From: a virus | Direction: 5' to 3' (one strand) | Length of the DNA stretch: 41,208 nt | Virus record (IMG/VR): IMGVR_UViG_3300005535_000011 | In this document: in pieces, positions 1-41,208 of the stretch | Position numbering within the stretch: the stretch's first letter is position 1 | How the letters are laid out: every line of letters starts with the position of its first letter | Position numbers and translations under genes: made by a program | Notes under the pieces: generated by a model | Databases searched by the model: none | What the model was told of the DNA's origin: nothing | What the model saw: the letters and a program-made list of their open reading frames with translations, nothing else

Positions 1-120
1 AAATTCGGCACTAATTATACAAAAGCTCAATTAGTAGGAATCTTGCAAAGGTTTTAGTATGGAAGAGATCAAAGCACAAGAATCAGAACTCACACCCGAC
101 CAACAGGATGAGAAAAACTG
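1..120. repeat. Terminal direct repeat, left copy (identical to 41089..41208)
   Basis: Read directly: 1..120 equals 41089..41208. Bases 1..57 re-encode the last 18 codons plus stop of CDS 40300..41145, and 59..120 is the start of CDS 59..292. This is an assembly overlap of a circular genome or a terminal redundancy. Confidence 0.95.
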
Positions 121-292
121 TGGCGAGCGTATCGGCTATTGGCTTAACAAGTACGGATGTACGTTGCACGGCGTTGCCATTATTGAAAATGGCTCGGCCC
201 GCATTCAAGTAGGTGTGCAAAAGATTCCGGCAGAAGTCCGCAAGGCCATGAAAGAGGCCGAAAAGCGTGGACAAGTCCAAACCGGCGCATGA
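59..292 (+). CDS. hypothetical protein (77 aa)
   Basis: ATG lies 1 nt after the stop of the upstream gene (TAGtATG), on the same strand as the virion module. No recognisable motif. Confidence 0.55.
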   Translation: MEEIKAQESELTPDQQDEKNCGERIGYWLNKYGCTLHGVAIIENGSARIQVGVQKIPAEVRKAMKEAEKRGQVQTGA

Positions 293-542
293 TATATCTA
301 TAGAGGCAGGCGAAAAGCTTGGCGAAGCTGAGGAGAAGCTTAAGAAGGCTGAGGATTTGCTTTTAGAGGCTAATATTCGCATGAAACGCGCCCGCGAGTT
401 TGAAGCCACTCTCGTCGCACGTCAGAAGAAACTAGATAGGGCCTTTTATCTCCTGGGCAAACAAAAGTCTATGCTTACCGAACGAGAATTGAAGGCCACA
501 GAACGCGAAAGTTTATTGCATGACAACATGGAAAGCTTCTGA
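267..542 (+). CDS. hypothetical Lys/Glu-rich coiled-coil-like protein (91 aa)
   Basis: GTG start with GAGG 9 nt upstream, overlapping the upstream gene by 26 nt. The first in-frame ATG is only at 381, so the start is uncertain. Confidence 0.45.
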   Translation: MDKSKPAHDISIEAGEKLGEAEEKLKKAEDLLLEANIRMKRAREFEATLVARQKKLDRAFYLLGKQKSMLTERELKATERESLLHDNMESF

Positions 543-573
543 TACAATATAAATAACACGCGTACAAGCGGTT
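540..573 (+). promoter_or_regulatory. Extended -10 promoter (TGaTACAAT, 540..548) + late leader box AACACGCGTACAAGCGGTT (555..573)
   Basis: A TGn -10 element lies exactly 6 nt before the box, in front of gene 592. Confidence 0.5.
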
Positions 574-591
574 GATCTAATCAGGAATGCC

Positions 592-1989
592 ATGGGCAAC
601 AAATTCCAAGATTCAACCGCTAACTATCAAGTTACTTGGACAAACTCAACCGCGCAAAACACCTCCCTTCCAGCCTATGGTTGGGGTTATTCAACGGCAA
701 TCATCACCGTACAAAACACCGGCACAATCAGTGGTGGTGCTATTACCTTTGAAGGATATGACGGGTATAACTGGTACCAGATTAACGCCACCGAACTGCT
801 TTCTGGCCTCAATGACCAGACATATTCTCTAGCTAACGGTAGCGTTGCCCTCGCTGCCGAAATGACCGGGTTCTCACAATTCAGGGTTCGGCTAAGTACC
901 GCGATTAGCGGTAGCGGTAGCGTCCAGATCACAATTAACGAATCGGCCGCCGCCATATCGTCGATTGTTAGAGGGTCAGCGTCCGTAACGAACGTACAAG
1001 TAACGGATGGCACAAACACCGTCAACGTGCTTAAGTCTGACGGCACTGCGGCAGGACAAAATGCCGAGATCGTTGCAGGCACCTACTTATCCGTACCATT
1101 CACCACTACCACAGCGCAGGCTGTTGGTAGCACTGACGTAGGAAATTACCGTTGGGTCTCTGTCCATATAACAACTCAGGGCACCGGGTCACTTGTGACT
1201 TTCCAGACTTCGAACGACAATGTCAACTGGAAATCGCAATTACTTTACTTTAGCGACAGTGCCACGGCGCACTCGACTTCGAATACCGGCTCAAGTAACG
1301 TTATTATGTACGGCGCACTCGACGCCCGATATTTCCGCCTAAACGTCACAGGCATTTCCGCAGGAACTACCGCAGGTACAATCGTCTTCTCAACTCTTCC
1401 TGGGGCACTCCAAACTCTGGATGTCCAGCAAAGCGGGACGTGGACCGTCCAGCCGGGGAATACGGCTAATACAACGCCTTGGCTAGTGCAAAGCAACCAA
1501 CAAACATCCAAGACGTATTCTGCCTCTACCAACATCACGCCTGCCGCATCTGCCACAGACATATTTACGATTACAGGCAATGGCACAACAACGGTTTTCG
1601 TCACTAAAATACGATTATCCGGTACCCAAACGACCGGCGGCCTCGTCAATGTTTCGGCGATCAAGCGATCATCGGCGGATTCTGGCGGTACGTCAAGCTC
1701 GGTAACTGCTGTACCGCACGATTCAAATAATGCCGCCGCCTCGGCCACGCTTTTGAACTACTCGGCCAACCCAGCCTCTACGGGTACGGCGGTGGGAACT
1801 GTACGGCAGGATGCTGTGCCATTCTCGGCGTCTACGGCAACCACAAATAATATCGTCGAATGGACATTTGGCAATAATGGTCAGCCAATGACCCTTCGTG
1901 GAACGGCCCAGCAACTTGCCCTTAACCTGGGCGGTTCGACCGTAACGGGCGGAAGCATTAACGTTGATATTGAATGGTACGAAGTCTAG
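592..1989 (+). CDS. virion structural protein, putative fibre/receptor-binding protein (465 aa)
   Basis: AGGAA RBS 5 nt upstream. Ser/Thr/Asn/Gly-rich beta-type composition. Two internally similar segments (..FSQFRVRLS.. and ..ARYFRLNVTG..) suggest tandem jelly-roll/lectin-like domains. It follows promoter plus leader box 540..573. Confidence 0.55.
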   Translation: MGNKFQDSTANYQVTWTNSTAQNTSLPAYGWGYSTAIITVQNTGTISGGAITFEGYDGYNWYQINATELLSGLNDQTYSLANGSVALAAEMTGFSQFRVRLSTAISGSGSVQITINESAAAISSIVRGSASVTNVQVTDGTNTVNVLKSDGTAAGQNAEIVAGTYLSVPFTTTTAQAVGSTDVGNYRWVSVHITTQGTGSLVTFQTSNDNVNWKSQLLYFSDSATAHSTSNTGSSNVIMYGALDARYFRLNVTGISAGTTAGTIVFSTLPGALQTLDVQQSGTWTVQPGNTANTTPWLVQSNQQTSKTYSASTNITPAASATDIFTITGNGTTTVFVTKIRLSGTQTTGGLVNVSAIKRSSADSGGTSSSVTAVPHDSNNAAASATLLNYSANPASTGTAVGTVRQDAVPFSASTATTNNIVEWTFGNNGQPMTLRGTAQQLALNLGGSTVTGGSINVDIEWYEV

Positions 1990-2019
1990 TCGTACAAATA
2001 TCACTAAAGAGGCATAATT

Positions 2020-3627
2020 ATGCTACTCGCTGAAGACAATATACCGTATGTAATGCAAAAACGAGGGTATGCTAGTAAATTCCCTATCTACGCTCCTATC
2101 AGTGGTTCTGTCCTCCCAGTAGTGACCCTGGCCACCAAAGGTTTAAGTTCAGGAGCTTCTATCGCCAATGACGGGGCAAATTACGGCCCTGATACTCCTG
2201 GCACCGTCACCGGGGGTTTGCAAGAAGCAGTAAGCTATATTATTGCTAATGGTGGCGGCACGATAAAGGTAGCCGGTGGCAGAATCCCACTTACCAAGTT
2301 TACAAACACCACCTATCGGTCAGTCATAACCGTAGACTCTGGTATGGCCGTGGACGCGGGACAACCTATTATCGTAAACATAGAGGGCGCTGTACCAGCT
2401 AATTGTAACGTGCTGAACGGTATTACAACTCCGAATAGTTACCCGTCCGGTTCGACAGTCCTTGATGGTAGCCAACTCGACGTTTTGCAGTACGGTCTTT
2501 ACAAACAGGGCAGAATCTTCTTTGTACCGCCTAAGCCTGGAACATTCGCCCCTATAAATGCCATCTTCCTACGAATTACGAATATGGTCATCATCCTACC
2601 AACATATAACGCTGCTGGCACTGGTAGCCCGACTTATAACATGGGTGGCTATGGTAACTGGAAGTTATTTGTAGCTGGTAACGTACAGCCATCAAATGCC
2701 GACCATGCTCTTTTTGTTAATGGTATTGACGCTTGGGCCGCCTCGTCGTGCCAGATTGAAAGTGTAGACTGCATCAGCGCCATAGCTGGATTGAATCCTG
2801 ACGGTAATATCTACGCAGGTGGTGGTGGTGTAAGACCGCTTGGCTCTGCGGCTGGGTTTGTCTTCCCGCACACCAATAACGAGGGCAACTGCGTTGCACG
2901 TACATTGTCTACTTACGATTTGCCAACTGCGGCCGTCACGGCTGCACATGTTTCATGCGATCATTTGTTTTGTCAAAGCGGGCGTATAGCTTTCTATACT
3001 ACCGAAGGCGCACATGGTGGTCACTTTACGACGGTCAATGTACAGGAAACATCGACGGTTGTGCAGCACCAGGTACTGAGGCAGTTGACGAACTCTTTCA
3101 CCGGTTCAACACCATATGACCCACGCGGGGATTTATACGCGTTCGCAAGTATGTCCTTTCCGGCGCACGCTGAGACTTGTAGCCTCATTATAGATAACGC
3201 CTCAATGGAATCACCGTCTAACTTTTTGGTAGATGATTCCGCCCATCCATTAACATTAGTAGCTAACGTGGAGGCCACCGGCGGTATTACACCACTATCT
3301 ATATGGGGAGCTGGCGCGAACCTTATGGTTAACTTTATCGACGTGTCTTCAAATGCTCAGATTGTCTTAAACGGCACGACGGCCGGTACGGTCACCTATA
3401 GCCAAAGCGGTACAACACCTTGGGATAAACGATTTGTGGCGTATCTGAATGGATATCGGAATAGTACCGGAGTGTCGCAGACGATCACCTTTGTGATGGC
3501 CTATAACAATTCTCCTGCGATACTAAAAGATGATACCTCCGGTGCGACCGTCTCGGCCACAACACTGACCCTGCCGAACTCTATGGGCGCGCCTGTTACC
3601 GGGTATATTATGCTCGGTGGCTATTAA
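2020..3627 (+). CDS. putative tailspike / beta-helix depolymerase-like protein (535 aa)
   Basis: AAGAGG RBS. The N-terminal stretch GTVTGGLQEAVSYIIANGGGTIKVAGGRIPL resembles the start of pectate-lyase-type right-handed beta-helix tailspikes. The call rests on motif memory only. Confidence 0.5.
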   Translation: MLLAEDNIPYVMQKRGYASKFPIYAPISGSVLPVVTLATKGLSSGASIANDGANYGPDTPGTVTGGLQEAVSYIIANGGGTIKVAGGRIPLTKFTNTTYRSVITVDSGMAVDAGQPIIVNIEGAVPANCNVLNGITTPNSYPSGSTVLDGSQLDVLQYGLYKQGRIFFVPPKPGTFAPINAIFLRITNMVIILPTYNAAGTGSPTYNMGGYGNWKLFVAGNVQPSNADHALFVNGIDAWAASSCQIESVDCISAIAGLNPDGNIYAGGGGVRPLGSAAGFVFPHTNNEGNCVARTLSTYDLPTAAVTAAHVSCDHLFCQSGRIAFYTTEGAHGGHFTTVNVQETSTVVQHQVLRQLTNSFTGSTPYDPRGDLYAFASMSFPAHAETCSLIIDNASMESPSNFLVDDSAHPLTLVANVEATGGITPLSIWGAGANLMVNFIDVSSNAQIVLNGTTAGTVTYSQSGTTPWDKRFVAYLNGYRNSTGVSQTITFVMAYNNSPAILKDDTSGATVSATTLTLPNSMGAPVTGYIMLGGY

Positions 3628-3640
3628 CTTCGCTCCTACG

Positions 3641-3673
3641 TGGTATAATATGTATAACACGCGGAATGCGGTT
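3641..3673 (+). promoter_or_regulatory. Extended -10 promoter (TGgTATAAT, 3641..3649) + late leader box AACACGCGGAATGCGGTT (3656..3673)
   Basis: Same 6-nt spacing between the -10 element and the box as at 540 and 37696. Confidence 0.55.
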
Positions 3674-3690
3674 CATAAATCCTTATATTT

Positions 3691-3879
3691 ATGCCGCCCG
3701 ACACCCTTTGGACAGGAAACCCCAATCTCGAAGTAAGCGTTACCCAAGGTAACGTCGCTTTTGATGATGCCTCTACGACATACGATTCATCGACGACATT
3801 CTATGATGGCGCGCCACAGTCCGAGCTGATACCTATTTACACACCTTCTAACACTCTTTGGACGGTGCAAACGGTATGA
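3691..3879 (+). CDS. hypothetical protein (62 aa)
   Basis: First ORF after promoter/leader box 3641..3673. Its stop overlaps the next start (ATGA). Confidence 0.45.
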   Translation: MPPDTLWTGNPNLEVSVTQGNVAFDDASTTYDSSTTFYDGAPQSELIPIYTPSNTLWTVQTV

Positions 3880-5090
3880 GCAATACGGCATATCCGGGGG
3901 CTATTGATAGTCCAACTAATCCGTCCACAAATGACACGTTGGCAACCGTTCCACATCACACGCAACACGGACTTGTAAACGATGCGGTCGTGGCCATAGA
4001 AACTAAGCTTGGTACTGGCTCATCTGGTCAGACGCCTAGTAATGGCGCCTATCTTGTGGGCAACGGTTCGGGCGCTACGCAATGGGTAACTACCCTCACG
4101 AGTCCTAGTATTACAACATCACTTTTAGACCTAAATAGCAAAACCTGGATAGGACAGAGCGCAGCCGGTGCAAGTGCCGTGAATTATCCACTGCTTGGAA
4201 ACTCGACGACAGGAAATGCGGTTACTTACGGGGCCGCCGGAACGGATAGCAACATTAACACAAATATTGTCCCTAAGGGTTCTGGCAAAGTTCAGGATAA
4301 TGGGTCAAATCTTATTGATTTTCGTTCGAGCTTTTCCAATTTTGTGCAGACTGGCGGCGTATGGACTCAAAACTCTGGACTTGTGGGCTCAATGACGGCA
4401 GCAACGATTTGGATTAATGGTGTCGAATACAGTGTGGCGGCGGTCAGTAATCACACGTTTGGCGCCTCTGTTGATACGTATATCGACTACACCGTCGGAA
4501 CGGGTATTGTTTATACGGCAGTATCCAACAACGCGGCTTCGCCCAGCCTGGCTGCAAATTCGGTGCGGCTCGCTATTGCTGTTTCCGGTGGAGCTTCGCT
4601 CTCATCGTTTAATCAGGGTTCCCTATCGGCTACCGCGCCAACCGTATCGGGTAGCGTGCTTATGGTTTCAGATTCACTCGGCAATTTAATTTATCCGGTC
4701 GTTCCAAACCAAAACCTAATAGGGTATCGCCAGATTACCGCTAACACAAGCGGTTTCACGACCATTGCGGACATTACGGGCCTCTCCGTGCCAGTCAACG
4801 TTCCCGCCGGACGAAACATTGAGGTAAGCGCGCTCGGACACTACAATACAACTGTTTCAAATGACACCATGGCTTTTGTCATACGGGAGGGTTCCACGTC
4901 CCTGCAAGACGACACCGAGGGTACGATTGGTACGTCGCCCAATTTTGGATTCAGAGTTGCACAACCGTTATCTCCTTCCGCCGGTGTTCATACGTATAAG
5001 CTTTCGGCTCAACGGCTCTTCGGTAGTGGAACGGATATTATCGTCGCTAGCAGCACCCAGCCTGCATACATAAAGGTGAATCTCGTATGA
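3876..5090 (+). CDS. tail fibre protein (404 aa from ATG 3876)
   Basis: The N-terminal motif HHTQHGLVNDAVVAIETKLG (H-x2-H ... IE-x-KLG) is a common phage tail-fibre N-terminal signature. The ORF track begins at TTG 3858; ATG 3876 forms an ATGA overlap with the upstream stop. Confidence 0.65.
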   Translation: MSNTAYPGAIDSPTNPSTNDTLATVPHHTQHGLVNDAVVAIETKLGTGSSGQTPSNGAYLVGNGSGATQWVTTLTSPSITTSLLDLNSKTWIGQSAAGASAVNYPLLGNSTTGNAVTYGAAGTDSNINTNIVPKGSGKVQDNGSNLIDFRSSFSNFVQTGGVWTQNSGLVGSMTAATIWINGVEYSVAAVSNHTFGASVDTYIDYTVGTGIVYTAVSNNAASPSLAANSVRLAIAVSGGASLSSFNQGSLSATAPTVSGSVLMVSDSLGNLIYPVVPNQNLIGYRQITANTSGFTTIADITGLSVPVNVPAGRNIEVSALGHYNTTVSNDTMAFVIREGSTSLQDDTEGTIGTSPNFGFRVAQPLSPSAGVHTYKLSAQRLFGSGTDIIVASSTQPAYIKVNLV

Positions 5091-6061
5091 TTACGCTCGA
5101 TGAGGCCTTGGCGGATGTACAGGATGCTACCTCAGACACGACCCTGGATAGCCAGACGAAATTTATACGCTGGCTCAATCAGGGGTACCAAAATATACTA
5201 TCCACCTTCGGTCGGCCAGGCATTGAAAAGATCAGTAATACCACTACGAACGTCCCGAGCAACCCGCTTGCGGACACTGACCGTAGTTACCAGCTACCGC
5301 CTGACTGCCAGTTCGTGAAAACGGTTAAGATACAAATTGGTTCACGCTGGTACCAGCTTATTGAAGAGGAATCACAAGAGATGTGGAATTTCCGCACCGA
5401 ATATATATACGGCGGTATTCCCGGCATGTTTTTTATAAATATGAATTTTGGCGTGGCAAGCAAAGAGCTACAAATTGACCCGATCTGCACAGCCACCACC
5501 ACCCAGAACAATCAAACAGTGGGCGTGCCTATGCGTATAGTATACGAATCGTCTGATATTAGGCTTGACCACTTGGCTGTCACCCCCACCACAAATGCAT
5601 CCACCGTAACGTTTAGGTATAACGGAACGTCAGTCACATCCTCTGCCCCTATATTCTCTAGCTGGATGGCACTCGGCTCAACCTATATTACAGCCGGAGA
5701 TGACGGGGATGGCAACTGGTATAAAATAACCGCCGTAAGTAGCTCTACGTCAGCAACGATAGGAAATTACTATCAGGGTACTAATGTAAGTTCAACAACG
5801 AACTGGTCCATTAACCAGATTATGAGCCTCCATCCTGACATGCAAGACATTCCTGAGTTTTGGGCGCTTTATAAATATTACCAATACAAAAAAGATTCGA
5901 AGTGGAAGGGCCTATACGAACAGGAGTACTTTAGCCGTTTACAGGCCGCTAAGGGCAACTGGGCTACAAAGACCCGAAGTTCGATTATCCGCGGTAAGAA
6001 AGGTATTAGCAGATGGCACAGCTACCCGGGCTGGTTCCCGGCTGGCGGTGTCACTTCTTAA
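5087..6061 (+). CDS. virion-module protein, function unknown (324 aa)
   Basis: ATGA overlap with the fibre gene stop. Long ORF in the structural block. Confidence 0.55.
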   Translation: MITLDEALADVQDATSDTTLDSQTKFIRWLNQGYQNILSTFGRPGIEKISNTTTNVPSNPLADTDRSYQLPPDCQFVKTVKIQIGSRWYQLIEEESQEMWNFRTEYIYGGIPGMFFINMNFGVASKELQIDPICTATTTQNNQTVGVPMRIVYESSDIRLDHLAVTPTTNASTVTFRYNGTSVTSSAPIFSSWMALGSTYITAGDDGDGNWYKITAVSSSTSATIGNYYQGTNVSSTTNWSINQIMSLHPDMQDIPEFWALYKYYQYKKDSKWKGLYEQEYFSRLQAAKGNWATKTRSSIIRGKKGISRWHSYPGWFPAGGVTS

Positions 6062-6070
6062 GGCTAGCGT

Positions 6071-7603
6071 ATGAATCCGCAAATGACGTTCGTACCACCG
6101 TCGCCTACCGACCAGCAGGGAGATGAAGAAGCCAAGCAATGGGTCATAGACCAGTTCTATGGCGGTATTTCTGATGCTGAAAAACAGATCGTCCGAACAA
6201 CTTATTTACTCGAAAAGCAATACCAGTTTTATTTCGCTCAAAACGGCGACATTCTGAACGACGCGGGTTGGTTTACGATCAATCGTTCTACGGTTCTCGA
6301 TTCGCCTACTGGCATGATTACCGCCCTGCCCAAATGGATAGTGAGTGGTCAGCCTTATACGTCTAACATTTATATTTACTGCGCCGATGGTAAAATGTTT
6401 TCGCGGGACGCGAACGGTCAATACAAGTTTTTATTTCAAGCGCAGGATTCCCAAGGCAACGGATTGGCGCAGTGGCTTGGATACCTATACTACACAACCA
6501 ACTCGAGCGTAGGCATTTACGGGCCGGTTAGCTCGCCCAATCCTGCGACCCGTAATGATTCGTACCTCACCCAAGGATTTAATAATACGGCGCTTACCGG
6601 TCTGGCCCCGATTAATACAGACCTTCCTTTTTTATCAATCGGTCACGGAAATAACTTAGGTAAGTTTGACGGTACGAACTGGACGCCCAACCAACTGACC
6701 ATTCCAAACGGAAGCTACATACGATCTATGGACACGGCGAACAACATGCTATCCATAGCCACGGCATCAGGACAAGGGACACTTAGCAAAAGCGTAGGGT
6801 ATATATTTTTCTGGGATGGCGCGAACTATACGTACAATAACTGGGTGCGAGCCGACGCTGGTATCGACGTAGTTCTTAGTAATAAAAACCGGCTATTAAG
6901 CGTGGTGGGGGCAAATAATGCCCTATATACAGACACTTCCCCTTTTCAGAGCTTTCAACGCTTCCCTAAGCTTCGTACGTCAGATCGTATACAAGTATTG
7001 CCCGGCTCTGCGACTAATTATAATGGCGTGGCGCTTTTCGGTGTAGCAAATACAACAACTTCTTCCACATTGCAACAAGGAATATACCATTGGGGGAATC
7101 GGTGTGACGCATACCCGGAGGGTCTTAATCTTGATTACACGATTTCGACCGGCAACACAACAAACATAAGCATCGGTGCCACCTATTCTACTGGCCAGCA
7201 ATTATTCATTGGCTGGCAGGACAACAACACCGGAACGTACGGAGTAGATATCGTAAGTGGTAGTAATCCTTACTACAATTCGGCGTTTATCGAGGGGCTA
7301 GTTATCGACGACATGCGCCCGGTTGACGACAAGAATGGGCTCACCATTAAGTGCTCTCACCTCCCCCTGCGCGCCGGTGAGGGTATTCAGCTTGCTTTTA
7401 AGGTTAATCGTGGCAGCTACGTGCTTTCTACTACTAATAACGTTGTCGGGTCGGTATACACCAAATTCCCTATCATTGGAGATTACGCGCAGTTTAAAGA
7501 AATACAGGCCAAGGCAATTTTGAGTTCGACGGGCGCTACGTCGCCGACCCTAACAACGCTCGGCGTAGCATACATGCCGCAGTTAACACAGAGCCAATAC
7601 TAG
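6071..7603 (+). CDS. virion-module protein, function unknown (510 aa)
   Basis: AAGG RBS. Long ORF in the structural block with beta-rich composition. Confidence 0.55.
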   Translation: MNPQMTFVPPSPTDQQGDEEAKQWVIDQFYGGISDAEKQIVRTTYLLEKQYQFYFAQNGDILNDAGWFTINRSTVLDSPTGMITALPKWIVSGQPYTSNIYIYCADGKMFSRDANGQYKFLFQAQDSQGNGLAQWLGYLYYTTNSSVGIYGPVSSPNPATRNDSYLTQGFNNTALTGLAPINTDLPFLSIGHGNNLGKFDGTNWTPNQLTIPNGSYIRSMDTANNMLSIATASGQGTLSKSVGYIFFWDGANYTYNNWVRADAGIDVVLSNKNRLLSVVGANNALYTDTSPFQSFQRFPKLRTSDRIQVLPGSATNYNGVALFGVANTTTSSTLQQGIYHWGNRCDAYPEGLNLDYTISTGNTTNISIGATYSTGQQLFIGWQDNNTGTYGVDIVSGSNPYYNSAFIEGLVIDDMRPVDDKNGLTIKCSHLPLRAGEGIQLAFKVNRGSYVLSTTNNVVGSVYTKFPIIGDYAQFKEIQAKAILSSTGATSPTLTTLGVAYMPQLTQSQY

Positions 7604-7605
7604 CC

Positions 7606-7965
7606 ATGAATCCATTTAATGCCCCTTTTTCTCTACCATCAGTCGGCCCACCCACCTCAAACAATAGCCTAAGTGGTTGGCAGTTTCAGCCTTATCAGTT
7701 AAACTCTTCTGGAAATCTACCAGGAACAACCACTATCGGTATTAATGGCCAGGGCGTGCAAATATCCGGCCCTAATAGCTCGATTATTCTGTCTGACCCT
7801 ACAAGCCAGAACGCAACCATCTCACTTTTGGGTAAGAATGGCTATATTTTATTCACAAGCCCCACAACTAAGGTGAATCAAATGATAGCCGGTATACTGC
7901 CCGACGGAACGACTGGGATGGTGTCATCTAAAACAGGGATTGACGTTTTGTCAATATTCGCATGA
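7606..7965 (+). CDS. virion-module protein (119 aa)
   Basis: Starts 2 nt after the upstream stop. Its stop overlaps the next start (ATGA). Confidence 0.55.
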   Translation: MNPFNAPFSLPSVGPPTSNNSLSGWQFQPYQLNSSGNLPGTTTIGINGQGVQISGPNSSIILSDPTSQNATISLLGKNGYILFTSPTTKVNQMIAGILPDGTTGMVSSKTGIDVLSIFA

Positions 7966-8681
7966 GTCAGATAAGTAATGTCCAGAACATAAATTTTTCT
8001 ACCGCGTTCGCTATTGACAAAATATGCGGGGTGTTAAGCAATACGTTCACGGCTGGCGCGCCGACTCTGGGAGGTTATCTCTACCAGTACACTATCCCCC
8101 ATTCATTCACCCGTCCCACATTTTGCGACGCACTGTTTTCGAAGGATGGGACTAACTATGTGCCCAATGGACAGGCCGATACGAGCAACTCGTATAACAT
8201 ATATTCCGATTCTAGCAATATATACCTAATAACGACGGCTACAAGCGGGACCATTTACTACAAAGAAGTTTCCACGTGGATAGATGACTTTGATAATACC
8301 AACCCGCTTGTTTCACCAACATTTCAGACCACCCTTCCTACAAGTGATAATACCTACTTCGATAGCCGCAAGAACTACCAGAAGGTACTTCAACAAAATG
8401 TCGTGTCACTTAGCAGTCCTGGAGCGGGAATGGTTGGGACGTATACGGTTAACCACAATCTCGGTTACGTTCCAAACTATAAAATATTTTTTGAATCTCT
8501 TCCGGGTCAAGTATGGCCAAGCATCAGCGGCGGGGCGCAGGACATATGGTTTTACGATACGGCCCATCAGTACGAGTGCTACGGCGTTATAAATAGCACG
8601 ACGCTCACTATTTCGTATAGCTGTGGCGCATCGGCAGCAGCCAACTTCAGAGTGTGGTATAGGATTTATTATGACGCTTAG
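7962..8681 (+). CDS. virion-module protein (239 aa)
   Basis: ATGA-coupled to the upstream gene. Uninterrupted ORF. Confidence 0.55.
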   Translation: MSQISNVQNINFSTAFAIDKICGVLSNTFTAGAPTLGGYLYQYTIPHSFTRPTFCDALFSKDGTNYVPNGQADTSNSYNIYSDSSNIYLITTATSGTIYYKEVSTWIDDFDNTNPLVSPTFQTTLPTSDNTYFDSRKNYQKVLQQNVVSLSSPGAGMVGTYTVNHNLGYVPNYKIFFESLPGQVWPSISGGAQDIWFYDTAHQYECYGVINSTTLTISYSCGASAAANFRVWYRIYYDA

Positions 8682-9069
8682 CTACAGATACGACCAGTTA
8701 CGATTTTCGACCACAATTCCTAACTTTATCAATGTCGCGACTATTCCGGCCAGCCTAAGCATTAGTGGCACCTTGGCAGACGGTGGCTCCCAAAATTTTA
8801 CTGTCCAACCCTCTTTAACGACGTTTACAACCTTCGCCGATATCAAGTTCAAAAACAATAACACGGGTAACGCAACCTATCTTACAAATAGCGTAGCCAT
8901 TGATCCGATCTGGCAGTATGTGTCCACGGAGACAGTACAAAACTCCGTGACATTTGTAGGGAGCCTCATATCCATAGTCGTTTCGGTCACCAATAATACC
9001 GGAGCCCCGATCACGTTAGTAAACCAAACGTATAGCATCGAAGTTATAGAGTACCAACTACCGTTTTAA
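8671..9069 (+). CDS. virion-module protein (132 aa from ATG 8671)
   Basis: The ORF track start at 8623 is a non-ATG codon deep inside the upstream gene. In-frame ATG 8671 overlaps the upstream stop by 11 nt. Confidence 0.5.
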   Translation: MTLSYRYDQLRFSTTIPNFINVATIPASLSISGTLADGGSQNFTVQPSLTTFTTFADIKFKNNNTGNATYLTNSVAIDPIWQYVSTETVQNSVTFVGSLISIVVSVTNNTGAPITLVNQTYSIEVIEYQLPF

Positions 9070-9100
9070 TGATATAATAAAGAAAACGCGGAATGCGGTT
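9070..9100 (+). promoter_or_regulatory. Extended -10 promoter (TGaTATAAT, 9070..9078) + late leader box AAAACGCGGAATGCGGTT (9083..9100)
   Basis: 15 of the box's nucleotides (ACGCGGAATGCGGTT) are identical to the copy at 3659..3673. Confidence 0.55.
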
Positions 9101-9116
9101 GACTAAGAGGCTATAT

Positions 9117-10343
9117 ATGGCACCCTCAGCTCCCGCCGCGAATCCTACTACATCGAACACGAACATGCCATTTGGTGGCTTTGGGCAAGCCCAGGCCGAT
9201 TATGCCGCAGCTGGCAATATCTTAAACACGCTCCCCACTCAAGAGGCAAAGACGGCGCAGGTTAACCCGTCCGACACTTCAATTCTTCCGTCGATTAATC
9301 CTAGTTACTCCGTATTCAACGCGCCAACAGCCCAAACCATTAATGCAGGTACTTACGGCACTAATCTTACCGGCTATAATGCCGCTGTCCAGGGAGCCGA
9401 ACAGTCGTTAACAAGTTCGGAAAACAACATCTATAACCAGGCGCTAGGCCAATACCAGCAAAATGTTAATCAGTTTGGAAACCTGCCAAAGGTTTATCAG
9501 CAACTTGCCGAGCAATATGGTCTTCCGGGTTATCAGCAAAGCGTGAATACGCTTCAGAACCTCTTGCAGAACTTGAATCAGGACGTTAACGCGCAAACCA
9601 CCCTGGGCGGTGGATTAATGACGCAATCTGCTCGTGATGAAATGTACGCTAATGAGGCAAATCCACTCAATCTATCACTTTCTAGTGCCTCAAGGGCATA
9701 TGAAACGGGCCAAACGAACGTCAATAACCTCTTGGGCGCATATGAAACTGGTCTGCAAAACGCTCTGAAGCCGGAGGAGCTAAATATCTCTAACCTCCCC
9801 GAGCTATTCGGCCAGACAAACCAGGCCGCCCAGTCTGGATACGAGCAAGGTGCTACGTCGATTGAGAACACGATACAAAACCAGCAGGCGGCAGAACGCC
9901 TTAATATCGAGCGTCAACAGGCTGCTTCACAGGAAGCATATAACTCGGCCGCGATCAGAGAAATTAACGCCAACTATGGCAATGGCGGTAGTCTCTCTAG
10001 TGCGTTAAGCAGCGGACAGATTAAAGGCTTAGGACTTAAGGACGCCAAGGCAGGCGGCGCGGGCGGATACGCGTTTAATGTTGGCGGCGGTTCGGCGTCT
10101 GCCGGCACATGGGCTGCTACTAATAATGTCCCAATTAACGCGCTGCTTTCATACATGGCCCAGAATGGTGACCGCACGGCGCTTTCTGCACTGGGCGATA
10201 TTAATAACGCCGGTCAAGTGACGCAGAGCATCATTAATAAGTATCCTGCCTTATTCTGGGGCGGTGGAGGTAATTCAGGTCCGATAACACTTACCGGCTC
10301 GCTAGGTGGTTCCACTATGAGCTTACAAGGAGGCGGCCTATGA
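9117..10343 (+). CDS. Gln/Asn/Ala-rich protein, putative internal virion/ejection protein (408 aa)
   Basis: ATG 9117 has a GAGG 6 nt upstream. The track start ATG 9093 lies inside the conserved leader box, so I prefer 9117. Low-complexity Q/N-rich composition. Confidence 0.5.
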   Translation: MAPSAPAANPTTSNTNMPFGGFGQAQADYAAAGNILNTLPTQEAKTAQVNPSDTSILPSINPSYSVFNAPTAQTINAGTYGTNLTGYNAAVQGAEQSLTSSENNIYNQALGQYQQNVNQFGNLPKVYQQLAEQYGLPGYQQSVNTLQNLLQNLNQDVNAQTTLGGGLMTQSARDEMYANEANPLNLSLSSASRAYETGQTNVNNLLGAYETGLQNALKPEELNISNLPELFGQTNQAAQSGYEQGATSIENTIQNQQAAERLNIERQQAASQEAYNSAAIREINANYGNGGSLSSALSSGQIKGLGLKDAKAGGAGGYAFNVGGGSASAGTWAATNNVPINALLSYMAQNGDRTALSALGDINNAGQVTQSIINKYPALFWGGGGNSGPITLTGSLGGSTMSLQGGGL

Positions 10344-12421
10344 ATCCGGCAGATTTAGGCAGTGATTTTGCTAATTTTATTGGCAAGAATGGCAATTCAG
10401 GAGCTATTTACTACAATCCCTCTCAGGTTGCACCAGATGTACCAGGCCCTACCCCGCAGCAAACCAATGTGCCTGCCACCCACGGGCAGAGCGGAGTGCT
10501 GGGTTTCCTGGAGCGTAATGCACAGAATATTGGCGGTGTTTTGGGAGGAATAGCGGGCGAGCTAGTTAATCCGTTCGGCGGCGGCGTCGTCGGCGCTGGT
10601 GCTGGTAGCGCGCTGGGACAAGAGGTAAAAAATCTGACGACCGGAACGAAGACGAACCCCCTTGAGGAAGGCGCCATCGGTGCAGGAAGCGAGCTGGCTG
10701 GCCTCGGGTTAGGTAAGGCTGCGCAACTTGTAGGAAAAGGGGTAAAAAATGCCGCTCCCGATCTATTCAGGTCAGCATTTAATCTACCAAATAAACTGGC
10801 AGCACGTCTCAAGCCTCAAGAAACTGCTCAGAAAATGCTTGACTATGGAATAGGTGGCAAGTCCCTGAACGGTATGATCAAGACCTCTGAAGACGCTATG
10901 GATCAACTAGATAACCTTTACCGTCAATCTGTAAATGGGACAGACCCCATTAGCACCATACCTGTTATTCAGGCCGCAAAAAAGACTATGAACTCGCCTT
11001 ATACGCTAGAAATGACAGATGCTGACAAGCAAAAAGTGTCCGATGTACTTGATAGGCTTACCAAGAATCCGAATGGCAAGCTTGAGGTTGATTCCCAGGC
11101 GGCGGTTGACAATATGCGCGCCCTTCAAGAGGTAGGACACGGATTGCTAGCTAAGGGCGAAAATAAGTTAAACCCAAACCAGCGAGCATCTGAATTCGGA
11201 CAGACATACCTTGATGCTGCTGACGAATTCCAAAAGGCACTTGACCGATTAACGCCCAAGGCGAATATCGAGGCGCTTAAAACGCCCGAAAATATCGCAT
11301 CGCTGTCCTCAATATCCCCTAAGCTGGCAGAAGAGTTTAAAGGCGTTAAAGGCCCCCAGGAAATACGTACCCTCATGGCCCCCTTCCATAATTTGAGAAC
11401 CATGTCACAAATCACCTCGGCCACGCCACAAAAAACGGGCCTTCTGGCTAGCGCTTTAGGTGCTGCGGGCGGGTTTGGTGTGGGTGGCCCTATGGGCGCG
11501 GTAGCGGGTATGCTCGGCTCTCCTATTATCCAGGGCGCAGAGAATGCCGTCCGTGCCCCGCTTACTACGGGAGCGGCGAAGGTAGTGAATACCCTCAGTG
11601 GTGCGGGAAAAACGGCGAATAAACTGGTAGGTGATCTGAGTGCCGGTGATCTTGCTCGTATAGGCGTCTCACAAGGGGCCGGTCAAAGCGCTTCAGGCGT
11701 ATTTGGTAACAGTCCTCCCACATTACCTGGCGACGGCTCTAACGCCGGGGTTGCCGATCTGGTAGGAAGCTCTATTCAAAATACACTAGGCCCTCTTAAC
11801 GCGGCTAAAAACGGTTCCACGACTACAGGGCTAGGAGCTATTACCACGCCTGAAGAATTACAGAATGTTATTAACACGGTAGGCTACAAGGGACTGGAGG
11901 AGTATCTGGCAGTACAGCGTCAAGAGAGCCCGCAACTGACTGAGGCCCAACAAAAGGACTGGCTTGATAATCAGAACGCAATTAACGCAGTCTCCGATTT
12001 TGCAAGAATGTTTGACCAAGTTAAGGCATCTGGGGCGGTAGCTGGTGGCATTGAGGAATTAGGTACAAAAATACCAGGTATCCAAAATACCAAGAGCGAA
12101 TCTGCGCTCAAAGCATACGAAGATAACAAAGGTGACCTAGCTTCAAGTCTGGCACAAGTGCTTGGCGGGGGAAAAGGAAGCAAGGCACTCCTCACAGAGC
12201 TTAAGAGCGAACTACCCGATGTCAACGACAGTCCTCAAGCAGCCGCTATGAAACTTCACGTACTAGTACAGCGTCTTGGCGCAAATATGCATACTATCCT
12301 ATCCGCTCCAGCTACCAATACTCCGGGTCAGTTGGCCAATTTTAACGGTATGAATGTGCCAGGAACCGTGGGAATGCAACTGCCTGCCACACCTACGCAG
12401 GTTAACTTCGGAGGTGTCTAG
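10340..12421 (+). CDS. Gly/Ala-rich large virion protein, putative internal/ejection (or tape-measure-like) protein (693 aa)
   Basis: AAGGAGG RBS and ATGA overlap. Glycine-zipper-like stretches (GGVLGGIAGELVNPFGGGVVGAGAGSALG and ALGAAGGFGVGGPMGAVAGMLG). Confidence 0.5.
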   Translation: MNPADLGSDFANFIGKNGNSGAIYYNPSQVAPDVPGPTPQQTNVPATHGQSGVLGFLERNAQNIGGVLGGIAGELVNPFGGGVVGAGAGSALGQEVKNLTTGTKTNPLEEGAIGAGSELAGLGLGKAAQLVGKGVKNAAPDLFRSAFNLPNKLAARLKPQETAQKMLDYGIGGKSLNGMIKTSEDAMDQLDNLYRQSVNGTDPISTIPVIQAAKKTMNSPYTLEMTDADKQKVSDVLDRLTKNPNGKLEVDSQAAVDNMRALQEVGHGLLAKGENKLNPNQRASEFGQTYLDAADEFQKALDRLTPKANIEALKTPENIASLSSISPKLAEEFKGVKGPQEIRTLMAPFHNLRTMSQITSATPQKTGLLASALGAAGGFGVGGPMGAVAGMLGSPIIQGAENAVRAPLTTGAAKVVNTLSGAGKTANKLVGDLSAGDLARIGVSQGAGQSASGVFGNSPPTLPGDGSNAGVADLVGSSIQNTLGPLNAAKNGSTTTGLGAITTPEELQNVINTVGYKGLEEYLAVQRQESPQLTEAQQKDWLDNQNAINAVSDFARMFDQVKASGAVAGGIEELGTKIPGIQNTKSESALKAYEDNKGDLASSLAQVLGGGKGSKALLTELKSELPDVNDSPQAAAMKLHVLVQRLGANMHTILSAPATNTPGQLANFNGMNVPGTVGMQLPATPTQVNFGGV

Positions 12422-12525
12422 TGATTTTCTCGATCTTTTATGTAATTCCAGATGATAGCACCCAGAATAAGGCCGACAACGAATAGCATGCATAAATAAT
12501 AACATATAAGTATAAAGGAGTCAAT

Positions 12526-12855
12526 ATGCCCCCATCCATTTCTAACCAAGCCCTACAGCAGCAGATCATCGCAAACGCCATGCGTAATCGGGCGTCCTAT
12601 CCAGCTAATCCTACTACTATGGGCGTTCAACCGATGAATCCCATGATGACCAACGGTGGACGACCTACCCCTATGCCAACTGCACCATCAATGCCTAATC
12701 CTTCGGCTGCCGCTGCTGCTATGCCCGGCGCGGGCGCACCTACGCCGACCCAGCAGGTCACGAAAGCCGCCACCCAGGCTCAAAGTCCGTTATTAGATAA
12801 CGAAACGCGCGGTATCGCCAAGAGCCTTATACAGAAGCTTATGCAACATATGTAG
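12526..12855 (+). CDS. Pro/Met/Ala-rich hypothetical protein (109 aa)
   Basis: AAAGGAG RBS 6 nt upstream. Confidence 0.5.
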   Translation: MPPSISNQALQQQIIANAMRNRASYPANPTTMGVQPMNPMMTNGGRPTPMPTAPSMPNPSAAAAAMPGAGAPTPTQQVTKAATQAQSPLLDNETRGIAKSLIQKLMQHM

Positions 12856-12857
12856 CC

Positions 12858-13058
12858 ATGAACCAGAAAAACTTTACTGACCACGATTTGTTAATTCAAC
12901 TCCACGAAAAGGTGGATGTACTACTCGAGGGATTTAAAGATCATGAGCCTCGCCTACGCAAACTTGAATCACAAGGCAATATCATTCGCGGAGGCTTGGC
13001 TATCATTGTGTTTGTGGCCGGTCTCATCGAACCATTTTTGCTGTGGCGCAAGAAATAG
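12858..13058 (+). CDS. small membrane-anchored protein (66 aa)
   Basis: Starts 2 nt after the upstream stop. C-terminal hydrophobic helix GGLAIIVFVAGLIEPFLLW. Last gene of the rightward arm. Confidence 0.5.
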   Translation: MNQKNFTDHDLLIQLHEKVDVLLEGFKDHEPRLRKLESQGNIIRGGLAIIVFVAGLIEPFLLWRKK

Positions 13059-13469
13059 TCAGCAGTGGTATTTAATACGTATCTGGTCGAGTTGATCGCT
13101 CAATGTAAGGTACTGACCCTCGAGCGATTTCACCTGACCTTCTTTTATGGGGTCGGCCCCCGCTAGCTCGCTCAAATCATGAGTGCTAGGAAGAAGCGAG
13201 GCACGGCCTATAACTAGTTGGCCTATTCCGTTGAGCTGATCGTTGATTGTCTGCATCTTTTGTTGTACGGGTATTGCCTGGTCGCATTCTTTTTGGGGAG
13301 CGCCACTGGTTGGTACTAGTGTCGTGGGGGCCGAATATGCAAGAGTATGACCACCAAGTTCAAAGTATCCAACCATACTTAGCAAGAGTAGGATAAATGC
13401 TACGGAGGATGCGATAATTAACGAATATTCAGTAATTTGATGTCTGTCGATGCGGAATTTTATGCCCAT
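13059..13469 (-). CDS. membrane-anchored protein with its own promoter (136 aa), moron-like
   Basis: N-terminal TM helix (YSLIIASSVAFILLLLSMVGYF). TGaTATAAT promoter 11 nt upstream of the ATG and no SD. Its stop abuts the stop of the converging + gene with 0 nt between. Confidence 0.55.
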   Translation of the reverse strand: MGIKFRIDRHQITEYSLIIASSVAFILLLLSMVGYFELGGHTLAYSAPTTLVPTSGAPQKECDQAIPVQQKMQTINDQLNGIGQLVIGRASLLPSTHDLSELAGADPIKEGQVKSLEGQYLTLSDQLDQIRIKYHC

Positions 13470-13480
13470 AAGACGTATGA

Positions 13481-13489
13481 ATTATATCA
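13481..13489 (-). promoter_or_regulatory. Extended -10 promoter TGaTATAAT (minus strand) for gene 13059..13469
   Basis: The reverse complement of ATTATATCA sits 11 nt upstream of ATG 13469 and overlaps the stop of the upstream gene. Confidence 0.45.
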
Positions 13490-13717
13490 TACATCTTTCA
13501 AAAAATCGTGTACCGGCTTATTCTTCTCAATAAACTTCTCTTCATTGGTAAGAGGGCGTATCGGACCCGACTTAGTGTCTGGGCTTGGCTCGAACATCTC
13601 TTTTAGGTAGTTATAGGCCGATTCAAACTCACCATCCAGCACAAATTCGGGTGTTTGGATGTGTCCATATTTGGTTCGCACCTCTGGAATAAGAGGTCGT
13701 CCATCTATACTATTCAT
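13487..13717 (-). CDS. hypothetical protein (76 aa)
   Basis: Overlaps the upstream gene by 8 nt. Last gene of the chaperonin cassette. Confidence 0.55.
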   Translation of the reverse strand: MNSIDGRPLIPEVRTKYGHIQTPEFVLDGEFESAYNYLKEMFEPSPDTKSGPIRPLTNEEKFIEKNKPVHDFLKDV

Positions 13718-13931
13718 TGTATAGCTTGTCCTTAACCGCTGAATGTGTGAAAAGATAGTGTTTGTGACAGGTGGGACACTCCAAATAAGTATCCTCGGCC
13801 TTACTAAGCTCCAGGTTGATATTATGACAAGGAAGTTGAACCGTATAATGCTTCTGTTTTTCGCGCTGGTTATAGAACTCGTGAAAACGCTGCTTTATTA
13901 GGTCGGCATCGGTCAGCATTGAGTACGTCAT
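13710..13931 (-). CDS. hypothetical Cys/His-containing small protein (73 aa)
   Basis: ATGA-coupled to the groEL stop. Contains CH..(17)..CPTCH, a possible zinc ribbon. Confidence 0.55.
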   Translation of the reverse strand: MTYSMLTDADLIKQRFHEFYNQREKQKHYTVQLPCHNINLELSKAEDTYLECPTCHKHYLFTHSAVKDKLYNE

Positions 13932-15580
13932 ACCACGCTTGCTTCGTCGGTCTTCTCTTCGTCAGCAATAATCACACCAGAGGTAAGCAGGCTCATGGCC
14001 GCAGATGTGGCATTTTGAAGTGCTGAAATAGGTACTTTGACCGGGTCAATGACCCCGGAAGATATAAGCTCTTTGATAGTACCGTCTATTACGTCAACTC
14101 CGAGTGTGGAGCGCTCGCTCTCTTTGGGCCAGCTATAAGTTGCCTGCAAGAGGCGTTCAAGCATCTGCCCTGGTTCAAGGCCGCTGTTTTCCATGAGAGT
14201 TTTAAAAGGCCACTGCATTGCCTTTATCACAAGCTTATATCCGGCCACCACTTCTTCGGAGCCACTAACTTCGCCAAGGTGCTTCTCGAGTTCCCAGGAG
14301 GCCCGTAGTAGCGGTGTTTCGCCACCCGCAACAATACCCAACTCGTTAGCCGCCTTAATGGCACCTACAGCGTCAATCGCGCGCTCCTTTAGCTCTTTGG
14401 CCTCACCTTCACCGCGAGCACCCACGTTGATGATCGCAATACCTGAAGTTAGCTTGGCTATCCGTTCTTGCAAACGCTCAACTTCAAATTCAGACACGTT
14501 TTCTTTCTTAATCCGAGACTTGAGCAAATCGACACGTTTTTGGATATCGTCAGGATGGCCACCACCATTTACGATAGTCGTACTATCTTTGGAAGCGACG
14601 ACCTTTTGGGCGTGTCCAATATCCTTTTTGGTGAGGCCGCCTTCTTCGCCTACTTCTAGTGTACGTCCTGCGGCCCTAGATATGAACTGGCCGCCTACCG
14701 AGATAGCAATGTCTTCGAGACGTTCCTGTTGTTCGTCCCCAAAACTGGGTGCGCGTACAGCCAATAGATGTAGGCCTTTCATTTTATTGTGCAACAATAC
14801 CGCCAAGGCAACTTCTTTAACGTCCGGAGAAATAATAACGAGGTTGTCGTTTATGTCGAGTTCCATCATTGCCTCGAGTACCTTTTGGATGTCCGAACCG
14901 CTCGATAGGGTGTAATCGGTAACGAGTACGTTGGCGTTATCCACAGCCGCCTCATCAAATTCAGGATTGGTTAAAAAGTACCGGCTCAGGTAACCTTGGT
15001 CAACTTCCATACCGTCCTTGTATTCGGAATAGATGTAGTTTTGCTTGCTTTCCTCAACCGCGATAACAGCATCGTTACCGAGCTTGTCGAAGGCCTTGGC
15101 AACTTCGCCGCCAACCTTATCGTTTTGCGATGCAATGTTTGCCACTTCTAACTGTTGTTTGTTGGTCTTAATCGGTGTGGCGGCGCCTCTAAGGTACTCA
15201 ACAACCTGCTCCACGGCTTTCTCTACGCCACGGCGTAACATTTGAGCGTTATGTCCGGCCGCGACAAGCTTGCGACCCTCGGTAAATAGTGAGTTAGTAA
15301 GAATAGTGGCGGTGGTCGTGCCGTCGCCCGCCTCATCATTTGTCTGTTTAGCGGCCTCTTTGACGATTTCTTGCGCAGCTGCCACAAATGGGTCTTTGGG
15401 GTCGAGTTCCTTCGCAACGGTTACGCCATCGTGTACGACCCCGGGGGTTCCGAAAGGTCGTTTGAAGATTACGTTATGAGCGCGTGGTCCAAGGGTCGCG
15501 CCTACGGCTCGTTTCGCCTCTTCAACACCCTCTTTAATCTTTGCGTACGCATCTTCTTCAAATAATACTATCTTACTCAT
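13928..15580 (-). CDS. groEL: chaperonin GroEL (Cpn60), phage-encoded (550 aa)
   Basis: The translation is collinear with bacterial GroEL: TLGPRAHNV, the ATP-site motif EAGDGTTTATIL, IVAGGETPLLR and SALQNATSAAMSLLT. It lacks the C-terminal GGM tail (ends ..DEEKTDEASVV). Confidence 0.92.
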   Translation of the reverse strand: MSKIVLFEEDAYAKIKEGVEEAKRAVGATLGPRAHNVIFKRPFGTPGVVHDGVTVAKELDPKDPFVAAAQEIVKEAAKQTNDEAGDGTTTATILTNSLFTEGRKLVAAGHNAQMLRRGVEKAVEQVVEYLRGAATPIKTNKQQLEVANIASQNDKVGGEVAKAFDKLGNDAVIAVEESKQNYIYSEYKDGMEVDQGYLSRYFLTNPEFDEAAVDNANVLVTDYTLSSGSDIQKVLEAMMELDINDNLVIISPDVKEVALAVLLHNKMKGLHLLAVRAPSFGDEQQERLEDIAISVGGQFISRAAGRTLEVGEEGGLTKKDIGHAQKVVASKDSTTIVNGGGHPDDIQKRVDLLKSRIKKENVSEFEVERLQERIAKLTSGIAIINVGARGEGEAKELKERAIDAVGAIKAANELGIVAGGETPLLRASWELEKHLGEVSGSEEVVAGYKLVIKAMQWPFKTLMENSGLEPGQMLERLLQATYSWPKESERSTLGVDVIDGTIKELISSGVIDPVKVPISALQNATSAAMSLLTSGVIIADEEKTDEASVV

Positions 15581-15806
15581 CCGTGCCTCCCTTTTCTGGT
15601 AGTTCTACGATCTCCATTTTATCGCCATCTTTTAGCCCAACTCCTACGGTATCGACCCCTAAATCCATTAGTGCCTGTAGCAAATGCTTACCTGCACCGA
15701 GGGTCACTTTTCCCTTGTTAAAGACAATCAGGTATTTTTTTTGTGGGTCGAGCGCGATAGCATCCACGTTAACAATCTTCACAGAGGTTTGTTTAGATCG
15801 AGGCAT
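15573..15806 (-). CDS. hypothetical protein inserted between groES and groEL (77 aa)
   Basis: 8-nt overlap with the groEL start and 14-nt overlap with the upstream ORF, so it is translationally coupled. Confidence 0.55.
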   Translation of the reverse strand: MPRSKQTSVKIVNVDAIALDPQKKYLIVFNKGKVTLGAGKHLLQALMDLGVDTVGVGLKDGDKMEIVELPEKGGTDE

Positions 15807-16137
15807 ATATCTTCTCTTTCATATTCTCAAGCAGTCTATACACTTCGGAAACCTGCGTGACGCTTCCAATATGCATACCCTTGATGATGCTGTTTATGGT
15901 CGTGATAGCGGCTGCCGTTTTGTCGGTCTCTGCCTCGACTTCAAGCGGTATGCCCCTAAAGTTCGTGAGTACCTGGCCGCCTTCAAAGAAAAACTTCTCG
16001 GCCTGGTCTTTGCTTACCAGCAGAGCGTCTGGAAACCGATTGGGTTCGTTGGCCGTTCTGTAGGCTTCAACAAGGGCACCGATCACCTTCGGGTTTACGT
16101 CCTCATCGGACAGGGCAAGAAGAGATATCTTACTCAT
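15793..16137 (-). CDS. hypothetical protein inserted between groES and groEL (114 aa)
   Basis: 8-nt overlap with the groES stop. Uninterrupted ORF. Confidence 0.55.
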   Translation of the reverse strand: MSKISLLALSDEDVNPKVIGALVEAYRTANEPNRFPDALLVSKDQAEKFFFEGGQVLTNFRGIPLEVEAETDKTAAAITTINSIIKGMHIGSVTQVSEVYRLLENMKEKIYASI

Positions 16138-16426
16138 CGGCTTCTTCTACCTTAAAGAGCAGGTTTTCAAAATGAACAGCGATGTACTTTTTGACGCCCA
16201 GGGTCATGACAAAGTGGTTGTACTTCTTATAGGCGATCACGTCGTTAACCTTTGGGACGTGTTTTGCATCGTATGGCATCTTTGAGAGCGGGTCGCCAAC
16301 GGCGACGACTTTACCCACCTCGGGCGCATCTTCGGTGTCACCTTTTGGCATCTCGAAATTGCCAATCTTTTTATTAAGCGTGTGTGGCTTTAATATTACA
16401 TACCCCGGAAGAGGATTAAGGCGCAT
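16130..16426 (-). CDS. groES: co-chaperonin GroES (Cpn10)-like (98 aa)
   Basis: GroES pattern: MRLNPLPGYVILKP (M-x-[IL]-x-PL-x-x-x-V-[IL]-x-K), GKVVAVG, VNDVIAYKKY. First gene of the chaperonin operon, preceded by TGtTATAAT. Confidence 0.75.
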   Translation of the reverse strand: MRLNPLPGYVILKPHTLNKKIGNFEMPKGDTEDAPEVGKVVAVGDPLSKMPYDAKHVPKVNDVIAYKKYNHFVMTLGVKKYIAVHFENLLFKVEEADE

Positions 16427-16451
16427 ATTACAATTCCCTTACTATAAATAT

Positions 16452-16460
16452 ATTATAACA
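16452..16460 (-). promoter_or_regulatory. Extended -10 promoter TGtTATAAT (minus strand) for groES operon
   Basis: About 25 nt upstream of ATG 16426 and just downstream of terminator 16493..16515. Confidence 0.5.
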
Positions 16461-16492
16461 AAACAAAAGCGTTTTGGCAATTTACAGCTACG

Positions 16493-16515
16493 AAAAAAGC
16501 CCCACGTATGGAGCT
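16493..16515 (-). terminator. Rho-independent terminator (minus strand)
   Basis: Minus-sense AGCUCCA-uacg-UGGGGCU followed by UUUUUU. The single non-Watson-Crick pair is G.U only on the minus strand (C/A on plus). Confidence 0.6.
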
Positions 16516-16539
16516 TCTCTCGGTTGACGGCCTGGTGTC

Positions 16540-16548
16540 ATTATATCA
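16540..16548 (-). promoter_or_regulatory. Extended -10 promoter TGaTATAAT (minus strand), only about 25 nt upstream of a terminator hairpin (about 40 nt to its U-tract)
   Basis: Read on the reverse complement: CACTTGTGATATAATGACACC. Confidence 0.4.
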
Positions 16549-16562
16549 CAAGTGCCGTGCAG

Positions 16563-16615
16563 ACGCCGGAGTAAAGCAGCCGATCATTCATAATTAACAG
16601 ACCTTACTCCGGCGT
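16563..16615. repeat. Hairpin with perfect 12-bp stem (ACGCCGGAGTAA / TTACTCCGGCGT), 29-nt loop
   Basis: Read directly. It lies between two of the tandem leftward promoters. Confidence 0.8.
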
Positions 16616-16633
16616 TTACACACCACTAAGTCG

Positions 16634-16642
16634 ATTATATCA
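16634..16642 (-). promoter_or_regulatory. Extended -10 promoter TGaTATAAT (minus strand)
   Basis: Reverse complement GCGATTATTTGATATAATCGAC. It shares GATTATTTGrTATAAT with the promoter at 16800. Confidence 0.4.
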
Positions 16643-16799
16643 AATAATCGCTGCTGGCAAAATACCCCGTAAACTAGAAAATGCCTGCATTACCTCTGGA
16701 AGAAGCAATTACAAGCATTTTTCTAAAACGCTGAACACGTTTATAGCTGTTTATACTCGGATAAGCAGCTATTTTTAATACCCGAAAGTATATGTGTGT

Positions 16800-16808
16800 A
16801 TTATACCA
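16800..16808 (-). promoter_or_regulatory. Extended -10 promoter TGgTATAAT (minus strand)
   Basis: Reverse complement GGGGATTATTTGGTATAATACAC. The -35 region overlaps a GTTTTAGAAA repeat. Confidence 0.4.
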
Positions 16809-16883
16809 AATAATCCCCACTTTCTAAAACAAGCTATCTTGAAGCGTAATTGCTGCAAGTTTTAGAGTTGTGAGGGGATTATT
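16809..16883. repeat. Composite 75-bp dyad: outer AATAATCCCC/GGGGATTATT, inner TCTAAAAC/GTTTTAGA
   Basis: Outer arms are 16809..16818 / 16874..16883 and inner arms 16823..16830 / 16859..16866. A third TCTAAAAC lies at 16722..16729. The dyad overlaps the -35 region of the promoter at 16800. Confidence 0.7.
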
Positions 16884-16929
16884 CTGTCGTTCCGTCGCAA
16901 GTGTATTTTATGCGCCTGCGCCGTATTCG

Positions 16930-17340
16930 TCAATTCTCAACATGTGCTTCCTTCTGTGGCTGCCCGCAGTGTCGCTTGTTATATTCCCGAAGTTCATCAA
17001 AGTCAGAAACCGCCTTAAGCTTGTCGTATCTAGTGCCGCCGAGCCTATGGAACAAGACATACCTAAAGTTGTCTAGGTCTTTGGCAGCGTTACTGGCACC
17101 CTCCAAGTTCATTACGTGTGTCATTTGTTTTTTCATGTAGTATGCCTCGCACATATATTCTACTAAAACGTCATTGTCCAGTTCTTCGACTTCTTGGATT
17201 GTCATAGTTTTATCATACCACTTACCACACTCTCCACCACATACGCCAAACCAGCACGGAGCCTTTGGGGTGGATGGTCTCAATGCGCAGAAAGTATCTG
17301 GTACCAAGTAGCGTACGTTTTGAGGTGAGTACGCGGCCAC
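16930..17340 (-). CDS. hypothetical protein (136 aa from GTG 17340; alternatively 92 aa from ATG 17205)
   Basis: The ORF track start is GTG and overlaps the upstream ORF by 119 nt. An internal ATG at 17205 would remove the overlap. The N-terminal part is Cys-rich (CWFGVCGGEC). Confidence 0.5.
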   Translation of the reverse strand: MAAYSPQNVRYLVPDTFCALRPSTPKAPCWFGVCGGECGKWYDKTMTIQEVEELDNDVLVEYMCEAYYMKKQMTHVMNLEGASNAAKDLDNFRYVLFHRLGGTRYDKLKAVSDFDELREYNKRHCGQPQKEAHVEN

Positions 17341-17527
17341 TTACTTTTTGGCTGTGGTAGCTTAGGTATATGGTGTCGCCTTTTTTGTGTTTACTTGGTC
17401 GATGAATCTTAATCAGCCTGTTCACCGCATTAACCTCCGTATGATCAATCCCAATATTGCAGCTGCATAGTCGATAGGTCGTTCCGTCTTTTACGATCCA
17501 GTGAATTTTGTAGAGGCGTTTAGGCAT
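17222..17527 (-). CDS. hypothetical protein (101 aa)
   Basis: TAATG-coupled to the upstream small ORF. The C-terminal ~40 aa (R/W/L-rich) overlap the next ORF and look like out-of-frame sequence, so the true end is uncertain. Confidence 0.45.
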   Translation of the reverse strand: MPKRLYKIHWIVKDGTTYRLCSCNIGIDHTEVNAVNRLIKIHRPSKHKKGDTIYLSYHSQKVSGRVLTSKRTLLGTRYFLRIETIHPKGSVLVWRMWWRVW

Positions 17528-17625
17528 TAGTGAGCCCTCAAAATGACTGCTGCTCCAAGCAATATGCTAGTCAGGCCATTGAGCATAGTGCAAAGCCATA
17601 ACAGTGTACGTTCTCGGTTGTCCAT
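17527..17625 (-). CDS. small hydrophobic protein (32 aa), not in ORF track
   Basis: MDNRERTLLWLCTMLNGLTSILLGAAVILRAH. AAGGAG lies 6 nt upstream of the ATG. It fills the gap exactly, and its stop overlaps the next start (TAATG). Confidence 0.5.
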   Translation of the reverse strand: MDNRERTLLWLCTMLNGLTSILLGAAVILRAH

Positions 17626-17626
17626 C

Positions 17627-17917
17627 TTATTCTCCTTCTTTCTTAGTATCTAGGCCAAGGGTTTGGCGGATGTCAGACCGTAAGTTATTGCGCCCTTCAT
17701 CCCAATTGTTTAGTTCACTGTAGGAATCATCGTCGCCTATTGCCGCCTCTACCTCTTTCTTGCTTAGGTAGTTGGCTTGGATGTACTCCTTAACTTCGTG
17801 ATACTCTGGGAGATTATAAATGGCCTCATGTGACTTAATCCTGCATTGCGCACCGTAAGCGAATAAAATTGCATCAAGATTTTTGCTTTCGCTACTATTG
17901 GATTGTTGGTCGCTCAC
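17627..17917 (-). CDS. hypothetical acidic protein (96 aa)
   Basis: 4-nt overlap with the upstream gene. Confidence 0.55.
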   Translation of the reverse strand: MSDQQSNSSESKNLDAILFAYGAQCRIKSHEAIYNLPEYHEVKEYIQANYLSKKEVEAAIGDDDSYSELNNWDEGRNNLRSDIRQTLGLDTKKEGE

Positions 17918-18213
17918 AACTTCTCTCCATAGACTGACTGCATTGTATTTTCAATGCAGTAGATACTATTAAATATCATCTTCGTTACTGCCTCAGGTGG
18001 AACACCATGCGTACCTTGCAGGTGAAAAAGTACCTCAGTGTTGTAGTTTGGCTGAAGCTTCCCGGGCGTCGGAATTTCGACAGGCAGGATAACTGGTTTC
18101 TCAAACCTGTGCTTGCACATCCAGCATTTTGTGCGGCCAGCCCACATTTTAATCACCTCTGGTTTGGCTCGAAGCGGAGCGTTGGCGATATTGGATTGTT
18201 GGTTAGTCATCAT
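17914..18213 (-). CDS. hypothetical protein (99 aa)
   Basis: Uninterrupted ORF in the leftward early operon. Confidence 0.55.
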   Translation of the reverse strand: MMTNQQSNIANAPLRAKPEVIKMWAGRTKCWMCKHRFEKPVILPVEIPTPGKLQPNYNTEVLFHLQGTHGVPPEAVTKMIFNSIYCIENTMQSVYGEKL

Positions 18214-18382
18214 TCTGTCCCAACTCCTTCAGCTCCTGAAGTCTTACAAGTACGAGCATCAGCTGGGCCTTGAGCTTTAGGTCTATGTCATTGGCGATCA
18301 CTCGCTCAATAACAATATTCAAAACATGCTCTGGGTTTTGCTTAGTCAGTCTAACCACCTCGTTTATGAATTCAATGGTCAT
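18203..18382 (-). CDS. hypothetical protein (59 aa), not in ORF track
   Basis: MTIEFINEVVRLTKQNPEHVLNIVIERVIANDIDLKLKAQLMLVLVRLQELKELGQNDD. It fills the 18214..18371 gap and overlaps both neighbours by 11 nt. Confidence 0.5.
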   Translation of the reverse strand: MTIEFINEVVRLTKQNPEHVLNIVIERVIANDIDLKLKAQLMLVLVRLQELKELGQNDD

Positions 18383-18656
18383 GGCCTGTCTCCTTATTAG
18401 TCTTAATATAGCCGCCCGCCTCTGGCTTAATGTAAATCTTGGCGTCGTGCTTACTATCGTCTATCCAAGTCATTTTCTTAGTCACCGTCTGGGTTTTTAG
18501 CCCTCCCACTTCGGCAACACTGTCTATAAGCATGCCCATATGATTTCCGAAGTGATAAAAAGACTTAAGATCAACCAGAAAATCGTCAATGCTCTCTTCT
18601 GGTATTTGGAAGATGTCGGTTATCTTTTCTATCTCATAACGTTTTGGGACGCTCAT
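18372..18656 (-). CDS. hypothetical protein (94 aa)
   Basis: ORF in the leftward operon. Confidence 0.55.
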   Translation of the reverse strand: MSVPKRYEIEKITDIFQIPEESIDDFLVDLKSFYHFGNHMGMLIDSVAEVGGLKTQTVTKKMTWIDDSKHDAKIYIKPEAGGYIKTNKETGHDH

Positions 18657-18672
18657 TGTCTTAACTCCTGCA

Positions 18673-19065
18673 TTAGTTTTGATCCTTGGTTAGCACTTCA
18701 ACTTTAAGTAGTTCAATAGCAAGTTTCGCGGCGGCATCTTCGGGAGTAGTAGCGTATGCGTAGTGCTTCTGCTTGAGCCAAGGGGTATAGCAAACCCAGC
18801 GGCCATACCAGTCTTTTAGATCTGTAGCAGTTGGATTGTCGGGATCTACATACTTTATGGACACACCAAAGGCTACCTGTATTTTCCGTAGCAAGTAGCC
18901 AAGATCGTAAGCAGGAAGTTCGGTATATGCACTATTGTTGCCTACTCCCGGACGTAGCCAGGGTGCATAGTCGCCCTCATTTGCGACTGCCCAGACAAGA
19001 TACGTCTTGTCCCACCCAGAGAGGTTATATAGCTCTTTGCAAAGTTCAAGGCTTGGTGCGTTCAT
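18673..19065 (-). CDS. hypothetical protein (130 aa)
   Basis: ORF in the leftward operon, with a 4-nt overlap with the upstream gene. Confidence 0.55.
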   Translation of the reverse strand: MNAPSLELCKELYNLSGWDKTYLVWAVANEGDYAPWLRPGVGNNSAYTELPAYDLGYLLRKIQVAFGVSIKYVDPDNPTATDLKDWYGRWVCYTPWLKQKHYAYATTPEDAAAKLAIELLKVEVLTKDQN

Positions 19066-19358
19066 TGTTTTACCTCGCTATTGGTAGGAGCGATGTCTTG
19101 AAGAAAAACTTTTAGAGTTCTGCCATCATCCTGCAAGTTGTAGGTGACATTAAATGGCTGGTCTTCCCCAATGGCAATTTCACTGGTTTTTCCGTCTGGT
19201 AGAAATTTAATTACCTCAAAACGGTTAACCACGTCTTTTCGGTTCTCCCTATCCTGCTTAATGAGCGCCATAATAGCGTCCAGAAGCGAGGGGGCACACA
19301 AACCATGCTCTGCTGTAACCTGAAACTCAATCTGCTTACGTAATCCTTCATCATCCAT
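19062..19358 (-). CDS. hypothetical protein (98 aa from ATG 19358; track start 19400)
   Basis: ATG 19358 (MDDEGL..) has GGAG about 10 nt upstream and overlaps the methyltransferase stop by 8 nt. ATG 19400 would overlap by 50 nt. Confidence 0.5.
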   Translation of the reverse strand: MDDEGLRKQIEFQVTAEHGLCAPSLLDAIMALIKQDRENRKDVVNRFEVIKFLPDGKTSEIAIGEDQPFNVTYNLQDDGRTLKVFLQDIAPTNSEVKQ

Positions 19359-19932
19359 TGGTTTTTTCTCCAAATACGGTTTGGGGCGTAAGTTCCACAT
19401 CCTGTGCTAACTCATTACCCCAATTATCCCAGCCACCTGATTCTTGGCGTGCAAATAGTTCAACACGCGGTACATCGCCCATGAGCCTTACTATTCTGTC
19501 ACGCACTTCCCCAGGTTTTTTTGAATGTTCCTCGATTGGCGACATGACAACTTGTGCCACAGAAGCATCGCAACGCTTAGGATTCCCCTTAACGCCAAGC
19601 AAGCATATTTCTGCGTTAGTTCGCGTCCACTGTCCCATGCCGAAGAAGGGTGTACCTGATTTTTTATTTGTCTTTACCCACGTGAAGGCTACGGTTTTAT
19701 ACTCAAACCCCCAGGCCTTTAGGGTGTACAAGGCTTCAGGCAGCATAGGATAGGTCGCCCACAGGAAAAGGGTTGCGTCATCTGCACTAATTGAACTAAC
19801 GGGCAAGTTGTATATGTCAACACTACGCATTGTTTTGTATTGTTGATTTTGTGCTCTACCGCCGTGCAAGCTTTTAAAAACAGTGTAGTTCCATGGCGGG
19901 TCAGCATAGATTATTTGATATTTTTTATTCAT
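19351..19932 (-). CDS. DNA N6-adenine methyltransferase, MT-A70 family (193 aa)
   Basis: Catalytic DPPW motif in IIYADPPWNY near the N-terminus. The size and downstream conserved blocks (LFLWAT, GxGxWTR) fit the phage MT-A70-like methylases. Confidence 0.8.
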   Translation of the reverse strand: MNKKYQIIYADPPWNYTVFKSLHGGRAQNQQYKTMRSVDIYNLPVSSISADDATLFLWATYPMLPEALYTLKAWGFEYKTVAFTWVKTNKKSGTPFFGMGQWTRTNAEICLLGVKGNPKRCDASVAQVVMSPIEEHSKKPGEVRDRIVRLMGDVPRVELFARQESGGWDNWGNELAQDVELTPQTVFGEKTNG

Positions 19933-20219
19933 TGTGTCTTTCCTTCCTGTTTGAGGTGGCGCAGACGCCGTTCGTTGTTATCGATAAACTTTTGCAACTT
20001 ACCTTTCCAGTTGGTACTGTCACTAAAGGTTTGGCCTCGGTAGTTATCTAAAGCGACGGCGTTGAGTTCATCCAGGCGCGCCGCGTTAGTTACGTCGTAA
20101 AAGAAAGTGGCCTCATCGTCAGAAATATCCATCTCCGAATCTTTACGGGTGAAGTAGTGCTGGCCTTTAACAAAGCCGAGTGAGGCCATCCAGGCTGCTA
20201 CTTTTTCTTGTTTGGTCAT
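19929..20219 (-). CDS. hypothetical protein (96 aa)
   Basis: 4-nt overlaps on both sides. Confidence 0.55.
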   Translation of the reverse strand: MTKQEKVAAWMASLGFVKGQHYFTRKDSEMDISDDEATFFYDVTNAARLDELNAVALDNYRGQTFSDSTNWKGKLQKFIDNNERRLRHLKQEGKTQ

Positions 20220-20497
20220 GACTCAACCTCTGGCAGATCAACCGTTGACCCTGCAAAGCCATGGGTACAATCGCCTAGAAACTCAATGCGACCCTCACGT
20301 ACAAACGAATGGCAGCGCTTATTTGTACCTGCTTCTATCCATTCAACGAGTACAGAGGGACTAAGCGTCGGGTGCTCGTAGTTGCCGTTGAACTCCCAAG
20401 TATTATCTACACCGTGGTATTCATTGCAGCCTGGACACATAAACATATGGCGGTAAAAGCTACCGTCAACATCGGTTGCATCTTTTATCTTACTCAT
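20216..20497 (-). CDS. Cys/His-rich phage protein (93 aa), DUF6527-like from memory
   Basis: The pattern CPGC..H...W.FNG....PT.SPS......CHSF...G.I.FL.DC.H recalls a conserved phage family. It needs an HMM check. Confidence 0.5.
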   Translation of the reverse strand: MSKIKDATDVDGSFYRHMFMCPGCNEYHGVDNTWEFNGNYEHPTLSPSVLVEWIEAGTNKRCHSFVREGRIEFLGDCTHGFAGSTVDLPEVES

Positions 20498-20957
20498 CGC
20501 GGGTACCTTTCTTGAGTTGCTGGAGCAATTCTGGATGATTTACATTAAAACTTGGATCAGCGAGCATCTCGTCAATCTTTTTAGCGCCGCCGTTGCAGTA
20601 AAATGCCTCAAGTTTACGGTACTCACCCGCGCATTCAGCATTATATTCACCTGGCAATGATTCAAACTTTTCAGCAAGATAGCGAATGGCGCGCCAAGGT
20701 TTATTGGCGATGTCATCTAGGTTGTCGATTAGCTCATCTTCAGCGGCTTGTACAGCAGCTTGGAGGTGGGCGGCGAAGAGTTGCATAAGCCCATCAATAT
20801 GATCACGATCTCCACCAGACAGTTCATTATATTTTAACCCAGTTATTTTAGAGCATATCTTGTCGCGCAGCTCCCCATCTACTGGGTGGGTGGGCTGAGT
20901 ACCGAAGTCACGTAAGTGATCTGGTGTTACGCCTTGGTTTTGTTCTGTATCATTCAT
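20490..20957 (-). CDS. hypothetical protein (155 aa)
   Basis: 8-nt overlaps on both sides. Confidence 0.55.
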   Translation of the reverse strand: MNDTEQNQGVTPDHLRDFGTQPTHPVDGELRDKICSKITGLKYNELSGGDRDHIDGLMQLFAAHLQAAVQAAEDELIDNLDDIANKPWRAIRYLAEKFESLPGEYNAECAGEYRKLEAFYCNGGAKKIDEMLADPSFNVNHPELLQQLKKGTRDE

Positions 20958-21393
20958 TGCTGGCCTCGACCTCTAGGACGTCATCAGTTATCTCGGGTTC
21001 TACGGATGTATTAGGGCTAGTGTCTCGCATCCAGCCACCATAGTAGCCATTGCTTGAGTTGCGGAATGAAAAGACAGAGCTTACCTCACCAAATTTAGGG
21101 TCTTCAGTTGTAATACGGTAGCCGTAACATTCGATCTCTTCATACTCATCGGGTTTGACCTTAGCTCGCGGGTCATCCTCTGACAATTCTACAGACTCGA
21201 ATGAAGTAATAGGATTACCAGCAAGGAGCTTCTTAACCCCTATGAAATCGTAGAAATAGCTGTGTGAACAACAATCGCCTTCGACAGTGAATACGAAGTT
21301 ACCACCGTCGGTGACGAACTTTAAGTATTCTTCGTTTAGAAATATATGCTTTACGGTCTTGCCGATTAACTGTTTAGTACTTGCGTCGTACAT
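20950..21393 (-). CDS. hypothetical protein (147 aa)
   Basis: AAAGGAG RBS upstream. Contains an EGDCCSHSYFYDF block. Confidence 0.55.
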   Translation of the reverse strand: MYDASTKQLIGKTVKHIFLNEEYLKFVTDGGNFVFTVEGDCCSHSYFYDFIGVKKLLAGNPITSFESVELSEDDPRAKVKPDEYEEIECYGYRITTEDPKFGEVSSVFSFRNSSNGYYGGWMRDTSPNTSVEPEITDDVLEVEASNE

Positions 21394-21406
21394 ATTTAGT
21401 TCTCCT

Positions 21407-21505
21407 TTAGTCTTTTCTCCATTGTATACGATCGTGCTCTTCCTGAATTTTCTTTGCAGCCGCTTCTTGGCTTAGCTTGCGGATTTTTTCTACGGTTTTA
21501 GTCAT
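21407..21505 (-). CDS. small basic protein (32 aa), not in ORF track
   Basis: MTKTVEKIRKLSQEAAAKKIQEEHDRIQWRKD. GGAGG lies 6 nt upstream of the ATG. Confidence 0.45.
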   Translation of the reverse strand: MTKTVEKIRKLSQEAAAKKIQEEHDRIQWRKD

Positions 21506-21523
21506 ATCATCCTCCAGTATTAG

Positions 21524-21688
21524 TTATTCATCCTCTATGATGTTTTCTTCATCCACACAGACATCGCAATATTCCCAGGGGCTTCCGAGGCATTTGTCAC
21601 AGAACAGCTCCCTACAATTACTGCAAGTATTCATATCGTTAAGCTCAACTATTCGTGTGCAAGTCGGGCATGGTGTTGGCATTTCCAT
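21524..21688 (-). CDS. small zinc-ribbon protein (54 aa), not in ORF track
   Basis: MEMPTPCPTCTRIVELNDMNTCSNCRELFCDKCLGSPWEYCDVCVDEENIIEDE has four CxxC pairs. It starts 2 nt after the upstream stop. Confidence 0.55.
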   Translation of the reverse strand: MEMPTPCPTCTRIVELNDMNTCSNCRELFCDKCLGSPWEYCDVCVDEENIIEDE

Positions 21689-21690
21689 AG

Positions 21691-21963
21691 TTATTTGCCC
21701 TCACTTGGTTTATTGGCCTTAAGCGCCTTCAGATTGTGTATGTTCTTTTCCTTCTGTAGTTCATAACCCTGGATAAGGGATTCGGCCTTTTCCCACTGAT
21801 AGTTCGCCTGATGCATACGTTCGATAACTGCATCTCCCATGCGACTTTCGGCGGCACGTATCTCCCCCAGCATAAACTCCACTAACTGCCGTTTCGTCTC
21901 TCCACGAAAGGTGTTTAGGGGGAAGGTGTTTTCTAGGCGGGTGCGTTGTTGCTCTTGGGTCAT
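21691..21963 (-). CDS. hypothetical protein (90 aa)
   Basis: 4-nt overlap with the upstream gene. Confidence 0.55.
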   Translation of the reverse strand: MTQEQQRTRLENTFPLNTFRGETKRQLVEFMLGEIRAAESRMGDAVIERMHQANYQWEKAESLIQGYELQKEKNIHNLKALKANKPSEGK

Positions 21964-22175
21964 ACCCGCACCTTTCCATCGAAGCCAATCTTTGCGCCTA
22001 TTGCGTTTATTCGCTGTTTCGATGCCAAAGCGTTCTCTGGATAATTTAAAGGGCTTGAAATACTTTTGTCATGCAAAGCCCGCAGCGCAGCCACAATAAG
22101 CTCTACATCATCTTTTGTTAAAGTCACTCGTTTATCGGTCACCTCACGCTCCTTACTGGCCCAACGGCCTTTCAA
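21960..22175 (-). CDS. hypothetical protein (71 aa)
   Basis: ORF in the leftward operon. Confidence 0.5.
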   Translation of the reverse strand: MKGRWASKEREVTDKRVTLTKDDVELIVAALRALHDKSISSPLNYPENALASKQRINAIGAKIGFDGKVRV

Positions 22176-22356
22176 TTACAAATAACTCTCTAATGCTTTC
22201 AAACTGTTCTGGCGGTAGTTGCTGGCGCAGTTCATCGCGCAGAATACCAACAATGTGCCCGACCACCATAGCCCGTAACTCTTCGCCTTCAGGATCAGAT
22301 TCGTTTCGGGGAACGAGCCAGGTGGTGGTGGATTCTATTTGGGGGTAGATCGACAT
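22153..22356 (-). CDS. hypothetical protein (67 aa)
   Basis: ATG start. 23-nt overlap with the downstream gene. Confidence 0.5.
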   Translation of the reverse strand: MSIYPQIESTTTWLVPRNESDPEGEELRAMVVGHIVGILRDELRQQLPPEQFESIRELFVIERPLGQ

Positions 22357-22365
22357 AATTCAGCA

Positions 22366-23505
22366 CTACTTCTTTTCAATACCAAGAAGCACCATCAACT
22401 CGTCAATCCAGCCCAAAACCTCTTTAGCTATGGGATTTGTTTCAGGTGTGTCTCCCTTACTAATACCCATAAAGTAAGCTTCAGCAGGTCGCTGAGAATC
22501 CGGTTCGATACCCTCTAGTTCTTTGTAGTCACATTTCCGTACGTTTGCAATCGTTCCGCATAGGCAGGCGCATTCGCCTTCGTATACCGAACCATCGACT
22601 TTACCGTCGATAACTGCCTGACGTAGTGCCGGAATCTCAGGTATAGCATGCAGCAGAATTTCCCATACGTCTGCTTTAATCGATAGGGCATTGCCGAACA
22701 CCCGAGCATTGCCGGACACCTCAGCATTGCCGAACACCCGAGCATTGCCGGACACCTCAGCATTGCCGAACACCCAAGCATTGCCGAACACCCGAGCATT
22801 GCCGGACACCTCAGCATTGCCGGACACCTCAGCATTGCCGGACACCTCAGCATCGCCGAACACCCGAGCATTGCCGGACACCTCAGCATCGCCGGACACC
22901 TCAGCATCGCCGGACACCCGAGCATCGCCGAACACCCAAGCATTGCCGAACACCTCAGCATCGCCGGACACCTCAGCATCGCCGGACACCCGAGCATTGC
23001 CGGACACCTCAGCATCGCCGAACACCCGAGCATTGCCGGACACCCAAGCATTGCCGAACACCCGAGCATTGCCGAACACCCAAGCATCGCCGAACACCCA
23101 AGCATTGCCGGACACCCGAGCATTGCCGGACACCCAAGCATTGCCGAACACCCGAGCATTGCCGGACACCTCAGCATCGCCGAACACCCGAGCATTGCCG
23201 GACACCTCAGCATCGCCGAACACCCGAGCATTGCCGGACACCTCAGCATCGCCGGACACCCGAGCATCGCCGGACACCTCAGCATCGCCGGACACCCAAG
23301 CATCGCCGGACACCTCAGCATCGCCGGACACCCAAGCATTGCCGAACACCCGAGCATTGCCGTTGCTTAATCTTTCACTCTCTACCCAACCGCCCTTATC
23401 GCCCTTTTTGACAGAACCGAAATCTGCGGTTGCCTCAATGCGAAAGAGCTTTTTACCTAGGAAGTTGATTTTTGTTTCGTCGGTGAGTTTAAATTTAAGA
23501 TTCAT
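22366..23505 (-). CDS. YdcK-like hexapeptide-repeat (left-handed beta-helix type) protein with Cys-rich C-terminal domain (379 aa)
   Basis: A 48-aa N-terminus (..ADFGSVKKGDKGGWVES..) is followed by 37 uninterrupted units G-[ND]-A-[REW]-V-[SF], then a 109-aa non-repeat tail containing CACLCG..(8)..C. The architecture recalls E. coli YdcK-type proteins (from memory). Confidence 0.7.
   Translation of the reverse strand: MNLKFKLTDETKINFLGKKLFRIEATADFGSVKKGDKGGWVESERLSNGNARVFGNAWVSGDAEVSGDAWVSGDAEVSGDARVSGDAEVSGNARVFGDAEVSGNARVFGDAEVSGNARVFGNAWVSGNARVSGNAWVFGDAWVFGNARVFGNAWVSGNARVFGDAEVSGNARVSGDAEVSGDAEVFGNAWVFGDARVSGDAEVSGDAEVSGNARVFGDAEVSGNAEVSGNAEVSGNARVFGNAWVFGNAEVSGNARVFGNAEVSGNARVFGNALSIKADVWEILLHAIPEIPALRQAVIDGKVDGSVYEGECACLCGTIANVRKCDYKELEGIEPDSQRPAEAYFMGISKGDTPETNPIAKEVLGWIDELMVLLGIEKK
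22696..23361 (-). repeat. Tandem 18-bp repeat array, 37 units (666 bp), inside CDS 22366..23505
   Basis: Plus-strand unit G[A/G]ACAC[CCG/CTC/CCA]AGCAT[T/C]GCC. As far as I can read, the other 14 positions are invariant in all 37 units. All three frames on both strands are open across it. Confidence 0.95.
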
Positions 23506-23566
23506 GATTTACCTTTCAAGTATTAGAATTATTGCTCGCGCCGTTATGAATATTAATTGGGAATTA

Positions 23567-23758
23567 TCATTGAATCCCCCCAACCACGAAGTACCAGATA
23601 CCAAAAAGCCAGTACATACCGAGTGCAGCGGCTACGAAGCTTACAAACAGGTATAGTCCGAATAAAATCACCAAAACCTTAACAGCTTTTGATACGGTAT
23701 GCTTCAGTATGCTATTGAAGTCGCCCAGTGTTTCTGCTAAGGTTTTGAAGTCGTACAT
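23567..23758 (-). CDS. small membrane protein (63 aa)
   Basis: Two hydrophobic helices (VKVLVILFGLYLFVSFVAAAL and MYWLFGIWYFVVGG). Confidence 0.55.
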   Translation of the reverse strand: MYDFKTLAETLGDFNSILKHTVSKAVKVLVILFGLYLFVSFVAAALGMYWLFGIWYFVVGGIQ

Positions 23759-23776
23759 TTTATTCTCTTTCTGTGG

Positions 23777-23959
23777 TCAGTCTTTTATTGATGGGATGGC
23801 GTAAATGAGGGACGGAACCGGATAACGTTTTACCGAAAACTGTCTATTCCACAGCACCTCTAGTTTTTGCCGCCGATAGTTTTTTGGAATACTTCTTGGT
23901 CTAAGAAGACTTTTTATTGCGTGGCTTTTCATGGCATCCTCCAGGGCTATATCGGTCAT
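23777..23959 (-). CDS. hypothetical basic protein (60 aa)
   Basis: ATGA-type coupling with the upstream small ORF. Confidence 0.45.
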   Translation of the reverse strand: MTDIALEDAMKSHAIKSLLRPRSIPKNYRRQKLEVLWNRQFSVKRYPVPSLIYAIPSIKD

Positions 23960-24072
23960 GATTTTTTATGTACAATTACTACTTTTGGCAAACCTCTTGG
24001 GTGTACAGCAATGTGTACGCGCTTTGGTCTTGGTTCGCTTTGCAACGGTTCGTACCATAAATCGAACTTCAT
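23956..24072 (-). CDS. small basic protein (38 aa), not in ORF track
   Basis: MKFDLWYEPLQSEPRPKRVHIAVHPRGLPKVVIVHKKS. ATGA overlaps at both ends (with the HNH stop and the next start) fill the gap exactly. Confidence 0.4.
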   Translation of the reverse strand: MKFDLWYEPLQSEPRPKRVHIAVHPRGLPKVVIVHKKS

Positions 24073-24419
24073 GATATCTCCTCTAGAACTCTTGAGCCTT
24101 TATCCATATTGCATTTCCAACAGCACGGCTTTATGTTGCTGGCATCAAATCGCAGATCGGGGCGGTGTGACCGTGGCAGGACATGGTCAAGCGTTGTTTC
24201 CCTGGGCGTTAATTTGTCACCGCATAGGTAGCATGTGTAGAATCCGTCATTGTCAGGCGGATTCTCCTTGAACCACTGCGCTCTCCATTTAAGCCACTTC
24301 TGGCCGACCTTACCGATTTTCTTAATGTGACGGTGCCTTGCGAGGGCTGGGCGCGGATTCGTCCAACATGCCATTGTGCTATGTCCACTCATTCCGCAGT
24401 GCTTACATGGCTTCGCCAT
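24069..24419 (-). CDS. HNH endonuclease with N-terminal CCHC zinc knuckle (116 aa)
   Basis: CKHCGMSGHSTMAC knuckle. HNH core CYLCG..TLDHVLPRS...N..PCCWKCNMDKG. Confidence 0.85.
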   Translation of the reverse strand: MAKPCKHCGMSGHSTMACWTNPRPALARHRHIKKIGKVGQKWLKWRAQWFKENPPDNDGFYTCYLCGDKLTPRETTLDHVLPRSHRPDLRFDASNIKPCCWKCNMDKGSRVLEEIS

Positions 24420-24427
24420 TTCACCTC

Positions 24428-25483
24428 CTAATACGCGATTTCTCCGTTCTCAAATGCTCTTACGTCCTCACTACTAACCGAGGTAAACATAGCCTTGATC
24501 AGCTCAATACCTTCGCGGATGCGTTCAGCTGGCATATTTTCAATGTAGGTCTTTGCGCTGGTACCAAATACTTCTTTAAGCACTTCTATACGTTTCTTTT
24601 GTACGGCGGCGGCGTTACCCGCCAGGTCATGCTCTACTAGAAGTTCTTGAAGCTCTTCAAGGGCAATGTCACGCTGCTTACGGCGCTCCGAAAGCGAGTA
24701 GTCCGGGCTTTCGAACATGTCCTCGGAGTTTCGGCTAGTGTCCACGCCGACATGTTCACCACCGATGTTCAAGGACGAAATGACCGTCATGAAGTTTTCA
24801 AATTTTGGATAGTCGATGGCTTTACCATTCATGGTGTCGGTGCGATCTTTCAGGACGTAGCAACGGTTTATCCAGCCCTTGTCGTCGTCCTTTCGTATAC
24901 GCTCCATTTCGAGTAGTAAGTCTGACTCGTAGCCAAATTCGCCTTCCGCCTTCATTTTGACGCCTGTCTTAAGTAGTTCCTTTTTACCTGATTCATCTTC
25001 GGACATATCGTATTCGTAACCGGCGCGTCCGAGTACGATGACGTGAATTTTGCTGTTAATGAAGGCGTCTGTGAACTGCTGCCACTCAGTTTTAACTTTG
25101 CCCCAATCCTGGAATAGCAAACCGTTGCTGCGGCGCAACCTATTTTCATAGCTCGTTGTCAGCTCGCGCCAGACATGCGATATAGAGTCAATGATTGCGA
25201 CGCTGTACCCCTCTTGCTCCACCTCCTTCATGAATGCGAGCAGGTCTTTGAACGAGCGAGATTTTACGCTATCCAGCTGAATATTTTGTTCTTGGAAGTA
25301 CTTGACCAGGAAGTCCGAACCCTTTTCGGTGTCGAAAAAGGCTATTTTCTGGTTTTTCCCCTGATCTAGTTTTGCTATGCCTGCGGCAATCCGCGAGGCG
25401 GTGTATGTCTTACCACTACCTTGAAAGCCTAGTATACCGGCCTTTAGATAAGCGGTTTGATTCTTTGCTGGTTTTAGCAGCAT
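24428..25483 (-). CDS. P-loop ATPase (RecA-superfamily / Sak4-like phage AAA ATPase) (351 aa)
   Basis: Walker A GFQGSGKT at residues about 19-26. Walker B-like hhhhD (VAIIDS). AAGAGGAG RBS. The family assignment is inference. Confidence 0.65.
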   Translation of the reverse strand: MLLKPAKNQTAYLKAGILGFQGSGKTYTASRIAAGIAKLDQGKNQKIAFFDTEKGSDFLVKYFQEQNIQLDSVKSRSFKDLLAFMKEVEQEGYSVAIIDSISHVWRELTTSYENRLRRSNGLLFQDWGKVKTEWQQFTDAFINSKIHVIVLGRAGYEYDMSEDESGKKELLKTGVKMKAEGEFGYESDLLLEMERIRKDDDKGWINRCYVLKDRTDTMNGKAIDYPKFENFMTVISSLNIGGEHVGVDTSRNSEDMFESPDYSLSERRKQRDIALEELQELLVEHDLAGNAAAVQKKRIEVLKEVFGTSAKTYIENMPAERIREGIELIKAMFTSVSSEDVRAFENGEIAY

Positions 25484-25588
25484 ATGATTCTCCTCTTAGT
25501 TAAAGTTACTTACTTGAAGACAAACGGCGGGGGTGCTTGCTCCCAACTAGTATCGCTGCCTGCCCCCTCCGGCTGCCTTCAATCCTAA

Positions 25589-25612
25589 GAGCCGGATTGT
25601 ATTACCCGGCTC
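25589..25612 (-). terminator. Weak terminator-like hairpin after gene 25615..26007
   Basis: GAGCCGG-N10-CCGGCTC directly after the stop. The U-tract is poor (UUAGGAUU). Confidence 0.3.
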
Positions 25613-25614
25613 GC

Positions 25615-26007
25615 TTACTTGGCTATCAGGTCGTTGTGTAGCTGAGCTACGATCTGATAAATCGTCCGTGCCTCTTCAATGGTTTTGATCTCGCCATTAT
25701 GGTATTGGTAGCCTATCCGATTGCTTACGTAAGAGTAGGCTTGCCCACGTTTGATCTTGCCGTTTTTCCACAACGGGTCAAGCAAGGCATGTATCTTCTT
25801 GCGAGCTTCCAATATCTCCCTGGTTGCTATACAGCCAAGCGGCTTAGTTGGATTGTTGGTTTTGTGATGACAACCAACATAGTTGCCGCATCCGTCACAT
25901 TTCCAAAAAGGTAGGTCATACAAATCTGGTCTGTGCGGATACCGTTCTTTCCCGTCAGTAAGACGAGCCTCGACGTCCACCTTACAACCGGTGCAATATA
26001 TCTGCAC
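25615..26007 (-). CDS. zinc-finger phage protein (130 aa), DUF3268-like from memory
   Basis: CTGC..(31)..CDGC followed by YVGCHH and a conserved PLG..A....R..IH..LD.LW block. Confidence 0.55.
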   Translation of the reverse strand: MQIYCTGCKVDVEARLTDGKERYPHRPDLYDLPFWKCDGCGNYVGCHHKTNNPTKPLGCIATREILEARKKIHALLDPLWKNGKIKRGQAYSYVSNRIGYQYHNGEIKTIEEARTIYQIVAQLHNDLIAK

Positions 26008-26018
26008 GTATTTACCTC

Positions 26019-26225
26019 CTATACAAAAATCTTCACAACCTTGTCATACGCTATGTATGAAACAAGGCCGATAATAGCTAGGGTCTTTAAACCTGAGCTG
26101 TGCTTACAAGCTACAAACCACAGAATCCGTGTCGTGGACATCTCCGAAATAATCCTGATGCCTGATTTAGTGGGTTTGCTTAGTTCTTTTGAATCTTCGT
26201 ACTTTGATTGATTTTTTACTAACAT
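26019..26225 (-). CDS. hypothetical protein (68 aa), first ORF after the structured noncoding region
   Basis: AAAGGA RBS 8 nt upstream. A hydrophobic segment sits near the C-terminus. Confidence 0.45.
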   Translation of the reverse strand: MLVKNQSKYEDSKELSKPTKSGIRIISEMSTTRILWFVACKHSSGLKTLAIIGLVSYIAYDKVVKIFV

Positions 26226-26328
26226 AGTAAAATCCTTTCTTATTTGTTGTGTTTGTTTCCGAGTAGATTGTTAAGGTTCTTCCAGGGCATCGGGCAAGTC
26301 TCGCACAAGCCCGATGTTGTCCCCAGAG

Positions 26329-26456
26329 CAGGCAGGTCAGCCGTTGGATTTTCCGGGGCTCAGATACGAATTGCACGTATCCGGACGCCGACTAGTCTTT
26401 TAGCGTCTCATTTCCCTTTGTTTGCCATTGGAATCATCCAACGGCTGACCTGCCTG
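26329..26456. other. Long hairpin element: perfect 21-bp stem enclosing 86 nt with two sub-hairpins
   Basis: 26329..26349 CAGGCAGGTCAGCCGTTGGAT pairs with 26436..26456 ATCCAACGGCTGACCTGCCTG. Inner hairpins are GATACG/CGTATC (26363..26381) and GACGC/GCGTC (26384..26407). Confidence 0.8.
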
Positions 26457-26461
26457 GTATT

Positions 26462-26615
26462 TTGGCTAGCCTATTCCCCGCAGTGTGCCGATATTGCGTA
26501 CGCGCCATCAGTTAGGCGTCGGTCTGTTAAAGGTGTAGGGTACCAGCCGGAACCTATCACCTCGCAGGAGTTGACTGTGAAGCCGTACCCTCACCACGGG
26601 GAATAGGCTAGCCAA
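26462..26615. other. Long hairpin element: perfect 19-bp stem enclosing 116 nt
   Basis: 26462..26480 TTGGCTAGCCTATTCCCCG pairs with 26597..26615 CGGGGAATAGGCTAGCCAA. Inner helix AGGGTAC/GTACCCT (26537..26543 / 26585..26591) is extended by GGTG/CACC. Confidence 0.8.
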
Positions 26616-26718
26616 GTGTCGTCTCCACCACACCCATAAATCCTCGCGCTACTGAGTTCGTATCCCGTAGGCTCTACGACGCTTCACTTGAGGAGGAGGC
26701 GGGTTTCCCCGGTGTTGA

Positions 26719-26742
26719 GTTCAAACGCTCATTTGACCCCAA
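26719..26742. repeat. 24-bp inverted repeat, left copy (GTTCAAACGCTCATTTGACCCCAA)
   Basis: Perfect reverse complement of 28412..28435. It contains the internal dyad TCAAA-N6-TTTGA and starts 3 nt after the tandem terminators. Confidence 0.95.
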
Positions 26743-26745
26743 CAT

Positions 26746-26774
26746 AAGAAAACCCCCACGCTTTGACGTGAGGG
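26746..26774 (-). terminator. Rho-independent terminator (minus strand), second of a tandem pair
   Basis: Minus-sense CCCUCACG-ucaaag-CGUGGGGG followed by UUUUCUU. One G.U pair is valid only on the minus strand. Confidence 0.6.
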
Positions 26775-26793
26775 ACACTGACGCCAAGCATAT

Positions 26794-26821
26794 AAAAACC
26801 TCCTACCGTTTCAGTAGGAGG
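26794..26821 (-). terminator. Rho-independent terminator (minus strand) directly after the tRNA 3'-half
   Basis: Perfect 8-bp stem CCTCCTAC-tgaaacg-GTAGGAGG followed by TTTTT, 13 nt after the ..CCA end. Confidence 0.7.
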
Positions 26822-26834
26822 TGAGAGTTATGCT

Positions 26835-26880
26835 TGGCTGGGGTGGAGGGATTCGAACCCCCGAATGCAAGGTCTGAATC
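26835..26880 (-). other. tRNA 3'-half-like segment = candidate attP core
   Basis: Minus-sense ..GAUUCAGACCUUGCAUUC-GGGGG-UUCGAAU-CCCUC-CACCCCA-G-CCA. This gives a canonical T-arm (UUCGAAU loop), a 7-nt acceptor 3' strand, a discriminator G and an encoded CCA. There is no matching acceptor 5' strand or D-arm upstream, so it is a fragment. Confidence 0.7.
26858..26874. repeat. 17-bp inverted repeat, left arm (CCCCCGAATGCAAGGTC), inside the tRNA fragment
   Basis: Perfect reverse complement of 27018..27034. Confidence 0.9.
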
Positions 26881-27017
26881 TTTTTACCCTTCCGGCAACT
26901 CTTTACGCCTACTGGGACGTTGAGTGGATGGAGCAAATTGTCAAAGTTCTAAGTGAAGAATATCATCACCACGCACTAAAATGCAAGTACTTTTTAGTAA
27001 AAGTTATCCACATATAT

Positions 27018-27034
27018 GACCTTGCATTCGGGGG
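27018..27034. repeat. 17-bp inverted repeat, right arm (GACCTTGCATTCGGGGG), 8 nt from the int stop codon
   Basis: Perfect reverse complement of 26858..26874, with a 143-bp AT-rich spacer between the arms. Confidence 0.9.
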
Positions 27035-27042
27035 CCGTAGCC

Positions 27043-27909
27043 CTAATGACTATGATAGCGCATAAACACTTCTTCTTCCCTGTTTTCCAGGTGAGAATAT
27101 ATGTCGCCCGTAACCTGTATGCTGGCGTGATTCATGAGCACCTGAAGAGATTTGAGGCTGCCCCCATTGTAGATAATATCCGATGCATACGAGTGCCGGT
27201 AGACGTGCGGCGTGATGTTCTTGCGGATTCCCGTTACCTCCTCAAGCTCGTGCAATATCTGCTCAACTCTGGATACGGTTATGCGTTTTCCCTGTGACGA
27301 AGTGAAGAGGGGGCGTAGCTGATCGTGACGCGTGGCTAGATAAGCATCAATATGCGCCTGAACGGTGGTATTAAAATAGAGCCTTGACTTGTTTCCGGCC
27401 TTGTCCTCGACCCAGAGCTCCTTATTGCCGTGTTCCGTAGCTGGTGCGTATTCGTAATACTCCCGGTCTACGCTCAGGAGCGCGCTGATACGGCTTCCGG
27501 TGTGGAATAAGGCGCTTACAATAGCCTTGTCGCGAGGGTTTCTGGTTGCAGCGACGGTCTTTTCTATTTCCTCGACTGTTAGATATGTATGATTGGTCTT
27601 GCGTTTGCGGCGCGGAACATCAATCGAGTCAGGATTAATTACTGCCCTGCCCTGCTGTCTGCAATAACGAAGCACTTTGCATAAGCATTTGACGCACGAG
27701 TAGATATAATTTGCGGACTTTCCCTCTTGCTGCAAAATAACTTTCCAGCGTATAACGGCGTCTTCGGTTAGGAGTTCTATAGGCGCATCGCCTATATTAC
27801 GTATTAATGAATTGCACGCCGTTCGATAGTTCGCCTGCGTTTTGGGTGCAAAATTATTAGCCTGTAGCCCATAAAGGTCATACAGGCGAAACGCCTCACT
27901 AATTGTCAT
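27043..27909 (-). CDS. int: tyrosine recombinase / integrase, XerC/D-like (288 aa)
   Basis: Catalytic residues readable: R in HTGSRISAL, H-x-x-R in HVYRHSYAS, H in LMNHAS and the nucleophile Y in GDIYSH. The N-terminus resembles a SAM-like core-binding domain. GGGAGA RBS. A tRNA-3'-half attP lies 160 bp downstream. Confidence 0.9.
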   Translation of the reverse strand: MTISEAFRLYDLYGLQANNFAPKTQANYRTACNSLIRNIGDAPIELLTEDAVIRWKVILQQEGKSANYIYSCVKCLCKVLRYCRQQGRAVINPDSIDVPRRKRKTNHTYLTVEEIEKTVAATRNPRDKAIVSALFHTGSRISALLSVDREYYEYAPATEHGNKELWVEDKAGNKSRLYFNTTVQAHIDAYLATRHDQLRPLFTSSQGKRITVSRVEQILHELEEVTGIRKNITPHVYRHSYASDIIYNGGSLKSLQVLMNHASIQVTGDIYSHLENREEEVFMRYHSH

Positions 27910-28220
27910 GATTTCTCCCGTCTTGTGTTCGCTATTGAGTATATTCGCCTTATATTTCCCCTTTCAACATGATCGATATCACGGTGTTTGTTTAGATTGT
28001 TTTTAGGTTCCTGAGTTATTATGTATTTTTGTGCACAGCAGTGCTCCCCGCTTTAGGTGGAGCGGAACGGTACCCTCTGACCAACACAACATGAAGCAAC
28101 GTCTCTAAGGCGCATCATCTACTGTAGCCATGACCCTAGCTTTTTCGGGTCTACGTCTTTTTTGGTAAGGAGTGCGTACAACTCCGGCCACAGCAATCGT
28201 CTTTTGGCCCCTTCCTTAGT

Positions 28221-28298
28221 ATCACTTCTACCCTCGATTACAGTGCGGGTAGGGACAACCTAAGCTCGGTTGTCCGTTGGCACTGTAATCGAAGTGAT
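28221..28298. other. 78-nt three-helix hairpin in the int-HTH intergenic region
   Basis: ATCACT/AGTGAT (6 bp), TCGATTACAGTGC/GCACTGTAATCGA (13 bp perfect, 28234..28246 / 28280..28292) and GGACAACC/GGTTGTCC (8 bp, 7-nt loop). Confidence 0.75.
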
Positions 28299-28374
28299 GG
28301 TTACCCTGTTCGATGTATTGTGAGCAGGACTATCGCTAGCCAATAACGTGTTGTGTAAGTGTTTAATAGAGATC

Positions 28375-28419
28375 AAAAAAGACCCCAAAAAAGACAATTT
28401 CACATGTCTTATTGGGGTC
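28375..28419 (-). terminator. Strong Rho-independent terminator (minus strand) in the int-HTH intergenic region
   Basis: Minus-sense GACCCCAA-u-AAGACA-ugugaaau-UGUCUU-uu-UUGGGGUC followed by UUUUUU (28380..28375). 14 bp in total. Confidence 0.7.
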
Positions 28420-28435
28420 AAATGAGCGTTTGAAC
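28412..28435. repeat. 24-bp inverted repeat, right copy (TTGGGGTCAAATGAGCGTTTGAAC)
   Basis: Perfect reverse complement of 26719..26742. It overlaps the 5' arm (minus sense) of terminator 28375..28419. Confidence 0.95.
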
Positions 28436-28441
28436 ATTCTT

Positions 28442-28450
28442 ATGATATCA
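28442..28450 (-). promoter_or_regulatory. Extended -10-like promoter TGaTATCAT (minus strand) for a candidate small RNA
   Basis: Palindromic TGATATCA. On the minus strand the hexamer ends about 6 nt before position 28435/28436, the start of the 24-bp repeat. Confidence 0.35.
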
Positions 28451-28493
28451 ATCCGGAAGTATTATGTCAAGTGTAGTGTTTTGTCACTGCTTA

Positions 28494-28502
28494 TGCTATA
28501 AT
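28494..28502 (+). promoter_or_regulatory. Extended -10 promoter TGcTATAAT for the HTH regulator (leaderless start)
   Basis: The hexamer ends 7 nt before A of ATG 28510. Confidence 0.5.
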
Positions 28503-28509
28503 AATAGAG

Positions 28510-28773
28510 ATGAGGTTAAAATACGACAAAGAAATTGGTGATTTTGTAGTAGGTGCCGATGGTAAGCGTCTCCGCGATTTTTATATTGAAAAACGCAGGG
28601 AATCAGGCAAAACTATTAATGGTCTCGAGCGTGAGATTAATGTAAGCAGGCAGGCCCTCCGCTATGTGGAGATGCCAAACAGTTCGGGTACGCAGAGCAA
28701 TAGCGCACACATGATACTCCGGGCATTACAGGGTCTTGGCTACACGTTGGAACTTAAGGAGCCATCAAAATGA
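28510..28773 (+). CDS. XRE/Cro-type helix-turn-helix transcriptional regulator (87 aa), probably leaderless
   Basis: HTH segment KTINGLEREINVSRQALRYVE. First gene of the rightward arm. TGcTATAAT ends 7 nt before the ATG and there is no SD. Confidence 0.75.
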   Translation: MRLKYDKEIGDFVVGADGKRLRDFYIEKRRESGKTINGLEREINVSRQALRYVEMPNSSGTQSNSAHMILRALQGLGYTLELKEPSK

Positions 28774-29027
28774 TTTCTGACGATATGAAGGAACTGATGG
28801 AACGTTTCGGCCCTAACGGACTGAAAGAGCTAGGCAATATTGAGAACAAGACAGAGTTCTTATTGCATAGGTTGCTTATTGTAACCACGATTGCCGCCAA
28901 CCTGCATTCTATTGACCCAGCGAGTGGCGAGCAGTTTTTAAAGAACTTCGAACCACTGATTTTAAAAGCCCAGCAAGAGTTACAAAGCCAGGTTGAGAAA
29001 TTTACCCACGATCACGGCGAGCTATGA
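28770..29027 (+). CDS. hypothetical protein (85 aa)
   Basis: AAGGAG RBS and ATGA overlap with the HTH gene. Confidence 0.6.
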   Translation: MISDDMKELMERFGPNGLKELGNIENKTEFLLHRLLIVTTIAANLHSIDPASGEQFLKNFEPLILKAQQELQSQVEKFTHDHGEL

Positions 29028-29028
29028 G

Positions 29029-29457
29029 ATGGTATGCGCAAGATGCAATCAAAAAGCCTCGCACATATTCTCTGATGAACGAGGTGAGCGGTGCGAAAAC
29101 TGTTCGTCTATGTCTATCGTCAGCAAGAATAAGACGGATGGCATACTCACTCGTACCTCATGGCGCATAAGACGCCAGCAATCCAGGCACGAGGGAGATA
29201 TGGTACTTCCCCACTCCTACGATAAGACAAAGCACCGCGAGGTTGTAAATCCTGACTTCGTTAAGCTCTACCCCGACAAGGTTAAAGATTTCTTCAGTGG
29301 CGACCAGCTAAAAAAGGATGGCTACAGTAAAATGCCTGACGCTATTGCTAAGAACGAAGCCAAGCGAGAGAGACAGCGCGACGAGTTCAAAGCCGATACC
29401 ATTTATTCCGGAAGCTCAGAAAAGGCGATGGCCAAGTTTTTGAAGGATGAGGCATGA
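29029..29457 (+). CDS. zinc-ribbon protein (142 aa from ATG 29029)
   Basis: CARC..(16)..CENC near the N-terminus. ATG 29029 lies 1 nt after the upstream stop. The track start at 28993 overlaps the upstream gene. Confidence 0.55.
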   Translation: MVCARCNQKASHIFSDERGERCENCSSMSIVSKNKTDGILTRTSWRIRRQQSRHEGDMVLPHSYDKTKHREVVNPDFVKLYPDKVKDFFSGDQLKKDGYSKMPDAIAKNEAKRERQRDEFKADTIYSGSSEKAMAKFLKDEA

Positions 29458-29876
29458 TCTTACAAGACCCACACGATGCCTTGCACGCCAGATGCGAGCC
29501 CGTCACCTTCCCCGAGGCAAAGCGTATCGCTAAAACATTGCGCGACGCTTATCAGGAAGTATCCAAAAAGGCCAAAGACACCCTCGTAGTAGGATTGGCC
29601 GCGCCCCAGATTGGCATTCCAAAGCGTATGTTTGCTATGTATGGCATAGTGTTTATCAACCCCAGCTTTACGGCGCATGGCCCGAAACTGGTTGATAGCG
29701 CTGAGGGATGCTTAAGCCTGCCCGATACCTACCACCCAAAGCGCTATGACACGATTTTGGCTACGTGGACAGATGAAGCACGTAGATTACGACGCGAACT
29801 ATTGGAAGGTAGGGATGCGGTTGTGTTCCAACATGAATTTGACCATTTGGAGGGAAGATTGTGCAATGAGTTATAG
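29454..29876 (+). CDS. def: peptide deformylase (140 aa)
   Basis: All three PDF motifs are present: VGLAAPQIG (GxGxAAxQ), EGCLS and QHEFDHLEG (HExxH). Confidence 0.88.
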   Translation: MILQDPHDALHARCEPVTFPEAKRIAKTLRDAYQEVSKKAKDTLVVGLAAPQIGIPKRMFAMYGIVFINPSFTAHGPKLVDSAEGCLSLPDTYHPKRYDTILATWTDEARRLRRELLEGRDAVVFQHEFDHLEGRLCNEL

Positions 29877-29947
29877 AGACTTCAATTTGATTATATGTAC
29901 CAAGCCATCTATAACCCAGAAGCATAATTTATTGTGATATAAAAATC

Positions 29948-30445
29948 ATGGCAAACAACCCCAACGCAGCAGCAAATCTTACACCAGTGGTAGCCGGTCA
30001 GGTACTCAACCCAAACGGCCGTCCTAAAGGCTCTAAGAGCATTTCTACCTGGATTAGAATGTTGATGGAGGATGAGAACTTTGAAACTAACCTGCTCGAC
30101 TCCAAGCGTGGCCTCATCGAATATAAAGGTGCGCCAATCAAAGCTCTAATCCATGTAGCCATTCACCGGGCCATTCACGACGACAAGAATGGGCATAAAT
30201 GGGCCGACTGGCTTGGCAAGTATGGTTACGGCATAGCCATTAAGCTTGAGGAAGAGCATAAAGTAGAGGTCGTGCATATTTACAAGCCTGAAAAGGCTAC
30301 GCTGGAGGATTTTAACCAGCAAGGTGAGATACTACGTTTGAAGGCGCGTGAAGCGGTCGAGGTAATGGAAACGGAAATGAGTGATTTGGAAGGCACAAGC
30401 CGGTCCACAAACAATGGCGCTTCAAGTGCCGGACTCGGTCAATGA
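29948..30445 (+). CDS. putative terminase small subunit (165 aa)
   Basis: The N-terminal NPNGRPKGSK motif is seen in small terminase/DNA-binding packaging proteins. It lies immediately upstream of terL and overlaps it. No SD; a TGaTATAAA-like element ends 4 nt before the ATG. Confidence 0.5.
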   Translation: MANNPNAAANLTPVVAGQVLNPNGRPKGSKSISTWIRMLMEDENFETNLLDSKRGLIEYKGAPIKALIHVAIHRAIHDDKNGHKWADWLGKYGYGIAIKLEEEHKVEVVHIYKPEKATLEDFNQQGEILRLKAREAVEVMETEMSDLEGTSRSTNNGASSAGLGQ

Positions 30446-31817
30446 AATACTGTTTGGTGGTGCCCGAGGTGGTGGTAAAACAGATACAGGCCAGATATGG
30501 CTTGCTGAGCATGTCAAAAATCCCCGCTACCGTGCTCTAGTCGTACGCAAGAACTCGGATGACCTAAAGGACTGGGTTGACCGTGCGGCACGAATGTACC
30601 AAGGATTGGGAGTGCACATTGCATACAGGCCTTGGGAGCTTACCTTTCCAAGTGGCGCCAAGATTCTTACTGGCCACCTGAAAGACAAAGACGCCTACAC
30701 CAAATACCAGGGCCACGAATACCAGCGTATGCTTATTGAGGAGTTGACCCAGATACCAGATGAGCTTAGATATTTACAGCTTAAAAGCTCCAATCGTTCA
30801 ACCGTGCCAGGCCTACCAGCCCAAATGTTTGCTACTACCAACCCAGGCGGTGTCGGGCACACCTGGGTGCGTAAACGATTTGTTGACTTCGCGCCATACT
30901 ACCAAATTACCACTGATAACTTTGGTTTGCGCCGTGTATACATCCCCGCCACCATTGACGACAACCCCGCATTGAAACAAAGCGACCCTGACTATGTACG
31001 ACAACTCGAAGCCCTGAAAGAAACTGACCCTGATCTATGGAAGGCATGGCGTCTAGGAGACTGGAATATCATTGCCGGCCAAGCCTTCCGTGAGTGGAAT
31101 AGGCTTATGCATGTCACGCCGCGCTTTGACTATCCGCTTAGGGAATGCAAAAAGTTCATAGGCTTTGACTGGGGATATCATGCCCCAGGTGTTGCGGTGT
31201 GGATTGCTGTCACTCCAGAAAATAAGTACGGTGTCTCACGTGTATACGTTTATCGTGAGCTGTGGCTTACCCAAACTGACCCGAAAGAGTGGGCTAGGCA
31301 GCTCAAAATGATATCCAAGATTGATGGTGTTCGGGATATGTGGCTACCGCACGACTGCTTCAACAAAGAGATGGGCGAGAGCATCGCAAACATATTTCAT
31401 CGTGAGGGCGGCATGAACGTTAGACCCGCCACCACGCTTAAGAAAGGAGCACGGCATATGCGCAAGGCAATTATGCACTCTGTTTTGGGCGATGCGGCAG
31501 ACGGTAGGCCTTACCTACAGATTCATCCTAACTGTGGACAACTGGCCAGTTCCATACCTGAGCTTATTAACGACGATACCGACCCAGAAGACATTGACAC
31601 CGAAGGGCCTGACCACGGGTACGACGCCCTAACAGAGGCTTTAATGATGGAAGTACCAAGCTTTGGACATTCCAGCGGCATACGGCAGAGTGATGCGCCT
31701 TATTTGCAGCCAGTTCGCTTCCATGCGCTACCTGATGGCTCTATATTGCCACCTGATATCATGGACGCGGTGAAACACTATCAGTCCATGCCGGAGCGTC
31801 GCCCGGTATCTAGGTAA
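30381..31817 (+). CDS. terL: terminase large subunit (478 aa)
   Basis: N-terminal GPQ..(14)..ILFGGARGGGKT Walker A, typical of TerL. Size and position (upstream of lysis/portal/capsid genes) fit. Confidence 0.85.
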   Translation: MIWKAQAGPQTMALQVPDSVNEILFGGARGGGKTDTGQIWLAEHVKNPRYRALVVRKNSDDLKDWVDRAARMYQGLGVHIAYRPWELTFPSGAKILTGHLKDKDAYTKYQGHEYQRMLIEELTQIPDELRYLQLKSSNRSTVPGLPAQMFATTNPGGVGHTWVRKRFVDFAPYYQITTDNFGLRRVYIPATIDDNPALKQSDPDYVRQLEALKETDPDLWKAWRLGDWNIIAGQAFREWNRLMHVTPRFDYPLRECKKFIGFDWGYHAPGVAVWIAVTPENKYGVSRVYVYRELWLTQTDPKEWARQLKMISKIDGVRDMWLPHDCFNKEMGESIANIFHREGGMNVRPATTLKKGARHMRKAIMHSVLGDAADGRPYLQIHPNCGQLASSIPELINDDTDPEDIDTEGPDHGYDALTEALMMEVPSFGHSSGIRQSDAPYLQPVRFHALPDGSILPPDIMDAVKHYQSMPERRPVSR

Positions 31818-31819
31818 TA

Positions 31820-31828
31820 TGATATAAT
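31820..31828 (+). promoter_or_regulatory. Extended -10 promoter TGaTATAAT upstream of the lysis cassette
   Basis: Shares the 13-mer TGATATAATAAAG with the promoter at 9070. Lies 2 nt after the terL stop. Confidence 0.45.
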
Positions 31829-31873
31829 AAAGGTACTCGTGTTAAACGGCAGTACTCTAAGTGTATTTGCCGT

Positions 31874-32233
31874 ATGCCAAATTCCCATCCAAAAGTAAAA
31901 CACCCGAGCTTCTTCCTCAAGGAAAAGCAAGGAGTTGCCAAGTTCAATAACTGGCTTGGTCTCAAGATTACAAACAAGGTCGGTACGATGTGGTGTGCCT
32001 ATGTCTTCGTACTGCTCGACCTGTTAATGCTTCCGCCCGTTATAAAGAGCCACGACCTCATTACGTGGGTCACATATATCGCGCAGACTGTTATTCAGCT
32101 CGTACTGTTACCTGTTATTATGGTTGGTCAAAACCAACAGCAAGAGGCCAAAGATGCGTCGGATAGCGCCATGCATCAAGCCCTCACCCATGTCGCTACA
32201 ACAGTTGATGAAATTAATCAGAAACTGAAGTAG
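31874..32233 (+). CDS. membrane protein, holin candidate (119 aa)
   Basis: Two hydrophobic helices (MWCAYVFVLLDLLMLPPVI and WVTYIAQTVIQLVLLPVIMVG). Immediately upstream of the endolysin and preceded by TGaTATAAT. Confidence 0.45.
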   Translation: MPNSHPKVKHPSFFLKEKQGVAKFNNWLGLKITNKVGTMWCAYVFVLLDLLMLPPVIKSHDLITWVTYIAQTVIQLVLLPVIMVGQNQQQEAKDASDSAMHQALTHVATTVDEINQKLK

Positions 32234-32276
32234 TTTTTAAAGCATAATTGTTATATAATAAGCATAAGGAGCAAGA

Positions 32277-32891
32277 ATGGATTATCAGGGATGGAAAGCA
32301 AGCGTCTTGGGCAAAGTCCTGGGCGATGGCCAGTGTGCGGCCGTGGTTGTCAATAACGACCAAAGCTATACGGCCGCCCTTTTCCCAGGGGTTAATTGGG
32401 AATCAGTATTTGCGCCGGTCGAATCTGCTAAGCAGCTGTTGACTGACAATAACACTCACTATTTGGTAGCGATCGAAAACGATCACAACGACCCCAATCA
32501 GTTGCCACAGCAAGGCGACATTATGGTTTTCGACTCCACCCCGTCGGCTGGATATTCGGACGCATACGACAACCCGTACGGACATACGGGTGTTTGTGAT
32601 GGTGCCTCTTCAGCTGGCTACACGCTTGTCCAGCAGAACGCACCCTACTTCGGTAGCCCGGTAAACGTAACCACCTACCCGTGGCATTTCCGGCCATGTC
32701 TTGGCTGGCTGCGTCCGGTAAGCGTATCGGTTCCAGAATATTACACCGTACAGCCCGGGGACACGGTTTACGGTATCTGTGAGCAGAACGGAATCAGTAT
32801 TGACAATGGCTACCAGGCATTCCGTGATCTGAATCCACAGATTTCGGATATTAATCTCATCTATCCAGGTGAGCACGTAAGAGTTAAGTAA
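32277..32891 (+). CDS. endolysin, CHAP peptidase domain + C-terminal LysM (204 aa)
   Basis: CHAP catalytic Cys in DGQCAAVV and His in YGHTGV. C-terminal LysM pattern YYTVQPGDTVYGICEQNGISIDN..FRDLNP...INLIYPGEHVRV. AAGGAG RBS. Confidence 0.8.
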   Translation: MDYQGWKASVLGKVLGDGQCAAVVVNNDQSYTAALFPGVNWESVFAPVESAKQLLTDNNTHYLVAIENDHNDPNQLPQQGDIMVFDSTPSAGYSDAYDNPYGHTGVCDGASSAGYTLVQQNAPYFGSPVNVTTYPWHFRPCLGWLRPVSVSVPEYYTVQPGDTVYGICEQNGISIDNGYQAFRDLNPQISDINLIYPGEHVRVK

Positions 32892-32902
32892 AGGAGAATA
32901 CA

Positions 32903-33193
32903 ATGGACGATTTAAGAGTAAAAGTACACGAGGCAGTTGACGTATTAGTAGATTTCTTGCATGGCGTGGTTGCTCAAGTTGAGGGTACACCGGCTGAGCA
33001 GAATCAGGCCGAGCCACCGGAAGTAGAAGACGAAGTGCAAGCAACCGTTCCTGTCGAATCCCCAGAAGTACCAGATAGCGTAGCCAACACTCCGGTCGGC
33101 ACCGCTCCAGTACCGCCCCAAGACCCGAATCCTGTAACTCCGGCCCCTGACCCGATCGCAGTAGCTCCAGAGGTAACGAGCAATGCAGCCTAA
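32903..33193 (+). CDS. acidic Pro/Glu-rich protein (96 aa)
   Basis: AAGGAG RBS, within the lysis cassette. Confidence 0.5.
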   Translation: MDDLRVKVHEAVDVLVDFLHGVVAQVEGTPAEQNQAEPPEVEDEVQATVPVESPEVPDSVANTPVGTAPVPPQDPNPVTPAPDPIAVAPEVTSNAA

Positions 33194-33524
33194 TAAACCT
33201 ATCGAATTAGAGCCGCCAAAGAATCCCAGTACGCTCGAAAACAAAGAAGTTGCCCAAGCCCCTATAGTATTCGTGCCAGGTGTCACACCAATGCCAGACA
33301 ATAGCGTAGTGGTGCAGCCTAATGTTTTGGTTCAAGATGTCGAGAAGGCAGCAACTAGTATCAAACAGCACTATACAAGCCCTGCCTTTTGGTATCACGC
33401 CTTCTTGCAGGCTATGGTATGGCTATCTTACTTCCAAACCGTCAGTTCGACGGTCAAGCTTGGAAGTATCGCTGCATCTGTAGCAGGTTTTGCGGCTTAC
33501 TTAGTCCACCTTATGAGTAAGTAG
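33183..33524 (+). CDS. membrane protein (113 aa), holin/spanin-like candidate
   Basis: C-terminal hydrophobic helices (FLQAMVWLSYF and LGSIAASVAGFAAYLVHL). 11-nt overlap with the upstream gene. Confidence 0.45.
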   Translation: MQPNKPIELEPPKNPSTLENKEVAQAPIVFVPGVTPMPDNSVVVQPNVLVQDVEKAATSIKQHYTSPAFWYHAFLQAMVWLSYFQTVSSTVKLGSIAASVAGFAAYLVHLMSK

Positions 33525-33525
33525 C

Positions 33526-33834
33526 ATGTTGGTGCCAGCACACCTCCGCAAAGACAATAGCATCCCAGTGATTACCATCGGGCTAGACAGCAATAGCGAC
33601 GGTATACTGAAAAAATTTAAATGCTCTGTCTGCGGAGGTACCGTGTTTGGCTACTATGATCACCTGAAGTTCGTGTTGCCAGTGGACGCCACATCTGAGG
33701 TTAAGAGCACTGGCACTGGGAGTGAGCTTTTTCGCACTAGCCCTGTTCCGCTAGAAGAGATACAATGTTCGCATAGATACCGAGTAGACGGGTACAGGGT
33801 GAATTGTCACGCTATTTACGTGATTATGAGGTAA
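33526..33834 (+). CDS. hypothetical Cys-containing protein (102 aa)
   Basis: Starts 1 nt after the upstream stop. Contains CSVCGG. Confidence 0.5.
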   Translation: MLVPAHLRKDNSIPVITIGLDSNSDGILKKFKCSVCGGTVFGYYDHLKFVLPVDATSEVKSTGTGSELFRTSPVPLEEIQCSHRYRVDGYRVNCHAIYVIMR

Positions 33835-33837
33835 TCC

Positions 33838-35973
33838 ATGGACCCGATCATTACTCCTATTGACTTCTATCCAGAGGTGCCGTCATTCAATACGGCACGA
33901 AATGATGAAGTTACCGACTTTACACCGCGCTATCAGCTACCACTATCTGACGCTGATATGTATTCCCTTATCCAACAAAAGCGCCAGGCCGCCCGGGACT
34001 TTCGCGACTCAACGGTTAAATGGGATGAGCGCCGTGCTCGGAACCGTGACTATTGGCGCGGCAGGCACTATTCGCAGGATACGGGTATGCCGGATGAGGC
34101 CTACTACTCGGGCTACATTGACCCAATGATTTACGAGAATGCCGAAACACGTTTCAAGCTGGCGTCGCAACGTATGCCAGATATCATAGTCACGGCCCAC
34201 GATGACAATAACCTAGCGCTTGAATCAGCTAACGTCGTCGAGCAATTCCTGCGCAAGAAAGTCGGTAACAAAGTCACCCAACGTATGCTTAAGAATGGGC
34301 TACGCCAACGAGAGATTAACTTTACGGCAGCAGTTAAATGTATTTGGAATCCTAATCTGTCTAGCGGAAACGGTGACTTTACTTACTATCTTGTCAATCC
34401 GTCAAGGCTTATCCTAGACCCCACCGCCATTTATCCCGACGATGGCTACACCGCCGATAACATGGAATTTATCGGCGAAATTCTCGAGGAGCCTGTTGAA
34501 ATGATCTATGCCAAGTTCCCAAACAAGGCGACCCAACTTAAGCAAATGATCGAACTAAGCGCCATTAATGGCCTCGGTCGCCCCTCAAAGCTTAAATACG
34601 AAGAGTGGTGGCTCCGCTACTACAAGAATGGCCAGACATACGAGGGCACGGTCTGGCTTTACCAAACACTCATCCTAGGACAGCAGCGAAATCCCTATTA
34701 CGATTGGGAGGGCTATAAAGTGTACAAGCCTCGCGTCGAAAAGGACGGGAGCTACAAGACAACGGCCACACTCGATTCTGAAACGAGGTTTTATAACTAC
34801 TTCGAAATACCGCGCAAGCCGTACATATTCCTTACGTATCAGAACCTTGGCGAAAGCCCGTATGATGACACGACGGCTATTGAACAGGCTATCCCAACTC
34901 AGCGTCTTGTAAACCGCACAGGGAGACAGATTGTTGAGATATCTGCAAATGCAGTTCCTAAAAAGGTATTCGGCAACCTTATTACTAAAGAAGATGCACG
35001 CCGCATTTCTAACGACCCTGACGAGTCTATCTGGCTTGACGCGCCTGACGTATCCAAAGCGATGACCTGGATACAAGCTAATCCGCCTGCGCCTGAGCTA
35101 TTTAATCTGCTCACCTACGCAGGTCAGCGAATGGATGGTATCTTTAACACCCACGGCCCCATTAAAGGACAAGAAGCTGCAAATGACGAATCGGGTATTG
35201 CCAAGCAAATTACTCGCGAGGGCGACCTTACATCCTCTGATGACTTGGTAGACATCGTTGTGGAGCGGGTCATATTTGAAATGGCTGGTTGGGCTATGCA
35301 AATGGCTAAAATGTTCTACGATGAGCCCCACTTCATAAAGCTTACTGGCGAATCGGGTACGATCATGACCCGCGAGCTTACCAAGAAAGATTTCCGCGAC
35401 GGTATCGAGGTAGATGTTAAGGCTAATTCGGTTGACGCCGCAACAAATCGTGCCGATGCTCTAAACATGATGAGCCGCAAGGCCATTGACCCGCTCACCG
35501 CCTTCGAGGATATGGACAAACCAAACGCCAAGGAACGTGTGCGCCGTTGGATAGCATTTATGAACGGAGCTAACGACGGTTATGCATCATACCTGAAGGA
35601 GCTGGGCATTGATCTTGAGAGTACAAGCAACATGCAACCGCCGTTTACGCCAGGTGGTGACCAAACTGAGGCCGCAGATCAGGCGCAAAAGGATATTACC
35701 CAAATGACGCAGGGTACTATCATTGCTCCACCTGACAAATTCGACCAAACGTACGTTGCTGCGTTTGTCAGCTTCATACGATCGGGCCAATTCCAGAGCC
35801 TACCACAAGATATTAAGAAGAATTTCCGCGACTTCGTACAGCAACTCTCCCAGAATTTCCAGAACTTCCAAGTAAATACACCGGGCTCGGCATTTAACCA
35901 AGGGCCGGTAGTGGGTACGCCTCAAATGGCAGGAGTGCCGGCTACGCCACCAGCTTTACCAGGAGGACAATAG
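33838..35973 (+). CDS. putative portal protein (711 aa)
   Basis: Largest ORF between terminase and scaffold/capsid, GAGG RBS, size in the portal range. Called by position and size only. Confidence 0.55.
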   Translation: MDPIITPIDFYPEVPSFNTARNDEVTDFTPRYQLPLSDADMYSLIQQKRQAARDFRDSTVKWDERRARNRDYWRGRHYSQDTGMPDEAYYSGYIDPMIYENAETRFKLASQRMPDIIVTAHDDNNLALESANVVEQFLRKKVGNKVTQRMLKNGLRQREINFTAAVKCIWNPNLSSGNGDFTYYLVNPSRLILDPTAIYPDDGYTADNMEFIGEILEEPVEMIYAKFPNKATQLKQMIELSAINGLGRPSKLKYEEWWLRYYKNGQTYEGTVWLYQTLILGQQRNPYYDWEGYKVYKPRVEKDGSYKTTATLDSETRFYNYFEIPRKPYIFLTYQNLGESPYDDTTAIEQAIPTQRLVNRTGRQIVEISANAVPKKVFGNLITKEDARRISNDPDESIWLDAPDVSKAMTWIQANPPAPELFNLLTYAGQRMDGIFNTHGPIKGQEAANDESGIAKQITREGDLTSSDDLVDIVVERVIFEMAGWAMQMAKMFYDEPHFIKLTGESGTIMTRELTKKDFRDGIEVDVKANSVDAATNRADALNMMSRKAIDPLTAFEDMDKPNAKERVRRWIAFMNGANDGYASYLKELGIDLESTSNMQPPFTPGGDQTEAADQAQKDITQMTQGTIIAPPDKFDQTYVAAFVSFIRSGQFQSLPQDIKKNFRDFVQQLSQNFQNFQVNTPGSAFNQGPVVGTPQMAGVPATPPALPGGQ

Positions 35974-35974
35974 C

Positions 35975-36334
35975 ATGAAATCGTATCATGGGCCGACACC
36001 AGTTACATCAGAGGACATAAAAATGGCCAAGAAGCACCTTACAGACACGCTGAAGCTCAAAAAACAGGAGCTGAAACTTAATAATAAGAAAATCACTGAC
36101 CATAAACAGGCCATATCCGGCAATTCTAACCCGAAATCAGTCTCTTACAACAAAGATCATGTGGAAGGCCACGTAAAAGACAACAAAAAGATTAAAGATG
36201 TCATTGCAGAGCGGGAGTCTTCAATGGAAACCGTTAAAACCTTGAAGCCTGACTGCACATACAACGATATGCGGAAGGCAAAGGTTAATTTAATGAGTAA
36301 GAAGGCAGGAGTTAAAAATGAGCGTTCTATCTGA
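35975..36334 (+). CDS. Lys-rich hypothetical protein (119 aa)
   Basis: AGGAGG RBS. Starts 1 nt after the portal stop. Confidence 0.55.
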   Translation: MKSYHGPTPVTSEDIKMAKKHLTDTLKLKKQELKLNNKKITDHKQAISGNSNPKSVSYNKDHVEGHVKDNKKIKDVIAERESSMETVKTLKPDCTYNDMRKAKVNLMSKKAGVKNERSI

Positions 36335-36566
36335 GTCACAAAAGAAAGCGGTACCCGAGAAACAGCAGGGTTTACCGGAAAAAGAAGGCACAGGCAGCTA
36401 CCCTATGCCAGACCGCAAGCATGCAGCGGTCGCCAAGTCTTACGCCAAGCGATTTGCTACGCCAGAGCAGCAGAAGCGTATTAATTCTAAGGCCGATAAG
36501 ATACTCGGCAAGAAAATGAGCGTCCTCGGTAATAAGGCTAAGCAGTACGGCGCGTCGACCGAATAG
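36318..36566 (+). CDS. basic hypothetical protein (82 aa)
   Basis: AGGAG RBS and 17-nt overlap with the upstream gene. Confidence 0.55.
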   Translation: MSVLSESQKKAVPEKQQGLPEKEGTGSYPMPDRKHAAVAKSYAKRFATPEQQKRINSKADKILGKKMSVLGNKAKQYGASTE

Positions 36567-36583
36567 ACTTATTATAGTACTTA

Positions 36584-36625
36584 TGGTAAAATATATGTAT
36601 ATAACAGAGGCGCGAAAATGCGGGT
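36584..36625 (+). promoter_or_regulatory. Extended -10 promoter (TGgTAAAAT, 36584..36592) + degenerate leader box AACAgaggCGCGAAAATGCGGGT (36603..36625)
   Basis: Variant of the box with a 4-nt insertion. Weaker match. Confidence 0.35.
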
Positions 36626-36875
36626 GATAAACTGGATAAAGCGTAAGTGGTATGACCACAAAGCGTGGCAGCGTTATAAGCGAAAAGTCCTAAGTGAATT
36701 TGAGCAAGCGGGATTTGTCGCTATTAAATATCGTGGTTTGCCGTTTCAGCCCGATACATTGAGCAACTCGGTTGCCGAATTAGTACAATCCCTTGACGAG
36801 GCCGATCAGCAGGCGCCAATCGACTTGCAGAAAGCCAAAATGGATATAATCAATCGAAAGTTAGGAAAGGTTTAA
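36618..36875 (+). CDS. hypothetical protein (85 aa)
   Basis: The ATG lies inside a variant of the late leader box (AAAATGCGGGT), with no SD. It is followed immediately by the scaffold gene. Confidence 0.45.
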   Translation: MRVINWIKRKWYDHKAWQRYKRKVLSEFEQAGFVAIKYRGLPFQPDTLSNSVAELVQSLDEADQQAPIDLQKAKMDIINRKLGKV

Positions 36876-36876
36876 C

Positions 36877-37671
36877 ATGCCTCCAGTACAGGGCCAACCC
36901 TACGTAGCACCACAAAATAACGATGATCTTTTGCGGGCCATCAAAGAACTCAAGAGTGATATCACCACTGAGATGGACAAGCGGTTTGAGCAACAGCAAT
37001 CAACGCTCGAAGAGCGTTTTAAACCCGTAGAAGATATACAGCAAACGCTTGAACAGGCACGTCAAAACCAGCAGCAGCTTGTAGAGCGTCAGCAGCAACA
37101 GCAACAGACCCAGTGGCAGCCGAAGAGTTGGGATGAGCTTATGAAACGTAGCTCAGACATGGCTTACGAGCGTATCGACCATGAACTTAAAGAGCAGCGG
37201 CAAGCGGAAGACCGTGCGCGGCAGCTGACCGCCAAAGAAGAGGCAGACTTGGAGGCTGACATTGACCGACAACTTAATGCGCTGGAAAAAAGCGGATATC
37301 TTCCTCCTGTCGGTAATCCTAACGATTATAATGACCCTGGTGTTGCAACTCGTCGTGAACTTCTAGGCGCGGCTTCCCATATGGGTACGCCAGAACTTGA
37401 CAAGGTAGCCGATACATTGGCCCAAATGCATAAAAGCAACATGATTTTTGACCCGCAGACCAAGACGTATAAAGACGCCACGGGTACGGTCGCACCATTA
37501 CCCGGAAAGTTTGCGCCAGTCGGCAACAGCTCAAGCCATGCACCGAGTGGCTGGAGCGGCCCAAGCTCCGCCGAAATACATAGTATGAGTTCAGATGAGC
37601 TTATCCAACTCGCCCAAATGCGGGGCTATGGCCCAGTACCTGCTACCTCGTACAACGATACTGGCTTTTAG
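36877..37671 (+). CDS. putative scaffolding protein (264 aa)
   Basis: Gln/Glu/Arg-rich coiled-coil composition (QQQQQQTQ, EQRQAEDRARQL). Located directly upstream of the capsid gene. Confidence 0.5.
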   Translation: MPPVQGQPYVAPQNNDDLLRAIKELKSDITTEMDKRFEQQQSTLEERFKPVEDIQQTLEQARQNQQQLVERQQQQQQTQWQPKSWDELMKRSSDMAYERIDHELKEQRQAEDRARQLTAKEEADLEADIDRQLNALEKSGYLPPVGNPNDYNDPGVATRRELLGAASHMGTPELDKVADTLAQMHKSNMIFDPQTKTYKDATGTVAPLPGKFAPVGNSSSHAPSGWSGPSSAEIHSMSSDELIQLAQMRGYGPVPATSYNDTGF

Positions 37672-37726
37672 TTGACAATCCTTTTATAGTTATACTAAAA
37701 TATAGTTAACACGCGGATATGCGGTT
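37672..37726 (+). promoter_or_regulatory. Capsid promoter TTGACA(37672..37677)-18 nt-TAAAAT(37696..37701) + late leader box AACACGCGGATATGCGGTT (37708..37726)
   Basis: Consensus -35 element with 18-nt spacing and a good -10 element. The box starts 6 nt after the -10 element. Confidence 0.6.
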
Positions 37727-37746
37727 TCTCTAACAAAGGAAACCGC
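37721..37746 (+). promoter_or_regulatory. Leader hairpin GCGGTTTC-N10-GAAACCGC enclosing the capsid gene SD
   Basis: Perfect 8-bp stem. The 5' arm is the end of the leader box, the loop and 3' arm contain AAAGGA, and the stem ends 1 nt before ATG 37747. Confidence 0.45.
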
Positions 37747-38832
37747 ATGTATTTCCCTGAAGCAGTCCTTGCGACAACTCAAAACTACCTGCTACCTAAA
37801 GTAGCGGACAACTCGTTCCACAGCAACATCGTCGGTCTTCGCTGGATTGGTCGTGGCAAGCCTGGCAAAGGTGAGTCCATCAAGAAGCCGATTAAATACG
37901 CCCTGTCTGGCTACGCAACCTCGTTTGCTGGCTTGGACAGCTTTGTGGCATCTCAGTTTGTCACGAAAGTACGTATGTCATACGACATGCGCGGCGTACG
38001 CATTCCTATCGCCCTTGACGGCATGGAAGGTGTCGCTAACCAGAACAGCCAAGACTTACAAATCACCGACCTCGTTAAGGAAACTCTTGACGAAGCAACT
38101 ATGGAGCTTTCTGACGCTCTCGGCGGCTACTTGTACGGTACTGGCCTCGGCAACTCAAATAAAGACCCTATTGGTCTTGGCGCAATCGTAGACGACGGCT
38201 CCAACGTAACCTACATCGGTTACTTGTCACGCACCACCTATCCGGTGCTGAAAGCTACGCGAAACTCTGCTACCAACGGTGCAGTAAGCTTCCCGCAGCT
38301 GGCAACAGTCTACTCTGCAATCTCTGACGGTTCAGACATGAGCACCCCAACACTGGGCGCGGCAAACAACACCACCTGGGACTACATGGAGCAGCTTTAC
38401 TCGCCCTCTATCCGTGAACAATACTCACAACTTGGCTACTACAATGTTGGTCTCGGCCCTATCGCCCGCGCACCACAGCAAGGTTTGGTAGGTAAGGGCG
38501 GATTCGTAGCAATCACCTACCGTGGCGTACCAATCGTTCGTGACCAAAAATGCCCGAGCGGTAACGTCTACCTACTGAACGAAAACTGGATTGAATGGTA
38601 CGGTTGGGACCCGAAGGGCCTGTTTGGCTACAATTCGGTCAAGATGGGCACAAGCACCGTTGAAGGTCTGTACTCTGAGTATCCGATGAGCCAATGGAGC
38701 GGTTTCGGCTGGTCTGGCTTCCGAGCCCCGTACAACCAATTCGCAGGTGTAGCAGATATTATCTTGCTCGGCAACTTAATGAGCTGGCAGCCACGCCGCA
38801 ACGGTTTGCTGTACGGCGTAACAGGAGTATAA
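37747..38832 (+). CDS. putative major capsid protein (361 aa)
   Basis: Follows the scaffold-like gene. It has the only full TTGACA-18-TAAAAT promoter plus a leader box. The size is typical of HK97-fold capsid proteins. No motif-level proof. Confidence 0.6.
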   Translation: MYFPEAVLATTQNYLLPKVADNSFHSNIVGLRWIGRGKPGKGESIKKPIKYALSGYATSFAGLDSFVASQFVTKVRMSYDMRGVRIPIALDGMEGVANQNSQDLQITDLVKETLDEATMELSDALGGYLYGTGLGNSNKDPIGLGAIVDDGSNVTYIGYLSRTTYPVLKATRNSATNGAVSFPQLATVYSAISDGSDMSTPTLGAANNTTWDYMEQLYSPSIREQYSQLGYYNVGLGPIARAPQQGLVGKGGFVAITYRGVPIVRDQKCPSGNVYLLNENWIEWYGWDPKGLFGYNSVKMGTSTVEGLYSEYPMSQWSGFGWSGFRAPYNQFAGVADIILLGNLMSWQPRRNGLLYGVTGV

Positions 38833-38835
38833 GAA

Positions 38836-39636
38836 ATGCATCTAGCAGGAAACGCAACAGTACAAGAGTTTGACCCCTACCAGCAGCAACAGGCCGGTAC
38901 AGTGACAGGACCTGTCACTGGCTCACAGTTCCAGTACGCCAACACGCATCACCTTGGCGAGAAGGTTGACCTGGCAGACGGCCGCTCATTTCGGTACGGT
39001 ATTGTAAACGGCTCAACTAACCTCGTAGCCGGTACCCTGAACCTACCCCCGGCAGAGAAGGCCAACCACTACGAAATCAACCCGGCTTCCGCAGTCACCA
39101 ACTTTACGACCGTAAACAGCCTGACCGTTACACTGGGAGCTACGGCCGCAACTGCCGGTGAGTACAACGAGGGCCAGCTGATATTCAGCTCGGGCAACAA
39201 CCAAGGCATGACTTACGGAATCTCCTACAACCCAGCCGCAAGTTCCAGCGCAAGTCTTACGCTGACGCTTTACGACTTCTTGCAGAACTCCGTAGCGACA
39301 GGTGATACGGTTGATCTGGTGCACAACCAATGGATTAACGTAGTTCAGAGTGCTGCATCCGCATCATCCCAAACTACACGACCGGCCGGTGTGGCTATGG
39401 TGTCAGCCACGACTAACTACGGTGTCTGGCTAGCTACAAAGGGCATTGCCCCATGTATCGCAGACGGAACGGTTGCGGTTGGTACTGAACTCGTAGCATC
39501 CAGCGGCACAGCCGGTGCGGTTACTGGCCGATCGACGACCTGGAGCACCGCAGTAGCCCAAATCGTGGTCGGTAAGGCTGGCCTGCAATCGGTGATTGCT
39601 ACCAACTCTAAACCGATGCTGTTGAGCATTGACTAA
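38836..39636 (+). CDS. virion protein, possible head decoration/auxiliary capsid protein (266 aa)
   Basis: AGGAG RBS, directly after the capsid gene. Ala/Thr/Gly/Ser-rich beta-type composition. Confidence 0.45.
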   Translation: MHLAGNATVQEFDPYQQQQAGTVTGPVTGSQFQYANTHHLGEKVDLADGRSFRYGIVNGSTNLVAGTLNLPPAEKANHYEINPASAVTNFTTVNSLTVTLGATAATAGEYNEGQLIFSSGNNQGMTYGISYNPAASSSASLTLTLYDFLQNSVATGDTVDLVHNQWINVVQSAASASSQTTRPAGVAMVSATTNYGVWLATKGIAPCIADGTVAVGTELVASSGTAGAVTGRSTTWSTAVAQIVVGKAGLQSVIATNSKPMLLSID

Positions 39637-39761
39637 TGGCAAACATAGAGGTAACAGTCGAAACTTTAGAAAAGGAGGACGGGAGCGATTTACACGAATC
39701 CCGTCCCCAAAACCCTGAAGTGACGGTTGAGATCGCAGGAGTAGAAAATGATGTACTTTGA
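39636..39761 (+). CDS. small acidic protein (41 aa), not in ORF track
   Basis: MANIEVTVETLEKEDGSDLHESRPQNPEVTVEIAGVENDVL. TAATG coupling to the upstream stop and 14-nt overlap with the next start. It fills the gap exactly. Confidence 0.4.
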   Translation: MANIEVTVETLEKEDGSDLHESRPQNPEVTVEIAGVENDVL

Positions 39762-40248
39762 GGACAATTTCCCTGGATGGAGCGCGGGCGTCAACTTTAA
39801 GAAGCTCGTAACATTCACGGCCGGTCTAAACATTTCAACTGGTCAGACTATTCAGCTAAACGGTTTGCCCATTCCGACCAACGAATACATTACCAGTAAC
39901 GCTATTGCAGCTGCTGGTTTTGCAGCAGCTGTTCCGATTTACACGTTTCCAAACGACAGTACAACTTGGAAAGTCACAAGTGCTTCTGTACGGTTTACGA
40001 CGGCCGGCGGCTCTAGTGCTGCGGCTCAGGTGGAGCTATCTGCATCTGGCACGGCGCCTGGTTCTGGGACGAACCAACTTACGGCCGGAATGGCGTTGAC
40101 TGGTACGGCCAATACGGTCGTGAACGGTACTGTTATCGCATCTCCGACCACGGCATCGGCTGGTTACTCGCTTAACCTTGTGCCGAGCGGAACTATGACT
40201 GGGCTAGTAGGCATGGTTGTTACCGTTGCTATGCAGCGCGTGTCTTGA
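39748..40248 (+). CDS. virion-module protein (166 aa)
   Basis: AGGAG RBS. Ala/Thr/Gly-rich. Confidence 0.55.
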   Translation: MMYFEDNFPGWSAGVNFKKLVTFTAGLNISTGQTIQLNGLPIPTNEYITSNAIAAAGFAAAVPIYTFPNDSTTWKVTSASVRFTTAGGSSAAAQVELSASGTAPGSGTNQLTAGMALTGTANTVVNGTVIASPTTASAGYSLNLVPSGTMTGLVGMVVTVAMQRVS

Positions 40249-40264
40249 AATGCTTAAGCTAAAA

Positions 40265-40273
40265 TGGTATAGT
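40265..40273 (+). promoter_or_regulatory. Extended -10 promoter TGgTATAGT
   Basis: Located in the 51-nt gap upstream of gene 40300. Confidence 0.4.
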
Positions 40274-40299
40274 TAGGTTATAAGTTAGAGGCGTAATTT

Positions 40300-41145
40300 A
40301 TGCACCCTGATACCTACGGCATGGTACAGACTGACTCGGGTCAGCCCGAGGAACGTTTAGAAAAAATCGAAACACCAAAACCAAGAAACGACGAGAACGA
40401 TACCCTATGGATTAAAAACATTGACACCGATTGTTACGATACCACATATGAGCCGGTTCGTGTTTCTGAACGGTGGCGTGAGCCCGAAAGCGGACGTATC
40501 AAAGTAAGCTTTAGGGATCATGTCTATTCTTTTGAGCACGGCGAAAAGTTCCAAGTCCGCTGGTCTGGTCAGGTATTCAGTATTAAACCTGGGGAAGTGG
40601 CGCGTATGCCTCGTTTCTTGGGCGAGCACTTCGCTACGCAGTTGGCTGACCATATTCTTGGCAAAATGGGTGACTCACAAGGAAAAATGCTGAGGAATGA
40701 CCCTATACGGCGCCCTGAGATTATCAAAAAGATCATCATCAAAGAAGAACCGTACTTCTTTAGCGGGCCGCAGAGCGTGGGAGAAGAAACGCTAAAGCAG
40801 TTTGAAGATATGAACAAGCCACAAATCTCTGGTATCGGCGGCGATAATTACGACAATAAGGGCCAAGCGGGCATTGACCTTTCGGAAGGCGACGGCATAA
40901 CCAAAGACAGTATTATTACGCCCGTTGGCTTAATCAACAAAACGTCGGTTGAATCGACAGAAGATGTCATAAAACGCATTAAGGCCGATACTGAAACGCC
41001 CGAAGATAGCCTCAACGTTCCCGAGGACTGGCAAAAGTACTCCAAGGTCGAGCTAGTTAATCTTATTCGGAATATGGCACCTGACTATAAATTCGGCACT
41101 AATTATACAAAAGCTCAATTAGTAGGAATCTTGCAAAGGTTTTAG
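40300..41145 (+). CDS. hypothetical protein (281 aa)
   Basis: Preceded by TGgTATAGT and an AGAGG RBS. Its 3' end lies in the terminal repeat. Confidence 0.6.
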   Translation: MHPDTYGMVQTDSGQPEERLEKIETPKPRNDENDTLWIKNIDTDCYDTTYEPVRVSERWREPESGRIKVSFRDHVYSFEHGEKFQVRWSGQVFSIKPGEVARMPRFLGEHFATQLADHILGKMGDSQGKMLRNDPIRRPEIIKKIIIKEEPYFFSGPQSVGEETLKQFEDMNKPQISGIGGDNYDNKGQAGIDLSEGDGITKDSIITPVGLINKTSVESTEDVIKRIKADTETPEDSLNVPEDWQKYSKVELVNLIRNMAPDYKFGTNYTKAQLVGILQRF

Positions 41146-41208
41146 TATGGAAGAGATCAAAGCACAAGAATCAGAACTCACACCCGACCAACAGGATGAG
41201 AAAAACTG
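41089..41208. repeat. Terminal direct repeat, right copy (identical to 1..120)
   Basis: Identical 120-mer at both window ends. 41147..41208 duplicates the first 62 nt of CDS 59..292. Confidence 0.95.

Follow-up and report, generated by a model that had tools for sequence, protein, structure and literature searches.

The window analysed here, a stretch of 41,208 nucleotides (IMG/VR record IMGVR_UViG_3300005535_000011), derives from an uncultured, probably temperate tailed phage of ~41 kb; a near-DNA search among GenBank phages returned no match, and Rfam and tRNA scans were empty. We observe a sextet of minus-strand genes at 16426..13487, and all six open reading frames that an earlier note had claimed for this chaperonin cassette are present. 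In gene order, the features of the locus are as follows:

16491..16522, minus strand: terminator-like hairpin with a U tract, from folding; it stops 10 nt short of the −35 hexamer
16452..16480, minus strand: cassette promoter TTGCCA-17 nt-TGtTATAAT with extended −10, 11/12 consensus positions
16130..16426, minus strand: Cpn10/GroES-like co-chaperonin, 98 aa (Pfam Cpn10, PHROG GroES)
15793..16137, minus strand: orf114, 114 aa, clade-specific, with homologs directly upstream of GroEL
15573..15806, minus strand: orf77, 77 aa, sporadic accessory small gene with homologs in related loci L002, L013 and L006
13928..15580, minus strand: GroEL, group I chaperonin by sequence, 550 aa (Pfam Cpn60, PHROG GroEL)
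13710..13931, minus strand: orf73, 73 aa, predicted N-terminal helix and zinc-ribbon-like β domain (synteny, AF2 model)
13487..13717, minus strand: orf76, 76 aa, small SGP-motif protein (alignment of homologs)
13481..13489, minus strand: next promoter-like motif TGATATAAT, overlapping the orf76 stop codon and marking the end of the unit

The cassette has its own promoter with a terminator in front of it, as had been proposed. The promoter is a strong one of the σ70 type with an extended −10 TG, 19 nt ahead of the Cpn10 start codon, and the hairpin upstream is stable (−19.5 kcal/mol, z −4.5), with 0/200 shuffles folding as well. The motif TGNTATAAT occurs nine times in the window (1.7 expected), each time in the orientation of the genes and at no point within the cassette; in four related loci (L002, L005, L006 and L007) an exact copy precedes the Cpn10 start, its end 27–41 nt away, and L002 has the same −35 as the window promoter. 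The ATG of orf136, a TM protein, follows TGATATAAT after 11 nt. Since no promoter motif is found between the cassette promoter and the orf76 stop codon, the six genes are most likely carried on one transcript. Their five junctions overlap by 8, 14, 8, 4 and 8 nt in gene order, exactly as claimed (4–14 nt). The further claim that these overlaps argue for stoichiometric co-expression is not specifically supported: 20/45 same-strand junctions overlap genome-wide and relatives tolerate HNH endonuclease genes inserted within the cassette, so that the cassette overlaps are unremarkable.

The 550-aa protein had been described as a clear GroEL with a DGTTTAT ATP site and no GGM tail, and this description is accurate. 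It scores 215 bits against Pfam PF00118 (Cpn60; threshold 34.3), is named GroEL by PHROGs, exceeds the cut-offs of two NCBIfam GroEL subfamily models (481.6 vs 352 bits and 480.1 vs 397 bits), matches solved bacterial GroELs at 369 bits and falls under the cut-off of the equivalog TIGR02348 (472.6 vs 582.1 bits). Identity is about 39% to E. coli GroEL and at most 41% to any GenBank phage GroEL; judged by its sequence, the protein is a divergent member of the group I chaperonin family. The nucleotide-site residues (TLGP 30–33, D52, D87-GTTT, D398 and D495, in E. coli numbering) are all conserved, and they are identical in 25 clade relatives except for one Thr30→Ser. GDGTTTAT is present, the C-terminus (…IIADEEKTDEASVV) is without GGM repeats, and the apical groove carries the polar substitutions L234Q and V264H.

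The GroES-like co-chaperonin is likewise recovered as claimed, with the 98-aa protein passing the Pfam Cpn10 gathering score (26.2 vs 21.1 bits, residues 3–91 of 98), matching PHROG GroES (E 1e-6) and scoring far under the NCBIfam equivalog cut-offs. Aligned with E. coli GroES and relatives, its mobile loop reads G-N-F-E-M in place of G-G-I-V-L; viral GroES mobile loops with Asn for the conserved Gly and a polar residue in the hydrophobic triplet have been described (PMC5649160). Loop and groove co-vary in 11/12 phages. The matching polar substitutions in the Cpn10 loop and the GroEL apical groove fit a dedicated phage pair, and the altered residues suggest that this pair is orthogonal to the host chaperonin system. 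Such orthogonality, together with small-protein families that are viral only, would also suit the reading that the small proteins target the host chaperonin, for instance by inhibiting host GroEL/GroES or keeping mixed rings from forming; we hold this to be very improbable.

With respect to known systems, the operon resembles bacterial groESL in its gene order, ATP-site residues, Shine-Dalgarno (SD)-driven groEL (strong SD AAGGGAGG) and single upstream promoter, and is unlike it in having extra genes inside and after the operon, no GGM tail, the L234Q and V264H substitutions and a score under the TIGR02348 cut-off. T4 gp31 and RB49 CocO are phage co-chaperonins that work with host GroEL; the window phage similarly supplies a GroES-type lid, presumably for its own structural proteins, but also encodes a GroEL of its own, and has a lid that matches Pfam Cpn10. 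The chaperonins of phages EL (gp146), OBP and AR9 function without a co-chaperonin (PMC7185714, PMC9598537). They share with the window a phage-encoded Cpn60-family chaperonin, whereas here Cpn10 lies in the same operon and GroEL scores like a canonical bacterial GroEL. The expectation that phage GroEL and GroES usually occur apart is outdated, as in Marine et al. 2017 (PMC5649160) 40% of viral GroEL contigs also encoded a co-chaperonin, and operons of the GroES>GroEL type were described. The window has in common with these virioplankton operons both chaperonin genes, the canonical order and a non-canonical mobile loop, and departs from them in that orf114 (sometimes with orf77) splits groES and groEL in one clade and that orf73 and orf76 follow groEL. 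Neighbours that recur in that work include an sHSP ahead of GroEL>GroES operons and an unnamed ORF after them, but not these small genes.

The four small ORFs are short and their SD sequences are mostly weak or absent, as might be expected if they were spurious and no genes at all. They nevertheless have intact homologs with conserved motifs in up to 16 divergent loci, and comparison of the cassette genes with relatives shows saturated synonymous sites and dN of 0.12–0.53, while the antisense ORFs, including one of 204 aa at 15541–16155, are broken up in relatives. This conservation refutes the spurious-ORF reading, which we consider practically dismissed; on the same evidence, purifying selection acts on all six genes and the small ORFs are real genes.

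Synteny was compared across 18 related metagenomic loci, with GroEL identity to the window down to 41%. We observe that orf73 follows GroEL in 16/16 loci covering the position (GroEL identity 41–84%), always 0–1 gene away and in most of them with no more than about 10 nt between its start and the GroEL stop; on one 972-bp contig (L011), a non-GroEL ORF lies upstream of the orf73 homolog. The usual next gene is orf76, which 10 loci have in addition to the window, two of them with GroEL identities of 45–47% (L010 and L016); it is weak in L009 and absent from L008 and L001. Directly upstream of GroEL, orf114 is found in 11/11 loci of one clade (GroEL 63–84%), even in L003, where an HNH gene splits it from Cpn10; distant phages are without orf114, and Cpn10 adjoins GroEL there. 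Homologs of orf77 are restricted to L002 and L013, in the window position, and L006, between orf73 and orf76, and the gene is absent from L014 (partial GroEL of 94 aa, 81% identical) and the other clade loci. The earlier note had stressed the pair wedged between groES and groEL: both genes are indeed there, but fixation of orf114 is confined to a single clade and orf77 is sporadic and mobile, so that of the proposed synteny across related chaperonin phages orf114, orf73 and orf76 stand as conserved and orf77 does not. By this comparison, the deepest conserved companions are the two downstream genes, orf73 and orf76, and not the inserted ones.

The Cpn10 HMM matches 76 of 80 cellular groESL loci and the four small-ORF HMMs match none, which rules out inheritance with a cellular groESL operon and indicates that the small genes are viral additions. 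Pattern scans of IMG/VR with the GroEL, orf114 and orf73 profiles found nothing, nor did a prophage/host search of GTDB genomes with the orf114 profile; two further candidate relatives (L098 and L099) were rejected as spurious pattern matches. The 13-nt repeat GATGAGTAAGATA might have been a scar left by insertion of orf114–orf77; we rejected this, since the repeat recurs a third time at a junction unconnected with these genes, and what relatives preserve is the MSK- protein start and not the nucleotide string.

The CxxC motif claimed for the 73-aa protein is present as CPTC, within the family pattern PC[HC]…CPxxC. With 24 representative clusters, whose lengths all fall at 64–89 aa, the orf73 family is small, and it is seen only with this GroEL group. 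Its second knuckle is conserved, C52 never varying and C55 hardly at all; the first has an almost invariant C35, followed at +1 or +2 by His or Cys in the majority of members. The AF2 model (pLDDT 78) shows an N-terminal helix and a β domain that structurally matches LysW zinc ribbons best (probability 0.9, rmsd 2.6 Å, but E 0.5), and the profile matches are weak and all zinc ribbons; the predicted fold thus resembles a helix plus zinc ribbon. P2 Ogr and P4 Delta are small zinc-ribbon late activators, and orf73, with about 73 aa and its zinc-ribbon-like fold, could be an analogous transcription regulator at the early-to-late boundary and no chaperonin partner, a position compatible with its location shortly upstream of packaging genes in L001, L009, L010 and L016. 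However, a Pfam scan at E ≤ 1 gave no match to Ogr_Delta or any DNA-binding family, orf73 of the window clade sits where genes converge, a long way from the start of the late operon, and its own start is closely tied to the stop of GroEL; we regard this role as improbable.

Homologs of orf76 share an invariant SGP motif (SGP[IV][KR]…), with an N-terminal TM helix in distant homologs, and orf76 has no significant match in Pfam, PHROGs, NCBIfam or PDB profiles. For orf114, Pfam, PHROGs and NCBIfam gave no significant match, a PDB sequence profile search gave none, and a single-sequence search of a large protein database returned only itself. Its relatives, only 9 clusters in a 5.8-billion-protein database and without Pfam domain or name, were recovered by a concatenated orf114+orf73+orf76 profile, which returned orf114 relatives only; its AF2 model (pLDDT 78.4) has no Foldseek neighbour in PDB or BFVD. 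No significant match was found for orf77 in Pfam, PHROGs or NCBIfam. Duplication of Cpn10 or GroEL domains, or mutual paralogy, was rejected as the origin of the small ORFs (hhalign probabilities ≤1.3%). The profile and structure searches proposed for the small ORFs yielded the zinc-ribbon-like matches of orf73 and, across Pfam, PHROGs and NCBIfam for all four, PDB profiles for orf114, orf73 and orf76, and structure for orf114 and orf73, no chaperone-related domain or fold.

This negative result is in favour of the small genes being hitch-hikers that serve non-folding roles, such as host takeover or regulation, in an order inherited at the end of the early block. The same reading is helped by start/stop overlaps being common genome-wide, by the tolerated HNH genes, and by orf77 being mobile and often absent. 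Furthermore, the compared loci belong to one broad phage lineage in which the terminase and other genes are also common, so that the synteny may in part be simple inheritance. Against it, the early genes around the cassette are almost wholly replaced between tiers of relatives; distant phages do not share the flanking genes, and the cassette there adjoins the terminase module, versus 13 kb away and on the other strand in the window. Despite this turnover, orf73 keeps its place within 0–1 gene of GroEL in all informative loci and orf114 its place next to GroEL in all loci of its clade, and the orf73 family is confined to this GroEL group. We see hitch-hiking as a realistic possibility.

We prefer, at a probability of roughly 45%, the reading of a self-contained group I chaperonin operon onto which phage-specific small genes, as candidate accessory factors, have been layered. 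By the synteny comparison, the ancestral module is Cpn10–GroEL–orf73–orf76; orf114 entered it at the root of one clade, in the gap between Cpn10 and GroEL, and has been retained since, and orf77 is a recent, dispensable and positionally mobile addition. The chaperonin would fold phage structural proteins; a capsid client was sought via Pfam and PHROGs and none was found, the structural genes being without family matches. An accessory role would explain why the small genes stay with groEL amid the turnover of their neighbours: orf73 and orf76, and less certainly orf114, may be factors made together with the chaperonin that recruit or hand off clients, or that tune or localise the cage. From synteny, a cofactor role for orf73, orf76 and orf114 is plausible; that a group I chaperonin here has in them new cofactors or additional subunits specific to viruses, perhaps recruiting or handing off clients for capsid assembly or tuning or localising the cage, is a more tentative proposal, and on balance a somewhat unlikely one. 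BSD2 (a zinc-finger protein), RbcX and Raf1 act after chloroplast Cpn60. CnoX is a GroEL 'plugin' accessory factor (bioRxiv 10.1101/2022.05.03.490446). The likeness of the small ORFs to these four is a functional analogy only, as small binders of chaperonin or client, with no sequence or fold relationship detected.

As far as the sequences tell, the operon is of a known kind and what is new is its conserved, phage-specific companion genes: in uncultured phages of about 40 kb, virus-only small proteins are kept with groEL while neighbouring genes are replaced, and in one clade a gene separates groES from groEL, which elsewhere are almost universally paired. The accepted view of group I chaperonins is of two-component machines, GroEL plus GroES, for which dedicated extra partners are rare. 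The locus provides a concrete list of candidates, four proteins of 73–114 aa and a matched GroEL/Cpn10 pair. If the candidates do not bind, this would be an ordinary phage groESL operon plus hitch-hiking genes; if they are indeed cofactors, they would extend the two-component GroEL/GroES paradigm and show that viruses customise the folding cage.

Re-reading of the sequence returned exactly the coordinates that had been claimed for the six minus-strand ORFs, and the proposed pairing of a GroEL with a GroES-like protein holds: Pfam identifies the 98-aa protein as Cpn10 (26.2 bits versus a cut-off of 21.1) and the 550-aa protein as Cpn60 (215 bits), and PHROGs names them GroES and GroEL, respectively.

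Genes of the chaperonin cassette
16426..16130, minus strand, Cpn10-like protein, 98 aa
16137..15793, minus strand, orf114, 114 aa
15806..15573, minus strand, orf77, 77 aa
15580..13928, minus strand, GroEL, 550 aa
13931..13710, minus strand, orf73, 73 aa
13717..13487, minus strand, orf76, 76 aa

The window GroEL scores above two GroEL subfamily cut-offs in NCBIfam and below the TIGR02348 equivalog cut-off, and it matches solved bacterial GroELs with 369 bits. Aligned to E. coli GroEL, it retains all nucleotide-site residues examined and carries polar substitutions in the apical groove (L234Q and V264H); its C-terminus has no GGM repeats, as the earlier note had claimed. The Cpn10 mobile loop reads G-N-F-E-M versus G-G-I-V-L in E. 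coli. Across the 12 phages compared, loops with a polar middle residue go together with GroELs having H or Q at position 264, and loops with a hydrophobic one with L or I there (sole exception, L016), a pattern that represents only one or two evolutionary events and that would fit co-adaptation of phage lid and ring as a dedicated pair. The joint presence of groES and groEL in a phage is not new, since Marine et al. 2017 (PMC5649160) found a co-chaperonin on 40% of viral GroEL contigs, contradicting the rarity that the earlier note had assumed; they also described GroES>GroEL operons, mobile-loop variants (Gly→Asn and polar), and recurrent neighbours of other kinds, e.g., sHSP genes. In our literature search, no publication described genes separating groES from groEL or a conserved partner of the zinc-ribbon type.

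No GenBank phage matches the window at the DNA level; among GenBank phages the closest GroEL, that of MW202566 (Manatee Spring), shares 41% identity. A large protein database holds three tiers of relatives: ~25 GroELs with 63 to 84% identity, many on 37- to 41-kb contigs; GroELs with ~50% identity; and cellular GroELs with ~44% identity, mostly from Patescibacteria (Ca. Daviesbacteria). The nearest cellular GroELs are consistently from this group (mainly Ca. Daviesbacteria, 43 to 45% identity), which could reflect a donor or host lineage, a weak signal at such distance. The longest contig carrying the window's GroEL measures 41,235 bp, and the window is thus essentially a whole genome. Neither Pfam nor PHROGs has a match for most of its large structural genes. 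Its tyrosine integrase suggests a temperate lifestyle.

Other genes of the window
13059-13469, minus strand, orf136, predicted single-TM protein
24428-25483, minus strand, Sak4-like annealing protein
27043-27909, minus strand, tyrosine integrase (Pfam E 4e-19)
30381-31817, plus strand, large terminase

Gene order was scored with phmmer and family HMMs in 18 informative phage loci, and Cpn10 accompanies GroEL in every one that covers that side. The earlier note expected the small ORFs to be syntenic in related chaperonin-encoding phages, and this stood for orf73, for orf76 in most loci and for orf114 within one clade, but not for orf77, which is sporadic and changes position. Each of the 16 loci covering the position (L001 to L010, L012, L013, L015, L016, L097, and the window; the 972-bp contig L011, with a partial non-GroEL ORF upstream, is uninformative and not counted) has orf73 downstream of GroEL, mostly starting within ~10 nt of the GroEL stop, except in L005 (an HNH gene), L001 (a 91-aa ORF), and L006 (a 102-nt gap). 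An unannotated ORF of the Manatee Spring phage (L001 6897-7139, equal to MW202566.1 7932-8174), one gene downstream of the annotated groEL, belongs to the orf73 family (HMM E 6e-17). In most loci orf76 follows, including L010 and L016 (45 to 47% GroEL identity), where its homologs have an N-terminal TM helix that the window orf76 lacks; L008 and L001 have no orf76, and in L009 the match is weak. Directly upstream of GroEL, orf114 occurs in 11/11 loci of the clade with 63 to 84% GroEL identity and is absent from the distant phages (L001, L009, L010, and L016), in which Cpn10 adjoins GroEL. Only the window, L002, and L013 have orf77 between orf114 and GroEL; L014 lacks it (81% identity over a 94-aa GroEL fragment), and L006 places it between orf73 and orf76. 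In relatives, HNH homing-endonuclease genes seem to favour the cassette junctions as insertion sites; they lie between Cpn10 and orf114 in L003 (4234-4659) and between GroEL and orf73 in L005 (6679-7128). Another HNH gene lies just upstream of Cpn10 in L004 (475-948). HMMs of the four small ORFs match none of 80 cellular groESL loci, 76 of which are matched by the Cpn10 HMM.

None of the four small proteins is related to Cpn10, GroEL, or another of the four. orf114 falls into only 9 clusters in the large protein database, none named or with a domain; its AF2 model (pLDDT 78.4) is a β-α-β-α-β unit with two long C-terminal helices, without significant structural neighbours (best E 0.77 in PDB, 0.24 in BFVD) or a profile match among PDB sequences. 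orf76, with its invariant SGP motif, matches nothing in the databases searched, and orf77 has no match in Pfam, PHROGs, or NCBIfam. The 24 representative clusters of orf73 are all stand-alone proteins of 64 to 89 aa with the conserved pattern PC[HC]…CPxxC. Its model (pLDDT 78; a helix and a five-stranded ribbon) lies closest to LysW zinc ribbons (probability 0.9, rmsd ~2.6 Å over 47 residues, weak E 0.5), and its weak profile matches are all zinc ribbons; that orf73 acts as a regulatory zinc ribbon seems improbable.

Synonymous sites of the six genes are saturated, with dN of 0.12 to 0.53 and dN/dS of ~0.17 where calculable; all six are therefore real and under constraint. The five junctions overlap by 8, 14, 8, 4, and 8 nt, to which the earlier note gave special weight; 20/45 same-strand junctions overlap genome-wide on a crude gene map, mostly by 4 or 8 nt, with another run at 17627–21393, so that the argument loses its force. 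The 13-mer GATGAGTAAGATA, reading '…DE*' overlapping 'MSKI…', occurs on the minus strand at orf77/groEL (15569-15581), groES/orf114 (16126-16138), and an unrelated junction (20486-20498), i.e., 3 exact copies against an expectation of 0.05. The string is a recurrent coupling motif of this phage at start/stop overlaps. An insertion scar is ruled out by the third copy at an unrelated junction and by the relatives, in which orf114 and GroEL still begin with MSK- although the 13-nt string itself is not conserved. The Shine-Dalgarno sequence is strong at GroEL (AAGGGAGG) and weak or missing at orf114, orf77, and orf73, consistent with translation by coupling.

The promoter and terminator proposed ahead of the cassette were both borne out: TTGCCA-17-TGtTATAAT at 16480..16452 (minus) matches 11/12 promoter positions with an extended −10 TG, and a short way upstream of its −35 hexamer the sequence folds into a terminator-like hairpin with a U tract (16522..16491; −19.5 kcal/mol, z −4.5). 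The motif TGNTATAAT has 9 copies in the window versus 1.7 expected, all pointing the same way as local genes and none inside the cassette; the first copy beyond it (13489..13481, TGATATAAT) overlaps the orf76 stop codon and ends only 11 nt before the ATG of orf136, whose leader is therefore very short and whose homolog occurs only in L002. Equivalent promoters end 27 to 41 nt upstream of the Cpn10 start in L002, L005, L006, and L007, with near-variants in other loci. Promoter, hairpin, lack of internal motifs, and equivalents in relatives make a predicted six-gene transcription unit well supported. The leader (16427-16930, minus), absent as a long leader from L002, has no minus-strand ORF of >48 aa and no Rfam match; it contains three further co-oriented TGNTATAAT copies (16540-16548, 16634-16642, and 16800-16808) and a hairpin of very high stability at 16616-16558 (−31.6 kcal/mol, z −6.5). 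The copy at 16540 has the terminator-like hairpin of 16522..16491 within ~20 nt downstream and could yield a tiny RNA or attenuator. In L007 (~6390-6405), L008 (~4236-4250), and L013 (~2460-2474), the conserved GroEL C-terminus '…VV*' is encoded GT[AC]GTATAAT, placing a TATAAT box, a possible internal promoter, directly before orf73; the window lacks such a box there and reads GTGGTATGA.

Beyond the cassette, the window and the distant phages have little in common except the terminase module, which directly follows the cassette in those phages but lies 13 kb away on the opposite strand in the window. The one line of evidence that would link the small genes to the chaperonin is this retention beside groEL while neighbours were replaced, and it is confounded by shared phage ancestry, so that hitch-hikers unrelated to the chaperonin are a serious, somewhat less probable explanation. 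We interpret Cpn10–GroEL–orf73–orf76 as the ancestral module, with orf114 inserted at the clade level and retained next to GroEL since, and orf77 a recent, dispensable addition; we give a probability of about 0.45 to a role alongside the chaperonin for orf73/orf76 or orf114 at least.

What the first reader, a model, noticed from the sequence alone, without database searches (positions are those of the whole stretch)
22366..23505. 37-unit hexapeptide array with variation confined to 4 of 18 nucleotides and no synonymous drift, fused to a Cys-rich C-terminal domain
Units are GGC-[A/G]AT-GCT-[CGG/GAG/TGG]-GTG-T[T/C]C, giving G-[N/D]-A-[R/E/W]-V-[F/S]. As read, every other nucleotide, including all synonymous third positions, is identical in all 37 units. 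10 of the 12 possible N/D x R/E/W x F/S combinations occur (NRF x10, DES x10, NES x4, NWS x3, NWF x3, others 1-2). In an LbH-type beta-helix the variable residues would be the outward-facing positions, so the array is a long prism with a combinatorially patterned charged/aromatic surface. Zero synonymous divergence implies very recent expansion or ongoing homogenisation and recombination, and predicts length and pattern polymorphism between isolates. The N-terminal 48 aa and the repeat style recall E. coli YdcK-like proteins of unknown function. The 109-aa tail (CACLCG...C) is a separate domain. The gene sits in the early leftward arm, so it more likely acts inside the host (a decoy or a mimic?) than as a virion part (speculation).
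Basis: partly seen in the sequence, partly recalled or inferred. Interest (0 to 1): 0.65.

Follow-up and report, generated by a model that had tools for sequence, protein, structure and literature searches.

The report
Phage rod protein with shuffling repeats
An early phage gene encodes a rod-shaped repeat protein whose 37 near-identical 18-base units differ at only four bases, are gained and lost between otherwise identical phages, and end in an uncharacterised domain that is usually attached to a different kind of repeat rod; its function is unknown.

Summary
Window 22366-23505 (minus strand) is a 379-aa ORF with 37 in-frame 18-nt units. Only unit positions 4, 10, 11 and 17 vary, and all 111 Gly/Ala/Val codons are identical.

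It is a YdcK-type beta-solenoid (PF18836; PDB 2F9C). It belongs to a large family of early phage proteins of unknown function, including Sfi19 orf229.

1. The pattern is shared across the family. In 82 arrays the same four positions are polymorphic (pi 0.42-0.52). Fourfold sites are uniform within an array (pi about 0.06) but differ between arrays (0.55). This is concerted evolution, with diversity kept at three outward-facing residues. Near-identical copies of this phage from other samples carry at least four array alleles (37 units, 13 units and two partial ones). They differ only by whole units, and several assemblies break inside the array.

2. The 109-aa tail is a separate, confidently folded domain with no Pfam, PDB or BFVD relative. 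About 1000 clusters carry it, nearly always fused to pentapeptide-repeat rods, and those arrays are homogenised in the same way.

The array dynamics are well supported. The function (an accessory early host-directed protein) is inferred. DGR, virion-part and acyltransferase readings are rejected.

The parts
22366..23505 (-). Complete gene: 379-aa early phage protein made of an N-cap, a 37-unit beta-solenoid array and a C-terminal domain
   Evidence: ORF list. PHROG 7964 and 5070, both of unknown function, at E 1e-99 and 1e-96. 3602 homologues. The same gene is called in the JGI record Ga0070683_100000189.
23511..23516 (-). Shine-Dalgarno-like GAAAGG, 5 nt upstream of the ATG
   Evidence: Read directly from the sequence. 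Function is inferred only.
23362..23505 (-). N-terminal cap, aa 1-48 (MNLKFKLTDETKINFLGKKLFRIEATADFGSVKKGDKGGWVESERLSN), homologous to the N-terminus of YdcK
   Evidence: It aligns to YdcK 2F9C residues 27-50 and to NCBIfam YdcK_fam positions 25 onward. G35, G38 and G39 are invariant in the family alignment A2. It is 100 % identical in nucleotides to the cap in L001.
22696..23361 (-). Array of 37 x 18 nt encoding G-[N/D]-A-[R/E/W]-V-[F/S]; only unit nucleotides 4, 10, 11 and 17 vary
   Evidence: PF18836 YdcK beta-solenoid repeat, 12 stretches. The AF2 model shows one 4-residue strand per hexad. The array differs by whole units in other samples.
22369..22695 (-). C-terminal 109-aa domain (it begins with a partial 38th unit, G-N-A). 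It is five-helix with a conserved loop G-x3-G-S-x-Y-x-G-E-C-A-C-L-x-G-T and a second motif R-P-x-E-x-F-F...G-D-T-P
   Evidence: 86 homologues and 986 representative clusters. Invariant residues are G31, G35, Y38, G40, C42, C44, L45, G47, E72, F75, G81 and P84. AF2 gives pLDDT 92 and pTM 0.85. There is no Pfam or NCBIfam hit, no PDB sequence hit and no Foldseek hit in PDB or BFVD.
22515..23357 (-). Spurious 280-aa ORF in another frame of the array. The 321-aa ORF at 22691-23656 on the plus strand is of the same kind. Neither is a gene.
   Evidence: Both translate to periodic low-complexity peptides (MLGCSAMLGC..., ALPNTRALPDTS...), which arise only because the repeat contains no stop codons.

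Best explanation
The gene encodes a cytoplasmic early accessory phage protein made of three modules.

1. A 48-aa YdcK-type cap.
2. A YdcK-type beta-solenoid with one short strand per hexapeptide. The alanines and valines are buried. N/D sits at the turn, and R/E/W and F/S face outward.
3. A 109-aa helical domain that is an independent, horizontally exchanged module. In most other proteins it sits on a pentapeptide-repeat rod instead.

The DNA array behaves as a coding minisatellite. Whole 18-nt units are gained and lost in frame by slipped-strand mispairing or unequal recombination between identical units. This keeps every position uniform within an array, including synonymous positions (concerted evolution), and it shuffles the few polymorphic sites into mosaic units. 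Polymorphism survives only at four first or second codon positions, which encode three exposed or turn residues. The same four positions stay polymorphic in nearly every related array, while the synonymous sites of the same codons do not. Diversity at those residues is therefore kept by selection and is not left over from neutral drift.

What is shown: the anatomy, the homology, the allelic unit indels, and the diversity pattern across the sampled family.

What is inferred:
- the recombination mechanism;
- selection for surface heterogeneity;
- that the rod is a length-variable scaffold or binding surface which presents the conserved C-terminal domain to a host target early in infection;
- the accessory, host-takeover or anti-defence role.
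For: YdcK-type solenoid and cap: PF18836 129.9 bits, YdcK_fam 110.8 bits, PDB 2F9C at E 2.5e-13, best Foldseek hit 2PIG (E 0.012, probability 0.8), and a strand/turn periodicity of 6.

Allelic variation:
- L001 (ENA k141_4393712, 40797 bp) is 99.79-99.89 % identical over 19 kb.
- Its cap (144 nt) and C-domain (330 nt) are 100 % identical, yet it has 13 units, equal to window units 1-5, 8-10 and 33-37.
- Contigs from JGI 3300025913 and 3300009093 carry units 1-5 and 8-12 and then diverge from each other (NW.. against D..).
- No allele shows a point change.
- At least four other assemblies of this phage end inside the array.

Pattern across 82 arrays from 80 IMG/VR loci, L001 and the window:
- Columns 4, 10, 11 and 17 vary in 80, 82, 77 and 81 arrays.
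- Mean within-array pi is 0.45, 0.52, 0.42 and 0.51 at those columns.
- It is 0.05-0.06 at the fourfold sites and 0.05-0.09 at the third positions of the variable codons themselves.
- Between-array difference at fourfold sites is 0.55 (Ala GCA 32, GCT 22, GCG 21, GCC 7; Val GTG 41, GTC 25, GTT 14).

C-domain as a separate mobile module:
- 986 clusters, always C-terminal, mostly on pentapeptide repeats.
- It is 72 % identical in a phage whose GroEL is only 27 % identical.
- Hexapeptide partners are rare but recur: P0011, P0070, P0121, P0163, P0207 and P0337.
- The pentapeptide arrays fused to it are homogenised in the same way, with 15-nt units 83-97 % identical and variation at nt 4, 10, 11, 13 and 14.

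Early and accessory:
- In the window and L001 the gene lies between a Sak4-like AAA_24 gene plus HNH and small ORFs.
- Relatives sit next to PDDEXK/NinG, AAA_24/HNH or ERF.
- Sfi19 orf229 lies between cro and gam/sak4.
- It is present in only 3 phages among about 160 S. thermophilus phage records that share those flanks.
Against: - No reads were available, so the exact unit number and order in the window, and in L001, rest on short-read assemblies. The longest internal exact repeat is 76 nt, so an assembler with k above 76 could resolve the array, but a path that mixes variants from a mixed population is possible.
- The full-length model has only moderate confidence (pLDDT 69.6, pTM 0.46). No coordinates were available, so handedness and surface exposure were not measured.
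- A structural reason for keeping the diversity was not found. Across arrays there is no signal at lag 3, the expected stacking distance (like-charge z = 0.9, opposite-charge z = -0.2). There is only weak avoidance of identical neighbours (z = -2.9).
- The 80 loci are the best tblastn matches to this protein, so 'family-wide' means the sampled part of the family.
- Some cultured-phage arrays are less uniform (Sfi19: 8 variable columns, pi(Ala) 0.37) and have the same length in three isolates.
- Nothing tested here shows what the protein binds or does. PADLOC, Pfam, NCBIfam, PDB and the literature searches gave no functional lead.
Confidence: 0.7

Rival explanations
1. Neutral recent expansion. 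The array was amplified very recently from two or three founder units (NRF, DES, NW-) and the four variable sites are simply the founders' differences. There is no selection for diversity.
For: There is strong within-unit linkage of N-R-F and D-E-S. The region also shows partial period-2 alternation (lag 1 opposite-charge pairs 17 against 11.3 expected). All allelic differences are whole-unit indels.
Against: The same four nucleotide positions are polymorphic in 77-82 of 82 arrays. The fixed synonymous codons of those arrays have diverged from one another (0.55 between arrays), while synonymous sites inside each array are uniform (0.05-0.06). Independent neutral founder effects would not pick the same four sites every time, and would leave synonymous founder differences just as often.
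Confidence: 0.12
2. Assembly artefact. The 37-unit array, or its unit order, is an expansion, collapse or chimeric path produced by a short-read metagenome assembler.
For: Four or more other assemblies of the same phage break inside the array. One 40.7-kb contig starts and ends in it. Many IMG/VR contigs of relatives also end in their arrays.
Against: The longest exact internal repeat is 76 nt, shorter than usual large k values and read lengths. Assemblers do not make codons uniform. The L001 junctions must exist as 141-mers in reads (inferred from the k141 contig name). Sanger-era cultured phages such as Sfi19 have the same kind of array. The array keeps the reading frame and sits between cap and C-domain sequences that are identical in two samples.
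Confidence: 0.07
3. DNA mimic or decoy. The solenoid imitates DNA, as the pentapeptide-repeat proteins Qnr and MfpA do for gyrase. It blocks a host DNA-binding enzyme or defence system, and the C-domain provides dimerisation or targeting. This is a hypothesis about function and is compatible with the array dynamics described above.
For: The C-domain's usual partner is a pentapeptide-repeat rod, a fold documented as a DNA mimic that binds gyrase (PMC10886550). The gene sits in an early position beside cro, gam and recombination genes. Its distribution is that of an accessory gene. The array is net negative: R14 against E15 plus D15.
Against: Across the family, position 4 is mostly R (503) and W (424), with E only 185, so the surfaces are not generally acidic. 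Many pentapeptide partners have only 3-10 repeats, too short for a duplex mimic. The NCBIfam Qnr models score far below their cut-offs. There was no anti-defence or defence hit.
Confidence: 0.15
4. Targeted hypermutation. A diversity-generating retroelement or a similar system writes the variation at the four positions.
For: Variation is confined to defined codon positions of exposed residues, and N/D/S/Y-type residues are typical of DGR targets (established knowledge).
Against: No reverse-transcriptase or any other Pfam domain was found in the ten large unannotated ORFs. There is no second (template) copy of the repeat in the window. In AAT/GAT only the first A varies and the second never does. 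Other variable sites are C/G/T and T/C, so the pattern is not adenine-specific.
Confidence: 0.02
5. Virion or cytoskeletal part: a tail-fibre or baseplate beta-helix, or a bactofilin-like polymer that organises phage replication.
For: There are weak PHROG hits to tail-fibre and baseplate families (E 5e-9 to 1e-5). Pfam Bactofilin scores 47.6 bits, above its 27.9 cut-off.
Against: The structural hits cover only the repeats. The gene lies in the early leftward block, away from the terminase and head genes at 30-39 kb. The best-scoring families are PHROG 7964 and 5070, of unknown function. Both ends of the solenoid are capped by globular modules, which argues against end-to-end polymerisation (inference). 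The gene is absent from most S. thermophilus phages that have the same virion type.
Confidence: 0.04

Closest known systems
YdcK family (Pfam PF18836 B_solenoid_ydck; NCBIfam NF040481; PDB 2F9C/2PIG, Salmonella YdcK, function unknown)
   Same: The N-terminal cap motif (..RI.A..DF..VK.G..GGW.E) and the G-[ND]-A-x-V-x hexapeptide solenoid are the same. It is the only PDB relative by sequence (E 2.5e-13) and the best by fold.
   Different: YdcK is a chromosomal protein of about 326 aa whose repeats are degenerate even at the protein level (alignment). The phage protein scores 110.8 bits against the 350-bit equivalog cut-off. It has nucleotide-identical units and a different C-terminal domain.
Phage family PHROG 7964/5070 (for example S. 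thermophilus phage Sfi19 orf229, Ruminococcus phage phiRM10 gp34, Mycobacterium phage Boilgate gp64); all hypothetical proteins
   Same: The cap, the repeat type, the early genomic position and the array dynamics are the same.
   Different: Most members end in a different C-terminal module (DY..G...TTFFR....V.CGCF.GT..FR..V..THG). That module shares only a 14-column CxCxxGT motif with the window's C-domain (hhalign probability 4 %).
Pentapeptide-repeat proteins (PF00805; Qnr, MfpA, AlbG), and the unnamed subfamily 'MKFEIKHRWTG... + A[DN]LXX repeats + this C-domain'
   Same: They have the same C-terminal domain (up to 77 % identity) and the same early prophage or phage context. Their solenoid arrays are also homogenised at the nucleotide level, with variation only at outward residues.
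   Different: Their rod is a four-sided pentapeptide helix with another N-cap. The window protein has the three-sided hexapeptide rod. Qnr and MfpA lack this C-domain, and the Qnr models score far below their cut-offs.
TAL-effector repeats (repeat-variable diresidues) and other coding minisatellites that evolve in concert (established knowledge, not tested here)
   Same: They work alike at the DNA level. Units are near-identical in nucleotides, variation is confined to a few defined residues, and unit number and order change by recombination.
   Different: There is no sequence or fold relationship. The units are 6 aa, not 34. No ligand code is known here, and no order signal was found in the arrays.
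Left-handed beta-helix acyltransferases (PF00132; LpxA, LpxD, GlmU)
   Same: They share the hexapeptide periodicity and probably the prism-like fold. NCBIfam hits are weak (LpxA 27 bits).
   Different: Scores are far below the cut-offs (231-292 bits). There is no PF00132 hit for the window protein and no catalytic domain or motif. Database names such as 'acetyltransferase-like' or 'glycerol kinase' on relatives are not supported.

Membership tests
YdcK beta-solenoid repeat domain (Pfam PF18836) | Score above the Pfam gathering threshold for the repeat | tested here: met
   129.9 bits against a cut-off of 30, 12 stretches, E 3e-39.
YdcK family protein, equivalog (NCBIfam NF040481) | Whole-protein score of at least 350 bits, full-length match to the 326-position model | tested here: not met
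   110.8 bits. Only model positions 25-129 are matched in the best stretch, and the C-terminal third is a different domain.
YdcK family | N-terminal cap homologous to YdcK residues about 25-50 | tested here: met
   phmmer aligns residues 21-45 (frieatadfgsvkkgdkggwves) to 2F9C residues 27-50, E 2.5e-13.
Bactofilin (PF04519) | Domain score above threshold | tested here: met
   47.6 bits against 27.9. The hit overlaps the much stronger PF18836 hit and covers repeats only.
Bactofilin (PF04519) | Free beta-helix ends that allow head-to-head or tail-to-tail polymerisation; right-handed helix | not testable with these tools
Both ends carry globular modules, which argues against polymerisation by inference only.
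Hexapeptide-repeat acyltransferases (PF00132 / LpxA-like) | PF00132 hit and family-level score; catalytic residues at a trimer interface | tested here: not met
   PF00132 is not among the Pfam hits. NCBIfam LpxA, LpxD and GlmU score 18-29 bits against cut-offs of 207-292.
Diversity-generating retroelement target | Nearby reverse transcriptase, a template repeat, and adenine-specific substitutions | tested here: not met
   No RT domain in the large ORFs. No second copy of the repeat. The substitutions are not adenine-specific.
Unnamed C-terminal domain family (found here; 986 clusters) | Invariant residues G31, G35, Y38, G40, C42, C44, L45, G47, E72, F75, G81, P84; position at the C-terminus after a solenoid | tested here: met
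   All are present in the window protein (alignment A1). The domain is at the C-terminus in all 150 listed hits.
Pentapeptide-repeat proteins (PF00805) | A[DN]LXX repeats | tested here: not met
   There is no PF00805 hit for the window protein. Only its C-domain relatives carry these repeats.
CRISPR array (the annotation given to relatives' arrays in Vibrio phage records) | Repeats separated by unique spacers, non-coding | tested here: not met
   The units are contiguous with no spacers and lie in frame inside an ORF.
Known anti-phage defence or candidate systems (PADLOC-DB) | Any model hit | tested here: not met
   No family at E <= 0.01 for the protein, its C-domain or two relatives.

The most novel reading that the evidence does not exclude
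Phage solenoid rods, both the hexapeptide and the pentapeptide kind, may form a class of evolvable recognition surfaces. A uniform scaffold would carry 'repeat-variable residues' (N/D, R/W/Q/E/K, S/Y/F, a set resembling an antibody binding site). Unit recombination would reshuffle these quickly to track a variable host target or to escape a host sensor, and the conserved C-terminal domain of new fold would act as the effector. This would be a TALE-like or VLR-like diversification strategy in phage early genes that needs no dedicated mutagenic enzyme.
Probability: 0.12. Interest if true: 0.85.

Novelty: new variant of a known kind. Interest (0 to 1): 0.6.

Why it matters
This family is common. 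It has thousands of homologues and appears in cultured phages of Streptococcus, Mycobacterium, Vibrio, Xanthomonas and Liberibacter, yet no function is known.

This analysis adds three testable points:
- Its arrays are among the most strictly homogenised coding repeats in phage genomes, and they keep diversity at three exposed residues. That is a signature of selection on a surface.
- Array length and order differ between phages that are otherwise 99.8 % identical. These genes are therefore fast strain markers, and they regularly cause broken metagenomic phage assemblies and false CRISPR calls.
- An uncharacterised, confidently folded domain with an invariant C-x-C loop is exchanged between two unrelated rod types. 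This points to the domain, not the rod, as the functional part, and it gives a clear target for biochemistry.

If the protein proves to be an anti-defence or host-takeover factor, the length-variable rod would be a new design principle for such factors.

Tried and rejected
- **Stacking selection.** I tested whether unit order favours opposite charges or avoids like charges at lag 3, the rung-to-rung distance. There was no signal across 81 arrays (z = 0.9 and -0.2), only weak avoidance of identical neighbours (z = -2.9). In the window the signal has period 2, not 3.
- **Homology between the window's C-domain and the family's usual C-module.** hhalign aligns only 14 columns around CxCxxGT, probability 4 %. 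This remains unproven.
- **Fold of the C-domain.** Foldseek against PDB and BFVD gave nothing below E = 1. Profile and sequence searches of PDB, Pfam and NCBIfam hit only the pentapeptide parts of relatives.
- **DGR.** Rejected.
- **Defence or anti-defence models.** No PADLOC hit.
- **The JGI name 'Atl1 flippase' on relative P0070.** Pfam does not support it.
- **More alleles by exact DNA pattern.** Searches in IMG/VR, GTDB genomes and JGI metagenome contigs gave 0 hits. Alleles were found through exact neighbouring proteins instead.
- **Host and closest phage.** There was no megablast hit. tblastn of the 465-aa ORF at 592-1989, which has no family hit and no assigned function, found nothing in 50,697 phage records. 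The major head protein has no relative in 185k genomes. The host remains unknown.
- **Promoter and terminator scan of 21.9-24.5 kb.** Counts were within the range of the shuffles.
- **Literature.** Six searches found no study of the family's function.
Full report
**1. The observation**

The minus-strand ORF at 22366..23505 encodes 379 aa. A script cut the region from gene nt 145 into 18-nt units and found 37 consecutive units (window 22696-23361), followed by a partial unit GGCAATGCC.
- Fourteen of the 18 columns are invariant in all 37 units.
- Column 4 is A/G, column 10 is G/C/T, column 11 is G/A and column 17 is C/T.
- Codon 4 of the unit is only CGG, GAG or TGG.
- Tandem Repeats Finder gives period 18, 37.5 copies and score 881, with nothing comparable elsewhere in the window.
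- A degenerate pattern hits only inside the array, against no hits in the shuffles.
- Against the codon usage of 16 long ORFs of the window, the uniform GGC/GCT/GTG codons have a probability of about 1e-65.

One refinement is needed. The variable residues are linked: N with R with F, and D with E with S (p = 0.003-0.015). The sequence tends to alternate with period 2. The array therefore looks like a recombinant mosaic of two or three founder units, not a free combinatorial library.

**2. What the protein is**

Pfam gives PF18836 (YdcK beta-solenoid repeat) at 129.9 bits and a weaker Bactofilin hit. NCBIfam YdcK_fam matches the cap and repeats at 110.8 bits, far below its 350-bit equivalog cut-off. 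The only PDB sequence relative is Salmonella YdcK (2F9C/2PIG), E 2.5e-13, and the alignment includes the N-terminal cap.

An AF2 model of the full protein reaches pLDDT 69.6 overall, 70-78 in mid-array and 83-97 in the tail. It has one 4-residue strand (A-x-V-[S/F]) and a 2-residue turn (G-[N/D]) per hexad. Its best Foldseek hit is YdcK, and that hit is weak (E 0.012). By strand alternation the R/E/W and F/S positions point outward.

The best PHROG families are 7964 and 5070, both of unknown function. The large protein database holds 3602 homologues. IMG/VR holds at least 556 loci, and 89 cultured-phage records carry a relative. These include S. thermophilus Sfi19 orf229, Ruminococcus phiRM10 gp34, Mycobacterium Boilgate gp64, and Vibrio, Xanthomonas, Edwardsiella and Liberibacter phages.

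**3. Polymorphism between copies of the same phage**

The window is JGI contig Ga0070683_100000189. An ENA contig (L001, 40,797 bp) is 99.79-99.89 % identical over 19 kb. Its cap and tail coding sequences are identical, but its array has 13 units, equal to window units 1-5, 8-10 and 33-37.

Two JGI contigs from other samples carry units 1-5 and 8-12. They then differ from each other at the next unit before the contig ends. That makes at least four alleles. All can be derived from one another by whole-unit indels, and none has a point substitution.

Several assemblies stop inside the array. One 40.7-kb contig begins and ends in it. This is what within-sample heterogeneity would produce.

The longest exact repeat inside the window's array is 76 nt, so the 37-unit path can be resolved with long k-mers. 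Without reads, however, its exact length and order remain unverified.

**4. The pattern is shared across the sampled family**

I extracted arrays of 10-37 units from the 80 IMG/VR loci, L001 and the window.
- Columns 4, 10, 11 and 17 are variable in 80, 82, 77 and 81 of the 82 arrays. Every other column is variable in 8-39 arrays, usually through single deviant units.
- Mean within-array diversity is 0.42-0.52 at the four columns. It is 0.05-0.06 at the fourfold sites of Gly, Ala and Val, and 0.05-0.09 at the third positions of the variable codons themselves.
- Between arrays the fixed fourfold bases differ in 55 % of comparisons (Ala GCA 32, GCT 22, GCG 21, GCC 7).

Synonymous substitutions therefore do occur and then sweep through a whole array, which is concerted evolution. 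The same three residues stay polymorphic in lineage after lineage. Neutral founder effects cannot explain this. It calls for selection that keeps diversity at those residues, or that repeatedly restores it.

I tested the most obvious structural reason, charge complementarity between stacked rungs at lag 3, and found no signal. The reason for the selection remains open.

Two caveats apply. The 80 loci are the best matches to this protein. Some cultured-phage arrays, such as Sfi19, are less uniform and have the same length in three isolates.

**5. The C-terminal domain**

The 109-aa tail has 86 close homologues and 986 representative clusters at E <= 1e-3. It is always C-terminal. In nearly all cases it follows a different N-cap (MKFEIKHRWTG..) and pentapeptide repeats.

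Hexapeptide partners are rare but recur: P0011, P0070, P0121, P0163, P0207 and P0337.

Twelve residues are invariant, including Y38, C42, C44 and E72 and the G-D-T-P turn. Only two of the window's four cysteines are conserved.

AF2 with this alignment gives pLDDT 92 and pTM 0.85, a five-helix domain. Foldseek finds nothing in PDB or BFVD. There is no Pfam, NCBIfam or PDB sequence match.

The domain is 72 % identical in a phage whose GroEL is 27 % identical to the window's and which shares nothing else with it. So it is a mobile module.

The pentapeptide arrays attached to it in bacterial genomes (34 loci across many phyla) behave like the hexapeptide arrays. Up to 35 units of 15 nt are 83-97 % identical, and variation is confined to the first or second codon positions of the outward residues.

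**6. Context and likely role**

In the window the gene follows a DUF3268 gene, a Sak4-like AAA_24 gene, an HNH gene and a 63-aa hydrophobic ORF on the leftward strand. Small ORFs, BubE, MT-A70, Cpn10 and GroEL come after it.

Relatives sit beside PDDEXK/NinG, AAA_24/HNH or ERF. Sfi19 orf229 lies between cro and gam/sak4. It is present in only three phages (5 records) of about 160 S. thermophilus phage records that share those flanks. This marks it as an accessory early gene.

The protein has no signal peptide or hydrophobic segment (read directly).

I therefore infer a cytoplasmic, host-directed accessory function, with the C-domain as the conserved functional part and the rod as a length-variable scaffold or surface. 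The adjacent single-strand-annealing recombinases could plausibly drive unit gain and loss, but this was not tested.

**7. Rejected readings**

- DGR: no RT, no template copy, and substitutions that are not adenine-specific.
- Acyltransferase: no PF00132 hit, and scores far below the cut-offs.
- Virion part: the tail-family hits cover repeats only, the gene is in the early region, and it is dispensable in Sfi19-like phages.
- CRISPR array: this is how some Vibrio phage records annotate the repeats, but the units are contiguous and coding.
- DNA mimicry: still possible through the link to pentapeptide repeats (PMC10886550). It is not favoured by the R/W-rich surfaces across the family.

**8. 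Verdict**

The gene is a member of a known but uncharacterised phage family, with a rare domain combination. What is new is the concerted-evolution pattern with retained diversity across the sampled family, its recurrence in pentapeptide rods, and the shared C-terminal domain of new fold. Function is still unknown.

Noticed in passing
L082-L115 (for example L084 with 32 units, L104 with 35 units, L082 with 14 units varying only at nt 4 and 14): Pentapeptide-repeat arrays fused to the same C-terminal domain in bacterial genomes of many phyla are also homogenised at the nucleotide level. Their 15-nt units are 83-97 % identical, and variation sits only at codon positions of the outward residues. 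Ordinary pentapeptide-repeat proteins are not known for this.
   Followed up: partly
L117 (Vibrio phage 1.034.O, MG592418.1 39761-40081); also MG592419 and MG592579: In the deposited Vibrio phage records the hexapeptide array inside the homologous gene is annotated as five 'CRISPR spacers'. This is a mis-annotation caused by the coding tandem repeat.
   Followed up: partly
L119/L123 (JGI Ga0105240_10001438), L122, L124, L120; also IMG/VR loci L002, L010, L022, L030, L048, L065, L068, L069, L075: Metagenomic contigs of this phage and of relatives often end inside the array. One 40.7-kb contig starts and ends in it, so the circular genome was cut there by the assembler.
   Followed up: partly
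window 13928-15580 (-) and 16130-16426 (-): The phage encodes a full-length GroEL (PHROG 5725, E 1.5e-115) and a weak Cpn10-like protein. An unrelated phage that carries the pentapeptide version of the C-domain protein also encodes a Cpn60 (L127).
   Followed up: no
window 29454-29876 (+), 19351-19932 (-), 20216-20497 (-): Peptide deformylase, an MT-A70 methyltransferase and a BubE-family protein are called in the near-identical contig L001 (Pfam precomputed hits).
   Followed up: no
window 592-12421 (+) and 33838-35973 (+): Seven large ORFs (410-711 aa), presumably virion proteins, have no PHROG or Pfam hit. The window has no megablast hit, and the 592-1989 ORF has no tblastn match in 50,697 phage records. 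The major head protein has no relative in 185k bacterial genomes. This is a poorly sampled phage lineage with an unknown host.
   Followed up: partly
L116 (Sfi19 NC_000871.1 27188-27877): Sfi19 orf229, a family member, sits between cro and a Gam-like gene and about 1.3 kb downstream of AcrIIA6. It is present in only Sfi19, Sfi18 and CHPC919 among about 160 S. thermophilus phage records that share the flanks. It would make a tractable model for testing function.
   Followed up: partly
window 22369-22695 (-) compared with the C-modules of P0006, P0012, P0056 and others: The two alternative C-terminal modules of the family both contain a C-x-C-[LF]-x-G-T-[IL] motif (CACLCGTIA against CGCFYGTLA). 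Profile comparison does not support homology (probability 4 %). This could be convergence or very distant common ancestry.
   Followed up: partly
window 23567-23758 (-): The 63-aa ORF immediately upstream has a strongly hydrophobic C-terminal half (LVILFGLYLFVSFVAAALGMYWLFGIWYFVVGG) and no PHROG hit. It is conserved exactly in at least nine contigs of this phage.
   Followed up: no
P0003-P0004, P0019, P0026, P0043 (about 590-640 aa): Long cellular or phage proteins combine PF18836 repeats with PF25087, PF25084 and PF00132 left-handed beta-helix domains. One JGI protein (P0015) fuses a ClpP protease domain to the repeats. The solenoid is therefore used in several other architectures.
   Followed up: no

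Follow-up and report, generated by a model that had tools for sequence, protein, structure and literature searches.

A candidate four-helix-junction RNA motif in the putative early leader of uncultured soil phages

The DNA analyzed here is a stretch of 41,208 nucleotides from IMG/VR record IMGVR_UViG_3300005535_000011, hereafter called the window. It represents a complete-looking temperate phage of about 41 kb from rhizosphere metagenomes. Identical sequence is present in contig Ga0070683_100000189 of JGI assembly 3300005329 and in at least five other rhizosphere assemblies. No DNA similarity to 50,697 deposited phages was detected, and the closest large terminases belong to an uncultured spring phage (47% identity) and a TM7 phage (38%). 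Along the minus strand, the region is arranged in the order of a promoter, a structured non-coding stretch, the integrase gene, a tRNA-like fragment of the probable attP, two terminator-like hairpins, three hairpin domains named D2, D1, and D0, and the early genes. The tyrosine integrase (int; 27043-27909, minus strand; 288 aa) matches PF00589 (E = 4e-19) and phrog_1. The first leftward early gene, ORF68 (26019-26225, minus strand), encodes a 68-aa protein and has AAGAAAGGA ahead of it; in related phages, the corresponding zone is marked by its homologues. The second is a DUF3268 zinc-finger gene (25615-26007; Pfam PF11672, E = 2e-16), followed by genes for a Sak4-like ATPase, an HNH nuclease, and others, all on the minus strand. 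Among the scanned ORFs, which included most of the larger ones, no reverse transcriptase, Ro/TROVE protein, or transposase was found, and no N- or Q-like protein was recognisable.

The tRNA-like 3' fragment (26835-26879, minus strand) contains a T arm, the 3' strand of the acceptor, and CCA, and resembles tRNA-Gln. It is kept beside int in the related loci L032, L033, L034, L036, and L047, and other assemblies break at this fragment, which is probably the attP core. ARAGORN found no tRNA or tmRNA gene and no complete tRNA in the window; the fragment gives a partial tmRNA match of 8.8 bits. A perfect 17-bp inverted repeat (26858-26874 / 27018-27034, 143 nt apart; listed on the minus strand) connects the fragment with sequence just past the int stop codon, and an 18-bp repeat of other sequence occupies the same place in L033. 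Just downstream of the fragment and upstream of D2 on the minus strand, two tandem intrinsic-terminator-like hairpins were located at 26743-26822, one at 26822 to 26798 followed by UUUUAUAU and the other at 26774 to 26753 followed by UUUUCUUAU. The strongest sigma-70-like promoter of the region (28442-28470, minus strand; TTGACA-17-TATCAT with a TG extension, 11/12) is directed towards int. At about +7 of this promoter lies the right copy of a 24-mer (28412-28435, minus strand), which overlaps a terminator-like hairpin. Its perfect inverted partner, the left copy, is found at 26719-26742 (TTGGGGTCAAATGAGCGTTTGAAC, minus strand), and the same layout is shown by an unrelated 23-mer in L032.

Two back-to-back long-stem domains lie between the terminator-like hairpins and the early genes. 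The domain D1 (26329-26456), placed on the minus strand only by its adjacency to D2, has a perfect 21-bp stem around a branched interior. The repeat search recovered its arms exactly where a first-pass annotation of the sequence had put them (26329-26349 / 26436-26456), 100% complementary over 21 nt with a spacer of 86 nt. The perfect 19-bp stem claimed for D2 (26462-26615, minus strand) was likewise confirmed by an exact-repeat scan, at 26462-26480 / 26597-26615 with a spacer of 116 nt. In the repeat search the D2 arms extend to 24 nt (26462-26485 / 26592-26615) with 92% complementarity, and the closing stem becomes 24 bp on the minus strand once the two mismatches are counted as G.U pairs. 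The gap of 5 nt between D1 and D2 was also verified. The 8-bp hairpin reported to precede them, CATCGGGC/GCCCGATG at about 26288-26316, is present as D0 (minus strand). No further structure intervenes between D0 and the A-rich leader of the first early gene, and no U-tract follows D0 on the minus strand.

More structure is found here than chance allows, as the first-pass annotation had suspected. In 41 kb and with a loop of at most 300 nt, 4e-5 perfect 19-bp and 3e-6 perfect 21-bp inverted repeats are expected. The exact-repeat scan found only three such perfect repeats of at least 17 bp in the window, all within 26329-27034, and four were found in about 245 kb of related phage loci. The fold of 26230-26760 has a z-score of -7.5 on the plus strand and -9.5 on the minus strand against dinucleotide shuffles. 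In a 200-nt scan, 26250-27050 was among the most structured stretches of the window, together with 28100-28450 and 16450-16850. The structure of the long hairpins is real. The inner helices that had been proposed fared unequally. GATACG/CGTATC and GACGC/GCGTC belong to the minimum-energy fold of D1, and GGTG/CACC forms the base of P3, a helix of D2 that is supported by homologues (see below). AGGGTAC/GTACCCT is present in the window's own minimum-energy fold but not in the homologues, which have no complementary AGGGTAC and pair their conserved GTACCC block in another helix, P2.

The region is non-coding. Both of the ORFs listed earlier exist (26244-26606 on the plus strand and 26167-26376 on the minus strand), and the suspicion that they are not genuine genes was upheld. 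The 120-aa plus-strand ORF has no Pfam or PHROG match, and the gene callers of six independent assemblies called no gene across the region. The reading frame is not kept in the homologues of D2 either: the RRSVKG and SQELT blocks share one frame in the window and fall in different frames in L038 and L043. Because the conserved blocks fall in different reading frames, the D2 element is considered non-coding.

The motif matches no Rfam family. The first-pass annotation had named ROOL, GOLLD, HEARO, and raiA as families to be checked, without asserting membership, and the check returned no family match. A cmscan search of the whole window against Rfam 15 at gathering thresholds gave 0 matches, and 25900-27150 at E <= 10 gave four noise matches, none of them to ROOL, GOLLD, HEARO, raiA, or OLE. 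Rfam found nothing in the D2 homologue loci, and across the window and 34 related loci the scans produced no relevant match. No Y RNA, tRNA, or tmRNA model matched. Inspection of D1 and D2 by eye revealed no fit to a k-turn, a k-junction, a hammerhead core, a T-loop, or an attC layout. An integron attC site was rejected: GTTGGAT/ATCCAAC lies at the inner, not the outer, ends of the D1 arms, and the stems are perfect. The integrase of 288 aa gave generic phage-integrase PF00589 matches only.

Homologues were found for D2. A profile search of the fetched loci detected it in L038 (2581-2700, E = 1.8e-9), a phage contig of 43 kb with an integrase that shares only 35% identity with that of the window. 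With a gapped pattern made from the conserved blocks, two further copies were found in metagenomes: L044 (1774-1893), which is 92% identical to L038, and L043 (572-724), which represents a third lineage. Four blocks are invariant on the minus strand (GAGGGUACGG, GUCAACUCCUGCGAGG, CCUUUAACAGACCGACG, and UCGGCAC). Among the homologues, pairing is retained although the sequence and length of the closing stem and of the hairpin tips differ wholly. A drift of the arms out of pairing in relatives had been named as a reason to abandon the structure; the opposite was observed, as the D2 arms differ completely and still pair.

The conserved fold is a junction of four helices on the minus strand. In window coordinates, P1 pairs 26615-26592 with 26485-26462 (24 bp including 2 G.U), P2 pairs 26590-26582 with 26575-26568, P3 pairs 26567-26558 with 26535-26524, and P4 pairs 26522-26515 with 26506-26488. 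P1 counts 24 bp in the window, against 9 bp in L038 and 8 bp in L043. In the alignment of n = 4 sequences, all 147 of the 147 pair cells of P1-P4 are standard on the minus strand. Nine pairs are changed on both sides, and 0 of 500 shuffles were as good; with four sequences from three lineages, the alignment is too small for a formal covariation test. RNAalifold independently predicts P1-P4 on the minus strand. In the window, the conserved fold of D2 (-75.0 kcal/mol) lies within 0.8 kcal/mol of the minimum (-75.8 kcal/mol), and the two folds differ. GCAA tetraloops cap P2 in two lineages. Judged from this alignment, D2 is conserved with covariation, and a factor-binding role or a tertiary fold is probable for its invariant core.

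The comparison also separates the two strands. When the same pairs are read on the plus strand, only 129 of the 147 cells are standard, versus 147 of 147 on the minus strand. The remaining 18 cells are G.U on the minus strand and A.C mismatches on the plus strand or in DNA. Two G.U pairs of P2 are invariant on the minus strand, and a C-to-U change in L043 keeps its pairing only as U.G. The two apparent mismatches in the 24-nt arms of the window are tandem G.U pairs on the minus strand, and P1 of the window is a continuous 24-bp helix only as minus-strand RNA. RNAalifold gives 33 pairs on the minus strand versus 27 on the plus strand, and the fully conserved P2 is recovered only on the minus strand. 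Between L038 and L044, two substitutions fall inside D2, both in loops; in the neighbouring closing stems, two compensatory double changes and two wobble-to-Watson-Crick changes fit the minus strand. The minus strand of D2 is also co-oriented with the flanking early genes in all three lineages. In this strand test the pair set was drawn on the minus strand, and the plus strand folds well too, with some G.U pairs of its own. The preference of D2 for the minus strand is supported, though indirectly, and this comparative evidence favours a structure at the RNA level over one at the DNA level.

The conserved part of the motif is D2 only, about 120 nt, and the flanking domains share no common sequence. 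In each lineage, a further long-stem domain follows D2 within a few nucleotides, and in L038 and L043 the array of domains ends in a stem and then a U-tract just before the next gene. The position of D2 relative to genes varies between phages. In the window it precedes the 68-aa gene, in L043 it falls between the homologue of this gene (273-482) and a Sak4-like gene, and in L038 it precedes an Acb5-like anti-defence gene. The 68-aa gene homologue of L043 is therefore upstream of D2, not downstream. 

The motif is rare. A covariance model of the D2 alignment recovered nothing beyond the known copies when run on 240 kb of related loci, and with filters off it found no second D2-like copy in the window and six of these loci (84 kb); a 14.5-bit match within a gene, at 6465-6579, was dismissed as noise. 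D1 is not a diverged D2, because the filters-off model finds no second copy in the window. D1 has no homologue in any fetched locus, and its arm is absent from IMG/VR, the only database searched with this arm. The arms and three core patterns had no match in IMG/VR, and two core patterns had none in 185,579 species genomes. Pattern matches in L039-L042, L045/L046, and L049 lie inside coding regions and were attributed to chance. The neighbourhoods of 21 homologues of the DUF3268 gene in IMG/VR share no common non-coding DNA. No relatives of the integrase were found in IMG/VR. Its closest relatives in a large protein collection, L032-L037, have neither D1 nor D2, and only the distant L038 has D2. 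Similarly, the ORF68 relatives L047, L048, and L050-L055 have neither domain. From these comparisons, D2 appears to be a rare four-helix-junction RNA motif that had not been described before and occurs in three or more soil-phage lineages.

The relatives by integrase or 68-aa protein that lack D1 and D2 have other long-stem domains in the same non-coding zone. A long stem of 17 bp is found in L050 and one of 19 bp in L054, and L051 has two back-to-back long-stem domains. One domain of L051 holds a tRNA T-arm, and the next stretch is tRNA-like on the sense strand (30.6 bits). L055 and L032 share a hairpin family with three compensatory changes, in which the stem sequence is kept at two different genomic positions. 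As judged from these loci, this phage group fills the zone of int, attP, and the first early genes with interchangeable structured modules, presumably RNA, and D2 is the module traceable across lineages.

A structured RNA ahead of the early genes is the most likely explanation. The fuller reading, in which 26285-26615 and the sequence on to about 26760 form a non-coding, modular, structured RNA leader on the minus strand of the leftward early operon, is about as probable as all other accounts together. Such a leader would precede the 68-aa gene, the DUF3268 gene, the Sak4-like recombinase, and the genes onwards. D2 would be one copy of a recurrent motif that lies in the sense direction beside early genes, and D1 a lineage-specific neighbour domain. 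Transcription of the leader region is inferred because D0 and the first gene have neither a sigma-70-like promoter nor a terminator between them. A point against the leader is that no sigma-70 promoter was found on the minus strand from 26800 to 26226, which includes the interval between the terminators and D2. In this phage, the closing helices would have lengthened into uninterrupted duplexes of 24 and 21 bp, which may act as double-strand-specific (RNase III-type) processing or stability sites. The cuts would free the early mRNA from read-through of int, attP, and the two terminators, or alternatively would release the folded cores. RNase III cutting at these helices is plausible by analogy in this phage; uninterrupted double-stranded RNA of at least about 20 bp is available in D1 (21 bp) and in D2 (24 bp including 2 G.U, on the minus strand). 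Cleavage cannot be the conserved role of D2, because its homologues close with only 8-9 bp. The D2 core would for this reason more likely bind a fixed partner. Since D1 has no homologue, both its strand and its function are purely inferential. Overall, the evidence supports a structure that is real, formed at the RNA level, and conserved.

Several other explanations were weighed against this leader. The nascent early transcript may contain a cis-acting RNA for processive antitermination or attenuation, in which D2 would modify RNA polymerase or switch folds and thereby allow transcription through terminators and along an early operon of about 13 kb. In three lineages, D2 is found close to where a long co-oriented early operon begins, in one of them between genes, and in the window it is just downstream of two terminators. 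An invariant core would fit a fixed partner such as RNA polymerase, the arrays of L038 and L043 end in the stem and U-tract, and the AGGGTAC/GTACCCT alternative of the window is about equal in energy to the conserved fold. However, the homologues do not keep this alternative pairing, D2 in the window comes after rather than before the two terminators, and no Rfam family is similar; this account is unlikely. The long stems could instead serve as processing stems that release independent folded trans-acting RNAs of about 90-120 nt, for example decoys or mimics directed at host factors or defences, in the manner of Y RNAs or phage tRNA-like RNAs. The tandem modules, each closed by the pairing of its own 5' and 3' ends, would suit such products. 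The equivalent place in L051 holds the T-arm long-stem domain and the tRNA-like gene in the sense direction, and the array of L038 adjoins the Acb5-like anti-defence gene. This account is rather unlikely, as D1 and D2 have no promoter or terminator of their own, no Ro/TROVE protein or reverse transcriptase is encoded among the scanned ORFs, and the Y RNA, tRNA, and tmRNA models do not match.

It is quite improbable that a single large ornate RNA of about 450-550 nt is present, with D2 as its conserved core and the other hairpins as a variable periphery. The contiguous structured stretch is about 480 nt in the window and about 530 nt in L038, it is phage-borne and near a tRNA-derived site, and two lineages have the GCAA tetraloops on P2; the mean length of ROOL is 581 nt, and like GOLLD it frequently occurs near tRNAs and in prophages (PMC5737381). 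Against this stand the restriction of conservation to the 120 nt of D2, the lack of common sequence in the flanking domains, the varying gene position of D2, and the failure of the ROOL and GOLLD models to match even at E <= 10. Each domain also closes on itself, and no long-range pairing between domains was detected in folds of 26230-26760. Selfish or neutral palindromic insertions of MITE or REP type, spread among phages and with transcription merely tolerated, are just as improbable. They would account for perfect and possibly young stems, for a D1 without homologue, for the absence of D2 from the closest relatives by integrase or ORF68, for its differing position among phages, and for the L032/L055 hairpin family, with its stem sequence at two genomic positions. 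However, what the D2 homologues have in common is the interior, whereas their termini are unrelated, the reverse of the MITE pattern. Each phage has a single copy, no target-site duplication is seen in the flanks (CCAGAG/GTATT and GTATT/GTGTCG), the arms and core patterns are missing from the collections searched with them (IMG/VR and, for two core patterns, the 185,579 genomes), and the G.U bias is strand-specific. The weakest of the rivals are the DNA-level readings, whose probability is very small. Here the element would be a cruciform, an arm of attP, an invertible segment, a site of recombination, or a signal for replication or single-strand initiation. Perfect inverted repeats do lie beside a tyrosine recombinase and attP, single-stranded DNA would fold alike, and the short contigs ERZ27252105 and JGI 3300005614, probably from one sample, end at 26440/26441 inside a stem arm. 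The cruciform or recombination feature offered by the first-pass annotation is nevertheless disfavoured: spacers of 86-116 nt are known to disfavour cruciform extrusion, the G.U pairs of one strand are mismatches in DNA, and the six long assemblies are, as assembled sequence, 100% identical over 1101 nt in a single orientation. The attP core and the start of D2 are over 200 nt apart in the window and 1.4 kb apart, with genes between, in L038, and no iterons or AT-rich unwinding block were found.

A speculative extension, itself rather unlikely, is that the whole int-attP-leader region works as an RNA-based switch that senses the integration state by means of the 24-nt long-range complement. 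The promoter at 28470 to 28442 would transcribe the 24-nt sequence, int, attP, and the terminators. Only the transcript of a circular, excised genome would reach the exact complement of the 24-mer (26742 to 26719) and then D2 and D1. The long-range duplex spanning 1.7 kb, together with two helices of about 20 bp, would process or destabilise the int mRNA, and the same duplexes would license the early genes for expression or insulate them. These parts would be physically separated once the phage integrates at attP. In such a switch, D2 would represent a four-way-junction RNA of a new class that binds a factor.

In phages, the decision between lysogeny and lytic growth is governed by structured RNAs of the early leaders; classical examples are lambda nut and sib, HK022 put, and the P1/P4 immunity RNAs. 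To this familiar kind of element, the locus adds a conserved four-helix-junction RNA outside Rfam, which, on comparison of its few representatives, is a solid candidate motif. It also suggests that uncultured soil phages use interchangeable long-stem RNA modules around int, attP, and the first early genes. If these are processing or antitermination devices, they would show how early expression is timed without N- or Q-like proteins recognisable in the scanned ORFs. If the RNAs are released, they could be decoys against host factors.

Among known systems, HK022 put and Bacillus EAR are cis-acting processive antitermination RNAs. Like them, D2 would be a structured RNA acting in cis near the start of, or inside, a long operon, and it has a conserved core. 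In contrast, no similarity in sequence or structure was detected, and the element of the window is downstream of terminators. Bacterial Y RNAs of the YrlA type are also known from phages. The present domains share with them tandem modules of about 100-150 nt, a long stem formed by the module's own ends, and a branched interior. Membership was rejected, however, since no Ro/TROVE domain occurs in the scanned ORFs, D1 and D2 have no T-arm, and Rfam gave no match.

The DUF3268 RNA motif lies upstream of DUF3268 genes and is assumed to be in Rfam. By context, this motif (PMC10573300) and ROOL and GOLLD (PMC5737381) are the closest to the element. The DUF3268 motif is a three-way junction with a k-junction, and its function is not known (PMC10573300, PMC8191799). 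It is a structured RNA named after DUF3268 genes, and such a gene is found two genes downstream of D2 in the window. In contrast, Rfam gave no match in the window, the D2 homologues, or 20 DUF3268-gene loci. D2 is a four-way junction in which tandem sheared G.A pairs could not be placed, and its homologues in L038 and L043 adjoin other genes. Membership in this motif was rejected on the Rfam result and the four-way junction. ROOL and GOLLD are similar in their occurrence in phages or prophages, their proximity to tRNA-related sequence, and their many multi-stem junctions (PMC5737381; PMC12286853). They differ in that neither Rfam model matches the window, and in that the conserved part here is about 120 nt, versus about 580-800 nt, with neighbouring domains that are not conserved.

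The nearest parallels in possible action are of another kind, and here the genome layout is informative. On the minus strand of the window, int (27909-27043) is followed by the tRNA-fragment core (26879-26835) and then by D2 and D1. This agrees with the first-pass expectation that the hairpins would come to lie at the extreme end of the prophage: they stand beside the tRNA-derived attP fragment, at the end that would be far from int after integration. The lambda sib retroregulator and the T7 early-mRNA sites are classical RNase III systems with long double-stranded helices in phage early transcripts. The present element would likewise place long double-stranded helices in a predicted phage early transcript, with terminators adjoining it. 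As with lambda sib, the element of the window is located beyond attP as seen from int, and integration would separate it; this geometry is not true for the D2 homologue of L038. Unlike the simple hairpins of these systems, the stems of the window close branched interiors of 86-116 nt, and D2 has a conserved core and short-stemmed homologues. The element is also upstream of the early genes rather than at a transcript end, and cleavage here is only predicted. By analogy, lambda sib and the T7 RNase III sites would be the closest counterparts in possible mode of action.

The tRNA-like fragment at window 26835-26885, the probable attP core, has counterparts in four related phages found via their integrases (L032, L033, L034, and L038), and all five look similar to tRNA-Gln in its 3' half. 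The anticodon-loop position reads UUCA (anticodon-like UCA) in the window, L032, and L033, and UUUGG (UUG) in L034 and L038. A full tRNA could not be folded from any of the five.

Part of this fragment is joined to the sequence directly 3' of the int stop codon by a third long-range perfect inverted repeat of 17 bp (26858-26874 / 27018-27034), with its arms 143 nt apart. The counterpart in L033 (1901-1918 / 2061-2078) is 18 bp long. Because the repeat is kept there in a different sequence, the pairing co-varies; L032 has no counterpart of it.

A promoter-like sequence, TTGCAT-18-TGaTATTCT, was read by eye between int and the tRNA-like fragment (26957-26986, minus strand). It lies within a block conserved among the relatives, the L033 version being TTGCAT-18-TGaTATTAT, and was not listed by the promoter scan because its -35 element is weak. 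The site faces the leader through the attP core, and thus integration would part this putative promoter from the early operon.

Upstream of int, a non-coding segment of ~500 nt (27910-28410) is also strongly structured (z ~ -3.6, fold scan). It is partly kept in L032 (4311-4772), at 74-84% over three blocks, and in L051 (1989-2072), a relative found via the 68-aa protein of the early operon; Rfam gave no match at gathering thresholds. A further non-coding structured region of ~550 nt is located at 16380-16930 on the minus strand (z = -7.4), where four extended -10 promoter-like motifs (TGnTATAAT) alternate with hairpins and terminator-like stems. This region had no credible match in Rfam.

Long-stem domains are also present in the related phages. 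In L051, such a domain (4213-4345) directly follows the homologue of ORF68, the first gene of the leftward early operon. Its closing stem of ~27 bp, which includes 3 G.U pairs on the sense strand, encloses a tRNA T-arm (GTGGAGTTCGAATCCCAC). Downstream is a 101-nt tRNA-like sequence (4597-4697) scoring 30.6 bits with Rfam tRNA; its D and anticodon regions are oversized, and ARAGORN made no call for it. A second long-stem hairpin family is formed by L032 4439-4561, upstream of int, and L055 92-253, upstream of the ORF68 homologue. The former has a perfect 24-bp stem whose homologues in L055 are the closing stems of a domain. Three compensatory changes are seen between them, and L055 has an additional hairpin inserted.

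Two short contigs overlapping the window, L030 and L031 (ERZ27252105, JGI 3300005614), break off at 26440/26441, within the right arm of the D1 hairpin stem. They probably come from one sample, and their ends may reflect low coverage or an effect that the inverted repeat had on assembly; an inverted variant was not seen. Among the proteins encoded in the window are a GroEL-type chaperonin (13928-15580), a peptide deformylase (29454-29876), and an MT-A70 methyltransferase (19351-19932). A chaperonin is also encoded by L038, together with an Acb5-like protein.

The int-attP module as a whole is flanked by a perfect 24-nt inverted pair (26719-26742 and 28412-28435) with a spacing of 1669 nt. The 28412-28435 copy, located around +7 relative to the strongest promoter (28470->28442), overlaps with a terminator-like hairpin, and the 26719-26742 copy lies directly past the two terminators, beyond attP. 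An equivalent arrangement is found in L032 (integrase 55% identical), with a 23-mer at 4247-4269 and 6151-6173 whose sequence is unrelated to that of the window. Since one read-through transcript would hold both copies as exact complements, the sequence suggests either a DNA-level cassette boundary or a long-range RNA duplex, which would be sib-like or rRNA-stem-like.

What the first reader, a model, noticed from the sequence alone, without database searches (positions are those of the whole stretch)
26719..28435. 24-bp perfect inverted repeat brackets the integrase/attP module; the right copy is the 5' end of a promoter-to-terminator mini-transcript, suggesting possible RNA-based regulation or immunity
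Seen in sequence: GTTCAAACGCTCATTTGACCCCAA (26719..26742) is the exact reverse complement of 28412..28435. The 1717-bp bracketed segment holds two terminators, the tRNA-3'-half attP, int and about 0.5 kb of ORF-free DNA. On the minus strand, an extended -10-like element (TGaTATCAT, 28450..28442) sits about 6 nt before the right copy. A 14-bp terminator hairpin plus U6 (28419..28375) uses the last 8 nt of the repeat as its 5' arm. The predicted ~60-nt RNA therefore has a free 16-nt 5' end followed by an intrinsic terminator, the classic trans-acting sRNA layout. That 5' end is perfectly complementary (24 nt) to any minus-sense RNA crossing 26742..26719. Such an RNA would have read through the tandem terminators into the long structured leader of the leftward early operon. 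There is no ORF of 60 aa or more between int and the rightward HTH gene, so a leftward CI-type protein repressor is not evident. Established precedent: P4 CI RNA and P1/P7 c4 RNA give immunity by pairing with repeated complementary sites in a leader. The analogy is inference. Two alternatives remain: (a) each copy carries the dyad TCAAA-N6-TTTGA and could be a pair of operators for the 87-aa HTH protein (looping), or (b) the repeats are inversion or transposition ends for the tyrosine recombinase.
Basis: partly seen in the sequence, partly recalled or inferred. Interest (0 to 1): 0.8.

Follow-up and report, generated by a model that had tools for sequence, protein, structure and literature searches.

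The report
Small RNA and target flanking integrase
The 24-base inverted repeat around this soil phage's integrase most likely marks a tiny regulatory RNA and its matching target at the head of the phage's early genes; at least six other phages have the same layout with a different "address" sequence each, which points to RNA-based control of lysogeny.

Summary
In detail: 26719-26742 is the perfect reverse complement of 28412-28435, with about 3e-6 such pairs expected by chance.

The right copy starts 6 nt after a near-consensus promoter, TTGACA-17-TGaTATCAT. Its last 8 nt open a strong terminator hairpin, giving a predicted RNA of about 60 nt with a free 16-nt 5' end. The left copy lies 10 nt after the stem of the second of two terminators that follow the tRNA-like attP, at the start of the leftward early-operon leader.

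Six other phage contigs, with integrases 22-56% identical, have the same layout. Their repeats are 20-23 nt and unrelated in sequence. The only two mismatches are G·U wobbles in the predicted RNA sense.

There is no evidence for inversion. The internal dyad and the 87-aa protein are not conserved.

Best reading, by inference: a trans-acting antisense RNA silences transcripts that enter the early operon across attP. That would give immunity or insulation like P4 CI or P1 c4, but the element is not a member of those families.

A live rival reverses the direction: the leader RNA opens the small RNA's terminator and switches on int. No transcript data exist.

Verdict: a new variant of a known kind.

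The parts
28442..28470 (-). Promoter of the small RNA (P_s): TTGACA, 17-nt spacer, TGaTATCAT (extended -10). The predicted start is at or next to 28435.
   Evidence: 11 of 12 plus TG. Equivalent promoters end 3-7 nt before the upstream arm in L014, L103, L109, L114, L162 and L270.
28412..28435 (-). Right arm, the 5' 24 nt of the predicted small RNA (GUUCAAACGCUCAUUUGACCCCAA). The first 16 nt are unpaired.
28375..28419 (-). Intrinsic terminator of the small RNA: a two-tier hairpin plus U6. Its 5' arm is the last 8 nt of the repeat. The whole predicted RNA spans 28435 to about 28375, roughly 60 nt.
   Evidence: dG -21 to -22 kcal/mol, z -4.2 to -5.0.
28003..28333 (-). Conserved structured non-coding element between the small RNA and int. 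It accompanies int, not the repeat.
   Evidence: 32 predicted pairs, 13 with compensatory changes; nhmmer hits upstream of int in L014, L109, L173, L164, L166-168, L111. No Rfam hit.
27043..27909 (-). Tyrosine integrase, 288 aa. A promoter-like site lies at 27967-27938.
26957..26986 (-). P_att, a promoter just downstream of int that reads across attP toward the early operon: TTGCAT, 18-nt spacer, TGaTATTCT.
   Evidence: Read from the sequence. Same position as TTGACA-17-TATxxT-type promoters in L014, L103, L109, L114, L162, L173, L270 and L015.
26834..26880 (-). tRNA 3'-half-like segment, the probable attP core.
   Evidence: T-arm match. An independent contig ends at 26839. A relative's contig ends just past the same element. 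ARAGORN finds no complete tRNA.
26753..26822 (-). Two tandem intrinsic terminators after the tRNA-like segment.
   Evidence: One or two terminators sit in the same place in L014, L103, L109, L114 and L162.
26719..26742 (-). Left arm, the target. In minus-sense RNA it reads UUGGGGUCAAAUGAGCGUUUGAAC, the perfect complement of the small RNA's 5' end, and lies 10 nt after the stem of the second terminator.
   Evidence: It is the only site in the genome that pairs beyond background (-43 kcal/mol; next best -23; shuffled-seed range -22 to -28).
26230..26718 (-). Highly structured leader of the leftward early operon, with long hairpins at 26329-26456 and 26462-26615. The first ORFs are 26225-26019 and 26007-25615 (DUF3268).
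   Evidence: (z -8.3).

Best explanation
The two copies are the two halves of an RNA-RNA pairing module.

The right copy is the 5' end of a small RNA of about 60 nt. It is made from a strong constitutive promoter and ended by its own terminator. The left copy is the single, perfectly complementary target. It sits in the minus-sense leader of the leftward early (replication/recombination) operon, directly after the terminators that follow the tRNA-like attP.

RNAs carrying the target are read-through transcripts. In the circular phage they would come from P_att or int. After integration they would come from the host tRNA gene, which is rebuilt using the phage's 3' half.

The free 16-nt 5' end would nucleate a 24-bp duplex of about -42 kcal/mol. 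That duplex silences the read-through RNA, most plausibly by RNase III cleavage or premature termination. The early operon stays off in the lysogen, and incoming phages carrying the same seed are blocked, which is sequence-specific immunity.

Shown: the repeat, its promoter and terminator context, and its conservation with co-varying sequence. Inferred: that the RNAs exist, that they pair, and the direction and outcome of regulation.
For: 1. The repeat is real and non-random.
2. It has the layout of a trans-acting small RNA: a near-consensus promoter ending 6 nt upstream, a free 5' seed, and a strong terminator.
3. Six other contigs carry the same layout: L014, L103, L109, L114, L162 and L270. 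Their integrases are 22-56% identical to this one. Each has a 20-23-nt arm of unrelated sequence starting 3-7 nt after a -10 element and running into a hairpin. Its complement lies beyond int, P_att, attP and (except in L270) a clear terminator, at the head of a co-oriented operon.
4. Controls: shuffled flanks give a longest match of about 11 nt on average, 16 at most. In 1.06 Mb of integrase loci, all five perfect long-range inverted repeats of 22 nt or more bracket int. In 0.82 Mb of related phage loci without this int cassette there are none of this type.
5. The only two mismatches (L114, L270) are small-RNA G opposite target U. That is a wobble in the predicted sense and would be A·C on the opposite strands.
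6. The target is the only site in the genome that pairs beyond background.
7. All seven carriers have a co-oriented operon downstream of int. Five of the relatives without the module have convergent genes there instead.
8. No CI-like repressor was found among the 20 small ORFs scanned.
Against: - There are no transcript data, so the promoter and terminator are predictions only.
- The target lies after one to two strong terminators, so target-bearing RNA may be rare.
- No early-operon promoter was identified downstream of the target. How the operon is ever expressed is unexplained.
- The last 5-8 nt of the seed are locked in the small RNA's own terminator stem. A simple repressor small RNA does not need this, and it fits the reverse-direction rival better.
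- The 87-aa protein, with sub-threshold HTH hits at E 0.06-0.12, could still be a protein repressor.
- Only some of the integrase relatives carry the module.
Confidence: 0.5

Rival explanations
1. Same RNA pair, opposite direction: an integration-state sensor for int. The leader RNA carrying the left copy is made from P_att only while the genome is circular. It pairs with the nascent P_s transcript and sequesters the 5' arm of its terminator. Transcription then reads through into the structured element and int. Integration at attP separates P_att from the left copy, the anti-terminator RNA disappears, and int shuts off.
For: - In all seven instances the 3' 5-8 nt of the arm form the 5' strand of the RNA's own hairpin or terminator, and full pairing opens it (gain of -15 to -27 kcal/mol).
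- attP lies between the arms where one can be recognised (tRNA-like or complete tRNA in the window, L014, L103, L109, L114; repeat motifs in L162; none recognised in L270), and P_att always lies upstream of it.
- L014 and L114 have no promoter-like site between the terminator and int.
Against: - A trans RNA would have to catch the nascent transcript within about 45 nt of synthesis.
- The target RNA itself lies behind terminators.
- The window, L103 and L109 have promoter-like sites directly upstream of int.
Confidence: 0.2
2. A cis long-range stem, a lambda sib-like retroregulation. A long transcript from P_s through int and attP folds so that its 5' 24 nt pair with the left copy. This makes an RNase III site that destroys int mRNA only in the non-integrated state.
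For: - The arms bracket int and attP in every instance.
- Arm length clusters at 20-24 bp, about two helical turns. That is the size RNase III prefers (established knowledge, not tested here).
Against: A strong terminator immediately follows the first arm, and one or two terminators precede the second. Few transcripts would therefore contain both arms.
Confidence: 0.08
3. Paired DNA binding sites (operators or roadblocks) for a phage protein such as the 87-aa HTH-like protein. One site would block P_s and the other would block entry into the early operon, perhaps with looping.
For: - The dyad TCAAA-N6-TTTGA occurs only in the two copies.
- L114 has a similar dyad, CACAAA-N6-TTTGTG.
- The right copy covers +1 to +24 of P_s.
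- The divergent 87-aa gene has weak HTH hits.
Against: - L014, L103 and L109 have no dyad of 4 nt or more in the arm.
- The 87-aa protein has no homologue in 5.8 billion proteins.
- No HTH gene neighbours the module in relatives.
- Perfect identity extends over non-palindromic flanks.
- Both mismatches preserve RNA pairing, not DNA identity.
- No promoter overlaps the left copy.
Confidence: 0.08
4. Ends of an invertible or transposable int-attP cassette recognised by the tyrosine recombinase.
For: A perfect inverted repeat flanks a recombinase gene, and an outside promoter points into the segment.
Against: - All long assemblies that cross the arms, and two short contigs that cross the right arm, are colinear with the window.
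- Arm sequences are unrelated between integrases that are 27-56% identical, and unrelated to the attP core.
- The coupling of arm, transcription start and terminator is unexplained by this model.
- Relatives' attP is the tRNA-like site.
Confidence: 0.04

Closest known systems
Satellite phage P4 CI RNA immunity (antisense-RNA-dependent premature termination)
   Same: A small untranslated RNA, not a protein, pairs with complementary sequence in the leader of the early/replication operon and keeps it off in the lysogen (P4 mechanism as summarised in PMC4825925).
   Different: P4 CI is processed out of the very leader it controls and has two targets (seqA, seqC) flanking it. Here the RNA has its own promoter and terminator, lies 1.7 kb away on the other side of int and attP, and has one target. 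No Rfam family matches.
P1/P7 c4 antisense RNA controlling icd-ant
   Same: A trans-acting phage RNA whose short complementary stretches define the immunity specificity. Specificity differs between relatives (own knowledge).
   Different: c4 is cut from a precursor and its targets overlap a ribosome-binding site. Here the target is 80 to about 500 nt upstream of the first ORF, so occlusion of the ribosome-binding site is unlikely.
Lambda sib retroregulation of int
   Same: A regulatory RNA element sits on the far side of attP from int, so integration separates it from int (own knowledge of lambda; geometry here).
   Different: sib is a local hairpin in the int read-through transcript. Here the partner is 1.7 kb upstream, behind its own terminator.
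Countertranscript-driven attenuation in plasmids pT181 and pIP501
   Same: An RNA binding a nascent leader decides whether a terminator hairpin forms. This matters for the reverse-direction rival (own knowledge).
   Different: Those antisense RNAs are cis-encoded opposite their target and promote termination. Here the partners are trans-encoded inverted repeats, and pairing would open a terminator.
Integration-dependent immunity of mycobacteriophages
   Same: attP is placed inside a regulatory unit, so integration itself rewires lysogeny control (own knowledge).
   Different: There attP lies inside the repressor gene and changes a protein's stability. Here attP separates a promoter, and the small RNA gene, from an RNA target.

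Membership tests
C4/CI antisense RNA family (P1/P7 c4, P4 CI) | Sequence and structure homology to the curated RNA family | tested here: not met
   No Rfam match at gathering threshold in the whole window. None at E<=5 in 25900-28700 apart from a tmRNA T-arm fragment. That the family is in Rfam is from my own knowledge.
C4/CI antisense RNA family (P1/P7 c4, P4 CI) | The RNA is produced by processing of the leader transcript it regulates | tested here: not met
   It has its own near-consensus promoter and its own terminator, 1.7 kb from the target and across int and attP.
C4/CI antisense RNA family (P1/P7 c4, P4 CI) | Two or more target sites in the leader | tested here: not met
   There is a single site.
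C4/CI antisense RNA family (P1/P7 c4, P4 CI) | Complementarity to the leader of the early or antirepressor operon | tested here: met
   A 24/24 complement sits at the head of the leftward early-operon leader. The equivalent is present in six relatives.
C4/CI antisense RNA family (P1/P7 c4, P4 CI) | Pairing causes premature termination or a translational block and confers immunity | not testable with these tools
   This needs transcription, reporter and infection assays.
Trans-encoded base-pairing small RNA (5' seed plus Rho-independent terminator) | Independent transcription unit with its own promoter and intrinsic terminator | tested here: met
   Prediction only. The promoter scores 11 of 12 plus TG. 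The terminator has z -4.2 to -5.0. A promoter-like site and a downstream hairpin recur in the six other instances; the hairpin is a clear intrinsic terminator in most but weak or unclear in L109.
Trans-encoded base-pairing small RNA (5' seed plus Rho-independent terminator) | Single-stranded seed whose complementarity to the target is kept through sequence change | tested here: met
   In the window, L103, L109 and L162, 12-16 nt at the 5' end are predicted unpaired; in L014 and L114 the 5' end can form a short weak hairpin. Seven unrelated arm sequences each match their own target, and both mismatches are G·U.
Trans-encoded base-pairing small RNA (5' seed plus Rho-independent terminator) | The transcript is detectable with the predicted ends | not testable with these tools
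   No transcriptome data are available here.
Invertible DNA switch (recombinase gene flanked by inverted repeats) | Both orientations are present in populations | tested here: not met
   Long assemblies from four samples that cross the arms, and two short contigs across the right arm, are all colinear with the window. Assemblies report the majority form, so rare inversion is not excluded.
Invertible DNA switch (recombinase gene flanked by inverted repeats) | The repeats are the recombinase's recognition sites and so are similar among related recombinases | tested here: not met
   The arms share no sequence between relatives with 27-56% identical integrases.
Lambda sib-type retroregulation | The regulatory RNA element lies beyond attP relative to int, so integration uncouples it | tested here: met
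   The order is int, then P_att, then attP where one is recognisable, then the terminator, then the left arm. The gene order holds in all seven instances; an attP-like element is recognisable in six of them, not in L270.
Lambda sib-type retroregulation | The structure forms within the int transcript and is cut by RNase III | tested here: inconclusive
   The partner arm lies upstream of a strong terminator, so the two arms would rarely be in one RNA. Cleavage cannot be tested here.
Repressor-operator pair (dimeric HTH protein) | Dyad-symmetric sites with a conserved cognate DNA-binding protein | tested here: not met
   A dyad is present in the window and L114 and is weak in L162. It is absent in L014, L103 and L109. 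The 87-aa protein is an orphan. No HTH gene sits next to the module in relatives.

The most novel reading that the evidence does not exclude
These temperate phages run lysogeny without a classical protein repressor, using a split circuit wired across attP. The only strong promoter for the early operon (P_att) lies on the int side of attP, so integration physically cuts the early operon off from it. A programmable 20-24-nt RNA 'address', shared by a small RNA and the early leader, would then do two jobs. It would silence read-through from the host tRNA gene and from superinfecting phages. Through overlap with the small RNA's terminator, it would also report the circular or integrated state to int expression.
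Probability: 0.2. Interest if true: 0.85.

Novelty: new variant of a known kind. Interest (0 to 1): 0.7.

Why it matters
RNA-only immunity is known from very few phage systems (P4, P1/P7, N15-type), all in enterobacteria and all using processed RNAs. This would be a simpler, modular version: promoter, 20-24-nt address, terminator, and one matching site at the head of the early operon. It recurs in uncultivated soil and environmental phages, each with a different address.

If confirmed, it would show how immunity specificity can change by editing two short sequences. It would give a compact, orthogonal set of RNA repressor or switch parts. It would also tie integration state, tRNA-gene read-through and lytic gene control together in a way that can be tested with simple reporters.

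Tried and rejected
- Rfam, whole window at gathering threshold and 25900-28700 at E<=5: only a tmRNA T-arm fragment.
- ARAGORN: no complete tRNA or tmRNA in the window.
- blastn of 26000-29000 against 50,697 phage records: no match.
- Exact 24-mer in IMG/VR: no match.
- Single-protein locus searches with int and with the 87-aa protein in IMG/VR: nothing.
- Homologue search with the 87-aa protein: only itself.
One unclear case, L049, has a 25-nt repeat around int but no promoter.
- Genome scan with a 17-mer of the int-upstream motif: 13 of 15 hits were chance. Two were real, a Candidatus Saccharibacteria MAG contig and a copy of L109.
- 18-mer scan of IMG/VR: the new hits lie inside an 814-aa ORF, so they are chance.
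- DUF3268-based searches for closer relatives gave one new instance (L270). The other 80-plus loci have no int cassette and served as negative controls.
- AlphaFold of the 87-aa protein without an alignment: pLDDT 55, uninformative, so no fold search was run.
- Lambda nut-like reading (the same RNA sequence in two divergent operons): rejected. Both copies lie in minus-sense transcription units, so they give complementary RNAs, not identical ones.
- Literature searches found no description of this arrangement.
Full report
**Source and observation**

The window is a complete, circularly assembled phage genome: JGI 3300005329 Ga0070683_100000189, with a 120-nt terminal overlap and 48% G+C.

No further copy exists even with 3 mismatches. 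About 3e-6 such pairs are expected by chance. It is present in independent JGI, ENA and Logan assemblies that are 99.8-100% identical, so it is not an assembly artefact.

**Anatomy on the minus strand, read in the direction of int**

1. A near-consensus sigma-70 promoter: TTGACA, 17 nt, TGaTATCAT, at 28470-28442.
2. Six nt later, the right arm.
3. The last 8 nt of the arm form the 5' arm of a two-tier hairpin followed by U6. Its dG is -21.7 kcal/mol and z is -4.2 to -5.0. This predicts an RNA of about 60 nt with 16 free 5' nt.
4. A 0.45-kb ORF-free stretch that turns out to be a conserved structured element (see "Noticed in passing").
5. int, a 288-aa tyrosine recombinase.
6. A promoter I call P_att, at 26986-26957.
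7. A tRNA 3'-half-like attP at about 26880-26834.
8. Two tandem terminators.
9. Ten nt after the second terminator stem, the left arm, which in this RNA sense is the perfect complement of the small RNA's 5' end.
10. A very structured leader (z -8.3).
11. The early operon: DUF3268 protein, Sak4-like ATPase, HNH, MT-A70, GroES/GroEL.

An RNAduplex scan of both strands of the genome finds no other site that pairs with the 24-nt seed beyond background. The target scores -43 kcal/mol, the next best -23, and shuffled seeds range from -22 to -28.

**Comparative test**

The 87-aa neighbour is an orphan. The integrase has relatives.

I fetched loci by exact-protein look-up and by profile scans. In each I searched for matches between the 2.5 kb upstream of int and the reverse complement of the 2.5 kb downstream. 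I also searched for any long-range perfect inverted repeat.

Six further contigs have a repeat in the same two positions:

| Contig | Arm length | Arm sequence | Mismatches | Identity to window |
|---|---|---|---|---|
| L014 | 23 nt | GATATACAAATGTCAGAGCCCAG | 0 | int 55% |
| L103 | 22 nt | TGACTTCTAAACCAAGCTCCGC | 0 | int 39% |
| L109 | 23 nt | CTCGTCAGAAAACACACTACAAA | 0 | int 34% |
| L114 | 22 nt | CACAAACTGCTATTTGTGGCAC | 1 | int 28% |
| L162 | 22 nt | AAGTTAGCCACTTCGAAGCCCC | 0 | int 22% |
| L270 | 20 nt | TGAAATGCGATACATGGCCC | 1 | int 27%; DUF3268 84% |

The arm sequences are unrelated to one another, yet each matches its own partner.

In every case the upstream arm begins 3-7 nt after a -10 element, usually the TG-extended form. 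Its 3' 5-8 nt enter a hairpin, which is a clear terminator in the window, L014, L103, L162 and L270.

In every case the downstream arm lies beyond int and a strong promoter placed just after the int stop codon. In L014, L103, L109, L114, L162, L173 and L270 this promoter is of the TTGACA-17-TATxxT type. In the window and L015 it is TTGCAT-17/18-TGaTATTnT. After it comes the att region, which is a tRNA 3' half, a complete tRNA-Gly in L114, or GTACACC repeats in L162. In all but L270 the arm then follows directly after an intrinsic terminator. It sits at the head of a co-oriented operon.

**Controls**

- Shuffled flanks give a longest match of about 11 nt on average and 16 at most.
- In 1.06 Mb of integrase-containing loci, all five perfect long-range repeats of 22 nt or more bracket int.
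- In 0.82 Mb of phage loci that share the DUF3268 gene but lack this int cassette, there are none of this type.
- Relatives without the module mostly have convergent genes downstream of int, so there is no operon to regulate.

**RNA or DNA?**

Both mismatches (L114, L270) put G in the small-RNA strand opposite U in the target strand. That is a wobble in the predicted transcripts and would be A·C on the opposite strands. With only two events this is suggestive, about a 1-in-4 chance if only transitions occur.

No HTH protein is conserved next to the module. No promoter overlaps the downstream arm.

The inversion or transposon-end idea predicts either both orientations in populations or conserved ends among related recombinases. 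Neither is seen.

A nut-like reading fails because both arms sit in same-strand transcription units and so give complementary RNAs, not identical ones.

**Mechanism**

Shown:
- the repeat;
- the predicted promoter and terminator around the right arm;
- the position of the left arm after the attP terminators;
- conservation of this architecture with co-varying arms.

Inferred:
- A small RNA of about 60 nt is made constitutively.
- Its free 5' end nucleates a 24-bp duplex of about -42 kcal/mol with any RNA that reads across attP into the early leader. In the circular phage that RNA would come from P_att or int. In the lysogen it would come from the rebuilt host tRNA gene.
- This silences the early operon.

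The tight arm length of 20-24 bp equals about two helical turns, the preferred RNase III substrate (established knowledge). I therefore favour cleavage, with premature termination as the alternative. Different seeds in every relative fit an immunity-specificity determinant.

The main weaknesses are that target RNA must first escape one or two terminators, and that I found no early promoter downstream of the target.

A serious rival uses the same pairing in reverse. The arm always overlaps the small RNA's own terminator stem, and attP and P_att lie between the arms. Leader RNA made only from the circular form could therefore open that terminator and drive int, with integration switching it off. 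The two directions are not mutually exclusive.

**Comparison with known systems**

Functionally this resembles P4 CI and P1/P7 c4 RNA immunity (P4 mechanism as summarised in PMC4825925). It is not a member of those families:
- it has no Rfam match;
- it has its own promoter rather than being processed from the leader;
- it has one target rather than two;
- the target is far from any ribosome-binding site.

It shares with lambda sib the placement of a regulatory RNA element beyond attP. It shares with pT181-type attenuation the idea of an RNA deciding a terminator's fate. I found no description of this arrangement in the searchable literature. I rate it a new variant of a known kind.

**Host**

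The host is unknown. One relative's contig is binned in a Candidatus Saccharibacteria MAG, which is weak evidence. One independent contig ends at 26839, inside the tRNA-like segment. L173's contig ends just past its own tRNA-like segment. Both fit an assembly break at attP between integrated and free forms.

**Noticed in passing**

- The ORF-free DNA between the small RNA and int (28003-28333) is a conserved structured motif with compensatory pairs. It also occurs upstream of int in phages that lack the repeat.
- A second, nested 17-nt perfect inverted repeat links the int 3' end to the tRNA-like core. It has an 18-nt analogue at the same spacing in L015.
- Two other lineages have a co-varying 17-nt repeat whose second arm lies 5-30 nt upstream of the int start codon.

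Long-range perfect antisense pairs therefore look like a recurrent regulatory device in these phages.

Noticed in passing
window 28003-28333 (minus strand): The ORF-free DNA upstream of int is a conserved structured motif. It has a covarying hairpin (TCACTTCGATTACAGTGC...GCACTGTAATCGAGGGTAGAAGTGA). Two invariant blocks also pair at long range (GAAGUGAUACUAnGG with CCUUAGAGACGUUGCUUC). RNAalifold predicts 32 pairs, 13 of them compensatory. The motif also lies upstream of int in L014, L109, L173, L164, L166-168 and L111, including phages without the 24-nt repeat. There is no Rfam match. It may be a new int-associated RNA or 5' UTR element.
   Followed up: partly
window 26957-26986 (minus strand); L014 5923-5951; L103 5875-5903; L109 4742-4770; L114 5896-5924; L270 5414-5442: A strong promoter directly after the int stop codon, reading across attP toward the early operon, is conserved in all module carriers. 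Integration at attP would separate it from the early genes.
   Followed up: partly
window 26858-26874 and 27018-27034: A nested 17-nt perfect inverted repeat. One arm starts 9 nt after the int stop codon and the other lies inside the tRNA-like attP core, 143 nt apart. L015 (int 56% identical) has an 18-nt perfect pair with different sequence at the same position, 142 nt apart. L014 has none. Function unknown.
   Followed up: partly
window 26329-26456 and 26462-26615: Two long hairpins in the early-operon leader. One has a 21-bp perfect stem with an 86-nt interior, the other a 24-bp stem at 92% with a 106-nt interior. The 601-nt region folds with z -8.3. Similar long perfect hairpins occur in relatives at other positions (L014 4439-4561, L020 2839-2961, L167 6198-6527). 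They may be inserted palindromic elements or structured RNAs.
   Followed up: no
L102/L106 4284-4300 and 4979-4995; L018/L104 3749-3765 and 4954-4970: Two other integrase lineages have a 17-nt perfect inverted repeat. Its second arm lies 5-30 nt upstream of the int start codon. Its first arm sits between conserved flanks 0.7-1.2 kb upstream. The arms differ between the two lineages while the flanks are conserved, which suggests antisense control of int translation.
   Followed up: partly
window 28494-28512 (plus strand): The 87-aa gene starts at 28510, only 7 nt after an extended -10 element (TGcTATAAT, 28494-28502). This suggests a leaderless mRNA transcribed back-to-back with the small RNA promoter. 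It is the first gene of the rightward operon that runs into the terminase genes.
   Followed up: no
window 22688-23362 (inside the 379-aa ORF 22366-23505, minus strand): A highly repetitive beta-solenoid (YdcK/bactofilin-like) gene whose repeat number differs between otherwise near-identical assemblies. The products are 379, 259 and 235 aa.
   Followed up: no
window 13928-16426, 19351-19932, 29454-29876: The phage encodes GroEL and GroES homologues, an MT-A70 methyltransferase and a peptide deformylase. The relative L020 also carries Cpn60.
   Followed up: no
L114 6099-6175: In this relative a complete tRNA-Gly(GCC) gene, not a 3' half, sits between P_att and two terminators, directly upstream of the target arm.
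   Followed up: partly
L173 (CAZTOK010000012.1, 37 kb) and window 26839: A relative with the same small-RNA-like unit, int-upstream motif, int, P_att and tRNA 3' half is binned in a Candidatus Saccharibacteria MAG. Its contig ends just past the tRNA-like segment. An independent contig of the window phage ends at 26839, inside the tRNA-like segment. Both hint at a host group and at integrated copies in the samples.
   Followed up: partly
window 1-120 and 41089-41208: An identical 120-nt terminal overlap, so the contig is a complete circular assembly of about 41,088 bp.
   Followed up: yes
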